From contig BFEA01000006.1 of assembly GCA_003427395.1 (NCBI GenBank), positions 529,218 to 593,217 on the forward strand: a stretch of DNA of 64,000 nt. The letters run 5' to 3'. Positions 1 to 64,000 of this stretch are shown one piece after another. Under the pieces are notes generated by a model, which was not told where the DNA came from, searched no databases, and was given only the letters and a program-made list of their open reading frames with translations. Made by a program: the position numbers and the translations under genes. Every line of letters starts with the position of its first letter. Position 1 is the stretch's first letter. Origin of the DNA: Chara braunii (lineage: Eukaryota; Plantae; Charophyceae).

Positions 1-554
1 TCCATTTCTTGGCATGCTACATCTTCCCACCCTTCTCCCTTGTCTTTGTTTAAAGTGTACTTCACTACCAGGATCTCATCATCCCTCATGTTTTCCTTCC
101 CACTCCTAAATCCTGGCCATGGGTAGGATAGATCGTAGATAACCCTGGTAGGCTTAACACTCGAGGTGGGAACGACTCTTTAAGTCTCGTTTCCCCTTTC
201 AGTATTCCGTTCAAAGGGTGGTAGATCACATGACCGCCAACATCAATCGTTAGTACCCCCCCCCACCCCTCTTTTCTGTATTGAGGTGTGATGGTTGGGC
301 CGACCTAGTAGAACTAGTTAGGGATCCTTAATAAGATAAATACAACGTTCGGCCTCTGGTCGCCAAGTTTTTAATCAGCTCTCGACCTCGGGCTGTCCCT
401 CACAAGAGGGACATTCCAAGCGTTGGTGTATGTCTACGCTCAGTCTTACGGGATCTGGCGAGAGGGGTGTTCGTACTCATCAACTTCGTGTCCCTCTCCC
501 TTGGATACCCGGAATAACTTAAACTCGGACCGGGGGTCCACTTCTCGGGTTACT
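1..554 (-). repeat. 3' LTR (partial)
   Basis: Aligns to 12095-12712 with 16 mismatches in the first 240 bp by manual count (~93%). Similarity stops at cttctcgggttact vs cttctctggtttca. Confidence 0.9.
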
Positions 555-1499
555 CGACCCTCGCTGTAGGTGCGGAAATCCAGTATCCCGCGAAGGCCCA
601 TGCAGCAACAGGTTTTCCGAGCTGGTAATAGGTAAGTAGCGCAACAAACATTAGGTACTCAGTGGAGGGTCGGGACACCGCGCTCTCCGACATAATACTA
701 AACCCCCGCCCTGCGTCCCTGCTGGGCAGAAACAGAACTTCAGTTAATATAAAGGAAATAGCGATATTCTCTTAGTCTATCCCCATCGCTGCACGCTTTT
801 TCTCAACCTCATCTGGCACCATGCCTGAAGCACGTCGCGGATAGGGGAGAGGAAGAGACGGAAAAGCAGGGAAGGCCCATGAAGAGTCGCCGTCTCGTGC
901 AAGGCGCGAGTATAGCTTAGAGGAGGAAGAAGATGAGGGACGAGGATATGCCTATACAAGACCATTCCCGCATCACTCACTTGCAAGCTGGCATGAAATA
1001 ACCCCATCTCCGACGAAGATGGAGTACTTTCAGAAAAAGTTTGAGGTGCGCTACAATGCCCCAGGCCTCTCCTTTCCTCCGTACTCCCCCAGAGTCCCTA
1101 CTACCCCTGCGGTGAATAGGGCTCTAGTGCCAGTTCCACCACCTTCTATCCCATGTACAACTTCTCCCTCTTCTCATCGTAATAACTGCACTCTTCCTTG
1201 CATCTTCTTTCTTCTTTCTTTACTTCAGATTGAGTTCATGATTGTCTTCTACATTCTGTATAAGCACGACTTTCTCTCGAATTTCTTAATCTTTTCCTTT
1301 TAAATTTCCTGTTCATACCACACTTTATAGCGTCTCAGATTCAAGAGTTTGAATATTTAGAGGTCGGGGATGCAGGTTCCTTTTGAACCAGGCCCATCTC
1401 ATCATATTTTTCTCAGCTCTCTGAAGCAGCTCTCTTACTGGATGACTGATACTTCTTTCCTTTCTTTGAAGTCATTGCAGGGACCAAGTCAGGGTCTCT

Positions 1500-2620
1500 G
1501 AAGATGAACTTATGAAGTCTTGACCCTGATACCATGTCATGAACTCTTGAATCATTCATCTCTGATATCTCATAGACTTTGTTTTCTGCTTCACCTGTGA
1601 TTCTGTAGGGACCGATTCATATAAGCTCCAATCATTTAGTCCACCGAGTCTCAAGATAATTGTCGAATAAGAGGTGAACGTCACCAACTTTCAGTTTCTA
1701 TTTTCTTATTTATCTCTTCTTGTTCCATCTCTCTTGATCTGACAATCAACTGGTTGTCATTCTCTCTGCCGCGTCCATTACCGCCTTCAGTGGTCAACTT
1801 CTGATATCTGTCTCATTCTGATTTCAAGAAGTTTTGAAATGAAGTACTTTTTATCACTCTCTTGGCTCGACCATGTCTTGATTATACTTTGAATAGGCAG
1901 GGTAGCATATCAACCATACCACAAAGTGAATGGAGCATAACCAGTAGTTCTCTTGACAGTAATGTTGTCTGCATAAACTTCAACTCTCAATACTTTTGGC
2001 CAATTATTGAGGTTCCCTTCACACCATTTAGCCAATGAATCTTTCAGCGCTTTGTGACCTCTTTCGACTGGTGCATTTCCTTGAGGGTGATAGGTGGTTA
2101 CATACCGAATTCTGACTCCTAGTCTGACAGTGGTTCTTCTTACGATCTCATGCATGAATTCAGATCCCCTGTCTGAGACAAACTCTCCGATAAAAGGGTA
2201 CCTGAGATAGACTTCTTTTATCCAGTCAGCGACCTGCTCGGTTGTTTTCCTCCTGAGAGTCTTTGCCTCAACATACACAGAAAAATTGTCTCTAATAATG
2301 AATATGTATCTCATTCCACCCTTGCCTAATGACATGGTGATGAGATCCAGGTGAACTCGATTGCCTGGCTCTACCAGAATAGTAGAAAACAAGGGTTCAA
2401 TCATCCTCATTGTAGATCTCTTCTGACATAACACACATATCTTAAAAAATTGTAAATCATGTCTCTCATGCCAGATCAGAAGTAAAGTTTAACTGTCTTA
2501 GAGTAGGTTGCTTCAACAACTCTATGACCACCAGCAACCTCCTCGTGTAGAGTAGCAATTATTTCTAGTTGTCTTTCTTTTCCACAAATCAATCTTAATG
2601 AAGGCAATCCTCCCTTACCA
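1500..2620 (-). pseudogene. Gypsy integrase (HHCC Zn finger + rve core), disrupted
   Basis: LHEEVAGGHR at ~2521-2550. ORF 1910-2434 has VHLDLI...FVSDRGSEF...YHPQGNAPVERGH (DDE core). Confidence 0.92.
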
Positions 2621-3049
2621 TCCACGAAGAGGTGATCTCATTTTAGCCTGGACTTTTTCTTCGAGTCTTTGCAATAATACTCCTTTAGCTATTCTCTTTC
2701 CATCTTCTTCACAATCTCTTGATAACTTCCATAATTCTCCTCAAGAATGAAAGAGACCTCTTCTTCTTTCTTTTCAGTTTCTTCCTCATTTTCTGACTCA
2801 AAACTCTCCCCATCTCATGGGCAACTACGACCGCTGCATTAATTTTTGTTTACCAATCGTTTTGCTCTTCCTCTTCTTCCTTTTCAAGAACTAATTCATA
2901 GACATAGGTATCAGGGATTTCTCCTAGTTGTCTCTTTCTTCAGGCCATAAGCTCCACTTATAGGAACTTGGAGTCTTATAATTTTCATCATCTCCCTCAT
3001 TCAGGAAGTTATCTACATAGGCAGATTCTTCAATTCATCTTTTTCTTTT

Positions 3050-3455
3050 CTCCATTCAATTCTGCTTAAGCCATCTGCCCGATTTTTTTCAGTGGAAATT
3101 TTTTCTAGTTTGAAATCAAAAGTTCAAATGATGGCAATCCATCTGTTTACTGTTGGATCCACTCGTTGATGTTTCTTAATAACACCAATCATTGCAGATG
3201 CATCACGATGAATCTCCTTCCCAGCACATAGTGCCCGAAGCACCTAAGGCAATAAATGATTGCCAGTAGTTTTTTTTTAAACTGGGTGTAACCTCTTTCT
3301 GTAGAGTTAATAGTTATACTCTCAAATCTCAGAGGTCTCTCATTTTCATTCTCATCTTTTTGGATAAGTACACCGCCAAGAGCTACTAGTTCACCATTTG
3401 CCTCGATGATGAAGGGTCTTCCCTCCTCATCATCATAAAATGGCATCCCTAGCAC
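3050..3455 (-). pseudogene. Gypsy RNase H, disrupted
   Basis: RPFIIEANGELVALGGVLIQ...ERPLRFES...ERGY...LLAIIYCLRCFGHYVLGRRF. Confidence 0.88.
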
Positions 3456-3577
3456 TGCTCCCTCATCTTTTAATTTTTCTTGTAAAGTTTCTGCAGCAAT
3501 CTGTTTTTTCTCAGTCCAATATAAGTCAGCCCCTTATCTCACCATCTTTCTCAAAGGCTATGAGGAATGAAAATTTT

Positions 3578-4900
3578 CTAGAACCCACAGACACCCAAGA
3601 AGCTTCTGACGTCTGTCACCCGCTTGAGAGGCAGAGACCAGTTCAAAATTTTGTCTATCTTCTTCGGGTCAGGGCTCCTATCCTTGGAGAAATATCTAAA
3701 GCCTATGATAGTTACTTCTGCTTGAAAGAGAAGAGACTTTGACCCACTGGCAGTTAGATTATATTTCTGAAGTCTCTCTAGGACCATCTTTACCCCTTTC
3801 GCATGTTCCCAGACAAATTTCCTAACCCAATCAACAACCAAAGTCTCATCTCTTACTATAGGTCCTTTCACAGAATTATCACCAATATAAGGGCTGATTA
3901 TCTCAGGCGAGTTGTCATGCATGACTTTGATCATACCACTGTCACACCATTGGTTCAACCTTAAGGTACCACGCACATCTAAATGAGGTCCCTCAGCGTG
4001 TGCATGACAGTCATTGGCCGGCTAGTGGGATCAATAAGAAACTGATCATAGCCAAAATATAAATCAATTAAGGAATAAATGCATCGACCAGCAAAGGATT
4101 CAGAAAGGAGATCAGCATTAGGGAGGCTACCTGCATCACGTATCGTTACCGAGTTGAGTTTCTAAAGATTTTGTATCCATCTCAATCCACCCCCTGGTTC
4201 CAAATGCAGAACCAATGGTTAGTATACGATCCATCAACAAGAGAAGGTTAACAACAGTCATATTTTTCATCACCACTTCAGGATACCCTTCACCACTTCA
4301 GCCTGCCTAAAAAGGTGGTTTTCAGGGTCTTCGGACCTTTCACCACTTCAGGACCATTCAGGGCTGAAAATCATGAATGGTCCTGAAGTGGTGAAAGCTC
4401 CGAAGACCCTGAAAACCACATGTTTAGGCAAGCTGCATCCTCAAGTGGTGAAGGGTGGTTTTCATGGTCTTCGGACCTTTCACCACTTCAGGACCATTCA
4501 GGATTTTTCGACTGCCAAAAACTCTCACTTGACCACTTCAGGACACCCTTCACCACTTCAGGATACAACCTGCCTAAACAGGTGGTTTTCAGGGTCTTCG
4601 GACCTTTCACCTATTCAGTACCATTCAGGATTTTCAGACTGCCAAAAAATCTTACGTTAGAATTTTCATTCCTGAATTTTCAGTTACCCGATAACCGCTT
4701 GTGCCATCAACAAGTGCAACAACATTAAATGCAATTTTCTTATCAAGATACTTACCACTTCTGCCTCTTCTTTCAGGGCATACTTAGTTAGTCTATCATT
4801 CCATGGAATATGATCAACTGTCCAGAGTTGTGCCATCTTGATCATATCCACGTCCAACCGCCCACTTTCTTCATCATTAAAAGAGAATGCAACAAAGAAC
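3578..4900 (-). pseudogene. Gypsy reverse transcriptase, disrupted and interrupted by an insertion at 4240-4703
   Basis: DAGSLPNADLLSESFAGRCIYSLIDLYFGYDQF (~4040-4138). PYIGDN is a degenerate YxDD. Also VLERLQKYNL and DVRSFLGVCGF. Confidence 0.9.
4240..4703 (+). mobile_element. non-autonomous DNA transposon, 9-bp TSD (MULE-like), internally repetitive
   Basis: TSD CCATCAACA at 4231-4239 and 4704-4712. Ends are AGAGAAGGTTAAC and GATAACCGCTTGTG. Interior is CACCACTTCAGG repeats. A second copy is at 52661-53111. Confidence 0.85.
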
Positions 4901-5341
4901 TCCTAACACACTTTGAAGATATACAACTTCTCTTTAGGTATGATAAATTGATATGAGCCTATCTTCATCGTGTCAAACCTTTCCCTGGTGACCCTATTCC
5001 CCAAGTTTGCAGATTTCCTTAATGCTTTGATAATTGTCCTTTCTTTTTCCAGTTAATTTCATTTTTTCACCCTTTGCAGTCTCAACAGCCTTCTTAAATG
5101 CTTCAATCTGCCCATCTTCATCTTTGAGTTTGCTAAAAACTTTCATCATCTTTGAGATCTGATTGATATCGACTGAAACGTGTTCTTTAACTGCTTGTTT
5201 GTTTTTCCCCTTCAATTTTTTTATCTTCTCAACTGATTCTTCTCTTCTGATCGAGTTGGCTGACACTTTATGCTTGTGATGATGAGAAGTGTAGACCGTA
5301 AAGGTTTATTCTTGTGCAGTCTCCGGATCCTGTAAGCCAAT

Positions 5342-5635
5342 TTAGGACGACCCTTCATGACTAAAAAACTGAACCGCTTTCATCCTGTGTAAGAACGGAG
5401 TGCCCATAATACAATCACGGTCTAGGTCTGGTACCACGAACCCTAGTAGTTCGACTGACATCATCCCAACCCTGATAGGCAAGTTATCATTAAACCCTGC
5501 CACGAAGAGTTCTCCAGCAATAGTACTTAGTATTTGTTTCGAGGGCCTAATAATGGTCTGGTTGCAAACTTTCATTGTCTTCTTAGAGATAAGTATCATT
5601 TCCGCCCCAGAGTCCACTAAGGATCGGATTTTCAC
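5342..5635 (-). pseudogene. retrotransposon aspartic protease
   Basis: SLVDSGAEM catalytic motif and DCIMGTPFL motif. Confidence 0.9.
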
Positions 5636-6419
5636 TTTATCAATGTAAATAGTTAAATATCAACAGCCTATAGTTGCGAATCTCAGTTTACATTCAGGTA
5701 AGGTTTTGTTAACTTGACTGAGGAAAATTGATCCCATGTAATTAACTTCCATTCTTTTCTTTTCAATTAGTTTCTTCAGTTCCTCCCTCAACTTGGGTGC
5801 GAGTGTCATTGTATCTTTGAAAGACAAAGTCACTTCTGTTTTCTGTAACATCTTAGTAATTATATCTGTAAGTACAGTTTCATCCTCCAACTCACTCTTG
5901 AGAATACATTTTCTCTTCTTCCCTTGCTCATTCTTTTTAGATAGAGGTTCTGATTCTTGATCATCAAGAATGTCAATTAGAGTCTCTTCGGCATTCCCTC
6001 TCTTATTTTCCTCTATCATTTGTGGAGTGAAACATGCTTGAAGATTCCTCACTTCTCCTATTACTGCAATGGATTCCATGATGATTTCTGGTGGTAGATC
6101 ACCCTCAAAAGACGTCATGTTGACCAAATTGGCAGCCTTGTTAGGAGAAATTGTCACTAACTCAGAAGAAATCTGAGAAGCGAAACTCTCTCCTAACAAA
6201 AGTTCGCTTGAGGATGCCTCATCGGACATGTCATCCATTAAAGTTAAAGACTGCAGTGATAAATCAATCAATGGAAAAGGGTCATCGATTTTCTGCACAA
6301 GTTCATCAGGCAAGTCACCAGTAAAGAAGTGAACATTCAAATTAGTTTTTCTCTTCTTTTTTTCCTTCATCTTCTCTTCATGTTTAAGGGCAAAAAGTCT
6401 CATACCAGTTTGTTCCATG

Positions 6420-6640
6420 AACTGTCACAGACATGACCCATTGCATCCTTCTTTCCACCCCACTTTTCACATCCTCCTCTAAGGGTCTACAGTAGGTGGT
6501 AGTATGACCTCCCTCACCACAATAATAATAGACAAAACTCTTCTTCGGACGCTCATCATACTTTCTTCTCTATCTGTTCTCCTTTCCACCATTCCCTTTG
6601 TTCTTTCTTGACCTGGAGGAATCTCCTCTCTTACCATAAC

Positions 6641-6686
<46 letters not shown>

Positions 6687-7850
6687 GTCGCTTTCAACTC
6701 TCTTCTTCTCTTTTTCATCAGTGACATGGTTAGCAGGCATGTAATTGGCGATAACTCGTTGAATATAAATTTATGCACTCAAATTGTCCCCTTTGTTCAT
6801 ACCATTCTCGGTCTCCCAGTCTTTAGCCAGTGCACTGATCTGATCCAGTGACCACTTCTTGTGCGAGACCGTAGGCAGAGTTCTGATTATCGCCACAATT
6901 TCATCTCATCTGAGAGGGTAGTGCTGAGCTTGATTGAGAACAGTCTGTCTCTCATTATCTGAAAAAGTCAGGAAAATATAGCATCTTTGAGCCTCATCGA
7001 AATATGAGATTTTCCTGGTTGTTTTGATGAAAGTTTGAAGGAAGACATTGAAGGTGTCATACTTAGCTTTTCTGATGTTGTGTAGTGGTTGGAACAAAGT
7101 TTTTCTCAAATTATCTTTTCATCCTCTCTTTGACCTCTTACCATGCTGTTGCCTCTTCCATCAACTCTTGAACAACCAACCTCGAATCAGTGTTACAATA
7201 AGACAAAAGATGCTTGAGTCGCTGCTTGTCTGTCCAACCATAACTGAGCCCGAATAATTCATATTCATCTAAGAAATCATTTACTTGAGGTCCTCTTAAG
7301 CAAGGAATCTTCTCATCCGGCCTATTTGCTCTTGCAATATTTGACCCTCATTTTATTGTGTCAACTCTCTCGACCAACTCTCTTATAACACCTATCAGAG
7401 TCTCTTCATTAGTTCATGTAGAACAACTTGGTCTTCCTCGTCCTGGCATTTTGACCATAAACATTTTCTGAAACTATCTTATCTCTCTTCTTGTCACTTA
7501 TGTCCTTCTGTTTCTTATTTTTCAATCTCTTACTCTTCTTGCAAGAGATGCAGGTTCATTTCTCTCTTCCCTTGTTTGCTCTACCCCTTGAGAGTTCTGT
7601 ACATAGAGAGTGTAGGCAATAATAGACTGGGTGGTGATCAGAGGCAACACAATATTTCTCAGTCTTCCAATAAAACCTTCAATCAGTTCTCTTTCATCGT
7701 CCCTACTCAATCTCTGTTATACCCTTTTACAATACCTCGGATCATAACGTATCGTGTCAGGTCTATAATCTCATGGTCAAATTGCATTGCTTACGAACCG
7801 CTACTGATTCTTCTGGCGAGAGAGACTCGTTCTCTAGAAGAGTGATATGA
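6420..7850 (-). pseudogene. gag, disrupted, with poly-Asp tract and degenerate CCHC knuckle
   Basis: YYYCGEGGHTTTYCR at ~6485-6530 is CX2CX4HX4C with the first Cys lost. (GAT)n at 6641-6686. Lies immediately 5' of protease. Confidence 0.75.
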
Positions 7851-8399
7851 TATTCTCTCAGTAATTCTCACTTTCACCACCTAAGTAAACAGCTGATCTC
7901 AGTCTGGTCAGTGATGACTATCAAAGCAAAATCTCTCATCTGATTAAAGAAAGGTTGCAGAAACTCAAGTTCATCTAAAGTAGAGAGGTTTCTGTCTGAG
8001 ATCCGAAGAGTCTCTTATGTCTTAACAACTCTGTCTTCCAATACAACCCCAAATGTTAGATGCTCAACCGTACCAAGCATTATCGACCATCATGAACAGT
8101 GTCAAGAGAGGTAAATCTGAAGATGAATATAGTCAAGGAACTCGAACAAGTGTTCAAAATTATTTAGGAGTAGGGACTTTATCATCACTATGGAGTCACT
8201 CTCCCTTGCATTACCTAATACGACAATGACTTCTAGAAGAGGCGGTCTCTCCTGTCGTTAAGACCATCCGTAGTTAAAAAAAGTCATGAGTCTCTCAAAT
8301 TACCTTATTCCTTCTCCTCAAGTTACTTTTCTCTGTAATTTTTTTATCCACTCTTTTGTCCTTATAAGACTGATATAAGCCCCTTATCGTCATTCCAAA

Positions 8400-10040
8400 T
8401 AATCAGCTTCCTTTTCTAGGCATACTAGAGCGTCAATCCTTACGTCGAGGCTGCCCGTATTCAGGAACTTGACTACTGGAATGTGAAATATTACTCGCTC
8501 TCTTACATAAGTCTCGGTATCTCAGGATTAAAAAAGAATTATTAGATCCAATTACTTCATAAAGTCTATCTCTCACAATAATTATTCTTGCTGCTGAGAG
8601 TATTTTTCTTGAGCCCTCCTCACCTTCCATACAAAATCTATCATGACTGACTAATTATTTATTGAGAACAAAAGTCCTTCAACAGGCCGAGACGGTATCC
8701 CAGTAAAAGGTCTGACGTAAGTACTCCAAGAGCAGCTCTCCCCTACTCGTTCAAGTCTTCTTTTTTCATCATGCACAATATCTGATGCTCGTTGTCAACA
8801 TCGACCACTTTTATACTCTTCAAACCTATGTCGTGGCATGTAGATACCAATATTAAACTCATCAAGGTCAATAAAATAACAGGTAAGAACATATATACCA
8901 TCAAGTTCTCATCCCAGATTCCTTAGTGCCTCATACCTCACGATTTCGTAAGGAATCACCGCTCTCCTTGTTATAGAATTAAAGGAATTAAGCAGTTTAT
9001 CAGAATCTTCCTAATTGAGCTTCCTATATCCACTTCCCAACCTAATCCGGAGATTTTACTTTTAAAGGTACGTATGATCGACTCATTTGTGTCTTTGATC
9101 TCCTCTCACTTTAAGTGCAAAGTCAATCATAACAAACCAGTTGTTTCTTGACAAATTATCAGGTAAAGGAGGAGTTGGGAATCCTTAAAAAATAGCTAAC
9201 CGAGTAGATCCAATGAAACGCTTATTTTCTCTCTCAAGTCTTTGTTTTTCTTTCAGTACAACTTCCTCGGCAAATCGGCAGCATCTCCCATAGACAGCAT
9301 CAACACTTCTTTCTTTAGGAACATAGATCCTTACATCATAAATATCCAAGTCTGTAAAGGAGAATGTCAGGACATAAAACCGTTTCTGCTCCCATCCACT
9401 CTCGACCATCGCATACTTGACAATCTTGTATGGGAACACCTCTTTCTTACTTAAAGTGACCGGTGATCCGAGGAGACACTCGACGTTTTCCTTGCTCGAA
9501 CTTAAACCTCTGCCAAATTTAAGTCGTATCTGTCCGATTCCCTCTGCCGAACTTTCTCTTGTTCTCATGACTGCCCTCTCATTTCTTTCATCTCAGTACC
9601 ACGTTAATTAATAGTAACCAATTATTTCCGTTACGTAGCTCTCAGGAATAGGAGGAGTTGGAATTATCGTATAAGTTACAGGCATTAACCCTCATTCCAC
9701 TTTCTTCTTTCGTTTGATCAAATTTGTCTTCTCGTCGTAGATAGACTGAACAACAATTTTTCATAACCAATTAAAGGCCTCATCATCGTTGCAGCCTTCT
9801 TTCTTGATGTAGGGACAAATATCATAGATATCTCCCTCCAAGAAGTGAGTCAGTACTACACAGATGGTCGAACAGCCAGAGTGGTAAACCCAACAATGCT
9901 CATACTGATAGGGGATATCTTTTTAACAGTAAATTTTGAGAGTTCTTTTAGTGAATCAGCAGTTAGCATTCTTGATGGAATCTCTTGCCCTCTGACTCGT
10001 TCTCTTCTTTATCAGTTCTTCAAGAACATATATGGCTCAT
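8400..10040 (-). pseudogene. extra ORF with three tandem ~160-aa repeats of an unrecognised domain
   Basis: Manual translation: CVVLTHFLEGDIYDICPYIKK (~9850), FYVLTFSFTDLDIYDVRIYVPK (~9370), IYVLTCYFIDLDEFNIGIYMPR (~8890), spaced ~480 bp apart. Confidence 0.7.
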
Positions 10041-10878
10041 AAGACATACCTGTGATCAAGCCTGATCCTCTCCAAGAAGTAATGTTAGTCTCCTCCTCCG
10101 GTCCAGTGTAGTACCTGACAGAAGAAGAGATGAGACCCAGTTAGCAACTGAAAACTTCCAATAAAATAATGACTCACTCAAGATGTCGGAGGCAATTTAA
10201 AAATTCAGACATTGTCAACAACTTTCATGACCTAATCAAAGGCTCAAAACGATTGCTGACCGAGGCTCGTTCCGGACACGAAATTTTTTCATATCCCCGA
10301 CAACGACGCCATTTTTGTCATCCTTTTTCTAGTCGGGTCTCTTTAGGCGACCAGAAAGCCAACAGACTGTCACGCAGGATTTGGATGATTTTTGCAATAA
10401 ACAAAATAATTTAATTAAAGCACATCCCTTCTTGTTGTGTGCGTCCGGCTTCAAGAGGGACCCTTCAATTGCGGTCTTCGTCGGTCCCCGGTCTTAGGAA
10501 TCTTTTATTTTGATTCAGAACAACAGAGAATCGTGCAAATAACAATCATAACATTCTGATATGTCATGCATGCATCAATTTTGCCAATTTAGTAATTTTG
10601 ATAACTTTGACAAGATCATCAAAGAAAACAATCATCAAGCAAAACAATGTAGGAGATGCAATACTGACTGACTTGAGCGAAGCAAGTGTCAAGCGAGGGA
10701 AGAATGAGACTTTGTAATAGTCTCAAAGAGTACACATGAAGAGAGCATCGTCAACACCAGTCAAAAATCCTCACTCATCCCCGTGAACTTCTCTCTCAGT
10801 CTCTCATTTTGTCGTGTGTCTCTTGTGCCTTATGCCATGTCTTCGTACTCCCTAAGGTTGTGGTCTCTGGATGTAGAG

Positions 10879-11438
10879 TCACATGAAACCTGCTAATTCC
10901 GAGCAGTTCCGCCCAAGTCCCATGATACGAAAATCGACCATAGCACAAAACTCCTCCCATAAAGCAGGAAGATATAGTTGAGAGAAGATCCCTCGTCTGA
11001 GGTGTTGGAACTCTGATGATTTTGTCAATGCCTCGTAATCAATCGCCACAGGAGAGATATACCTCTTGGCTAGTTCTACCAAGTCTCCCCAAAAAGAATC
11101 ATCTGTGAGAAGGAAGGGAATTGGAGGTCTGGGATAATCAGTGTAGAGTTTCGGTCCGAAGCTACGAATCAATTTGGTCCCACCTTCATCAAGCTATTTT
11201 TCTCTCTCCTGAAGATATAGTCAATGTGATCATGGATCTTCTTGCCCTTCTTCGCATAGGGCCTCAGATCATAGATAGTGCCGCCGGTGAAACTGGTGAG
11301 GACAACAAAAATTGACAAGTCCTCTCGGCTGAAACCAACCACGCTAACGTACCGATATCGGATAGCATTCTTGAGGGCTATCTTGTTAAGGCTGGTCAGG
11401 ACCGACTCACTGACAGGGAGTGGTTGAGCTGCACTCAT
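10879..11438 (-). pseudogene. extra ORF (frameshifted near 11170) with one copy of the same domain
   Basis: FVVLTSFTGGTIYDLRPYAKK followed by YPRPPIPFLLTDDSFW. Confidence 0.7.
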
Positions 11439-11932
11439 GAACTAATGTCGAGTGTTGATACCGGTTTGTGTCCTTGGGTAAATATGTTGTCCGATCTACA
11501 CCTGATTTTAGAGAAAAATGAGAATAACTGGTGTTGATTAATTCTGACGGAGAGTTGCAGGTAACCCGAACGACTGAATATCGATTGAACGCTGGTCGAG
11601 TGCTGATTGATTTTGGCTGAGATTTCCACGAAACTCGAAAAACTGAACCGTGCTCATGTGTGAGTATGAATGCTGGAACCGCTTTCAGTGTCTTCCATTA
11701 AGAGTACGACCCCACTAACACTAATCTAGAGGACAGTTGACAACGGCAATGGGCTGATTAAATGCTGCTTGAAAGCCGATTGAATACTAGTTAAACGGTG
11801 ATTTAATGATGAGGTATAGAGTCACCGAATGCGGATCAGTAGGTGTCCGACCGCTGAAAAAACAGCAAATTATTGAGTGTAACTTGTTGATTCTGATGCT
11901 AGTGGAGTTTAAGGAGGAGTTTTAGGTGCCAC

Positions 11933-12347
11933 TGAGCTCATGTGAACTTCGCCCTGGCTTGCTTCACCGTCTCTAGCAACGAACCGGTGCTATGCAGGTT
12001 GCTGTCATTGTCACAAAAATTAAATACATACTCAATGAACTTTTCCTCTCCGACCACCAGAACCACATGTTCTCTCTGAGCTTGCCTATGCAAATCCATT
12101 TCTTGGCATGCTACATCTTCCCACCCTTCTCCCTTGTCTTTGTTTAAAGTGCACTTCACTACCAGGATCTCATCATCCCTCATGTTTTCTTTCCCACTTT
12201 TAGATCCTGGCCACGGGTAGGATAAATCGCAGATAACCCAGGTAGGTTTAACACTCGAGGCGGGAACGACTCCTTAAGTCTCGGTTCCCCTTTCAGTATC
12301 CCGTTCAAAGGGTGGTACATCACCTGACCGCCAACATTAATCGTCAG

Positions 12348-12428
<81 letters not shown>

Positions 12429-12712
12429 TTTTTCTGTACTGAGGAGTGATGGTGGGGCCGACCTAGTAGAACTAGTAAGGGATCCTTAATAAGATAACGA
12501 CAACGTTTGGCCTCTGCTGGCGAAGTTTTAAATCAGCTCTAGACCTCGAGCTGTCCCTCGCAAGACGGATATTCCAAGCATTGGTGTATGTCTACGCTCA
12601 GTCTTACGGGATCTGGCGAGAGGGGTGTTCATACTCATCAGCTTCGTATCCCTCTCCCTTGGGTACCCGAAAGAACTTAAACTCGGACTAGGGGTCCACT
12701 TCTCTGGTTTCA
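11933..12712 (-). repeat. 5' LTR (right boundary firm, left boundary tentative)
   Basis: Homology to 1-554 ends at ...GGTTTCA 12712. Left boundary inferred from TGA...TCA termini and an adjacent minus-strand TGGCACC PBS-like sequence at 11925-11931. Confidence 0.75.
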
Positions 12713-15099
12713 GTTGCAGCAGTTTGTCGTATTGTTCTTAAGTATAGTAAAAGTGCTTGCACAATAGTCCAATATGTGAGTCTGTCTCTATCTCTGAGCA
12801 ACAGAGTATCTCGGAGCTACCGGACAAACTTCAACGGAAGAGCATCACATCAGATTTCATGACCAATCCCGACTACTGCACTCTAGAAAATCACCCCTGA
12901 ACCGTGTCGAGTTAGGCTTCGAAAGGGGTTCTCTGAATACTCACAATTTTGACTAGGAGGAACACATAACATTGCACATGACCACATCCGAACTTCATGA
13001 CTGCTCAGCGTTGAAAGTGTAAATCTAGTGGGTGCTCACCTCTAGTTCACGCCCTAGTTTCCCGGGTAGATCAATCAAACCCACACCTGTGTTTAGAATG
13101 TTAACTGGACCTGAACGCTAATCCCCATCAAGTAGGAACCTAGCAACTAAATGAACAATTTCCTTCCATGGTCTTCTCTTTTTCTTTTGCGGGTCATTAC
13201 TTAGACCCAAGAATCACAGAGAGCCAATCTTGATCATTTATCTAGGACCATCTAGGTCATTCGGAGCGACACGTCAAAAATAGCAGCAACATCAGTTAGC
13301 TGGAGTATAGGCTCATGGATACCTTCTCACAGGGACCTGTGGGTTAAGAGTGTCGACACGGCTTTTCATAAGATCCGACACGACGAGAATCTGCAGATTA
13401 GCATGACCATCTGGGATTCACAGGCCAGTTCAACCACCCAGATAGCTTCACAAGCGGCTGTAGGCCTGGTCTTTAGCCTGTATGTTTGCGAACGCTCACG
13501 ATAGCACTCTTTCGCATACATCCGGAAGTACCTAGGCTCACCTGATCCCTCGCTCAAGCGATCACACTAGTTTCTGTTATAAGGCTTCACGAAGCCTCTT
13601 CGACACCCACTCCGCTTAGATCGGTATTGTCTCTCGTCTCATTTTATCATCGGCATGCCCCGCACGAAACCGCCTCATCTGGGTGAACAAAATACTTAAG
13701 TAACAAAAGCTGCAATCAAAGAGTGAATTTTTCCTCCCAATATGTTAGTGACAGCGACGCTCTCACACCCTCTGTTCTTTTCTTGAATATCAGACCCTGC
13801 CAAGGGACACTTCTTTATTGATCACGACCAAACGGTTGCTCTGAAAAAAAAAAAAAAAAGAATCCATAATCATTAAGACGAACAAGAAACGAGCCTTGGC
13901 TTCTTTTATCCCGTTTTACTGCATGGGGGGGGGGGATGGTCGGTAACGGTACAATGATATGCTCAGAGTAGTTAGGGGCTCTCAATAATTGATTCCGCCA
14001 CTAATTACTCCTGAAATGACCTTTGAAGTCACAGCGAAACGTCACTTTGCATGCGTGCTACTTAGTGAAGATGAATAAGGGCACCTCTACCGGCCCGTTT
14101 TCCAAGCAGACACTAGTAACGCAGGGGTCATCGGGATCAATACCTGTTTTGTCTTTGATGCCATGAATCACACACCGAGCAGGTCTCTTACGCCCTAGAC
14201 ATTGCAAAGTCCGTAATAACCACTGCGAGACAATTACCTAGGTTGGCCTGAATAGCCTTATTTCGTTATGCTCATGCTCACATCATATACCCATCCCTTA
14301 TCAAAACATTCGTTCAAACCTGGTTGTATGCACTCCCCACACGAAACACTACCCAAGGAGGCCAGTGGTCAATCACCGTCAAGAAGATTCTTGGCTAACA
14401 AATAGATGACCTTTTTTAGAATAGATATTTTCTGACTCATTGATCATGATTAGTGAACGAGTGTAAACCTTTGGCTCAAAGTCGGGGATAGGGGTGTTCT
14501 TATCTGAATACTACGGTCAATGACATCCCACCTTCCCCGTCAACGTTTCCAAGTCAGGGACCGAGTGCCTTGTCGAGAGGGGAGTCCAGCGGCCCCTTGA
14601 AGGTAACTGCCAATTAGCTTTCAAGTGCACGGTACTTTGTTTATGAGCGTTTCAACTTAGCAATACTTCAAGCCGTTATAGAGGGTTCATGTCCATAATT
14701 CCTTCAACTAACACCCCCTCCCTTCCCGTACTCAAGCATCAGAACTTCTTCCCTCAGTCTTTTGACCAATCAGAGTCAAACCATTTCCTTACCACACGCG
14801 ACTAACCTCAACCCCAGAGTAATTAAACACTGATCAATAAGGGAGGGGCAGAGGATGAAAATCAAGTTAGGATAGTATTGATGACTGCGTTTTCCAGTCG
14901 CAAACTTACACTATACAAAATCACTCTTCTTTTGCTAGCTGAAAAGAGGATCAAGACAGGTGAGACGTCACCCTCTAAGTGTAAACACACTTCACTCGAG
15001 TTGTATCTCCTCGCAGAATCGAACCCTTTCCACTCCTAACACCACCATACGTGAACTTCACACTCTCGTCACTATTCATCTCGGAAAATGGAGGGATAG

Positions 15100-15260
15100 A
15101 CACATATCCTGTGATGAGGAATCAGATTAAGGCCTGGTTGAAAGCAGACATTATGACTGGTTTCGGCCTTCGGCCGCCTATAACTATATATAACTCTGGC
15201 GAGCCTCAAGTTATATCGCCTTTACTGGCCAACATTGCTTTGCACGGAGTAACGCAGTAG
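15100..15260 (+). pseudogene. group II intron RT/maturase fragment
   Basis: IKAWLKADIM...GEPQVISPLLANIALHG matches the group II RT pattern WLKAG...GTPQGGxISPLLANIxLH. Confidence 0.8.
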
Positions 15261-17355
15261 AACCTGCAAGCAAATAGAGCATAAAGGGTGACGTCAACAA
15301 CGGTGCCGAAACAGCACTAACTCATACTCGACTCTTAGCATAGCGCCTTCTCACAAACCCAACCTTGGAGTGATTCCACCCACTCACGTGCCCCTTTGTT
15401 CACATCAATGGCTTCCTCGAGAGTTTTGCATTCGTTTATTTCGTCACTGAGAGAGGGTTCCCGAGTCCTCTTCTGCGAGCGTAACTGGTATGAGACCTTT
15501 CCGCTACTGTCACAGTTCATACTCTGACAGCGTTCCCGCGCTGCTGGCTTTCGGCTCAAACCCTTAACCTTTGCTTAGGCCTTGATCTCACAATCCATAA
15601 CCTCCCGCTGACTCGATACTCTCTCTCTGTCCCGTTTGCAGAAAGTGAAAAGTCGACGTTAACTGTGAGGGCAACAACTGAACCCTACTGCCAAAGAGTG
15701 AGTTGGCGTCAGCTGCGAGTATGAGCTGACATCAACAGTGTGAGAAAAAGTTAATGCCTTCTGCGAGCTTAAAAGTTAACGTCGACAGGATGTCGACAGC
15801 GTGAGTGGGAGTTACGGCCTTTCGCGAGCACGAGTATTGACATCAACAACGAGAGTTAGAGTTGGCCCCTTTCTGCGAGCGCGAGTGTTGACATCAACAA
15901 CGACCGCGTCTGCAGGAGTTACCCAGTACTCTCCGGTGAGAGATCTCTCCGTTCTCTTATTCTGTAATCACCTGCGCCCTTTTGTTGCGCGTATCACACT
16001 TCTTTTCAGCTTCTCCCTCTCTTGTAACCACACGCTCCCCCGTTCTCTGCCCTCGTGAGTTTACCCCTCTCTCTCTGTCGCCTAGTGACCCCAGTTTCTT
16101 CGTCGTCGTAAATTGGCCTCTGGGCCGTCTTCCGCGGATCCAGTCGAAGGGTGGTCCAGTCGCCACCGTGCCAGGACTGGGTCTTGGCCTCCAAATCGCT
16201 CGTGTCAGTTTCTGCTTCTGTATCGCGATCCAAGTGTCATTGCTCGCGTTCTGCTGTGTCCGTCGAAGTCTCCTCTTCGTGGTATACGATCTTCACCTTT
16301 ATCTCCTCCGTCACTCCATCCCTCCTGCACCTCCTTTCCGCTCGTTCTCTGGCCTCCATGATGACCAGTTACAAGCCCTGGTTTACTCTCATTTCCTTTT
16401 TTTTCCCCTTTTAGTTTCACTTCCTGCCTACCGTGGCTATAGTCCAGTAATGACAATCCATTCCTATTGTCACAGTGTCGTCGTGAATCTATCATCACTA
16501 TATGATGCTATACTATAACCCACATCCGGATTGCCCTCTTGCAACCCAACCATCTTTCCTCAAATAGAATGTCTAACCTGCATTTGGGACAACTTTCAGT
16601 CTAGATACAGTGATAGAGACCACACTACGAACCCAATGGCTTGTGGAAGCACATTAAAAAAGCCCTCCACTCGAAGGTGGCACGCCAACCATCCTTAAAA
16701 GGACTTTGGAAAATGTTAGGCACCAAAGTTAGCAATCCCAATACTAAGCAAGAACAAGTAACGAGTCACAAACCCATAGTTCAATGGTGATGGTGAGTGA
16801 TTACTCGGAAAACATCGATTCTTGTCACTTAGTAATCCGCAAAGCCAAATTCGACACCAGCCTAAAGGCCTGTAATCAACACAGATTTAAACTCAAGCAT
16901 GACTATACCAAGATCACACGTAGACCAAAAGACGACCATACACAAACCATACGAAGGACAAAAGATGGGAAGAGATACACACAGTTGAAAGCGGCATGTA
17001 GGAGTTAGTAGCGGGAGCTACAATAAGAAACGAGCGAGAAAATATTCACAATTTGAAATTTGATAATTGTAATTTACATGGTTGTTAAACCCAGTAAAAT
17101 CAAAAGCTAGGTTACTCAAAGTAGACTTTCACAATCTCCACCCAATTCATGTTTCTTAGGAGCTCAATATTATAAAGTGCGCAGAACTCCAAAGCCCTGC
17201 TCATGAGACTTAACTCCCCATAGCTGACATTCTCTGAAATCCATTCATCGTGGGAAGATTACATAGTCAAGCTGAATGAGCTTTACAAAGGTGCACATAT
17301 GACCAACGGAAAACTGTTCGATAGAGGCACACAATCTACCGGTGAATAAAGTTAT

Positions 17356-17357
<2 letters not shown>

Positions 17358-17420
<63 letters not shown>

Positions 17421-17421
17421 N

Positions 17422-17504
<83 letters not shown>
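17358..17504. repeat. (CT)n microsatellite
   Basis: Direct reading; one N at 17421. Confidence 0.95.
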
Positions 17505-17506
<2 letters not shown>

Positions 17507-18340
17507 ACTGCTTTGTGCCTGTAGTACATCTTCCAACTGCAGTGCAATGCTAATGTGCACAAGCATAAAAAAAGAATTTCGCCTCTATGCCAAAACTTCA
17601 TCTATTATATCATCATCATACCACTTCATTTAATCAACGTTTGCAAAGCTATATATATACAGATACAAGAACAATCATCGGTACTATTGCGCATGCACGA
17701 ATCTCCGTCAACGTGACATTGTTGACATCAACATTCGACGTGGAGCTAGCTATAACTACTTTACGCCGTTCCCATGATACAAGTTGTTCGATGAATGTTG
17801 ATGTCATTGTAGCGCTTGGTGGTATATTATTATTTCCATCACTTCATTCTGGCTTCTGAACAAGTTTTACTACTCGTCCATCATTTGCAGAGATGGGATT
17901 GAAACGATGAGGAGGATGAGAGACCCTGCACACTTTCGAGATAGACATACTTGTCAAGCTCTGCGTTGTTAGAGCCATGGAGAGGTAAATGTAACTCTCT
18001 TATCAACCAACCAAAAGAAAGTCCCCGTGTGTAATTACGAATTGGCAAATGAAAGCCCACAAACATCATTTTATATGATAGGAATCGAATCAGACTGACT
18101 CAGGAACCAAACCACACCACAATAGGTACCACACCAGATCAGGAATCACATTTCACTGAGTTCCACAGAAGGCTGATTGACCTCCCAAAAATTATTAAAT
18201 CAATTGAATAATTCAAAATTTTAACAAAAAAATGCATACCTTTGACACTCATGCATCCCACATGCATCTCTCATACTCTCACCAGTGAATAGCCAACACT
18301 GAAACTATTGTCTTTGCAAGAAGAAAACGCCTAATCATTA

Positions 18341-18548
18341 GCCCAAGCGGGCTAACTAAGTTGGTTTGACAATGGAAGTGATTTGCAGGAGGTTGTGGGT
18401 TCGATTCCGCACGTTGTCGATTTTATCCCCACGGCATCCTGAGATTGGCTTAGGCCTCGTGGCTGGCTGGGAAGCAACCATCTAAGCTTTCCAGCCCGCA
18501 CCTGGTGTGAGGAGCTTGGGTGTTGTTCCTCATACAGAGCAAAACTAG
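18341..18548 (+). mobile_element. tRNA-derived SINE-like element (3' end uncertain)
   Basis: A-box-like TAACTAAGTTGG and B-box GGTTCGATTCC. Head resembles that at 31827. Confidence 0.6.
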
Positions 18549-19898
18549 ATCCTTAACATAGGAGAGATTTCGTACACGAAAACCCTGTATCGGATTGTTG
18601 AGTTGCGTGTAGGTAGGTAGGTAGCGGAGGGTATATTGAGAGAAGAATATAGGTTAGTTTGTGAATAAATAAAAAAAATGCCTGATCATTATAGATGTAT
18701 ATGGGACAACTGGCTAAGACAGGATTTGCACACATTTTGTTACTGGATAGACTTAAGTTGATCCTTACCTTCTGTTTTGCTAATGCATACGTACATTCAC
18801 TGCACACACACATGTATAATAGTGTGCAATCGTCCACATAAGAGTTGTAAGATACTGGAGCATCATGCCTTTTGGCAGGAAGATAAGTGGAGCCTGCAGC
18901 TACCCCCACGGCATGAATCTACTCTAGTAGCTGTCTATTTTCAGGTCGTGGAGTTTGAAACTTTGTTGAAGCTATTGGATTTTCCCCTGAGCTTACTGGA
19001 CATGCCTGGGGTCACCTGAGTTGCTGAAAAAGGTCAAACAATTGCAGTGTGCAAGGTGACCAAGGTCAAGTACAGTGAGGTACTTATTGTTCTCAAACAG
19101 AACACAGTTCACCCGTGAGAAGCAACCAGAAGAATCCAAGTACAACTGTCCCCGGGCTGTAACATGGACAACTGTCAAGAATGCGTACAATACTACAAAA
19201 TCATGTATTGTTCAATTTTCTTTCTATAATCATGTATTGCTCTGACTTGGCAGTGGAATAGAAATTGAACTGATGCACCCCAGAATGTATATATAGAGTA
19301 CGTACTACATAGTGGCGTCTTGGGTTTTTCAATTTTTTTCCTTCTGGACCTGTCGCTTTTTTCAGAATGGAAAAGGAGGAAGCCAAGTACATAAGACAAC
19401 TATTTACAGAAACGAAAGCAGAAAGAAACAAGTGTAGAAAACAAGGCACGAGGGCAAAAGGATATAGCTACTGGTGAAGACGCTGCATTTGGATGGCTGC
19501 CAACTCACCAAGCCATAATTTCCTCAAAGGGTTCTACTATCTTCTTTCCTTGACTTGCTGAAGTGAGTTTGTTTGGGATATGCAACTTAGACGGATTGAC
19601 TCAGACAAGTGGGGCATCATCAGGGTCTGAACAGACACAAAGAAATGAAACTGCAGAGGTGACACATGAAGTAACTACGAAAGAGATACTGACAGGGGGT
19701 TCAAGCCTACCTACACTGGGTGATAGCGCACACAGAAGGCCGATCAAATTTAATATGCGAAGTAGTTCCACGTTCCTGATTTTTCTCTCGTGCTATGTTG
19801 CTCTAGTTTGCTCTTGAGAAAGAGGAAAGGACAGACCTGCATGATATGGGTGAAATGCTTGAGATACATATTTGTTCACACAGAATAGTCACATGTTT

Positions 19899-19942
<44 letters not shown>

Positions 19943-21358
19943 ATATTGAAATGCTTGGACTTATCACGCAAAACCACAGGGATATATCAAACGTACAAAA
20001 GCAACCCTGCAAGCATGCATGGAAACACCAGTTGAGCACAGGTAGGATAACATGCAAACAAACACAGACAAGAAATGACCGCTGTCGTTTTCTTTCCCTA
20101 CTTCAATCTCTCCCCCTCCTCTCCTTCCCCTCCTGACATAGCGCTACTCTAGCTGCTTAAAAACGCGAGCTCAAGCATAAACAGAATGTCGAGTGGTCTA
20201 TAATGGGTCTAGATCCCTGACATACTCGCACTACGACTTCTTTTTCTTTACGCAAACAGAATGTTGATTGGCCTATTGGTTATGTACATCCAAACGAAAT
20301 CCTAGTGGCAAAGACTTTTTTTTTTTTTTTAACCTTCTTTTGCTGTTTTTTTTTACAGAGTCTGTCTTTCCGGCGTGTGCACTGTCATCCAGCGAATATT
20401 AGTGTCAGTCCCAGAAAAAAGTACAAACAGACCAACATAGTCCCAGAAAAAAAAGTAAAAACAGCCAGCAATATTAGTGCGAGTCCAAGAAAAACAGCGT
20501 ACTTTCGTGCTCCACCGTGCTCACGTACTTCACACTCTCTTCAGCACACCCGGTTCTGACTATCGGCTAGGTTCATGAGAGTCTGTTCGCAACCTATAAC
20601 ATGGACGACTGCGGATGAAGTTGGGTACAACCCCACCAATGGCCTCAACTACGGGACTCAGCGGTAAGGAAGGTTGTTGTGTCTCAAAGCTAAGGAAGAC
20701 AGTGACCGTAACCAGCGGGACACCCACGTGGAAATGAACTTGAACGTGATCGCGGGTTCTTCCCTTCAGCTCACTAATTGTAAAAAATGAGACTGTTTCG
20801 CCCGCCAGAGCATGGAAAGATACAGCACCAGACGCTCACTCCTCTTGCTTCTTCGCTCCTCTGCTCTTTTCCTTGCTCTTCGCTGGGCCATGCCATCCTG
20901 GCTCCCAATCGGTGCGACACCACACGTGGCTTGAAGCGATGAAAACAGGCGCGCTTGAGAAAGATGTTTGCGGCAACAGGAGTATGACCACAATGAGCAC
21001 CGACTATCTACAAGCGAGAACCGTTGCCTTCTTCCTCAGCTTGGACCACTCTCACCGACTATTACCAGGGGCAGACAGAACTATCAGGTCATTGTCTGGC
21101 CTTACAAGGCCTGGACCCAGGGCCTTTCTGGTCTGTGCTTTTTTTCCACCGTGCAACCGGATTTAAGATTTGTTATGTTAGTGGTTTTTGTAATGTGGGG
21201 ATGACTTCGAAATGGCAAGGAGCAACACATACAGCAATAGTGAGAACCCATATACAACAGTCTAAATGATAAAAAACTCCCTCAGTTGACAACGACCTCC
21301 CATACTATGTTGATTCTGTAGTTGGGAGAAGTCTCCATCAACTAGTCGCAGAGTCTAT

Positions 21359-21359
<1 letters not shown>

Positions 21360-21448
<89 letters not shown>
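21360..21448. repeat. (CT)n(CA)n compound microsatellite
   Basis: Direct reading. Confidence 0.95.
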
Positions 21449-21450
<2 letters not shown>

Positions 21451-24400
21451 CTCTGATACTAATCGGTGAAAGGTACTGCGTTGAGAGTGAAGCCTGGCTA
21501 TTGCTGGTACAATCCCCTCATCTGGCCAAGGCTGCTGCAAATCTCCACTATGCCAAGTCTAACCTGCTACATCCTCCAACGCTAACACTCTCTTGTGGTG
21601 GTTAATCCTCTAGTGCTAACTCCAGTGCTGCTCACCATCTCGAGCACGAGGTTAATCCTCTAGCACACCCCCGTGTGACCGTACCGAGCCTGAAACCTAG
21701 CTTGTATACATTCGACATTTTCAGTCCTTTTGCCTGTAAGTGCATTTTCAATCTCGAACCCTGCCTGCACCGTAGTTTTTGCAAATTAAAAACAGAAGAA
21801 AAGAAAAGACGATTAATAAAAATAACATCTGCAGCAGTTGCGGTAGTGTTGTAGGCATTGAGAGCATAATGCACAACGGCAACTTCAGCACCACAGCACC
21901 AGCTTCTTCAAGCAGGAGAAGTGATGACAGGTGCAGCTGGCTCACACGTGTATGGTGCAACTCTCTGAAGGTCATAAAGACAAGATCGCTCTGCTTCCTT
22001 TTCTGTAAAATATATGTGACTGCGAAATTTGAGCACCGACGACGTTTTAAAACAAAAAAACGATCCCAAAGCATAGGGGGGGGAAAGTTATAAAAAACAA
22101 AGGTGAGCGTATAAAAAAAATGAAAAGAACCAAAAGCAAAATAGACTTGCCCATTCATGGCAGAAAATTATGAAAGATCACAGCACGCAAGATGAGGACA
22201 TACTTACACTACGGACTTCCTCTCGATGTATATGACCGCTTTTCGAACACAGTGTGGATGCAGCTGACAGCAATGTCATGCACAGACAAGTGGGAACACA
22301 GTTCTTCAAATGAGTAGGCCGTGAGACATTCATAGACTCATAGTGCTTAGCACATACGGGCAAACACACAAAGAGTACCTGAACAAAAATTTCCAAAAAA
22401 CATGTGAAAAATAAAAAACTACCAGACTGGAGGAGGAGAAGGAGGAGGAACGAGGAGGGAGGAGGAGGAACGAGGACTGAGGAGGACGAGGAGACAAGAA
22501 GGGAGGAGGAGGGAGGAGAAGAACGGGGATGAAAACAGCATGGAAACAAAAAGTCATTGGTGGTGTGCCACGAGCCATGCAATTGGAGGAGAGAGGGGAG
22601 GAGGGAGGTGGAGGGAGGAGGAGGGCGATGAGGGGGGAACGATGAGGATGAGGAGGACAGAGGAGGGCTAAACCTCCTCCTCTTAGTCTTCGTGGTGGAG
22701 GAAGGAAGGGGACGATGAGGGAGGAAGGATGAGGATGAGGAGGAGGACAAAGGAGGGAGGAGGACGACGAGGGAGGAAGGATGAGGATGAGGATGACAAG
22801 TGTAGAAAACAAAGCACGAGTGCAAAAGGATAAAGTTATTGGTGAAGACGCTGGATTTGGATGGCTGCCAACTCTCCAAGCATCTTGAGGGGAACAACGA
22901 GATGCTCCCCTCAAAAGCGTGAGTGAGGCATCATTTTACATGATAGGAACCGAATCAGACCAACTCAGGAACCAAACCACACCATAGCAGGTACCAAACG
23001 AGATCAAGAATCACATTTCACTGAGCTCCACACAATGTTGATTATTGGCCCCCCAAAAATATATTAAATCAATTAAATAAATCAAAAAGTGCATACCTTC
23101 AGCCCTCATGCATCCCACATGCATCTCTCATACTCAAGCTAGTAACTAAAGGAGTGTGTGTGCATATCCATAGGAACTCAACTTACGCTCCCCAGAATGG
23201 AAAATGGCCCAAAACCCTAAGGTTATGGCTTTTGAAAGAACACAAAAAAAGAAAACCAAAAAAAAGAGGGAAAGGAAAAAGTAGGCGAATGAAAAAAGTA
23301 GACGTACAGAGGGAGGGAAAAACACTGACCTTTATGCACACCACGATGATGACCTTGGGGGTCGCTAACCACAGAGGCAATGCCCTGCTGCTTGCTCGTT
23401 GGCTGACCGTCTCATGCTCTTGGAGACTCCAATGATGCATTACTGGTTGTTAGTTCAGAGGCCAACACCAGCGCACACAATAACAAAAATTGTGAACAAA
23501 AAATGGACACACACACGCACACATACACACACTGTTCTCATTAATATTGATGGCAAAAAAAAAAAAAACAAAAAAAAACAAATGGCCACATGCACACACA
23601 CTCCTGCATGCACACATATGCTTGGTGTTTCTGAGTGTTATGGCGGTCGGTACTCCACATCCACTAATGACCTTTTAGCCAAGATCAAGTGTGGTATCTA
23701 TTCTGATTAGCTTCAATATTTGTCAGTGATTTGTGGTTCATATGGCCATAAAGATATTAAAGCAAATTTTTCGACGTTTAAAATTGAGAGGGAAGAGAAT
23801 AGGCGACCGAGGGAGTGAGCATGTGCACAAAGGAAAGTAACTAGGAAACATGCTGAGTAACATAAGGATGAAGAGTACGCAAAGGAGTACAAAAACGAGC
23901 ATGTAGTCATATGTGTGTTATCCTTACGCAAGGGCCTTTCATAATGCATTCATTTTATCCGAATGGCAACACATACAATCAAGACAGTCCTAGGTAATAC
24001 CACTAGGTAAAAGGTCCCTACTGTGTGAATAGACCTGCACAGATTGGTACAGAAACACAGGTGTGCAGAAACACAGATGTTTGATACACAGCACACTTGA
24101 ACAAAAATACATAAGCAGGCAAAAAAAAATAAAAAATTGAGGCTCTGAATCCCCATTCATTAATGGTTTGGAGGCAAAAGTTATATTATATAATCCTTTT
24201 GTTTTCCCTATTTTTATTCTTGTGGAAAGTGCATTTTTGCCTTACGTATTTTGGGGCATTTTTTTGTCATTTTGTTTTTGCCATTTATTCAATAAAACGT
24301 CCATTCTATCATTCAGTGGCAAGTTCTATCAAATGACCCCCCGGTTTTGTTATAAATGATGTGGCAATGTGTACTATCAAGGTCGATCAAATGACCCCCT

Positions 24401-26734
24401 GCTAAGTTTTTCTTTGGTGCACAGAGCGATTTCAGGCTAGGCGATGATAGCTCGGAAAGATACTGCTGGTTAAACCAACACTATCTTTCACAGGCAAACG
24501 CGAAGTCTCAAAAGTAGCCTATTCCGAAGAAATCGAGGGCTCGGGGCAGGGGTCAGCACCAACTAGCGAAGAGTTACGCTTCGCGGCCAGGTTTTCGACA
24601 ACGTGGGACATTCTGTGACATGTCTCAGTCGCCGATCGGCTGCAGATCCACACCCAGCGTTGTTTGGCCTCAGTTTCGTATAGGGTCGTTTCGTTCGGGT
24701 AATAGGATGATTTTAAATTATTTTTGTGTTGTTTTTATTGGCCACTTTCGTTGGGCGGGAAGCTTCAATTCTATGGTTTTTTTACCTATGGGGTGTTTTT
24801 GAAGCTTGTTGACGTCATTCTTTTGTTTTTTTTAATGTGCAGAAATACACAATATCATAATTGCCTGAGAGCAACTACCTTCAGAGGAACCAGCCCATTG
24901 GCTGAGTCGAGCTCTCATCCAGAAAAAGGGGCGACGAATGGAATGGCTCACAGCCTACTGGCTGATGTGAGTACCCTTATCTGAATTTCACTTTCTTTAG
25001 CTCGTAGAAAGCAAGATTTTTAAAGACGAAAAAAATACAGAAACCATTTTTCAAATGCCAAAAGCGCATCACACAACCCTGTTCCACCGTTTTAATGGAT
25101 GCTAGTTGGTCTTGGCCCCAGGGACGGAAGCAAATTTTTAACCAAAAAAAGTTTAAAAAATAAGAAAAAAAAGGAACGAATAACTTTGCATCCACTGACA
25201 AGGGGAAGACCCTCACGTAGGTGGAAGTTACACCAGTGCTTTGAGGAATGTATCTGGTCAGTATGTGAGGACCGTGAGACATGTCGTTCTCGTTTTTTGC
25301 TAGTACAAGCAAAGCGTGCTAGTACAGGCCCGATGCTTGCCGCATCATCTGCAAAAACAAAGAGCTAGCAACGTCGGAATATATATCGTTACATAATATG
25401 AGAGCGTCAAACCTACAACAGAAAAATATAAAGACAAATTAAATAAAATAAATTTCCATGAAGAAGAAACACAGCCAGACAGAATAGGGGGCTAGAAAAA
25501 AAAAAAATCCTGAATAACAATGCTAGGGCAAACCACTTGCCTGCAAAACGATAACCCGATCACCAATCGCACATGAAGCACCGCTATCGCAGCCCAAGAT
25601 ACATCAAATAATGGGACAAGACCAACCGGAACCAAAGCAGACAAGATTCACATTCTACCATATCCATAGTAAAAAAACGGAATCATTCAGTAGACCCGTA
25701 AACGCAACACCCCAAAAGACAAAAGACAAGATTCAAATTATACCATATCCATAGTTAAAAAAACGGAACTATTCTTTATATCACAAGAGAGCAGTCTATG
25801 TGTAGGCGTCCCTTGGCTCAAAGGTAAGATAATCAAGAGCTATGTCCGAGCCTGAAACTTTTCCAGCAGCCTTTTTACTATCCCCCATCTCCTGTCCGAG
25901 CCTGAAACTTTTCCTGCAGCCTTTTTAGTACACCCCATCTGATGAAACCCTTCCCCCACCGTAATCGTCCAACCTTCCCCAGATAATGGTCTAGTGAATC
26001 AGTCTTTAGCTCCTTCTACCATTATCAACCATGCAACCAACCAGGGGGTTTGATGATATCCGGGTTCCAATAAATAGACCTCAAAGGAGAGGAAAAAGCA
26101 GCAAACGTAGGTGAGGGAGGAGTGAGAGAACCCCACGACGAGTTCATGAAACGCAACCGGTGTCTACACCGACCTTTATCCGATCGCAAACAAGCAGAAG
26201 GGTTACCTCAAAGCCCACCGTATGTACCCTTGCCCAAGATAGACAGTGCCACTTAATTAGAAAGCCTACGCGAGGCCAACCGAATCCACCCTTCCTAAGC
26301 AAATCATACACAAATAGAGAGGAAACCCCAACCCCGTCCCTTGTACGAATCGATCAATATTGCCTTGCGAAAGTTTTAAAAGAGGAACTTTTTAAAAGAG
26401 AACATTCAACTTCCGAAAGTCAGACCCGAAGGAATCTCGCGCTTGCCGACAGCAAGTCCTGAGAGTGACGATAAAACTCAGTGAGCCAGATTCCAACGTC
26501 GACTTGAGTTGCCGACCGCTTCTTTATAGAGCCAAGACATCCCCTAGAAGGCACTAAATCGAGGCAACATAGAATAGAATAGAGGATGGGCAAATGAAGT
26601 TACCCTACCAATCTGCCTAAGAGCTCATCAGGCTTGTCGGGGGTTTCCCAACCTTTTCCCATCATGCAAATCTTGACGCCTTAACCTTCTTCCTCCGTCT
26701 CCCCTCCTTTCCTTTTGTTCAGAACAGAGTTCTG

Positions 26735-29076
26735 AACAAATAGTAGTAACAATTAGAAAAAAAGGTGAAAAAAAAGGAATAATCGAGAGTTCCGACAAGA
26801 AAGGAGAGTATGGCTATGGAGAAGGAAGATTTTCTAGCGAAAGGTCATGATCCTCGTGGGGAGATAAAGATAAAGGAAACCAAAAGCGATGGAGGAGAAA
26901 AAGGGGAAGGGATAGCTGAGGGTTCTATGCAGATTCGAGCTTGGGGGAAAAAGTTAGCTGTTAGCGGACAGCATCAGCCCTGGGAACGGAGAGGATCGTC
27001 CAAGTCGAAACCTGGTCAACCTCCACTCGAGGGAAGGTCTCCGAAGGGTGAGACTGCTCAGGTAAATGGCCAAGAAGTGAGGAGGAGTGGCCCGAAACTG
27101 TATCCTATTCGACAGTGAAAAGAGAAGGGCAGAAAGTACAGTGAAGCCTCCTGCGAATCAGGGAACGATTAGCAGTACGGGAAGGAGGTAAGGTTCGTCG
27201 TCCTGTACCACGTTCTCCTCATTTCTCAAGGGTATTCGCCTCTTTCTACCCTAGTTGGTCTTCGACTCTCCCTTCGCTCCCCAGCTCTCGGCAGAAAAGG
27301 CAAAGCCTGCTAGTACAGTCCCAATGCTCGCCGCATCATCTGCAGAAGCAAAGAGCTAGCAACGGTGGAGTATATATCATCACATAATATGATAGCGCCA
27401 ACACAAAAAACAAAAAAAAAACAAAAAAAATAATTTTAAATTGGAAGAGGAAGGAAACTGCCAAAGAGAACAGGGGCCTGAAAAAAAAAAAAATCCTAAA
27501 TCTTAATGCTCGGGCAAACCACTTGCCTGCAAAACGATAACCCGATCACCAATCGCACATGAAGCGCCCCCAATCACCAATCGCACATGAAGCACTACTA
27601 TCCCATCCCAAGATAGATCAAATGACGGGACAAGACCAACGGGAACCAAAGCAGAAAAGATTCACATTCTACCATATCCATAGTAAAAAAAAAACAAATA
27701 ACTCTCGTTCACGCCTGACAATCACATCCTACCATATTCATAAAAGAGAAGGTGGTACCATCTGCTTTACCATTTTTTAAATCCGGATGGTATTATTGCC
27801 TTTAAGTTTAATTCTCAAAATAAAAATTGACAGATTAAAAAATATTCTCTTTGCTTTACCTTTTTAAAATCCGGATGGTATTATCGCCTTTAAGTTCAAT
27901 GCTCAAAATAAAATTGACATATTAAAAAATATTCTCTTCCATAAGAAAAGGCAAAGCCTGCTAGTACAAGCCTGATGCTCGCCTCATCATCTGCAAAAGC
28001 AAAGAGCTAGCAACGTCGGCATATATATCGTCACTTAATATGAGAGCGCCAAACCGGAAACAGAAAAAAAAAAAGACAAAAAGAAGCGTTGATAGTCATG
28101 CAACACTGCAGGTGATGGTCCCCGCCAATAGACGGAGCAGCGAGCAACAAACTTTCTCAAGAAGGCTTCTCTTATCACCTCCCCTAGTAGACATAGTCTG
28201 ACCTACTTGTGAAGTAATAAAAAAGTGAAACGGACAGTTATCTAATGTGTACGGGAGATACCCTGCATTACTGATTAGACGGTTATATGTGCCAGGTTGT
28301 GCCTAGATTACAGCTCAATCGCGATAGTTGCTCTCAGCAAGTAAGGTTGACTCTTGGCCGAAACAGCTGGTCCATAAACTAAGGGACTCGATCCACTACA
28401 CAAAACTCTACATGCATTTGGACGATTTCTGGCCCGAATACACTCAAAATGTTTGACTCATCTGAATGCACCTAGTCCAGTAAGCGAGCAAATGCATGTA
28501 CGAGCGAGGCCATACGACATGAGAATGTATCTTCCCTATCAAAAGTGGGAAGGGAGATAATACGATATGGCGGATTTTCCTCTCATGATGGTCAATCCAG
28601 GAGCTTGCTAGAAAGTGGGTTAACAAGCGTCCTCCCCGCCTACACATTTCCTTTCATCGCAGTTGCATCGAATTTGCAAAGCGTTTCGAATTTGAGGATC
28701 GTGACCAGCTAAATCTCCTATGCTGGGAAGTGCAGGGAGAGCGATCAAGGGTGGTCGGATTCCGGCACAACAAACCGACTACGATTACAGTATTGACAAT
28801 TACTAGGGCTACTTCGTCACTTCTCTGGGGACGCTCGATCCAGTTTTTCGAGCAGGACGTTTCTCACGATTCACAATTGATCGGACTCGTGGCGGAAGTA
28901 AAACAACCAAAACGAAAACAGAAAAATTAAAGACAAAAAAATGAATAAGATCGAAGAGGAACGAAAACAGCCAAACAAAACAGGGGGCTAGAAAAATACA
29001 AATCCCAAATGACAATGGTAGCCTAAGGTCAAACGACTTGCCTGCAAAACGATAACCTAATTACCAATCGCAGTGC

Positions 29077-29111
<35 letters not shown>

Positions 29112-29222
29112 GAGATAAAAAAAAAAAAAAAAAAAAAAAAAAACAATGGCCGACTGCTCTTCACACGCGTCAAGNNNNNNNNNNNNNNNNNNNNNNNNNN
29201 NNNNNNNNNNNNNNNNNNNNNN

Positions 29223-29253
<31 letters not shown>

Positions 29254-30173
29254 GAGATAAACTAAGAAAGAAGATTAAGGACAAACAATGGCCGACTGCT
29301 CTTCACACGCGTCAAGTAGTATTGCCAACAAGAATCATACAAGCGTGTGATCATGCTCGAAACGCGCACGCGTTCAACCCAGCAAGCAGATGCGCCTAAA
29401 CACATATTAGCATATCTGACAATCATTCGTAAGACAACCGAGCGAAACGACGAAACGAGAAAAGACTTAGGGCAAAAAGAGGAGACACATAACGATGATA
29501 ACGTGTTTCTGAGTTTGATGGTTGTTGGTTGCCAAACAGTCACCCCGAGACTGGGGAGCGAACAAGTGAGCGCGAGTAGACAAAAGAGAGACAGATAAGC
29601 GGCAAAATCTAGGGAAAAATTATGAATTATATAAATGCCCCCCGCGGCAAGACCTTCGTAGTCAAAGCTAGAATTCCCTCAAATCCTACAGACCGTAACA
29701 GATCCTCTAGCCTTCATTCAAACCGAACAAACACCCCCTTTCACATTACAAAATGAGTTCTGGAACGTCCTACATAGACACATGATGAATGAACATGAAA
29801 ATGCACGCAAAGCAGGAAGATTATGACTCAGACAACCGGAACCTTACTGAGATAGTCAATGAAGTGACCAACATGGCGATGACAACCCAGCAAAAACTGA
29901 CTTCGAAGAGGAAGGAAAACAGCCAAACAGAACAGGTGGGTAGAAAAAAACAAATCCTAAATGACAATGCTAGGTCAATCGACTTGCCTGCAAAACGATA
30001 ACCTGATGACCAATCGCACATGAAGCACCGCAATCTACGTATAACTTCGGCGGCCGAGTGCGGCTCTTTCAATCAATCAATCGAAAAAAATATTACTACA
30101 GTCAGTCAGTCAGTCAGTTAGTCAATCAGTCAATCAATCAATCAATCAATCAATCAAACAATCAATCAATCAG

Positions 30174-30222
<49 letters not shown>

Positions 30223-31220
30223 AAAGATTCACATTCTACCATATCCATTGTAAAAAAACGGAATCGAAGCAGACAAGATTCACATTCTAGCATATCCATA
30301 GTAAAAAAACGGAACCCTGCCGAGTTGTTCCGACGACCCATGCAGATTAGCGATAGCCGAAAACACTACTCCTGCTTGCCCACCTCTTCCTCCCCATCGA
30401 CATATGCAGGACCTTTTTTCTTTTTTCCCTCTAATTTTTACACGATTTTTTTTCCGGTAGGAATTCCCACCCTATAGCTGCTCTTCCTCTACTCTACCGT
30501 TGTTCCTCTTTCACCATGCAAATGTGTCCGGACACAAGCGGCTTACGTAACTGACCACGTATACCAATCACCCGACATCTAATCCATGAGAAAAAACCTA
30601 AAACATTTGCAACTTTCATTCTACCCACTTTTAACTATACGGATTCGATGCTAGTTTCGCCACTCGTTTGACCCCAGGGCCGATCGCTACATATAAAAGT
30701 TGATGGAAACATTCAGTGGGCCCGCAAAACGCGACACCCCAAAAGACAAAAGGCGCCCATCGCTCTCCAACTCCCTTCCCCCTTCAATCTCCTTCTTCCT
30801 ACCTTCAACCCTCCATTTGAATGAATGAGAAAGANNNNNNNNNNNNNNNNNNNNNNNNNNNNNNNNNNNNNNNNNNNNNNNNNNNNNNNNNNNNNNNNNN
30901 NNNNNNNNNNNNNNNNNNNNNNNNNNNNNNNNNNNNNNNNNNNNNNNNNNNNNNNNNNNNNNNNNNNNNNNNNNNNNNNNNNNNNNNNNNNNNNNNNNNN
31001 NNNNNNNNNNNNNNNNNNNNNNNNNNNNNNNNNNNNNNNNNNNNNNNNNNNNNNNNNNNNNNNNNNNNNNNNNNNNNNNNNNNNNNNNNNNNNNCAATTT
31101 GTGCTCTACACTTGCTTGTTCACACACTGCAGGTAGATCTCGTAGTCAAGTTCACGAGATTGGCATACCGCCCACCAATAAACCTTCACCACAAACAATT
31201 ATGATGCTCGCATTCCCTAT

Positions 31221-31287
<67 letters not shown>

Positions 31288-31581
31288 TTTGTGCCCTGGA
31301 GATGGTCGAGCCGAGAGACAAACTGACGACGTAGAGAAAAAGTTGTACCTATGGCCAATAGCGGTTCCCACCAGTCGTGCACAAAGCTGGGGGCGATGGC
31401 AATGGCCGAATGGAAGCAATCAAATCCCGTGAGTGAGCGACACGGTCGACCTCGAAAATGTCGACGCTTCCTCTATCGCCCCCGCATCTCCCACCGCTGA
31501 CTGAACGCAGGCGTCACTGGCTTCACAGAAATCCGTCCGTTTCATGAGAGAACGTGGAGTGGCCAACGGGTGTACCTCAGG
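26735..31581 (+). repeat. left arm of a long inverted repeat
   Basis: Collinear reverse-complement match to 35809-40980, including the (CAAT)n tract and the gap position. Diverged by scattered substitutions and indels. Confidence 0.92.
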
Positions 31582-31826
31582 GCATACTCACACTGCCACT
31601 TTTTGCACGTCTCTGTGGACGCAATTACTGTGTGGACGTGATTATAGTTAGGTACATATACGCGGGGTTAGAAAATGTCTATGTGATTTGGGGAAGCGCA
31701 GTCGCACCACAAAAACCACCAAAATCTGGACTCGTTTTACACAGAAACTGCTTTTTTTTTCTTTTTTTTTTCCCTCGTTTTTTTTTTTTTTTTTTCGGCC
31801 CAGCTACTCGAAAATTGCTCAGTCAT

Positions 31827-32187
31827 CCAGCGGCCTAGCTCAGTTGGTAAGGCACCCAAGTGGCATTCAGGAGGTCTTGGGTTCAATCCCCATCGGCCTC
31901 ATGTACCTTCCTGGGCAAAGCTTGGCACCCGCCACCTAGAGATAGGCCATTGGTCCCCCCGAGTGGCACTGAGCAGAGACTGCGGATGCTCATAGTGGGA
32001 GGGGACCGAAGGGGAGGCACAGCGACTGGGCCATCGAAGAAGCACGGTCCTGATACTATCGACTGATCCCTAGCGGGTATCGCCCACCTGCTGGTGGGTG
32101 CAACTCTCGCATATACCCTCGTTGGAGGCTTGAGAACGGATGTGGCTGCTATGGGGTTCCCGATAATACTATAATGACTATAAAAAA
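31827..32187 (+). mobile_element. tRNA-derived SINE, full length
   Basis: A box TAGCTCAGTTGG (31836-31847), B box GGTTCAATCCC (31880-31890), a non-tRNA body and an A-rich tail. A second copy starts at 32391. Confidence 0.8.
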
Positions 32188-32361
32188 TGCGTTAAAGACC
32201 ATCCTGTCCAAATTTGACAGGGTAATCGAATTGGTTGAGCTTAAACCATCAGTACTTACCGCGGGTTAAGGACCGAACCTCATTTTTGCCTGCGCGCCGA
32301 TTTTTGCCAAGCCTACAGGGAGTGGGAAAAAACACGAGACATCTGCTGCTGCTAGCAAGCA

Positions 32362-32390
32362 CCCTAAACCCTAAACCCTAAACCCTAAAC
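32362..32390. repeat. interstitial plant-type telomeric repeat (CCCTAAA)4
   Basis: Four exact CCCTAAA units. Confidence 0.9.
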
Positions 32391-34791
32391 TCAGGAGGTC
32401 TTGGGTTCAATCCCCATTGGCCTCATGCACCTTCCTGGCCAAAGGTTGGCGCCCACCACCTAGAGATAGACCATTGGTTCCCCCGAGTGGCACAAAGCAG
32501 AGACTGCGGATGCTCATAGTGGGAGGCACGGCGACTGGGCCATCGAAGAAGCACGGTCCTAATACTACTCACTGCTCCCTGGCGGGTATCGCCCACGTGC
32601 TGAAGCAGGTATCACACCTCCTGTTGGGTGCAGCTCCCGCATGTTCCCTCGTTGGAGGCTTGAGCACGGATGTGGCACTTCAGGTCATTTCACGAGTTTC
32701 GGGAGGGAAACCTGAAACCTCTGAAATGACCTGAAGTGGATTAAGCTTCTAAAAACGGTTTCAGATCCTCCCATCCAAATTTTTGGATTGGAGCATCTGA
32801 AACCGTTTTCAGATTTTCAGCCACTTCAAGTCGTTTCAGGAGTTTCGGTTGGGGAGACCTGAAACCTCTGAAATGACCTGAAGTGGCTGAAGCTTCTGAA
32901 AATGGATGCAGGTCCCCCCATCCAAATGTTTGGGTAGGGGGACCTGAAACTGTTTTCAGAATCTTCAGCTACTTCATGTTATTTCATGAGTTTCAGACGG
33001 GGAGACCTGAAACCTCTGAAATGTCCTGAAGTGGTTCTGAAACCGTTTTCAAATTTTCAGCCACTTCAAGTCATTTCAGGAGTTTCGGGTGGGGAGACCT
33101 GAAACCTCTGAAATGATATGAAGTGGCTGAAGCTTTTGAAAGCGGTTTCAGGTCTCCCCGTCCAAATGCTTGGACGAGGGGACCTGAAACTGCTTTCAGA
33201 TTTTCAGCCACTTCAGATCATTTCAGGAGTTTCAGATAGAGAGACGTTAAACCTCTAAAATGATCTGGAGTGGTTGAAGCTTCTAAAAGTGGTTTCAGGT
33301 CCCCCCATCGAAATGGTTGGATGGGGCATCTGAAACCGCTTTCAGATTTTCAGCCACTTCAGATCATTTCAGAGGTTTCAGGTGGGAAGACGTGAAACCT
33401 CTGAAATGATATGAAGTGGTTGAAGCTTCTGAAAGCGGTTTCAGTTCCCCCCGTCCAAATGCTTGGATGGGGAGACCTGAAACTGCTTTCAGAAACTTCA
33501 GCCACTTCATATCATTTCAGGAGTTTCAGATGGGGAGACATGAAACCTCTGAAATGATTTGAAGTGGCTGAAGCTTCTGAAAGTGGTTTCAGGTCCCCTT
33601 ATCCAAATGGTTGGATGAGGGCATCTGAAACCGCTTTCACATTTTCAGCCACTTCAGATCATTTCAGGAGTTTCAGGTGGGGAGACCTGAAACCTCTGAA
33701 ATGCTATGAAGCGGCTGAAGCTTCTGAAAACAGTTTTAGATCCCCCCGTCCAAATGCTTGGATGGGGGGACATGAAATCGCTTTCAGAAGCTTCAGCCAC
33801 TTCATATTATTTCACGAGTTTCAAATGGAGAGACCTGAAACCCCTGAAATGATCTGAAGTGGATGAAGCTTGTTAAAGTGGTTTCAAGTTTCCCCATCCA
33901 AATGCTTGGATGGGGGCATCTGAAACCGCTTTCAATTTTTCAGCGACTTCAGATCGTTTCAGGAGTTTCGTGTGGGGAGACCTGAAACCTCTGAAATGAT
34001 TTGAAGTGGTTGAAGCTTCTGAAAGAGGTTTCAGGTCCCCCCGTCCAAATGCTTGGATGGAGGGACCTGAAACTACTTTCAGATTTTCAGCCACTTCAGA
34101 TCATTTCAGGAGTTTCAGATGGATAACCTTCTCTCCATTCGGGAGTTTCCGGTGGGGAGACCTGAAACCCCTGAAATGATATGAAGTGGTTGAAGCTTCT
34201 GAAAGCAGTTTCAGGTCCCCCCGTCCAAATGCTTGGATGGGGGGACATGAAACCGCTTTCAGAAGCTTCAGCCACTTCATATTATTTCAGGAGTTTCAGA
34301 TGGAGAAACCTGAAACCTCTGAAACGATCTGAAGTGGCTGAAGCTTCTGAAAGTGGTTCCAGGTCCCCCTATCCAAATGCTTGGATGGGGGCATCTGAAA
34401 CCGCTTTCAGATTGTCAGCGACTTTAAATGATTTCAGGAGTTTCGAGTGGGGAGACCTGAAACCTCTGAAATTATTTGAAGTGGTTGAAGCTCCTTAAAG
34501 AGGTTTCATGTCCCCCCGTCGAAATGCTTGGATGGGGGGACCTGAAACTGCTTTCAAATTTTCAGCGACTTCATATCATTTCAAGAGTTTCAGATGGAGA
34601 TACCTCAAACCTCTGAAATGATCTGAAGTGGGCGAAGCTTCTGAAAGCGGTTTCAGGTTCCCCCGTCCAAATGCTTGGATGGGTATACTATGGGGAACTG
34701 AAAAAGGTCATGAAAATATTACGAGTTGTTAACCTTCTCTCGGATGTGGCTGCTATGAGGTTCTTGGTAATACTATAATGATAATAAAAAA
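32391..34791 (+). mobile_element. 5'-truncated SINE copy split by the 32676-34740 insertion
   Basis: 32391-32675 matches 31867-32145. 34741-34791 resumes the SINE tail (cggatgtggctgctatg...tactataatga). Confidence 0.85.
32676..34740 (-). mobile_element. 9-bp-TSD element consisting of a ~140-146 bp palindromic satellite (~14 units)
   Basis: Perfect TSD CGGATGTGG at 32667-32675 and 34741-34749. Terminus GTTGTTAACCTTCTCT is shared with the elements at 4240 and 53111. Confidence 0.85.
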
Positions 34792-35808
34792 GACCTCAAA
34801 GGTCATCCGTGGTAAATGGTTATAGGTCGTGATTGCGGGGTTCTTTTTTTATTCTCCGAGTTAGGGTCTAGCCCACACTGATCAGCATAGATCATCGTGG
34901 TGAGATGATATGCCAACCCGTTCCTTTCTATCTTACTCTTTTTTCTATTTTTTAAAATTTGGAAATGTCATATTTAGAGTATATAGTCGGGTTTAAGGAT
35001 TGTATTCGATTGAGGTTAAGGTCCGATAAAATTCATAAATTTTTTAATTGATCATGATGGATAAGGCTAAGAAAGATGATGATTTTCTCATCTGGGAAGT
35101 GCATGGTTAGAGTTGATGCTTGAATAGTATCTGAAATCATTTGAATTCCGAGATTGAATTCCGAGGCGCAATTTTACATCAGTCTCCGCATTTTCGATAA
35201 GGCCCAATGCTAGCCTGCCCTATACGGGACTCAGTCTCAATGGACCGGTGCAGAGATCGATGCTTCAAAAGGTGTATCGGGGTCTAATGTGACCCAAGTG
35301 ATTGCAGAGGCCGATGAACCATTACAACCGTTTGCTGAAGAGGGCCATCTTATATGTAGACCGGAAAGTCATTCTTGTTCAGACGAAAACCCCGTGGCAG
35401 GTCAAGATCTGGCGTCGCACCCTGAGTGACTCTCCTTACCCTTGCCTTGTTGTAATTCGCTCGTCACGTCATGGTAGACAATGGAAGGACCGCGACTAAA
35501 CCTTCGTGAAGGTGACCGTCCGTCTCTGCCATTGTAAGCTCATAGTGCGGCGTTCTGTCTGCTAGCAGAGACAGACCTCCAATCAGTGAAGAAAGTCAAT
35601 GGGCCTCGCCGCACTACTCAACAATTGCAGAAAAGACAAAAATGATGGCGGTGCATCTTTCCATGTTCTAGCGAAAAATTCATTCTCGCTTTGTACATTT
35701 GGCGAGTGGTGCGGCAAGGCCCTATCCATTTGGCGAGTAGAGCGACCACTCCACGTTCTCCAGAGTACTAGGCCCACTTAGGTCATGGAACGGACGGATT
35801 CATTCTAT

Positions 35809-36194
35809 CCTGAGGTAGACCCGTTGGCCACTCCACATTCTCCAGAGTAGTAGGCCGGCGTAGGTCATGGAACGGATGGATTTTTTGTGAAGACAGTGAC
35901 GCGTGCGTTCAGTGAGCAGTGGGAGATGCGGGGCGGAAGATGCGGGGAAATAGCGGAAGCATCGACATTTTCAAGGTCGACCGTGCCACTCACTCACGGG
36001 ATTTGATTGCTCCCATTCGGGCATTGCCATCACCCCCAGCTTTGTGCACGACTGGAGGGAACCGCTATCGGCCATAGGTACGAAATTTTCTCTACGTCGT
36101 CAGTTTGTCTCTCGGATCGACCATCTCCAGGGCAGAGAGAGAGAGAGAGAGGGAGAGAGAGAGAGAGAGATCGACCATCTCCAGGGCAGAGAGA

Positions 36195-36268
<74 letters not shown>

Positions 36269-36276
36269 GACCATCT

Positions 36277-36328
<52 letters not shown>

Positions 36329-36510
36329 CTGACTTGGTAATGCAAGGCGACCTATTGGCAACAGGTGAAGGTTTATTGGTGGGCGGTATGCCAATCTTGT
36401 GAACTCGACTACGAGATCTGCCTGCAGTGTGTGAACAAGAAAGTATAGAGCACTGATTGTGCTCAAGGTGAGTTGATATGTGTACCTTTTGGACTTCGTG
36501 CCTGACTTGG

Positions 36511-36552
<42 letters not shown>

Positions 36553-37197
36553 NNNNNNNNNNNNNNNNNNNNNNNNNNNNNNNNNNNNNNNNNNNNNNNN
36601 NNNNNNNNNNNNNNNNNNNNNNNNNNNNNNNNNNNNNNNNNNNNNNNNNNNNNNNNNNNNNNNNNNNNNNNNNNNNNNNNNNNNNNNNNNNNNNNNNNNN
36701 NNNNNNNNNNNNNNNNNTTCATTCAAATGGAGGGTTGAAGGTAGGAAGAAGGAGATTGAAGGGGGAAGGGAGTTGGAGAGCGATGGGCGCCTTTTGTCTT
36801 TTGGGGTGTTGAGTTTTGCGGGCCTACTGAATGGTTCCGTCAATTTTTATATGTAGCGATCGGCGCTGGGGTCAAACGAGTGGCGAAATGGGCATCGATT
36901 CCGTGTAGTTAAAAGTGGGTAAAGTGGAAGTTGCAGTTGTTTTAGCCTTTAAGGTTTTTTCTGATTGGGTTAGATGTCGGGTGATTGGTGTACGTGGTCA
37001 GTTACGTAAGCCGCTTGTTTCCGGACGCATTTGCATGGTGGAAGAGGAACAGCGGTAGAGTACAGGAGGAGCAGCTATATGGTGGTTCCGGTTGGTCTTG
37101 TCCCGTCATTTCTTCCCCATTGTTGGGGTGTTGCGTTTTGGGGGCTTACTAAATGGTTCTGTTTTTTTACTATGCATATGGTAGAATGTGAATCTTT

Positions 37198-37261
<64 letters not shown>

Positions 37262-37264
37262 CTA

Positions 37265-37307
<43 letters not shown>

Positions 37308-40300
37308 CGATTCATTGATTGACTGACTGATTGACTGACTGACTGACTGACTGACTGACTGTAGTAATCTTTTTTTTGATTGATTGATTGATTGAAGGAA
37401 CCACACTTGGCTGCCGAAGTGATACGTAGATTGCGGTGCTTCATGTGCGATTGGTCATCGGGTTATCGTTTTGCATGCAAGTCGATTGACCTAGCAATGT
37501 CATTTAGGATTTGTTTTTTTTTTTCTAGCCCCCTGTTCTGTTTGGCTGTTTTTCTTCCTCTTCGAAGTCTGTTTTTGTTGGGTTGTCATCGCCATGTTGA
37601 TCACTTCATTGACTATCTCAGTTGGGTTCCGGTTGTTTGATATCGTGCTACTTACTACTTGACAACTGTCTGAGTCGTAATCTTCCTCCTTTGCGTGCAT
37701 TTTCATGTTCATTCATCATGTGTCTATGTAGGATGTTCCAGAACTCATTTTGTGATGTGAAAGGGGGTGTTTGTTCGGTTTGAATGAAGGCTAGAGGATG
37801 TGTGAAGGTCTGGAGGATTTGACGGAATTCTATGTTTTTACTAACGAGGGCCTTGCCGCGGGGAACATTTATATAATTCATAACGTTTCCCTAGATTTTG
37901 TCGCTTATCTGTCTCTCTTTTGTCTACTCGCGCTCACTTGTTCGCTCCCCAGTCTCAGCATGACTGTTTGGCAACCAACAACTATCGAACTCGGAAGCAC
38001 TTTATCATCGTTATGTGTTTCCTCTTTTTGCGCTAAGCCTTTTCTCGTTTCGTCGTTTCGCTCGGTCGTCTTACGAATGATTGTCAGATCTGCTAATATG
38101 TGTTTATGAGCATCTGCCTACTGGGTTGAATGTGTGCGCGTTTCGAGCATGATCACACGCTTGTGTGATTCTTGTTGGTAATACTACTCGACATGTGTGA
38201 AGAGGAGTCGACCATTATTTGTCCTTAATCTTCTTTCTTAGTTTATTTCGTTTTTTGTGTCTTTTTTTTTTTTTTTCGGTACTGTGATTGGTCATCGGGT
38301 TATCATTTTGCAGGCAAGTCATTTGACCTTAGGTTACCATTGTCATTTGGGATTTGTATTTTTCTAGCCCACTATTCTATTTGGCTATTTTCTTTCCTCT
38401 TCGATTTTATTCATTTTTTTATCTTTAATTTTTCTGTTTTTGTTTTGGTTGTTTTCCTTCCGCTACGAGTCCGATTTGTTGCGAATCGTGAGAAACGTCC
38501 GGCTCGAAAAACCGGATCGAGCGTCCCTAGAGAAGTGACGAAGTGGCCACAGTAATTGTCAATACTATAATCGTAGTCGGTTTGTTGTGCCGGAATCCGA
38601 CCACCCTTGATCACTCTCCCTGCGCTTCCCAGCATAGGAGATTTAGTTGGTCGCGATCCTCAAATTCGAAACGTTTTGCAAATTCGATGCAACTGCGATC
38701 AGAGGAAATGTGTCGGCGGCGAGGACGCTTGTTAACCCACTTTCTAGCAAGGGCCCGGATTGACCATCACGAGAGGAAAATCCGCCATATCGTATTATCT
38801 CCCTTCCCACTTTTGATAGGGGAGATACATTCTCCTGTCGTAGGGCCTCGCTCGTACATGCATTTGCTCGCTTACTGGACTAGGTGCATTCGGATGAGTC
38901 AAACATTCTGAGTGTATTCGGGCCAGAAAGCGTCCAAATGCATGTAGAGTTTTATGTAGTGGATCGAGTCCCTTAGTCTATGGACCAGCTGTTTGGGCCA
39001 AGAGTCAACCCTACTTGCTGAGAGCAACTATCGCGATTGAGCTGTAATCTAAGCACAACCTGACACCTATAACCGTCTAAGCAGTAATGCAGGGTATCTC
39101 CCGTACACATTAGATAACTGTCCGTTTCACTTTTTTATTACTTCACAAGTAGGTCGGACTATGTCTACTAGGGGAGGTGATATGACCAGCCTCCTTGAGT
39201 AAGTCTGTTGCTCGCTGCTCCGTCTATTGGCGGGAACCATCACCTGCAGTGTTGCATGACTATCAACACTTCTTTTTGTCTTTTTTTTTTTCTGTTTCCG
39301 GTTTGGCGCTCTCATATTAAGTGACGATATATATGCCGACGTTGCTAGCTCTTTGCTTTTGCAGATGATGAGGCGAGCATCAGGCTTGTACTAGCAGGCT
39401 TTGCCTTTTCTTATGGAAGAGAATATTTTTTAATAAGTCAATTTTATTTTGAGCATTGAACTTAAAGGCGATAATACCATCCGGATTTTAAAAAGGTAAA
39501 GCAAAGAGAATATTTTGTAATATGTCAATTTTTATTTTGAGAATTAAACTTAAAGGCAATAATACCATCCGGATTTAAAAAATGATAAAGCAGATGGTAC
39601 CACCTTCTCTTTTATGAATATGGTAGGATGTGATTGTCAGGCGTGAACGAGAGTTATTTGTTTTTTTTTTACTATGGATATGGTAGAATGTGAATCTTTT
39701 CTGCTTTGGTTCCCGTTGGTCTTGTCCCGTCATTTGATCTATCTTGGGCTGGGATAGCAATGCTTCATGTGCGATTGGTGATTGGGGGTCGCTTTATGTG
39801 CGATTGGTGATCGGGTTATCGTTTTGCAGGCAAGTGGTTTGCCCGAGCATTGTGATTTAGGATTTTTTTTTTTTTCAGGCCCCTGTTCTGTTTGGCTGTT
39901 TCCTTCCTCTTCCAATTTAAAATTATTTTTTTTGCCTTTTTTTTTTTTTTTTGCTTTGGCGCTCTCATATTATGTGATGATATATACTCCGACGTTGCTA
40001 GCTCTTTGCTTTGGCAGATGATGAGGCGAGCATTGGGACTGTACTAGCTGGCTTTACCTTTTCTGCCGAGAGTTGGGGAGCGAAGGGAAAGTCGAAGACC
40101 AGCTAGGGTAGAAAGAGGCGAATACCCTTGAGAAGTGAGAAGAGAACTTGGTACGGGACGATGAACCTTACCTCCTTCCCGTACTGTTAATCGTTCCCTG
40201 ATTCGCAGGAGGCTTCATTGTACTTTCTGCCCTTCTCCTTTCGCCGTCGAATAGGATACAGTTTCGGGCCACTCCTCCTCACTTCTTGGCCATTTATCTG

Positions 40301-40980
40301 AGCAGTCTCACCCTTCGGAGACCTTCCCTCGAGTGGAGGTTGATCTGGTTTCGACTTGGACGATCCTCTCCGCTCCCAGGGCTGATGCTGTCCGCTAACA
40401 GCTAACTTCCACCCCCAAGCTCGAATCTACATAGAACCCTCAGCTATCCCTTCCCCTTTTTGTTCTCCATCGCTTCCTGTTTACTTTATTAAGTTTATCT
40501 GTATCTCCCCCCGAGCATCGTGACTTTTCGCCAGAAAATCTTCCTTCTTCATAGCCATACTCTCCTATCTTGTTGGAACTCTCGATTATTCCTCTTTTTT
40601 CACCTTTTTCTCTAATTTCTATTACTATTTGTTTGTAAAATAGGTTGGCGTGACCTTTCGCCAGAAAATCTTCCTTCTCCATAGCCATACTCTCCTATCT
40701 TGTCGGAACTCTCGATTATTCCTCCTGTCTCTTATACACATCTAGATGTGTATAAGAGACAGCTTCATAGCCATACTCTCCTATCTTGTTGGAACTCTCG
40801 ATTATTCCTCTTTTTTCACCTTTTTCTCTAATTTCTATTACTATTTGTTTGTAAAATAGGTTGGCGTGACCTTTCGCCAGAAAATCTTCCTTCTCCATAG
40901 CCATACTCTCCTATCTTGTCGGAACTCTCGATTATTCCTCTTTTTTAACCTTTTTCTCTAATTGTTATTACCATTTGTTT
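35809..40980 (-). repeat. right arm of a long inverted repeat
   Basis: Reverse complement of 26735-31581; for example the ORFs beginning MAMEKEDFLAKGH occur on opposite strands. Confidence 0.92.
40725..40762. other. Nextera mate-pair junction adapter (assembly artefact)
   Basis: Exact CTGTCTCTTATACACATCT+AGATGTGTATAAGAGACAG, flanked by an identical duplication (40547-40724 = 40763-40940). Confidence 0.98.
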
Positions 40981-42634
40981 GTAAAATAGGTTGAATCAGA
41001 CGTGGGAAGTGAACGACGAACCACGTAGTCGGTGTGCATGAGAGTACGTAGTGAGAAATCAAGAGCGAACGCCCGATACATTCGCTTGTGGATTGAGCGA
41101 GAGAAAGGTAGCGAGAGGGGGATCGAGGGATCAGAGGAGGGTGGGAAGGGAGAGAGGATCAGAAGGGGAGCGTAGACACAGGGGGTAGGAGAGAGAGTGG
41201 CTTTCCGGAGCTGCTTACTGTCAAGATTCGATTCAAAAAAGTCGCAAAAAGTAAGCAATAAGCTATGCGGCATCCAGTCGTAAACCCACAACCAACTGAA
41301 CAGCGGGCAAACTGATGTATAAGGGGTAATCGAAGTAGCAAATCTCCCACAAACCATTGTCATTGGATGACGGAAGTACTCGCTGGTCTATGGCGATGCA
41401 TGTGAAAGAGGTAAGGAATGAACGAGCGTAGCTCAATTGGTAGACTCATGAGCTGTTGAAAAAATGGTCCATGACAGGGGCCTATGATGTGCAAAGGAGC
41501 AAAGCAGTGGAGAAGATGAAGAGTCGAGGCAGAGTGGAGAAAGAAGATTAGTGGTGATCACCGACTAGTTATATTTTACGATGCAAGTTGCGAGTATTGA
41601 TCTAAAGTTACGAATCTGAGCGATCACAATAAATGATGAATATGAGTGTCATATTGCTGAAAATCCCCTCTTACGAGTGGTTTGGATTTATGACACGGGT
41701 TCTAAGGTACGAAGTAGTTCTTCTCTCTGTCTATCAACGAGAGCAAGTTTGGGCGTTGTCATGCTAAGAATGTCTTGACTGAATCTGGTCGTCCTTTGAG
41801 CCTTATCTGTCCATGAAAGTTGGCTGCCAGAGTGCCCTTCACTCGTTGAAGAAAAAAAAATGATCTTAGCCACACGTGTTAATCAGAATGGAAAGACAAA
41901 ATAAAAAAAGTAAAATGAAGTCCACCACTCAGACATGAGCATGCCACTAACCACTTATCGTCTTTTCTAGTTGAACGTACGTCTGGCAGACTTGCATCCG
42001 TTGTTCGATTGATAGTTTCCCTTGCTTTTTAATCTTCGGTAGTTCTGGCTTATCACGTTACATTGCCTACCGTTTCAATGATTTTGCTTGTTGGGCAATG
42101 TTGGTTGACCTTGTTCGTTAGCGTTTTTCTTTCTTTTGTTGTGGAACCCCAGATCACCACTTTCTTGATTAAGGGGGTTCGCAGAGTAATTTCGAAAAGA
42201 TCTTCGAGTATTATCCTAGGAGTATCTAAATAATTGATGATTTTGTATATCTATTTGTATCTTGTTTTGTATTTTCAGGATTGGAGTTCATTGGACATAG
42301 CAATCTCTGCTATTCAGCTTTAATACTTCATTCAGTGAGTGAGTACAAATGGAAAACTTGGACATGCAGAATGTACGTCAATTTGAAATTTGTCCTTTAT
42401 GCGAGCAGCTTTTGCACCACACAACCTTGGAGAAGATAGTGGAAGGGAAGTGGAGGGGTCACATCAATCCAGGCCAGGTTGTACAAAGATGAGGTCAGAT
42501 CAAAGCATACCTCCTTTTAGAGCAGAAGGTCATATCAGAGCGTTCCAGATTCCAAAAAGGCAGGATTATAGCAAAGCACACCTGTCTGTAGAGCGGAAGG
42601 ATTACTTGAACGCATGTCGGTTTCTAGTAACGTA

Positions 42635-43815
42635 GGATTATATCAAACCACATTTGTTGCTAGGAAGGGTAAACAGAGGAAGGACAAGCCAGGTTGTGGA
42701 AGGCGTAGACAAAAGAAAGGTCGAGCCATGAAACACAAATTAGAGACACAATATAGTCCAGTTCGTTGTCCACAATGTCATGAGGAGTATCAAAATGTAC
42801 ATGGATTGAAAATTCACTTGTCAAGGAAACACGATGTGCACGGTAAACATTTTGAGAAGGCGACAGCACACAAATCACGACGCTTGGCTCGTACGCGAAG
42901 GGGAGTAGAGTCGTCTCGTCGTAGTGGGAAATACAGTGCACATGAGAATGTTGATGATAGGAAAGAGTTCAGTAGTGAAAAAAATCTTGCGAGTGGAAGC
43001 CACTGTGCAGACACCGATGTTGACATAAACAGGGAGGACGGAAGTATACCCCATTTTATTGAAGATCCGAGTGAAAACAGAAGTTTTGCTAGTGATCAGA
43101 ATGTTGTTGAAGCGGATGGAAACTTCAATATTGGAGAAGATACAGAACTCGGGAGTGGGCCAGGTGCAAAAATGAATGTGGAAGTGGGTGCACACCATTG
43201 TGCAGACGATGAGATGGAAGAGGGAAGTTTTGTCAGTCAGAAAAATCGGGAGGATAAAGAACAAACCATTAAACAAGATGGAAAAAAAGATGTGTAGAAT
43301 GGTGAAGTCTTGGTGGATGAAGAGTGCAATGACTCCAGAGAAGATGGAGAGGAGCGAGAAACGAATGTACCCTCCCATGTGGTCAATAGTCCGGAGGAGA
43401 GAACGACACCTTTATCTGCGGAGTCTCAAGAGACTATGGCATATAATGATATGCACATTGCCATGATAGGACAGGTGAATCAGCACACTACAACAGTTGA
43501 CGACTTTCATCGTTCTATGCTCATGATACATGGTAGAGAGGCTGACATGGATGTTGAAGATCTCTTGTGGTGGAGGACACTGTGATGAACGTCAGTGATG
43601 ACTGTTTATTCGATGATGTTAATCCTGAAAAATCCGTGGAATGAAAAATTGAAAGGGCTCTTATGAACAAAGCATTTATCATTTGCCAGGTCTTCCCTAC
43701 TTATCCCAATTCTATGAAAAAGTGTTAATTCAAAAAGAGAAACAAGGACTCTCGGAAGGACAAGGAGGAAGTAGGATTTATGCAACTAAAACAGTAACAG
43801 TTGGTGATATTCTCA

Positions 43816-43817
<2 letters not shown>
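42635..43817 (+). pseudogene. large exon with a C2H2 zinc finger and acidic region, disrupted
   Basis: CPQCHEEYQNVHGLKIHLSRKH (CX2CX12HX4H) in ORF 42614-43297. Reading continues through a stop and frameshifts into the (AG)n tract at 43818. Confidence 0.7.
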
Positions 43818-43890
<73 letters not shown>

Positions 43891-46800
43891 TTTTGATAAA
43901 AAAACACTCTTTGGATATAAATTTTGTAAACGTTTTTGTACTGTTTGATTTTTGTAACTTTTTTACGTTTTTTTTTTATATGAATTTTGTACTTTTCTAG
44001 CTTACCAGAGTGACCCAGGGTAACTTGCTCGTCCGGGCCAAAAATATATATATATATTTTTAAAATATTATATATATGATAGTTATATATATATATTAAT
44101 TAGTAAAGAATTTTGATGAGACGCTGAGGCAAAAATGTTTAGTTAAATTTTCTGCATAACATAGTTTTTTTTCAGAATTTTTTGAATTTTAATTTATTTA
44201 TTTTTTGGGGGGGGACCTTCCGTGGTCCTTGCTCGGTCTTCCGTGGACCTTACGTGGCTCACCTGGGACCCGGGCGGCCCAGCTGTAGTCTGGATACTTT
44301 TTGAATTTCGTAGTTTATTCCTCGGTCTTTTTCCATTTGATTAATGTTTTACTCACATGACCGACTTGAGAATTACTAACGAATTGTGTGGCTCGTTCTT
44401 ATCAAGCAGGTCATGGACCATTTTTTCAAAAATGAAGTCATTGAGAAAGTTACAATAACAAAACGAACAACGAGGAGTATAATTACTGGCCTCCTTGAAA
44501 CCACAATATCTTCTGAAAACGCGTCAATAAATCGGGATATTGATGTCAATGGTCAACTGTTGGATGAAACAGAGGTGAGTGTTTAAATATGTCTGTAAAT
44601 TTTTTATGTCTTTGTTAATCGGTATAATTTCGAAGCAGCCTGCTGTCTTGTGACGCACTTTTGTGATGGTGTATCATTTGCATGGGCTGGTCGCCTTCTG
44701 TTGGAAATTTCTTGTTACAGTCTTCCTGTACTTAGCCCATGATTGTGATTTCTACGACCACGTTGTTAAAAATCGGTGAGTTGGATGTCCTTCACCCAGT
44801 TGCTTGGATATGCATCCGCTAAGGTAAGACTAATAGAATTGTGCTCTATCGTAGGTGTTGTCTCTGCATAGTGGCAAATTTATAATTGTAAATTAGTCAA
44901 ATTTGCCAAAATACCCTCTTAATCCAAACATCCTCATTAGGTGTATGCAAAAGTTTGTTTCCCTCACTCAACTCGCATCTCACCTCCGTTTCGATCAGAT
45001 CTCTTGATTTCTTTTCCACTTGCTCTTTGGTATTTAACAGATTCTCCAATGTCATAGTCCACCACTCCTTCCCCATTGTGACAAGTGCCATTTCCGTTCA
45101 TATCACATCTGTTTTACTTGGGTTTGGAAAGGAAAGTGGGAAGGCTAACTGAAGATAAGTTTCTTCGGTTCGGAGGATAGGAAGGGATAAGGGAATAGGG
45201 AGGACTGTAACGTTGACAAAAAGTAGCAAAGGAACAGGGAGGACTGTAACTCAATTTATTGCAATTATTTTATCAGCTCTTTTTGTATTGTCGGTGATAC
45301 GTGGAGTATAGTTGACAGAAAGGTCTTCGAAATGGAGCAAGATTTTGTGGAGCAATTCTCATACATGTCAGTTGAGATAAATTCCCAGGAGTGAATCTGA
45401 AGATGACATTCTGGAACCATCTTCTCCAGTTCCAGAGAAAGAGAAACCAGAGATTGTCAATCAGGTATATGATTAACTTTTTTTTTCCCCCGTTTGAAAC
45501 ATATGATCTTCTTACTATGAGTTGGTTGTGTACTTGTGTTTTGTAAATTAAGGGTATTTTTTCTTGGGGAAAAAAAGCATGGTAAACATGTATGCCTGTG
45601 CCATCGAGGTGTTTGTGATGCTTCCAATTGTACCACAATTTTTTTCTTCTAACTTTCACAATGTATTTTCTTATTCTGTTCACTCCATGAACTTCAAATT
45701 TCATTACATTTTTATGTTGTTTGAGAACTTGAAAATTTTTAATGTTCTTAATGATATAATATGGTTATTTTTGGACAGCTGTGAGTTTTTCTCTGTCACT
45801 GTCACACTAACACATACAAATATTGTCGTCGGACAAATGTGTATTTGTATAGTTGTTAACAAAATATGAAGCTTAACGATGTTTTTTTTTTTTTTTCATT
45901 TGGCAAACGATTGTTGTTTTTTTTCCATTTTGAAAGATTTATTTGCTCTGGTTTTCTCCCTGCATTTAAAGAGAGAACAATGACATCGGAACGTCAAGTT
46001 GAATGTATAGGATCAGTCAAATTGCAAATTTAAGAACATGCTCATTTTTTATTTAACTCAATGTATTTAATTCACTTTTGTATTTCTACGTAGGTGAATT
46101 TTGTGGACGAATCTCTAAGCTCTCAAATTTAGGATGAAGTTCGCGAGATTGTTCTTGACCAAGTTGAAAGAGCTGCATCAAGATGGGTAATATTTTTCTA
46201 TTTCACTTGCAATTATTTATTTTTTAATCATTTTCTTCAATGATTGATTATTCAAAAACGGGAGACGTAGTTGTAAGAGAAAGAAATAGACAATGTGAAG
46301 ATGTCAACTTGTTGGTGGAGAACAATGTTTTCATAAGTTTCTTTTCATCTTTTTTAATGGGGGGGTATGAAAAGGAAAAAGGAGAATATCACAGAAAGGG
46401 AGTGTAGTGCAGTCAATCCTTTAAACCACTAGTACCTTCACCAGTGTTGGAAAATTTGGAAAAACAGGATGTCGGAAAAGACCGTGAAGGAGATGTGCTC
46501 ACATCAGTACTCTAAGGAATGCATTTATCCAGAAACGTAGCCAGTTTCATTCTTTATATCTGTATTTTGCTTTCTTTTTTTGTAATCCACGTTTATAATT
46601 TCATAAACATCGTCAGTACTCAAAGGGTAACAGGTCCAAAACTAAAATAAGTGGTTGTCCGTCCAAATTTATATTGTTTTAAATTTTCATTCCTTCCCTG
46701 ATTTTGTTTTTTGTCCAAGGTTGCTCTGTACCAAATTCGGTGTTGTTTGGCGCCCGCGACAGATGTGTATCGTAAGTATTGTGTGTTTAATGTTGTTTGG

Positions 46801-47019
46801 GATCCGAGCCAAAATGTGGAGAACCGTTGTATGACTTGCTGGATTTCATTCATAATATAGGTGGACTCATTGTTGAACGCATGCAGTTCCTCGACAATGG
46901 ATATGGTCTTACTTTTATTGACTTCCATATGAATTGATTAGTGGATTGACGTTGTCTTTTCCTCATCCTAATTGCTGTCAAGGGTCTGTCTTTAGGTCTG
47001 CATAGTTTATTGGTGAGAG

Positions 47020-47975
47020 AGAGAGAGAATTATTTTGTCGCATATCATGAAAAGGTTTATATAACCAACAATGATTTGAAACCCTTACGTGCACGAAAGT
47101 CGATTAAAGTAAGATTCTTCACAAGTTTGTGCGCTTTGACTTCCAGTTATCAATTATTGTCTTTATTTATTCTTCTTTATTTTTGTGATGGTTTACAGAG
47201 GTCGGCTTCGTTAGGAAAGATTGTCCAAACATTTTTGAAAGTCGATGTTGCGCTTGACTATGTTCATCGCCAAATCATGTCCAAACAAAATCCTTGCTAT
47301 GTTATTTTGGCATGTGAGTTGCCACCACCACTCTCAGGCTTTGATTATGTTGTCATGCAACCGAATGATTTTTTAACGAGGTGAGTGATGTACAATTAGA
47401 TATTGACCTCCTTAAACCACCACTCCACACGAGCCTAAATTGAAGAACCAAGAGTTGCATTTTTCCTGGCCTGCCTGCTACAGTAACATGCTTCAAAGAA
47501 AAATCTCGGCGTTCCGGTATCAGCCTACCTTGAAACTCAAGTGCCCTACATTGTGCCAGCATATGACACCAAACAACAAGGGGGAATAAAGGAAGAATAA
47601 CGAAATCCAGATAGGTAAAAAAAAGACAAGATGAATGATAACAAATGCACTTTCCTCCAAAACAAAGAAGTAAAAAAAAGAGGAAAAGAAGATATTGCGC
47701 ACTGGTTTTCATTATGGATGTACCGAATCACAAATACAGTTGTGTACATTCAGCAACGAACTACTTTCAACGAGATGTCGGGGAAGGCCCTGTCGAGGGC
47801 ACACTCACACGAGTACCTTTCAGAATGTATCAGACCACTATTGCAGCTAAAGTTTTGTCATTGTTTTTTTTTTTTTTTTTTTTTTTTCATTTCCTTATTT
47901 CCTAGTGGCCTGCCAGCAAGGCAGGGCGTATTCCACTTTTCATGGAGGGTGTACTCACATTAGTACATTCCAATA
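47020..47975 (+). pseudogene. possible Ulp1/C48-like cysteine protease exons, degenerate
   Basis: In order: VYITNNDLKPL, PYIVPAY, AHWFSLWMYRITNTVVYI, CQQG...GC. This resembles the Ulp1 pattern ITxxDL / PI..HW.L / QxxxxDC. Motif-level only; the catalytic Asp is not evident. Confidence 0.35.
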
Positions 47976-50900
47976 TGTATCTAACGGCTATGAGAGGCAA
48001 ATCAATGTTTTTTTTTTTATGTCTTTCTTTTGTTTTTTTTCCTCCTATTCCGGAATGCCCTCACTTTCCAGAAAGTATCTAATCTATAATACGTTCAAAT
48101 CTATCTTCTTATTCATTGTCCCCCCCCCCCCCCGTAAGATTACTGTGTGGTGTCCTGCCAGCGAGGCAAGGCGTCCGAACCTAAGCCTTGCCTGATCACT
48201 GTGGTTTTTGCTGCGGGAATCGGTACGAAAACATTTATTTTGATAGGGTCATTGGAGTGGTGGTTTAATAGTGTATAGTCGTATGTTTGTTTGTTTTTTT
48301 GTTTTGCGGTGCAACTCTCATTTTCTAGAATGATATTGTTTTCTTTGTTCTTCAACTTACTATAACATGCTATCAATTCCCTACTGTATTAGAAGCGTCT
48401 GATCTTTGTCTAAGCTCCTAATTTTTTCGAGTGTCTGGGTCATAGGCATTTTCTTCGGAGGGACTCTCCACCACCCTACTGTCGTCAACAGAGATTGAAC
48501 CACGTCACCTGTTCAAGGAAACTTTGAGGTCGCTAGACCCTCGATATCCTCTTCCTTCGCTGTGTTTGCTCAATATATGTGTGACCTTATAACTTTCTTT
48601 GTGCTACCTTTGCACACTGTTTACGCAACCTCCTGCTTCATACTTTTTTTTTTTAATTTTCAAAAAAATCTGAAAAAAAAATGTTATGTAAATCTAGGAT
48701 CCCAACCGTGCCGCAAGGATAGCCAGCCCGTGCAAGGACCAGGGAAAGTCCCTGCAAAAAAAATATATATATATTATTAAAAAAACACACACAATTTTTT
48801 TTATAAAAAACTATGTTATGCAGAAAAATTTTCAACAACGTTTGCTCCTGGGTCACATTAAAATTCTTTACAGTTTATTTTTGCAAAAAATATTTATTTA
48901 TAATTTTTAAAAAGTTTTTTGGCACTGACGATTAAGTGACACTTTACTCTGCTGTCCTATATGTAAATGTAATTATACAAACAACTTCTGTTTGAAAGTT
49001 TTGCCTAGATTTATTTTTTTCAGACCGTAAAAAAAATATTATTTTTTATTTTAATCATTAAAAAATATATATATGTTCGACCGAAAATGTTTGCAAGCCG
49101 TTCACACGAATGCTCGTGTTTAGGTGTTGGCGAAACCTGTAAACACGTTTGATGTGCTATGCAAGCCTGGAGTCGTTTTTTTTTTTTTTTTTTTTTTTTT
49201 TTGTATGATGTACACTCTATATATGAGCGATAAGTTTCATTAAAAAGACCTTTAGGGTTTCGTATAAATGAAATAATAAATTTATGAGAATTCGGACCTC
49301 CGTTGACCATTTTTTTCAGAAATTTCACAATTCTCAATATGGAATTTTAAACCGTCCTACAGACACCAAATTTGACACGTTACTACCTTGACCCAAAACA
49401 AAAACAGACAATTTTTTTTTTCAAACCCACAAAATTTTGACTCCCAATCTGAACGCTGACTCGTACGAGAAGCACTTGCACCTCAAGCACGAGGAACAAC
49501 AGAATCACCAACTTGATAAAGGATATTATGAACGTAGAATTTGAATACTCACCAGACTTCCTGCATGTTATGCACACATACAAGGACATGAATGCAAATG
49601 ATCGTCTTCTCTACGAGCAAATTGATCATGTAAGTTCAGAAACCCCTTTTTTGTTTTTCACAATTATATAAACGTCATTTTTTTTAATTAGGTGAATAAT
49701 ATTATCAATATTGTGTTGTTGTTTTTTTTTTTTTGCTTTATATCCGTTGTGAGTAGTAACAGTCCGATTCTGTTTCCACCGACAATTCAAAATCCAACAA
49801 GATACATCCTCACGTTCCATTGATATGGCAGAAGGACACGATAGCAACATTGATTACTTCATAAACCTGGAGGATTGACTATCATCTTGCTATTTCTTCA
49901 CCCTTGCTCAGAGGTTTGTCTTCCTAAACTTGTCCTGTTATGCCTTAAAACAAGACAAAATTAAGAGATATGAAAACTAAACAGCCTTGACGGTGTCGAA
50001 GTTATCCAGTGGGAGGTTCATACTGTCAGTCGTGCTCCGTATCTTTGTAGACCTCTTGCTCTCTGACATAGAACAAAATTAGGTTGCCTGTATTGAGTTT
50101 TGTACGACCGATGAGTTAACTATTTTACCTTGTCCCCTTTTTAGTTATGTCAATCATTCCCTCGTATGCATGAGTCGTTTATGACCACTAGTTTACCATC
50201 CAACAAGCATACCCTTGTGAATTTGGCTCTGATTTTTTGTTGCATGTGAGGATAGTCTGAGAGTGAACGCTTGATCTTTGCTTAGGATCTGCCCCTGGAT
50301 CAACGACCATATGATTGGCAATGCACATACTCTTTTGTGGATTGGAGAAACCTTAAATCATTGAGGTGCATCTCTCCTTCCATATAGACCCAGAGTGTCA
50401 CCTTGCTGGTCATGCCGAACATATCTTCTTTGTCTTGAAAAATTTAGAGTAAATGACCTTTCGGTTTTTTCTATGAATTCAAATTGGGGTGTCCTCCTAA
50501 GTGTGTGCCAGCTTCTGTGTCTGCCCTAGGTGAAGGCGGGCTCTGAACTTTTGATGCGATATTTCTTTATTTGGGACTAAGTGCAAGTGGGAGTCCCGTC
50601 GGTGGGTTGTTGACACTTACAGGGCATTAGTTGGTTACCACACCCTAATGTACAACAGCTTCGGTTCATGAGCCTTCTAGGCTTCTTTTACACAAGTCTA
50701 ACTGCACAGCAGGAAGCCTCTAAGCCTCGGACTTCGTCAGGTGCTTACAGCAGCCCGACTGACTGGGTCATGCGAAAAATGTGGGTTGGACGTGAGATTC
50801 AACGCGGAGGTATGCGAAGTTGCTATTGGGAACTCGGTCCAGTTTGGCAGGCAGCCTTTCGAGGTGAGTCTTTTCCATACAGGGAAGAGCTTGCCTGCAG

Positions 50901-52235
50901 TTCATGCATTTTGGCGCTTGATGCATATTTTGCAGCACTGCTCTTTTCATGCGCATGAGATTGCTAAGCACTAGTGACTGAAATTGAACATGTGCGAGGT
51001 GATGTTGGGAGTTGCATAGCAGCAGCACCAGAGCACAGCCAACCTTAGTCGGGGTGGGGCTTAAAGAACCCAGCATATGTGACATGTGGTCTTCCTTGGA
51101 TGATGTGGAGATGAACTGTGTGGAAAGATGAGGGGATGAGACAAAGGGAGAGTCGGTGACATGTGAAGTTTGCCATTGGATGATATCTTCATGTACATTG
51201 AGATGTTGCTGACGAGCTAACTCGTTGTGACCTCATAGACAGGCTAGTGTAGGATGGGTCGCTGAACGTAGATTGGGCACTATATGCGAGATAGGATAAT
51301 TGACTTTGTGGCATTGATGGTGGTGGCGAAAAGTCGAGCTACATTGTCAATTGTACTCAATGTTTTGTTCTCACTTGGTGTATTTCATGGTGGATTTCTG
51401 CTTTCTGGTTTGAGTATGAGACTATCTAGTTTTCGATGGATGTTGGAACTTGGTTTTTGTAAAAACGCTCTCCTCCTTTTCCTTGCACGTGCTTGTTAGC
51501 GGTAAAATATCTAAACTATCTCATAGCGGAATACGTAGGGCAAATTTGTTAAAAAAAATCGTAAAATTTGTATATACTAAATTTCTTTTTCTCTTTAGAT
51601 TAAAAAAAAAAAACATGTTTTTATGACATGTTTTTTGCTCTATTCCATGTGTCTGCTGGATAATCCTGGATTCATACGATCTGAGTGCATGTGTGATCTC
51701 TGAGTCAATGGTGGTATATGTTTGTCCCTATTGCTTGGTTGACTTGTCTGGTTGAATTACTGATCATTTGGTGTGTTTTTATTTTGCAGAAAACACAATG
51801 TCACTTGTATTTCGATCTCGAATTTTCACCAAGTTTGAATGAAGAGAAGGATGGGAATGCAATGGTCGAGACGTTATTGATGATAACGTATGGCCTTATA
51901 GGATCAGAGTTCCCTCATTTGCGTGACTAAAGTCCATCGATATTAGAGACCGATTCATCGAGGGAGGACAAATTCTCCAGACATCTGCTGATACATGTTA
52001 ATGGTTTATTGTTTTCAAATAATCAAGAGGTGTTAACGATTGTTAATAAGGTAAGAATAATGCAAACATTTATATTTGATAACAAAGAAAAAACATATTT
52101 TACGGTCAATATTCCAAATAGATGCTCAATCGTTGTTTCAAAATTTCTTAACATTTTTGTTGGTCGAGTCGTTGCTATATCCAGATTGCATGTGTTTACT
52201 GAACATTCTACTATTTAAACATTGTGCCACTGAAG

Positions 52236-53673
52236 TCCATGTACAACTGAAGATCGAAGACCAGGAAGACGACGCTTATGTAGACTGCCGCTCAACCACG
52301 GAAGGTCTCTCCTCTCTCCCTCTCTCTCTCATATCCCTCTCATCAACAGTGTGCTCCCCTCACTCAAGGACCACCATCGCCAACCAGCAGCGCTACTATG
52401 GCTGCCTGGCGCCCACTGCCCCTGCAGTGCACCTCTCACTACTAGCGCCCGTGCGCACGACCCAACCTGCAACAACGCAGCAGCGTGACCACATTGCCTA
52501 CCAAGGCCTGAACGAGCTTCCCATCGCTGCTCACTTTCCTATATGGAAAGTGAGGTCACCCTTTGCTGCCTCTGGGCCTAGCTGGGCAAGGATCGTGTAG
52601 CTCTCAGTTGGACCCCAGTATCTGTGCCCAGGCCGAGTTGCAGTTACGCCCTGGGCCCTTCACAAGCGGTTATCGAGTAGCTGAAAATTCAGGAATGAAA
52701 ATTCTGAAGTGAGAGTTTTGGGCAGTCTGAAAATCCTAAATGGTCCTGAAGTGGTGAAAGGTCCGAAGACGCTGAAAACCACCTGTTTAGGTAGGGTGCA
52801 TCCTGAAGTGGTGAAGGGTGTCTTGAAGTGGTCAAGTGAGAGTTTTTGGCAGTCTGAAAATCCTGAATGGTCCTGAAGTGGTGAAAGGTCCGAAGACCAT
52901 GAAAACCACCTTTCACCAGTTGAGGATGCAGTCTGCCTAAACATGTGGTTTTCAGGGTTTTCAGAGTTTTCACCATTTCAGGACCATTCAGGATTTTCAT
53001 ACCTGAATGGTCCTGAAGTGGCGAAAGGTCCGAAGACCGTGAAAACCACCTGTTTAGGCAGGCTGCATCCTGAAGTGGTGATGAAAAATACGACTGTTGT
53101 TAACCTTCTCTCGGACCCTTTACAGTTTAGCACGACCAGAATGTCCACGGCCTCCACATGTTTGTTGCAATCGCATTGGCTTATGGCTGAGATGTGATAA
53201 CAATGCTGAAATCTCATTGGTCTACTACTGTGGTGTGATGTGTCAGCCTCTGGTAGCTCACGCCTAGGGCCTCAACTATATGGGGCCCTGAACTCAACTG
53301 CCTGTCGAGGCTGCAACTACCGGAAAGAGTCTGAAAAGGCTCACATTTCTCTGTAACCAACTCATATGCTGCAAATGTCTAGCATCCAGGGCAAAATGGC
53401 AAAAGTAGGCCTTGCATAATTTTTCCAAGCCCGCCTTCACTTAGGGCGGGTACACTTTATGCTCGGGGCCTCGACATATCAAGGATGAGGCCCTAAAGGG
53501 GCCTGTGTGGGGCATAACCCTTAGAGCCCAGATGAACCCTCAGAAACTGTTGCGTCGAAGATACAAGCCCACACAGAGTTTCACACAACCATTTGACGTG
53601 ATCACACTGGCCTAAACTCAGGCCTTAACACAAATTTGCAGGCCCGCCTTCGGGCGGGCACGGCTTTTACTAG
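52236..53673 (+). mobile_element. non-autonomous Helitron-like element in a PrimPol intron (5' end tentative)
   Basis: 3' hairpin GCCCGCC-TTCG-GGCGGGC (53642-53659), then 10 nt, then CTAG (53670-53673). Confidence 0.55.
52661..53111 (-). mobile_element. second copy of the 4240-4703 element, inverted
   Basis: Ends CACAAGCGGTTATC and GTTAACCTTCTCT. TSD TGGGCCCTT / CGGACCCTT (7/9). Confidence 0.85.
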
Positions 53674-56028
53674 CATTGGCGAGGAGTCAAATCCTTGCAA
53701 ACATCTCTTCAGGTTTCAAAATTCAATCATAATGTTTTAATTTGGTCTACTTCATTTTTTTATCCCAAACCTTCGAAAGTTTTGAACTTGGGTTCATTAT
53801 ACATGTTTCTTATCCTGTGGTGTTTTTCGCATATGTCTATGCAGATTTGTCAACATATTGAAATCAATAAGGGAAAGTTTGCAGCGTACGAAAATCTGTT
53901 TATTGAAACAAAGAAGGGTAGACGATTGTTCATTGACCTCTCATTGGACAAAAAAAAGCAGCTGATGAGGTTGCCATTTTCTATCAAACAAGATCTTTCC
54001 TCATATTTGGAGCCGACAAGTCGTTTTGGTATTCCAAAATCTACGGTATGTTTACAAATATTTTTCATTATAGTTTCTTCATTTTTTTTATTTCTACTGT
54101 TAAGGAATTTAGTGGGTCTCGCTTTACCGTTCGCTCAGGAGGTGACTATCAGTGTTAAGGATTAAGTTGCAGGTACTTTCCAGGGTCCGGTCTCACTCGG
54201 CAAATTATCGGTATTTTTCGGGGTCCGACGTTTTTGTACATCAGGTGTCCGTAGTCCAAAGCCTAGATGCGGCGCCAATGGTGAGAGGTGTATCTTGGGA
54301 TAAAGCAAGGAAGGACATTGGGTGTATGACGCTCTCAAACATGTGGGGTTGATCACTGTAGGGTGGTGCAGGGCTCTAGTGGGGGAGGGTGTTGGGTGAA
54401 GGACGCGCTCAATCGTGCAATTTATCCATAGTGATAGTGTGGCTGGAAGGAGGGGCAACTTCATAACTGTTGCGCACTCCTTAGCGTACGGATGGTAATG
54501 TGGAGACAAGGGACAATCAGTTGAGGAGTGTTGTATCAATCTGAAAGTCTTGTATCAACCTGAGAAAACAAAAATTCCAAAAAACTACGTCACCTTGTAC
54601 GTTTTGTACTCCACCGTACAAAAACGAAAAGACAAAAAATTCAAAATCCAAAAAATCTGGAAAAGAAAATGTTATGCAATAGCGCAAAACAAGCAACATG
54701 TGTTTGGGCATCACCTGCAGATTCTTATTAGAATATAAGAAAAACAAAAAACGGGTAAAAAAAAAAAGTCATACGGGACGCTTAGCGTACGAGTGCAAGA
54801 GTACGAATCCGTACTCGTACGGGGGGGGCATACATGTTGCAACGCAGCTTAAGAGTTTCCTATTGTGTTTTTCTAGAACTTTTTTTTTTCCGTCTTTTCA
54901 GACTTATTATTTTTTGGGTGATCAAGCGGTTTTATTTTTATTATGTGTAGGGGATGTCGCATTTACCTCTTTGATTCATGCCCTTGCATTGATTTTCAGC
55001 CTAGTCGCGACAACTTCACTTGTTGTATTAAATTTTCGTGAAGTAACCAAAAACTAGTTGCTTCTGTGTTTTGTAGATCGAAGATTTGGAGCACATGAGA
55101 AACATGTTCATCACAACTTACGACATGTCTGAGACAAGTGAATTTTCCAAAGGGGTAAGTTCCAGTAAGTTGACCCATGAGTGCACTGAGCAAAGTTTTT
55201 CATACATGTCTGGTTTTCAACGCTATTTAAGGAGTTTGTTTTTCGTAGTTATCGAGATAAACATGTTCCCGAGGGGGAAGGCAAAAGGCGGAGGATTAGG
55301 GGAAGTCAACGGAGGGTGAGGGAAGGTGAAAACGCACTGCATGACAAGATCTGCTTTTTTCGTTGTTGTTTTTTTTCTGTTTCGTTTATGTATGTATGTG
55401 CGAGCGACGATAAAGAGAGAGAGAGAGAGACATGGGGGTGGTGGAACGGTTATGGGGAAGGGGGGGATAAAGGCAAGAGATCGGACCATGTGGTTATGCT
55501 GCGTAATGCTGCGAAACGAAGGTGGGGCCTGGGAGGAAGGTTGCCTCCACCATTAGTGCATCACCTGTCGTATTTGTTTTTCCACGTGAAGCCACAACAG
55601 GTCATGTAGTGTGTACTAATACGTGTCTTCTCTTCATTCACCAGAAAAAAAACGGCTTGGATGAAATTGTTGCTTCTGATGATTAAACATTGAAGACTGA
55701 TTTTATTCAACATGTCTTCAGTTCATATTCTGCAACAAGTCAACCACATAAGATAGCAAGATCGCCATTTCCAGCTCTTGATTGATTCTTTTATTCTCAA
55801 ACTAGCAAGCCAGCATCGTTTGCCCGGTGAAACATGTGAGTTTCTTCTCATGCTTTGTACTCAAACATATGCTTAACTTCTATGGAAGAGGTAGTTTTAA
55901 TTGTTTTCAGTATACCGAAACTTATAATTCTTTGTGGGGTCTTTTTACCATTCGATATGCAAAAAGTTATGTTCTACAACTTTTAAATCAGCATGTATCT
56001 GAATACCTCAATATCATCTTATGTTATA

Positions 56029-56614
56029 GGGAAAAATATTTGAGCTGCCCCTGAAATTTCCATTAATTTTCGTGCATGCCCCGCTGACGTCCGACTTACC
56101 CTGTCGTGCCCCTCTGACAGCGAATGATGTTTCCAGATAACCCCTGGTGTCATCTGGGCCTGAAACGTGTTTCATATGCCCCTACCTGTATCGCTCTTAA
56201 ATTTCCAGTATGCCCCTACCGGATAACCTTTGAGAACCAGCAGAAACATTTCCCATATGCCCTTACCGGTACCGAGCATCTTTACAGCATGACCCTGTGG
56301 CTGATGTTGACACTCTCTACCTTTCCCCTGGCCCTGGGAGAGGATCTTTCTATTGTGCCTCTGATGCAGCATTTTCGGTGGCCTACTGCAAGGGCGTCAC
56401 GAAAAGATGCATACCCCTTGTGAGAGCATTTCGAGGAGGTACCGACGAAACGTCATCCGCGGTCCGGTAAGGGCATAGCGGAAAGTTGTGGCTCATGCTG
56501 ATAGGGGCCTGCAGATGTCTTCTGAGGCACCAGGGGCACAACAGGGTAAGTCGGCCTTCAGAAGGGTACGCAGCAAATTAATGGAAATTTCAGGGGCATC
56601 TCGAAAATTTTCCC
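56029..56614. mobile_element. Mutator-like MITE
   Basis: ~85-bp imperfect TIRs (GGGAAAA...GCCCCTGAAATTTCCATTAATTT). 9-bp TSD TATGTTATA / TATGTTCCA. Confidence 0.85.
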
Positions 56615-57157
56615 TATGTTCCAATACTCTAACATCATCTTATGCCAAGACACTTTTTTCTGACATTTATTTCATTCCTTTTTCGAAAATTCAACAGGTG
56701 CTATAAGGAATGTGACGATGTTCTCAAGAGATCACAATCTTGTTTACAACATCAAGGGCACACGTTACTGCAACAATGTTAAACAACAACACTATAAAAA
56801 TAATGGTGAGTTAAAAAGAAGGGTTGTTTTATATCATCTGCATTGGTTATTTTTTCTTATTTTCAGTTAATATTTGACAGCACTTGAATGAACTAAATTG
56901 TTTGCTGACTGGTTATATTTATTTTTTTTCGTTTCTTTGCCTGTCCTATGTTTTCATAATACTGTGTTATTTTCCAGCAGTTATGTATGTTCTGAATTGC
57001 AATGCACGGGCGTGTCATACAAAATGCCATGACTTCCCCTGCAATGGTACGTTGCTCTCCATTTTATGTTTTTTGTCTCTTGCCCAGCTGCTGATGGGAT
57101 TAAGTTCATGTTTGTGTTTATGAGAGAGATAGAGAGAATGTGTGTGTGTGTGTATGT

Positions 57158-57210
<53 letters not shown>

Positions 57211-57874
57211 GCACAGTATGTGTGAGAGAGAGGGGGAGAGCCTTTGTGTGTGTGTTTGTGTGAGAGAGAGAGACCATGTGTGTGTTTGTGTGTGTGAGTG
57301 AGAGAGAGAGAAAGAAAGAAAGAGCATGTGTTACACTTGCAACACACGTACTTTTTCAGTACCTCTCTAAAACCCCTCCCATTTGCCCCAGTGAAAAAAA
57401 AAAAAAAAAAAAAAAAGAGTTATGGTGTTGCAGTTGCTTGAGGAATCATAGCAGTTTCTTCAGCACCTCCTGTTGTTTCAGCAACTATATGTTTTGCTCA
57501 AACAATGTTCTCCTGCAACTCCTGCAGCACCACTTTCAGCTGAGGCAGAAGCTGCAGCTGCTGCAGTTGGAGCATCTTCAGGTGTTGTTTCACCCATTGC
57601 AACAACTTCTTCTACAGGTGCAACAACATTGCCAGCTATTGCAGGGGTGTGTGTATGTGTATGCAAAAGAGGGAGACATGGGGAGAGACAGAGAGAGAGA
57701 GAGAGAGAGAGTTGCCAGTCCATTCCATTTCAGTGTGTGTGAAAAGTTGGAATTTTTTTTTTTCTCTCTCTCTCGCTCGCTCTCTCTCTCGCTCGCTCTC
57801 TCTCTCGCTTTCTCTCTCTGTATGTGGGTGCATTTTGGGTTTGTCTGTCTTTTTCAATCTATATCAGCTGTCTG

Positions 57875-58500
57875 CAGGGTCACCAGCCCGTACGTACGGA
57901 GGTCCCCGGGCAGACCTCCGTACGTACGGGCGTTTGGGGTCCCGTACGGGGTCCTAACCCGACGGCGTTCGGCCCCCGCCAAAAATTATTTCGGGGCCTA
58001 AAAATATGTTTTTTGTTTTCGAATTTTTTTTGGTGAGTTTTCTATGACGTCACGTACATGCATATAAAGTTTCAAGTCATTTAGCTCAGCCAAATAAGAA
58101 TTAAAAATCGCCAAAGATGGCGGTGTCAAAATGCGCTAGGCCACGTTGTTTTTCACTTTTCACTTTTTGTTTTCACTTTAGTTCGGGGTCTAAATAATTT
58201 TACTATTTTTTTAAATTTTTTGAGTGGGTTTTGCATTATGTAAAGTACACATTTGTAAATTTTCAGGGCCTTTAGCTATGCCAAAAAAAAATAAAAAATC
58301 GTCAAGTATGGCGGTGTCGAAAACGTGATTGTGCACTCACTAAATTTTTTTATTTTTTTATTTTTTGTTATTGTTATTATTAGTATTTATTTTTCGTATT
58401 TTATTTTTATTTCAAATGTGGTAAGGAATTTGGATGTTATGCTCAGACAAATCTTGTTTAATTTATTTTTCTTCATAACATATTTTTTTTCAGATGTTTT

Positions 58501-58532
<32 letters not shown>

Positions 58533-58664
58533 GGGTCCGCGTTCTGCCCGAACGACCAAACGCATCCCCAAGGGGTCCCATACGTTCGGGCGTTCGGGTT
58601 CGGGCGTTCGGGTTCGGGCGTTCGGGTTCGGGCGTTCGGCCCGTCCCGAACGCTGGTTACCCTG
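57875..58664. mobile_element. hAT-like MITE
   Basis: TIRs CAGGGTCACCAGC / CAGGGTAACCAGC. 8-bp TSD GCTGTCTG / GTTGTATG (6/8). Subterminal CGTACG and GTTCGG repeats. Confidence 0.82.
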
Positions 58665-59461
58665 GTTGTATGTGGGATATTTTGTATTTTTCCTCCGCTC
58701 TTTTTTGGTGCATATCTCCGTAGATCCTGTGGTGATGGAATTTTGTTTCCATAATTCGGTTTTCGTAATTTAGATTGCTCGTTTTCGTCGCATTAGGGAC
58801 AAGGCTCCTATGATGACAGTTTCTTTTTCCGTCGTTTTTTAATAATTTTTCAAGGAGGGTATCAGCCAGGGCGGCCCGGCCATGCAAGAGCCAAGGAAGG
58901 TCCAAGTGGGAAAAAAAAAAATGAAAAAGAAGTATGTTATGCGGAAACATAAACTGGGAGTTTTTGGCTCGGGGTTATATCGAAATTCCTTCCCAAATTA
59001 AAGAACAAATAAAGAATATAAATATTTTATTTTCTTTTTAATTTTTGTGGCCTGGTCAAACAAGTGTCACCGGGCAACTCAGGTAGCCTAGTTTTTTAAT
59101 ATTTTATTTTTCAATGGTTTGGTCTTTGTGGCTTTGTGTATGTCCGTCTACAGTGCGCTGCGTCAACAAGATTGCCTTAATTTTATGTTTTTTTTACATT
59201 ATCCTTTTTTTTCATTAAAAAAAGGAAATTGTGGCCCTTCTGTTTCTGTTTGGGCAGGTTATGTGTCACCAAAAGTCAATATTCCTGCACGATGCTTTGA
59301 GATACTTCCAGCTGGTAAGATCCATAATGTTTAATCTTGTGTTGGTATTTTAATTCTTTGTGGTGTGTAAAATTATTGTTTCACATTTGTTTAACTATAT
59401 TGAATGCAGTGATATACTTACTGAGTGCGTGATACTTGATTGTATAGCATTTGGAATGCTT

Positions 59462-59656
59462 TTACTCTATGTATATGAATCAACAACTTTGCAAAATGGG
59501 TTCTCAATGAACAAGCGATGGAGGTGACGTCAGTCCTAAGATTTGTTATAGCAGAATTGCTTGTACTCTATATCTATGAATCAACAACTTTGCAAAATGG
59601 GTTCTGAATGAACAAGCGATGGAGGTGAAGTCAGTCCTCTGATTTGTTATAGTAGA
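59462..59656. repeat. ~101-bp tandem duplication
   Basis: Two near-identical copies of ...atgaatcaacaactttgcaaaatgggttct...gatttgttatag. Confidence 0.9.
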
Positions 59657-60559
59657 TATTGACGTAAAAAACGAGTAATGTTTGTATCTCCGTACAATGG
59701 TCTGAAGTGGTTCATTGGGCATTACATCCGTGTCAAGTCAAAGCGGAGAGTTTCAGTCGCTGTCATAAATCTCCTCATTCATGTGTTCCCATTCTTGTCT
59801 TGTTGGGGTCTGGTTAGCTTTGTACATGCATTAACCTGATGTTGGGGTGCGTCTTTGTGTCCCGGTGCGGCCAAGCCAACCTGTCTGCCCTTCTTCTTTT
59901 AGTGTATATAGTTTTTAGGTATTTGGCCCCATCGCATCTAGTCTTGGGCATTGGGCCCTAGTGAGATGGATGAACCTAATGATGGGACAACTCATTCTGC
60001 CTCCGTGTGAGCAAGTTTACTTGTTTGATTGTTTTCTTTTAGTGTGTGCAGTTTTGTGCATTGGACCCCATTGGGAGCAGGCTTTGAGTTGCAGTTCGTT
60101 TAATTAGTATTGAATTACAGTTCGTAAAAAAATTGTCAAAAACTCGTCATCTGACCTATTCACTTTTGTGTTATTTCTATGCGTGTTTTTTTTTCTTGCA
60201 GGTATCACTCCTTTGGTATCTGTCTCGAATGTTGCAAAAGGCAAAAAATGTTGATACCTTTGCACGCCTGTCGGTATGAATGATCCTCGTTCCTGCAGTT
60301 TGCCCTGCCAACAATTCGAAGGGCAAATATTTCGGTCGTTTGGCCCTGTCATGATTGATCCTCTCCTTTGTTCTGAAATGGAAAAGGGGAATCAGATTAT
60401 GATTAAATTTTGTAGGTAGTAGTTATTGTGACCACCACCCTGGTCTTGAATTTGAATCTCATAATTGACGAATAATGTGTTGGACCTTGTACTAATCGTG
60501 ATTCGAACTTGGGTCCGACTGTTGAAAGTAGTCCAGGATTGTTTTTCAGTTGTACTTCT

Positions 60560-62062
60560 CGCTTGAGGGCTCGATCCTAGTATCGGCAGGTGACATTATA
60601 ACAGAGATTGTGAACGACGTCTCGGCAGTTTGGAAGACAAGGTTTCGAAGATCATGATTCGGCACCAGGCCGAGGAGAACAGAGACCGTAAACGACATCA
60701 AGCCGAGGAACTTGCTACTCGGGAGAAAGAGGAGTTGTTAAGGGTGGAGAGAAAAAAGAAGAATCGTTGGAAAGCGGAGCAGGAGATTGAAAAATTGAAG
60801 ATGGCGCTGTCAAGGATGGAGATGGAGCGACGACATCGTACGCCTGAAACGAACCTACGTGACAAACTTGAGGAGGTGGCGAAGGGATCTGTCCGGAAGT
60901 CAGCAAAAGAGAAGGAACCGGTGGAGCAAGGACCTGTAACCGTGAAGCTTTCGTTGTTGACAACAGACGACAATTGAGAGGGTTAAAAAAGGAAGAGGTT
61001 CTTGCGATTTGTTCCAAGGAGGGAATCACTTACACTACTCTGGATCGTGCTAAGACATTGTCAACAAGAAAACAACGTAAGCGTTTGGTGAGCAAGGCCC
61101 GGTGGACATCCCCGATGACTCCATCAGTTCTGCAGATATCGTGAAGATTGGTAATGGGGAGACTGTTTCTTAGTGTCTATCCCGAGTGCAACCCATTTAT
61201 GGCATTTGGCTAATTGGTGCAGTAACCTTCGATCTTCTCTCCCTCGCCTCCTACGCTGTCGGGCTGTGAATCTATTGTTTGTTTAATTGTGATTCTTTTG
61301 ATTGTGACTGACCAGATTCCATGGGCTTATAAGTTCAAGGATTCAATTCTTCAGTTGATTGATGATGGTTTGAATCTGAGTAAGTGTGAAATCTTGTTGG
61401 TTTATATTCTTGTCTCGCCATGGTCTTGCCATGTTTATGTCGGTCAAACCCGTAGGGATCTGTGTACACGATGGAATGAACACGTGTTTCGTACACAACA
61501 TGTAGCTGTCGTAGAAGGAGGGAAGCATATTGAGCACTTGTATCGTTGGTTGGGAGGGTGCAAAATTCACCAATATGTTGTTATTCCTGTTTGCTCTAGT
61601 GACATCAATATCGTCGACAATTGTGAGAAGTTTTTTATCTGGCAGTCATGTCCTTTCTTGAACGTCCGTGATAAACCTACCAGACCTAGGAGAGGTCATT
61701 AAGGGCTTTGTGAAAGGCTACGTGCTAAGAAAAGAATTGGTAATGTTGTGAATGATGTGAATAATCCCTGCAATGATCGTTCTCTCGTCAAGTTTGTTTC
61801 TAGTTCAGGTGGGCCTTCGGTAAGTCTTCGCCAGATTCTGGATGATTGCCACAGTAAAGGAGTACATTCTTGTATTGTTGTCTACTGCGGTGGCTCTCTT
61901 CTTTGTGCTCAGTGGAAGGTACTTCGGACGTGTTCTGGTTCTGCAGTTATTTCTTGTAAATTTGGTGACCGACAACTACGTAGAGCTCGTGAGTGGTTGA
62001 TTGGTGGCCTTACCCTTAGCTTTGTCTCTATTACTCCCTTGTCAATTCGTCTGGCACGGTGA
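60560..62062 (+). mobile_element. Penelope-like element 5' fragment: coiled-coil ORF followed by N-terminal GIY-YIG endonuclease; RT not present
   Basis: ORF 61289-61702 has VYILVSPWSCHVYVGQTRRDLCTRWNEH...LYRWL...CEKFFI...FLN. Upstream is a charged coiled-coil ORF (60630-60977). Confidence 0.7.
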
Positions 62063-62258
62063 ATCATATGTGTGCATTAAAATTTTTGGTTATTTAAAAT
62101 TTTGAAAACCTTCTCTCTATTTTTAATTTTTATATGTTTTTTTTAATTGTAATATCTGAATTTTTTATTTTTTTCTCACCATTAAATCGCCAGTGCCTCC
62201 GACCTTGTTTTTTTAAAACCTTGATTTTCACTATTCACGGGGTTGAAAACCTTGAGGC

Positions 62259-63775
62259 TCAGACAACCCCATATATGGACCGATAGGTAATCTGAAAGTG
62301 TTGGATCCACCTGAAGTGGCTGAACCGCCCGAAGGCGGTTTCTGACAACCCCATGTATGGACCGACAGACAATCTGAAATTGGTATATAAACCTGAACTG
62401 GTTGAACCGCCTGAAGACGGTTTCAGAGAACTCCATGTATGCATCCACAGGCAACTGAAATTGGTGTAGTAACCTGAAGTGGCTGAACCGCCTGAAGGCG
62501 GTTTCATACAACCTCATGTATAGACCGACAGGTAATCTGAAAGTGTTGGATCCACATTAAGTGGTTGAACCGCCCGAAGGCGGTTTCAGACAACCCCATG
62601 TATGGACCTACAGGCAATTTGAAATTGATATATAAACCTGAACTGGTTGAACCGCCTAAGGGCGGTTTCAGAGAACTCCACGTATGCATCCATAGGAAAT
62701 CTGAAATTTGTGTAGTAACCTGAAGTGGTTGAACCGCCTCAAGGCGGTTTCAGACAACCCCATGTAAGCATTCATAGTGAATCTGAAAGTGGTATACGAA
62801 TCTGAAGTGGCCGAACTGCCCGAAGGCGGTTTCAGACAGCCCCATCTATGTAACGACATGGAATCTGAAATCAGTATATAAACCTGAACTGGCTGAACCA
62901 CCTGAAGGCGTTTTCAGATAACTCCATGTATGCATCCATAGGCAATCTGAAATTGGTGTAGCAACCTGAAGTGGTTGAACCGCCTGAAGGCGGTTTCAGA
63001 CAACCCCATGTATGGACCGACAGGCAATCTGAGAGTGTTGGATCCACCTGAAGTGGATGAACCGTCTGAAGGCGGCCATGTATGCATCCACAGACAGTAT
63101 GAAATTGGTATATGAACCTAAAGTGGTTGAACCACCTGAAGGCGGTTTCAGAGAGCTCCATGTATGCATCCACAAGCAATATGAAATTGGTGTAGTAACC
63201 TAAAGTGGCTGAACCGCCTCAAGGCAGTTTCAGACAACCCCATGTATGCATCCATAGTGAATCTGAAAGTGTTGTATCAACCTGAAGTGGCTGAACCGCC
63301 TGAAGGCGGTTTCAGACAACCCCATGTATGCATCCACAGGCAATATGAAATTGGCACATTAACCTGAAGTGGTTGAACCGCTTGAAGGCAATTTCAGACA
63401 ACCCCATGTAAGCATCCATAGTAATCTGAAAGTGGTAAACGAATCTGAAATGGTTGAACCACCTGAAGGCAGTTTCAGACAACCCCATGTATGGACCGAC
63501 AGGGAATCTGAAAGTGTTGGATCCACCTGAAGTGGTTGAACCGCCTGAAGGCGATTTCAGACAACCCCATGTAAGCATCCATAGTGAATCTGAAAGTGTT
63601 ATACGAATCAAAAGTGGTTGAACCGCATGTATGAACCGTCTAGTGAGACTAGACGAGGCAACAGGCAATCTGAAATTGGAGTAGTAACCTAAAGTGGTTG
63701 TTTCAGACAACCCCATGTATGGACCGTCTAGTGAGACTAGACAAGGCTAAAAGGAAACCTGAAAATATATGCACC
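62259..63775. repeat. ~82-bp satellite (~18 units) with internal palindrome AACCGCC-TGAA-GGCGGTT
   Basis: TCAGACAACCCC-type anchors recur at 62259, 62341, 62423, 62503, 62586, 62667, 62750 and onward. Confidence 0.92.
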
Positions 63776-63779
63776 CGTC

Positions 63780-63821
<42 letters not shown>

Positions 63822-63833
63822 TATTATTATTAT

Positions 63834-64000
63834 CAGGGTAACCGGCGTTCAGGACGCGCCGAACGCCCGAACCCGAACACCCGAACACGTTCGGCCGTTA
63901 AGACCGAACGCGGACAAAAAAAAAAAAAAAAAAAAAAAACCATCGTCCAAAAACTCTGAAAACAATATATGGTATGCAGACAGACAAACTGAACAACATT
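63834..64000. mobile_element. end of a second hAT-like MITE of the 57875-58664 family, abutting an (ATT)n tract
   Basis: CAGGGTAACCGGCGTTC...CCGAACGCCCGAACCCGAAC matches the reverse complement of ~58600-58664. Confidence 0.8.

Follow-up and report, generated by a model that had tools for sequence, protein, structure and literature searches.

Eukaryotic PrimPol is normally a single, conserved repair gene. Arabidopsis has one PrimPol gene listed (PMC6801657). In human PrimPol, Asp114, Glu116 and Asp280 are the catalytic residues, Lys165, Ser167, His169, Arg291 and Lys297 bind the triphosphate, and Arg288 packs the sugar together with residues 289–291 (PMC5088642). The template is gripped by two further motifs, Ia and Ib, which are only weakly represented in the replicative primase PriS and have been proposed to supply the hold on which polymerase activity depends (PMC5088642). 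Some eukaryotic mobile elements carry replication genes of their own, namely Polintons, Teratorn and Helitrons with RPA (PMC6431247), and in bacteria the PrimPol-helicase IEE acts on copy-out-paste-in insertion sequences (10.1101/2023.06.07.543989). Here we describe a PrimPol variant, probably transposon cargo and present as a dead copy, in a 64-kb genomic stretch of Chara braunii (the window), which we compared with two other loci, L001 and L059, the three lying on different scaffolds.

We built an HMM from 8 host PrimPols and found that five exon pieces of the window match it, all colinear, with E-values of 3e-12 and 2e-10 in the exon starting at 51790, 2e-5 at 53845, 7e-11 at 56698 and 0.002 at 56981. 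The catalytic motifs of eukaryotic PrimPol (AEP) are all present, motif I (DxE) as FDLEF at 51811–51825, motif II (SxH) as KFSRH at 51970–51984 and motif III (hD) as FID at 53929–53937, and so is the C-terminal C-H-C-C (UL52-type) Zn finger, with ligands C56769, H56790, C57025 and C57040. The initial annotation had recognised these elements correctly; it also called motif III intact, which is true of FID but not of the segment behind it, where the host form VY[ST]RNRxFR now reads LDKKKQLMR. The closest matches of the PrimPol exons are land-plant and green-algal PrimPols (37–41% identity), and a motif pattern scan returned host PrimPols only. Pfam did not detect PrimPol with single exons as queries. 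Thus, the window gene is a PrimPol, and its corrected model is given in Table 1.

Table 1. Features of the corrected gene model, by position in the window.
Feature	Position	Strand	Support or remark
C2H2-finger and basic/acidic disordered ORF, ~430 aa, decayed	42349..43644	+	finger 42767-42838
N-terminal extension exon U2, 55 aa	44410..44574	+	92% aa identity to L059; 39% aa identity to L001 8448-8287
Extension exon U3, acidic linker, stop 45378	45312..45464	+	open in L059; L001 + strand exon 9901
Extension exon U4, short acidic segment, stop 46130	46094..46186	+	L059 copy compared with L001 + strand 12909
Candidate PrimPol ModN exon, Ia (RQ) and Ib (QR) eroded	47199..47380	+	phase 2 end as in plant exon
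PrimPol exon YKDMN...YEQIDH, acceptor decayed to cac	49578..49629	+	orthologous to L001 15454-15505, short plant exon
PrimPol motifs I (DxE) and II (KFSRH), stop 51928	51790..52050	+	host-PrimPol HMM
PrimPol motif III, derived (FID...KQLMRLPFS.K)	53845..54045	+	host-PrimPol HMM, match to CBR_g81559
PrimPol linker exon	55077..55154	+	splice sites and position as L001 17321
PrimPol linker exon, SPFP end	55645..55835	+	stop 55684; frameshift near 55780
Zn finger first half (C, H)	56698..56805	+	host-PrimPol HMM
Zn finger second half (C, C)	56981..57046	+	host-PrimPol HMM
Post-finger exon (G-Y-x-S-P)	59258..59314	+	phase 1 as in plants
Candidate last exon with stop, without homology support	60202..60254	+	splice site and phase only

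What precedes the catalytic core? PrimPol had been taken to begin with an exon at 49363–49629, the first of nine phase-compatible exons. Read as a full ModN exon, this stretch requires two frameshifts, and the exon at 55645 needs another, so that the exons are not all phase-compatible. In plant PRIMPOL, a short exon (YKxMN...YEVIQE) is entered in phase 2; its L001 homologue has a normal acceptor, and the window equivalent at 49578 has cac in that place. Since the true exon is this one, behind a dead acceptor, most of the 49363 exon is intron sequence preceding it. An exon that comes before it has to close in phase 2 and carry ModN, and the exon at 47199–47380 does end in phase 2. When we anchored three host ModN blocks at the donor, in a test designed once the alignment had been seen, this exon scored above all 5000 shuffles (p 2e-4) and took first place among the window's 905 donor-anchored candidates; structure prediction gives it, in order, a helix, two strands and a short helix. 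Because the blind HMM and profile (hhalign) tests were weak (p about 0.03 and E 0.16) and the anchored test post hoc, we consider the exon most likely, with high but not full confidence, PrimPol's own ModN module, which it would form ahead of motif I together with the short exon.

The same exon had been read as protease-like. Neither the His-Asp-Cys triad of Ulp1 proteases nor a Pfam Peptidase_C48 match at E<=1 was found, no protease was among the fold matches of the 60-aa U5 model, which were uninformative in general, and the exon fits ModN instead; a protease part is accordingly very improbable. Nor does the splice acceptor before the core, once offered as an argument for a fusion, point to one, because plant PRIMPOL likewise has two or three earlier exons. 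The protein is PrimPol with an N-terminal extension of about 137 aa, and the protease fusion is rejected.

Seven intron sites of the window gene, with their phases, are the same as in two land-plant PRIMPOL genes, one of them offset by a codon (rough p 5e-9); the eighth intron falls within the unalignable linker. None is common with PRIMPOL of the chlorophyte Myrmecia. Thus, the gene descends from a streptophyte host PRIMPOL copied as DNA and not through retroposition; the plant intron sites also disfavour a viral origin. A giant-virus primase (C962R-like AEP) within an endogenous viral element was considered because language-model features lie nearest AEP_C962R clusters (0.95). We regard it as extremely unlikely: in sequence as in structure, green-plant PrimPols match best (TM 0.90), the intron positions are plant-like, neither viral nor metagenome contigs yielded a relative, and the viral context, lack of plant introns and fused D5 helicase of NCLDV C962R-type AEPs were not found. 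In a tree, the paralogue has a branch length of 3.9 against a median of 0.66, which bears out its earlier description as fast-evolving; because the branch is so long, its placement is unsure.

The paralogue is multicopy, as had been supposed. A search of 1.84 billion proteins gave a single real match to the exon at 53845, CBR_g81559 (60% identity), which sits on another C. braunii scaffold and defines L001; this protein is similar to human PrimPol (E 3e-12) and, in structure, to models of plant PrimPol (TM 0.90). CBR_g55784, at L059, was found through the C2H2 ORF, to which it is 56% identical. PrimPol content is shown for two copies, the window and L001, because the PrimPol part of L059 lies beyond the flank retrieved. 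The spliced gene model was searched one exon at a time. One profile search, for which two natural proteins were aligned with a single window exon, returned no Chara host protein, a result that does not speak against a separate host PRIMPOL. Word-based protein searches (154–490 aa and 349–1111 aa) did not find an intact family member. A sister gene at 12700–26700 of the window was considered and rejected.

Upstream of ModN, U2, U3 and U4 are chained in phase 0 and encode 137 aa, and translation may begin at the ATG at 44413. The GT-AG borders proposed for the exons at 44410, 46094 and 47199 were confirmed, and the first two exons recur in paralogous loci; the acceptor at 45277 gives a stop and was replaced by a phase-0 acceptor at 45311 that agrees with the paralogue exon start, and the proposed 47905 exon was dropped since it lies inside a local tandem poly-T repeat unit. 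In length the extension is similar to the variable N-terminus of plant PrimPol (96–141 aa), with which it cannot be aligned. Window 41990–46421 is duplicated in L059 at ~76% nucleotide identity, with the order kept and introns about 80% identical. Between the two, dN/dS is 0.14 for U2 and 0.37 for U2–U4 (p 0.001): the N-terminal extension is under purifying selection. We guess that it was a partner-binding or targeting region. U2, predicted mostly helical, had no PDB, Pfam or Atlas match, which also disposes of an RPA-like OB fold.

Do these exons accompany PrimPol elsewhere? U3 resembles its L001 counterpart (p 0.008), as does the L059 copy of U4 (p 3e-4), and the end of U4 agrees across all three loci. 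In L001 the homologues of U3 and U4 are on the PrimPol strand, upstream of PrimPol and tandemly duplicated, and the U2 homologue lies 1.4 kb off on the opposite strand. Its donor phase fits the U3 acceptor, so that its orientation is most simply explained by a local inversion in L001. The initial annotation had named, as evidence against itself, upstream exons that never occur with PrimPol elsewhere; this does not apply to U2–U4, because they co-occur with it in the deeply diverged L001. A match of 'NLK..' between window 42379 and L001 8965 was discarded, being in the wrong frame as seen from L059.

The C2H2 finger reported at 42767 is a real pattern, although it falls under Pfam cut-offs. Its ORF is also copied in L059, with the stop at the matching place; the finger core is under selection, with a dN/dS of 0.26, and the remainder, at 0.82, is drifting. 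Is this ORF part of the PrimPol protein? A phase-0 donor at 43474/5, common to the window and L059, permits an in-frame splice to U2, and the distance from the C2H2 stop to U2 is only 766 nt, much of it repeat. Against this, the ORF stays open for 60 codons beyond the donor, to the stop in L059, U2 has a conserved ATG 3 or 4 nt past its acceptor, and no C2H2 sequence was found upstream of U2 in L001. The indel pattern was rejected as proof of the donor, since frameshifts hit clearly coding 5' repeats too. The ORF is thus either spliced in frame to U2 and PrimPol, to which we give slightly less than an even chance, or a separate gene in the same cassette. The wider proposal that C2H2 finger, Ulp1-like protease and PrimPol make one multidomain protein on a Mutator or CACTA element could draw, besides this donor and the short distance, on an exon chain on the same strand. 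With the protease exon assigned to ModN, the 47906 and 49363 exons artefacts, L001 lacking C2H2 there and no Mutator or CACTA feature found, we think it very unlikely.

The window copy is dead, as first described: it carries the stops and the frameshift listed in Table 1, and its acceptor at 49577 is dead. All three loci contain stops or dead splice sites. In three poly-A runs (4.2 Gb read), the interval 43900–49750 showed almost no depth on exons and no splice joints, and coverage there was limited to intronic repeats. The window gene is thus not the single intact, expressed copy that a host orthologue would be. Between the window and L001, pS of PrimPol is 0.86 (saturated) and pN 0.36. Hence the copies diverged under purifying selection although all three are now dead.

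How did such copies arise? Dispersed dead copies whose divergence was purified are the usual pattern for transposon genes. This is what the three loci show, and it implies active lineages that shed copies, which fits transposon cargo. Alternatively, an ancient second PRIMPOL paralogue of an ordinary host family could have come under relaxed selection and left pseudogenes by segmental duplication, without a transposon. The host introns are kept, L059 shares intron sequence as a segmental duplicate would, the window copy and L001 contain local inversions and duplications, and transposase and termini were not seen: ORF inspection and selected Pfam scans of the 64-kb window and of 10-kb flanks of L001 and L059, which are short for the Chara genome, gave no DDE transposase, and the same regions gave no TIR, TSD or bracketing repeats. 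Homology between the window and L059 stops at insertions on both sides, so that their common left edge is an insertion cut and not a terminus. A host family would nevertheless have needed several once-functional lineages, since three dead copies show purifying selection in pairwise divergence at two depths, and the exons tested had no expression; we judge it unlikely. Carriage of the family by a transposon is, in our estimate, reasonably probable. Our preferred reading, held with similar, moderate confidence, is that the window copy is a dead member of an old Chara family of PrimPol genes, which was captured from host PRIMPOL with its introns and probably dispersed by a large DNA transposon that carried it together with the C2H2 ORF.

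Motif III is rewired. Both copies with a catalytic domain (window and L001) read QLMR, with Gln at 288, and this derived form occurs in 0/32 hosts, all of which (32/32) have Arg288. Both retain the residues for catalysis and triphosphate binding, and the Zn finger as well. The exon at 47199 lacks motifs Ia (RQ) and Ib (QR), as seen in one dead copy only; the host combination of an extended motif III with Arg288, Ia and Ib is accordingly not found. With these residues and the finger preserved but Arg288 and Ia/Ib lost, the enzyme was probably a short-primer primase, and its residues suggest a primase bias with altered sugar selection. Such an enzyme could prime single-stranded element DNA with short primers, during donor gap filling or copy-out replication, and the primers would be handed over to host polymerases. 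That an ancient transposon family captured host PRIMPOL and retooled it as a primase for its own DNA synthesis in transposition is a tentative and rather doubtful extension.

The multicopy paralogue, maintained by selection with a rewired nucleotide-binding loop and an eroded template grip, could show, as a natural experiment, which residues set primase activity apart from polymerase activity (PMC5088642). If the family was indeed carried by a transposon, an element of cut-and-paste type took a host primase for copying itself; no description of such an element was present in the literature searched, a coverage outside which most subscription journals fall. The window copy contributes the ancestry of the enzyme and a corrected gene model, not the element itself.

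Like host PrimPol (human PRIMPOL, Arabidopsis AT5G52800), the Chara gene has an AEP core with ModC and, most likely, ModN, with motifs I–III (PMC5088642, PMC6801657), a C-H-C-C Zn finger of the PF03121 type and the plant intron set. It differs in that (i) its family is multicopy, dead in all copies examined and on a very long branch, (ii) Arg288/Asn289/Phe290 are replaced by Gln/Leu/Met in the Chara copies and Ia/Ib are eroded in the window copy, and (iii) a family-specific N-terminal extension has been added and one plant intron lost. If carriage holds, it resembles Polintons, Teratorn and Helitrons as a mobile element with replication machinery (PMC6431247). Those elements use a protein-primed PolB, a herpesvirus primase or RepHel with RPA; in the Chara case the enzyme is a host PrimPol that was captured with its introns, and integrase, capsid and Rep genes were not found with it. 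IEE would be likened by function only, as an AEP primase acting during transposition; unlike the Chara PrimPol, it is bacterial, fused to a helicase and promotes excision.

Three copies of a MITE-like repeat family of ~250 bp lie in introns of the decayed PrimPol paralogue, and the family is also present at the paralogous Chara braunii loci of CBR_g81559 (L001) and CBR_g55784 (L059). The first two window copies had good poly-A read coverage, with the reads derived from other copies. Of two copies of an internally palindromic 460-bp repeat, one is inserted in a PrimPol intron and the other in a Gypsy element, whose span also holds additional unrecognised ORF pieces (9188-11697). Inverted repeats with GTTCGGGC arrays flank 5.2 kb holding the last two PrimPol exon candidates; a single small element, present twice, may account for these repeats. 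Immediately 3' of the last PrimPol exon is a Penelope-like fragment, which is followed by a satellite.

Repeats, retroelements and other features of the window
Feature	Position	Strand	Details
Gypsy LTR retrotransposon	1-12709	minus	LTRs 1-551 and 12095-12709; integrase 1913-2488
Palindromic repeat	4240-4703; 52661-53111		90% identical
Inverted duplication, arms	26735-31581; 35809-40633		80-93% identical
Telomere-like ACCCTAA	32361-32390
147-bp satellite	32676-34683
Nextera mate-pair junction adapter	40725-40762		within exact 178-bp duplication
MITE-like repeat	44000-44290; 48690-48920; 58860-59100
Inverted repeats	58450-58664; 63834-64000
Penelope-like fragment	60500-62060		GIY-YIG match, E 0.003
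82-bp satellite	62259-63626

Upstream of the cassette (C2H2-finger ORF, extension exons and PrimPol exons), the window carries a large inverted duplication with a satellite between its arms and a telomere-like sequence in the same region. The Nextera adapter and its surrounding duplication, 1.2 kb upstream of the cassette, are an assembly artefact. Closer to the cassette, 20 nt of a tRNA-like repeat (41456-41475) are the exact reverse complement of the start of extension exon U2 (44410-44429), and L059 has the identical 20-mer; this match is probably due to chance.

Further exon candidates on the minus strand of L001 (9634-8690) have no counterpart in the window. Within L001 8287-13000, the U2 homologue is inverted relative to PrimPol, and the module of extension exons U3 and U4 is duplicated in tandem.
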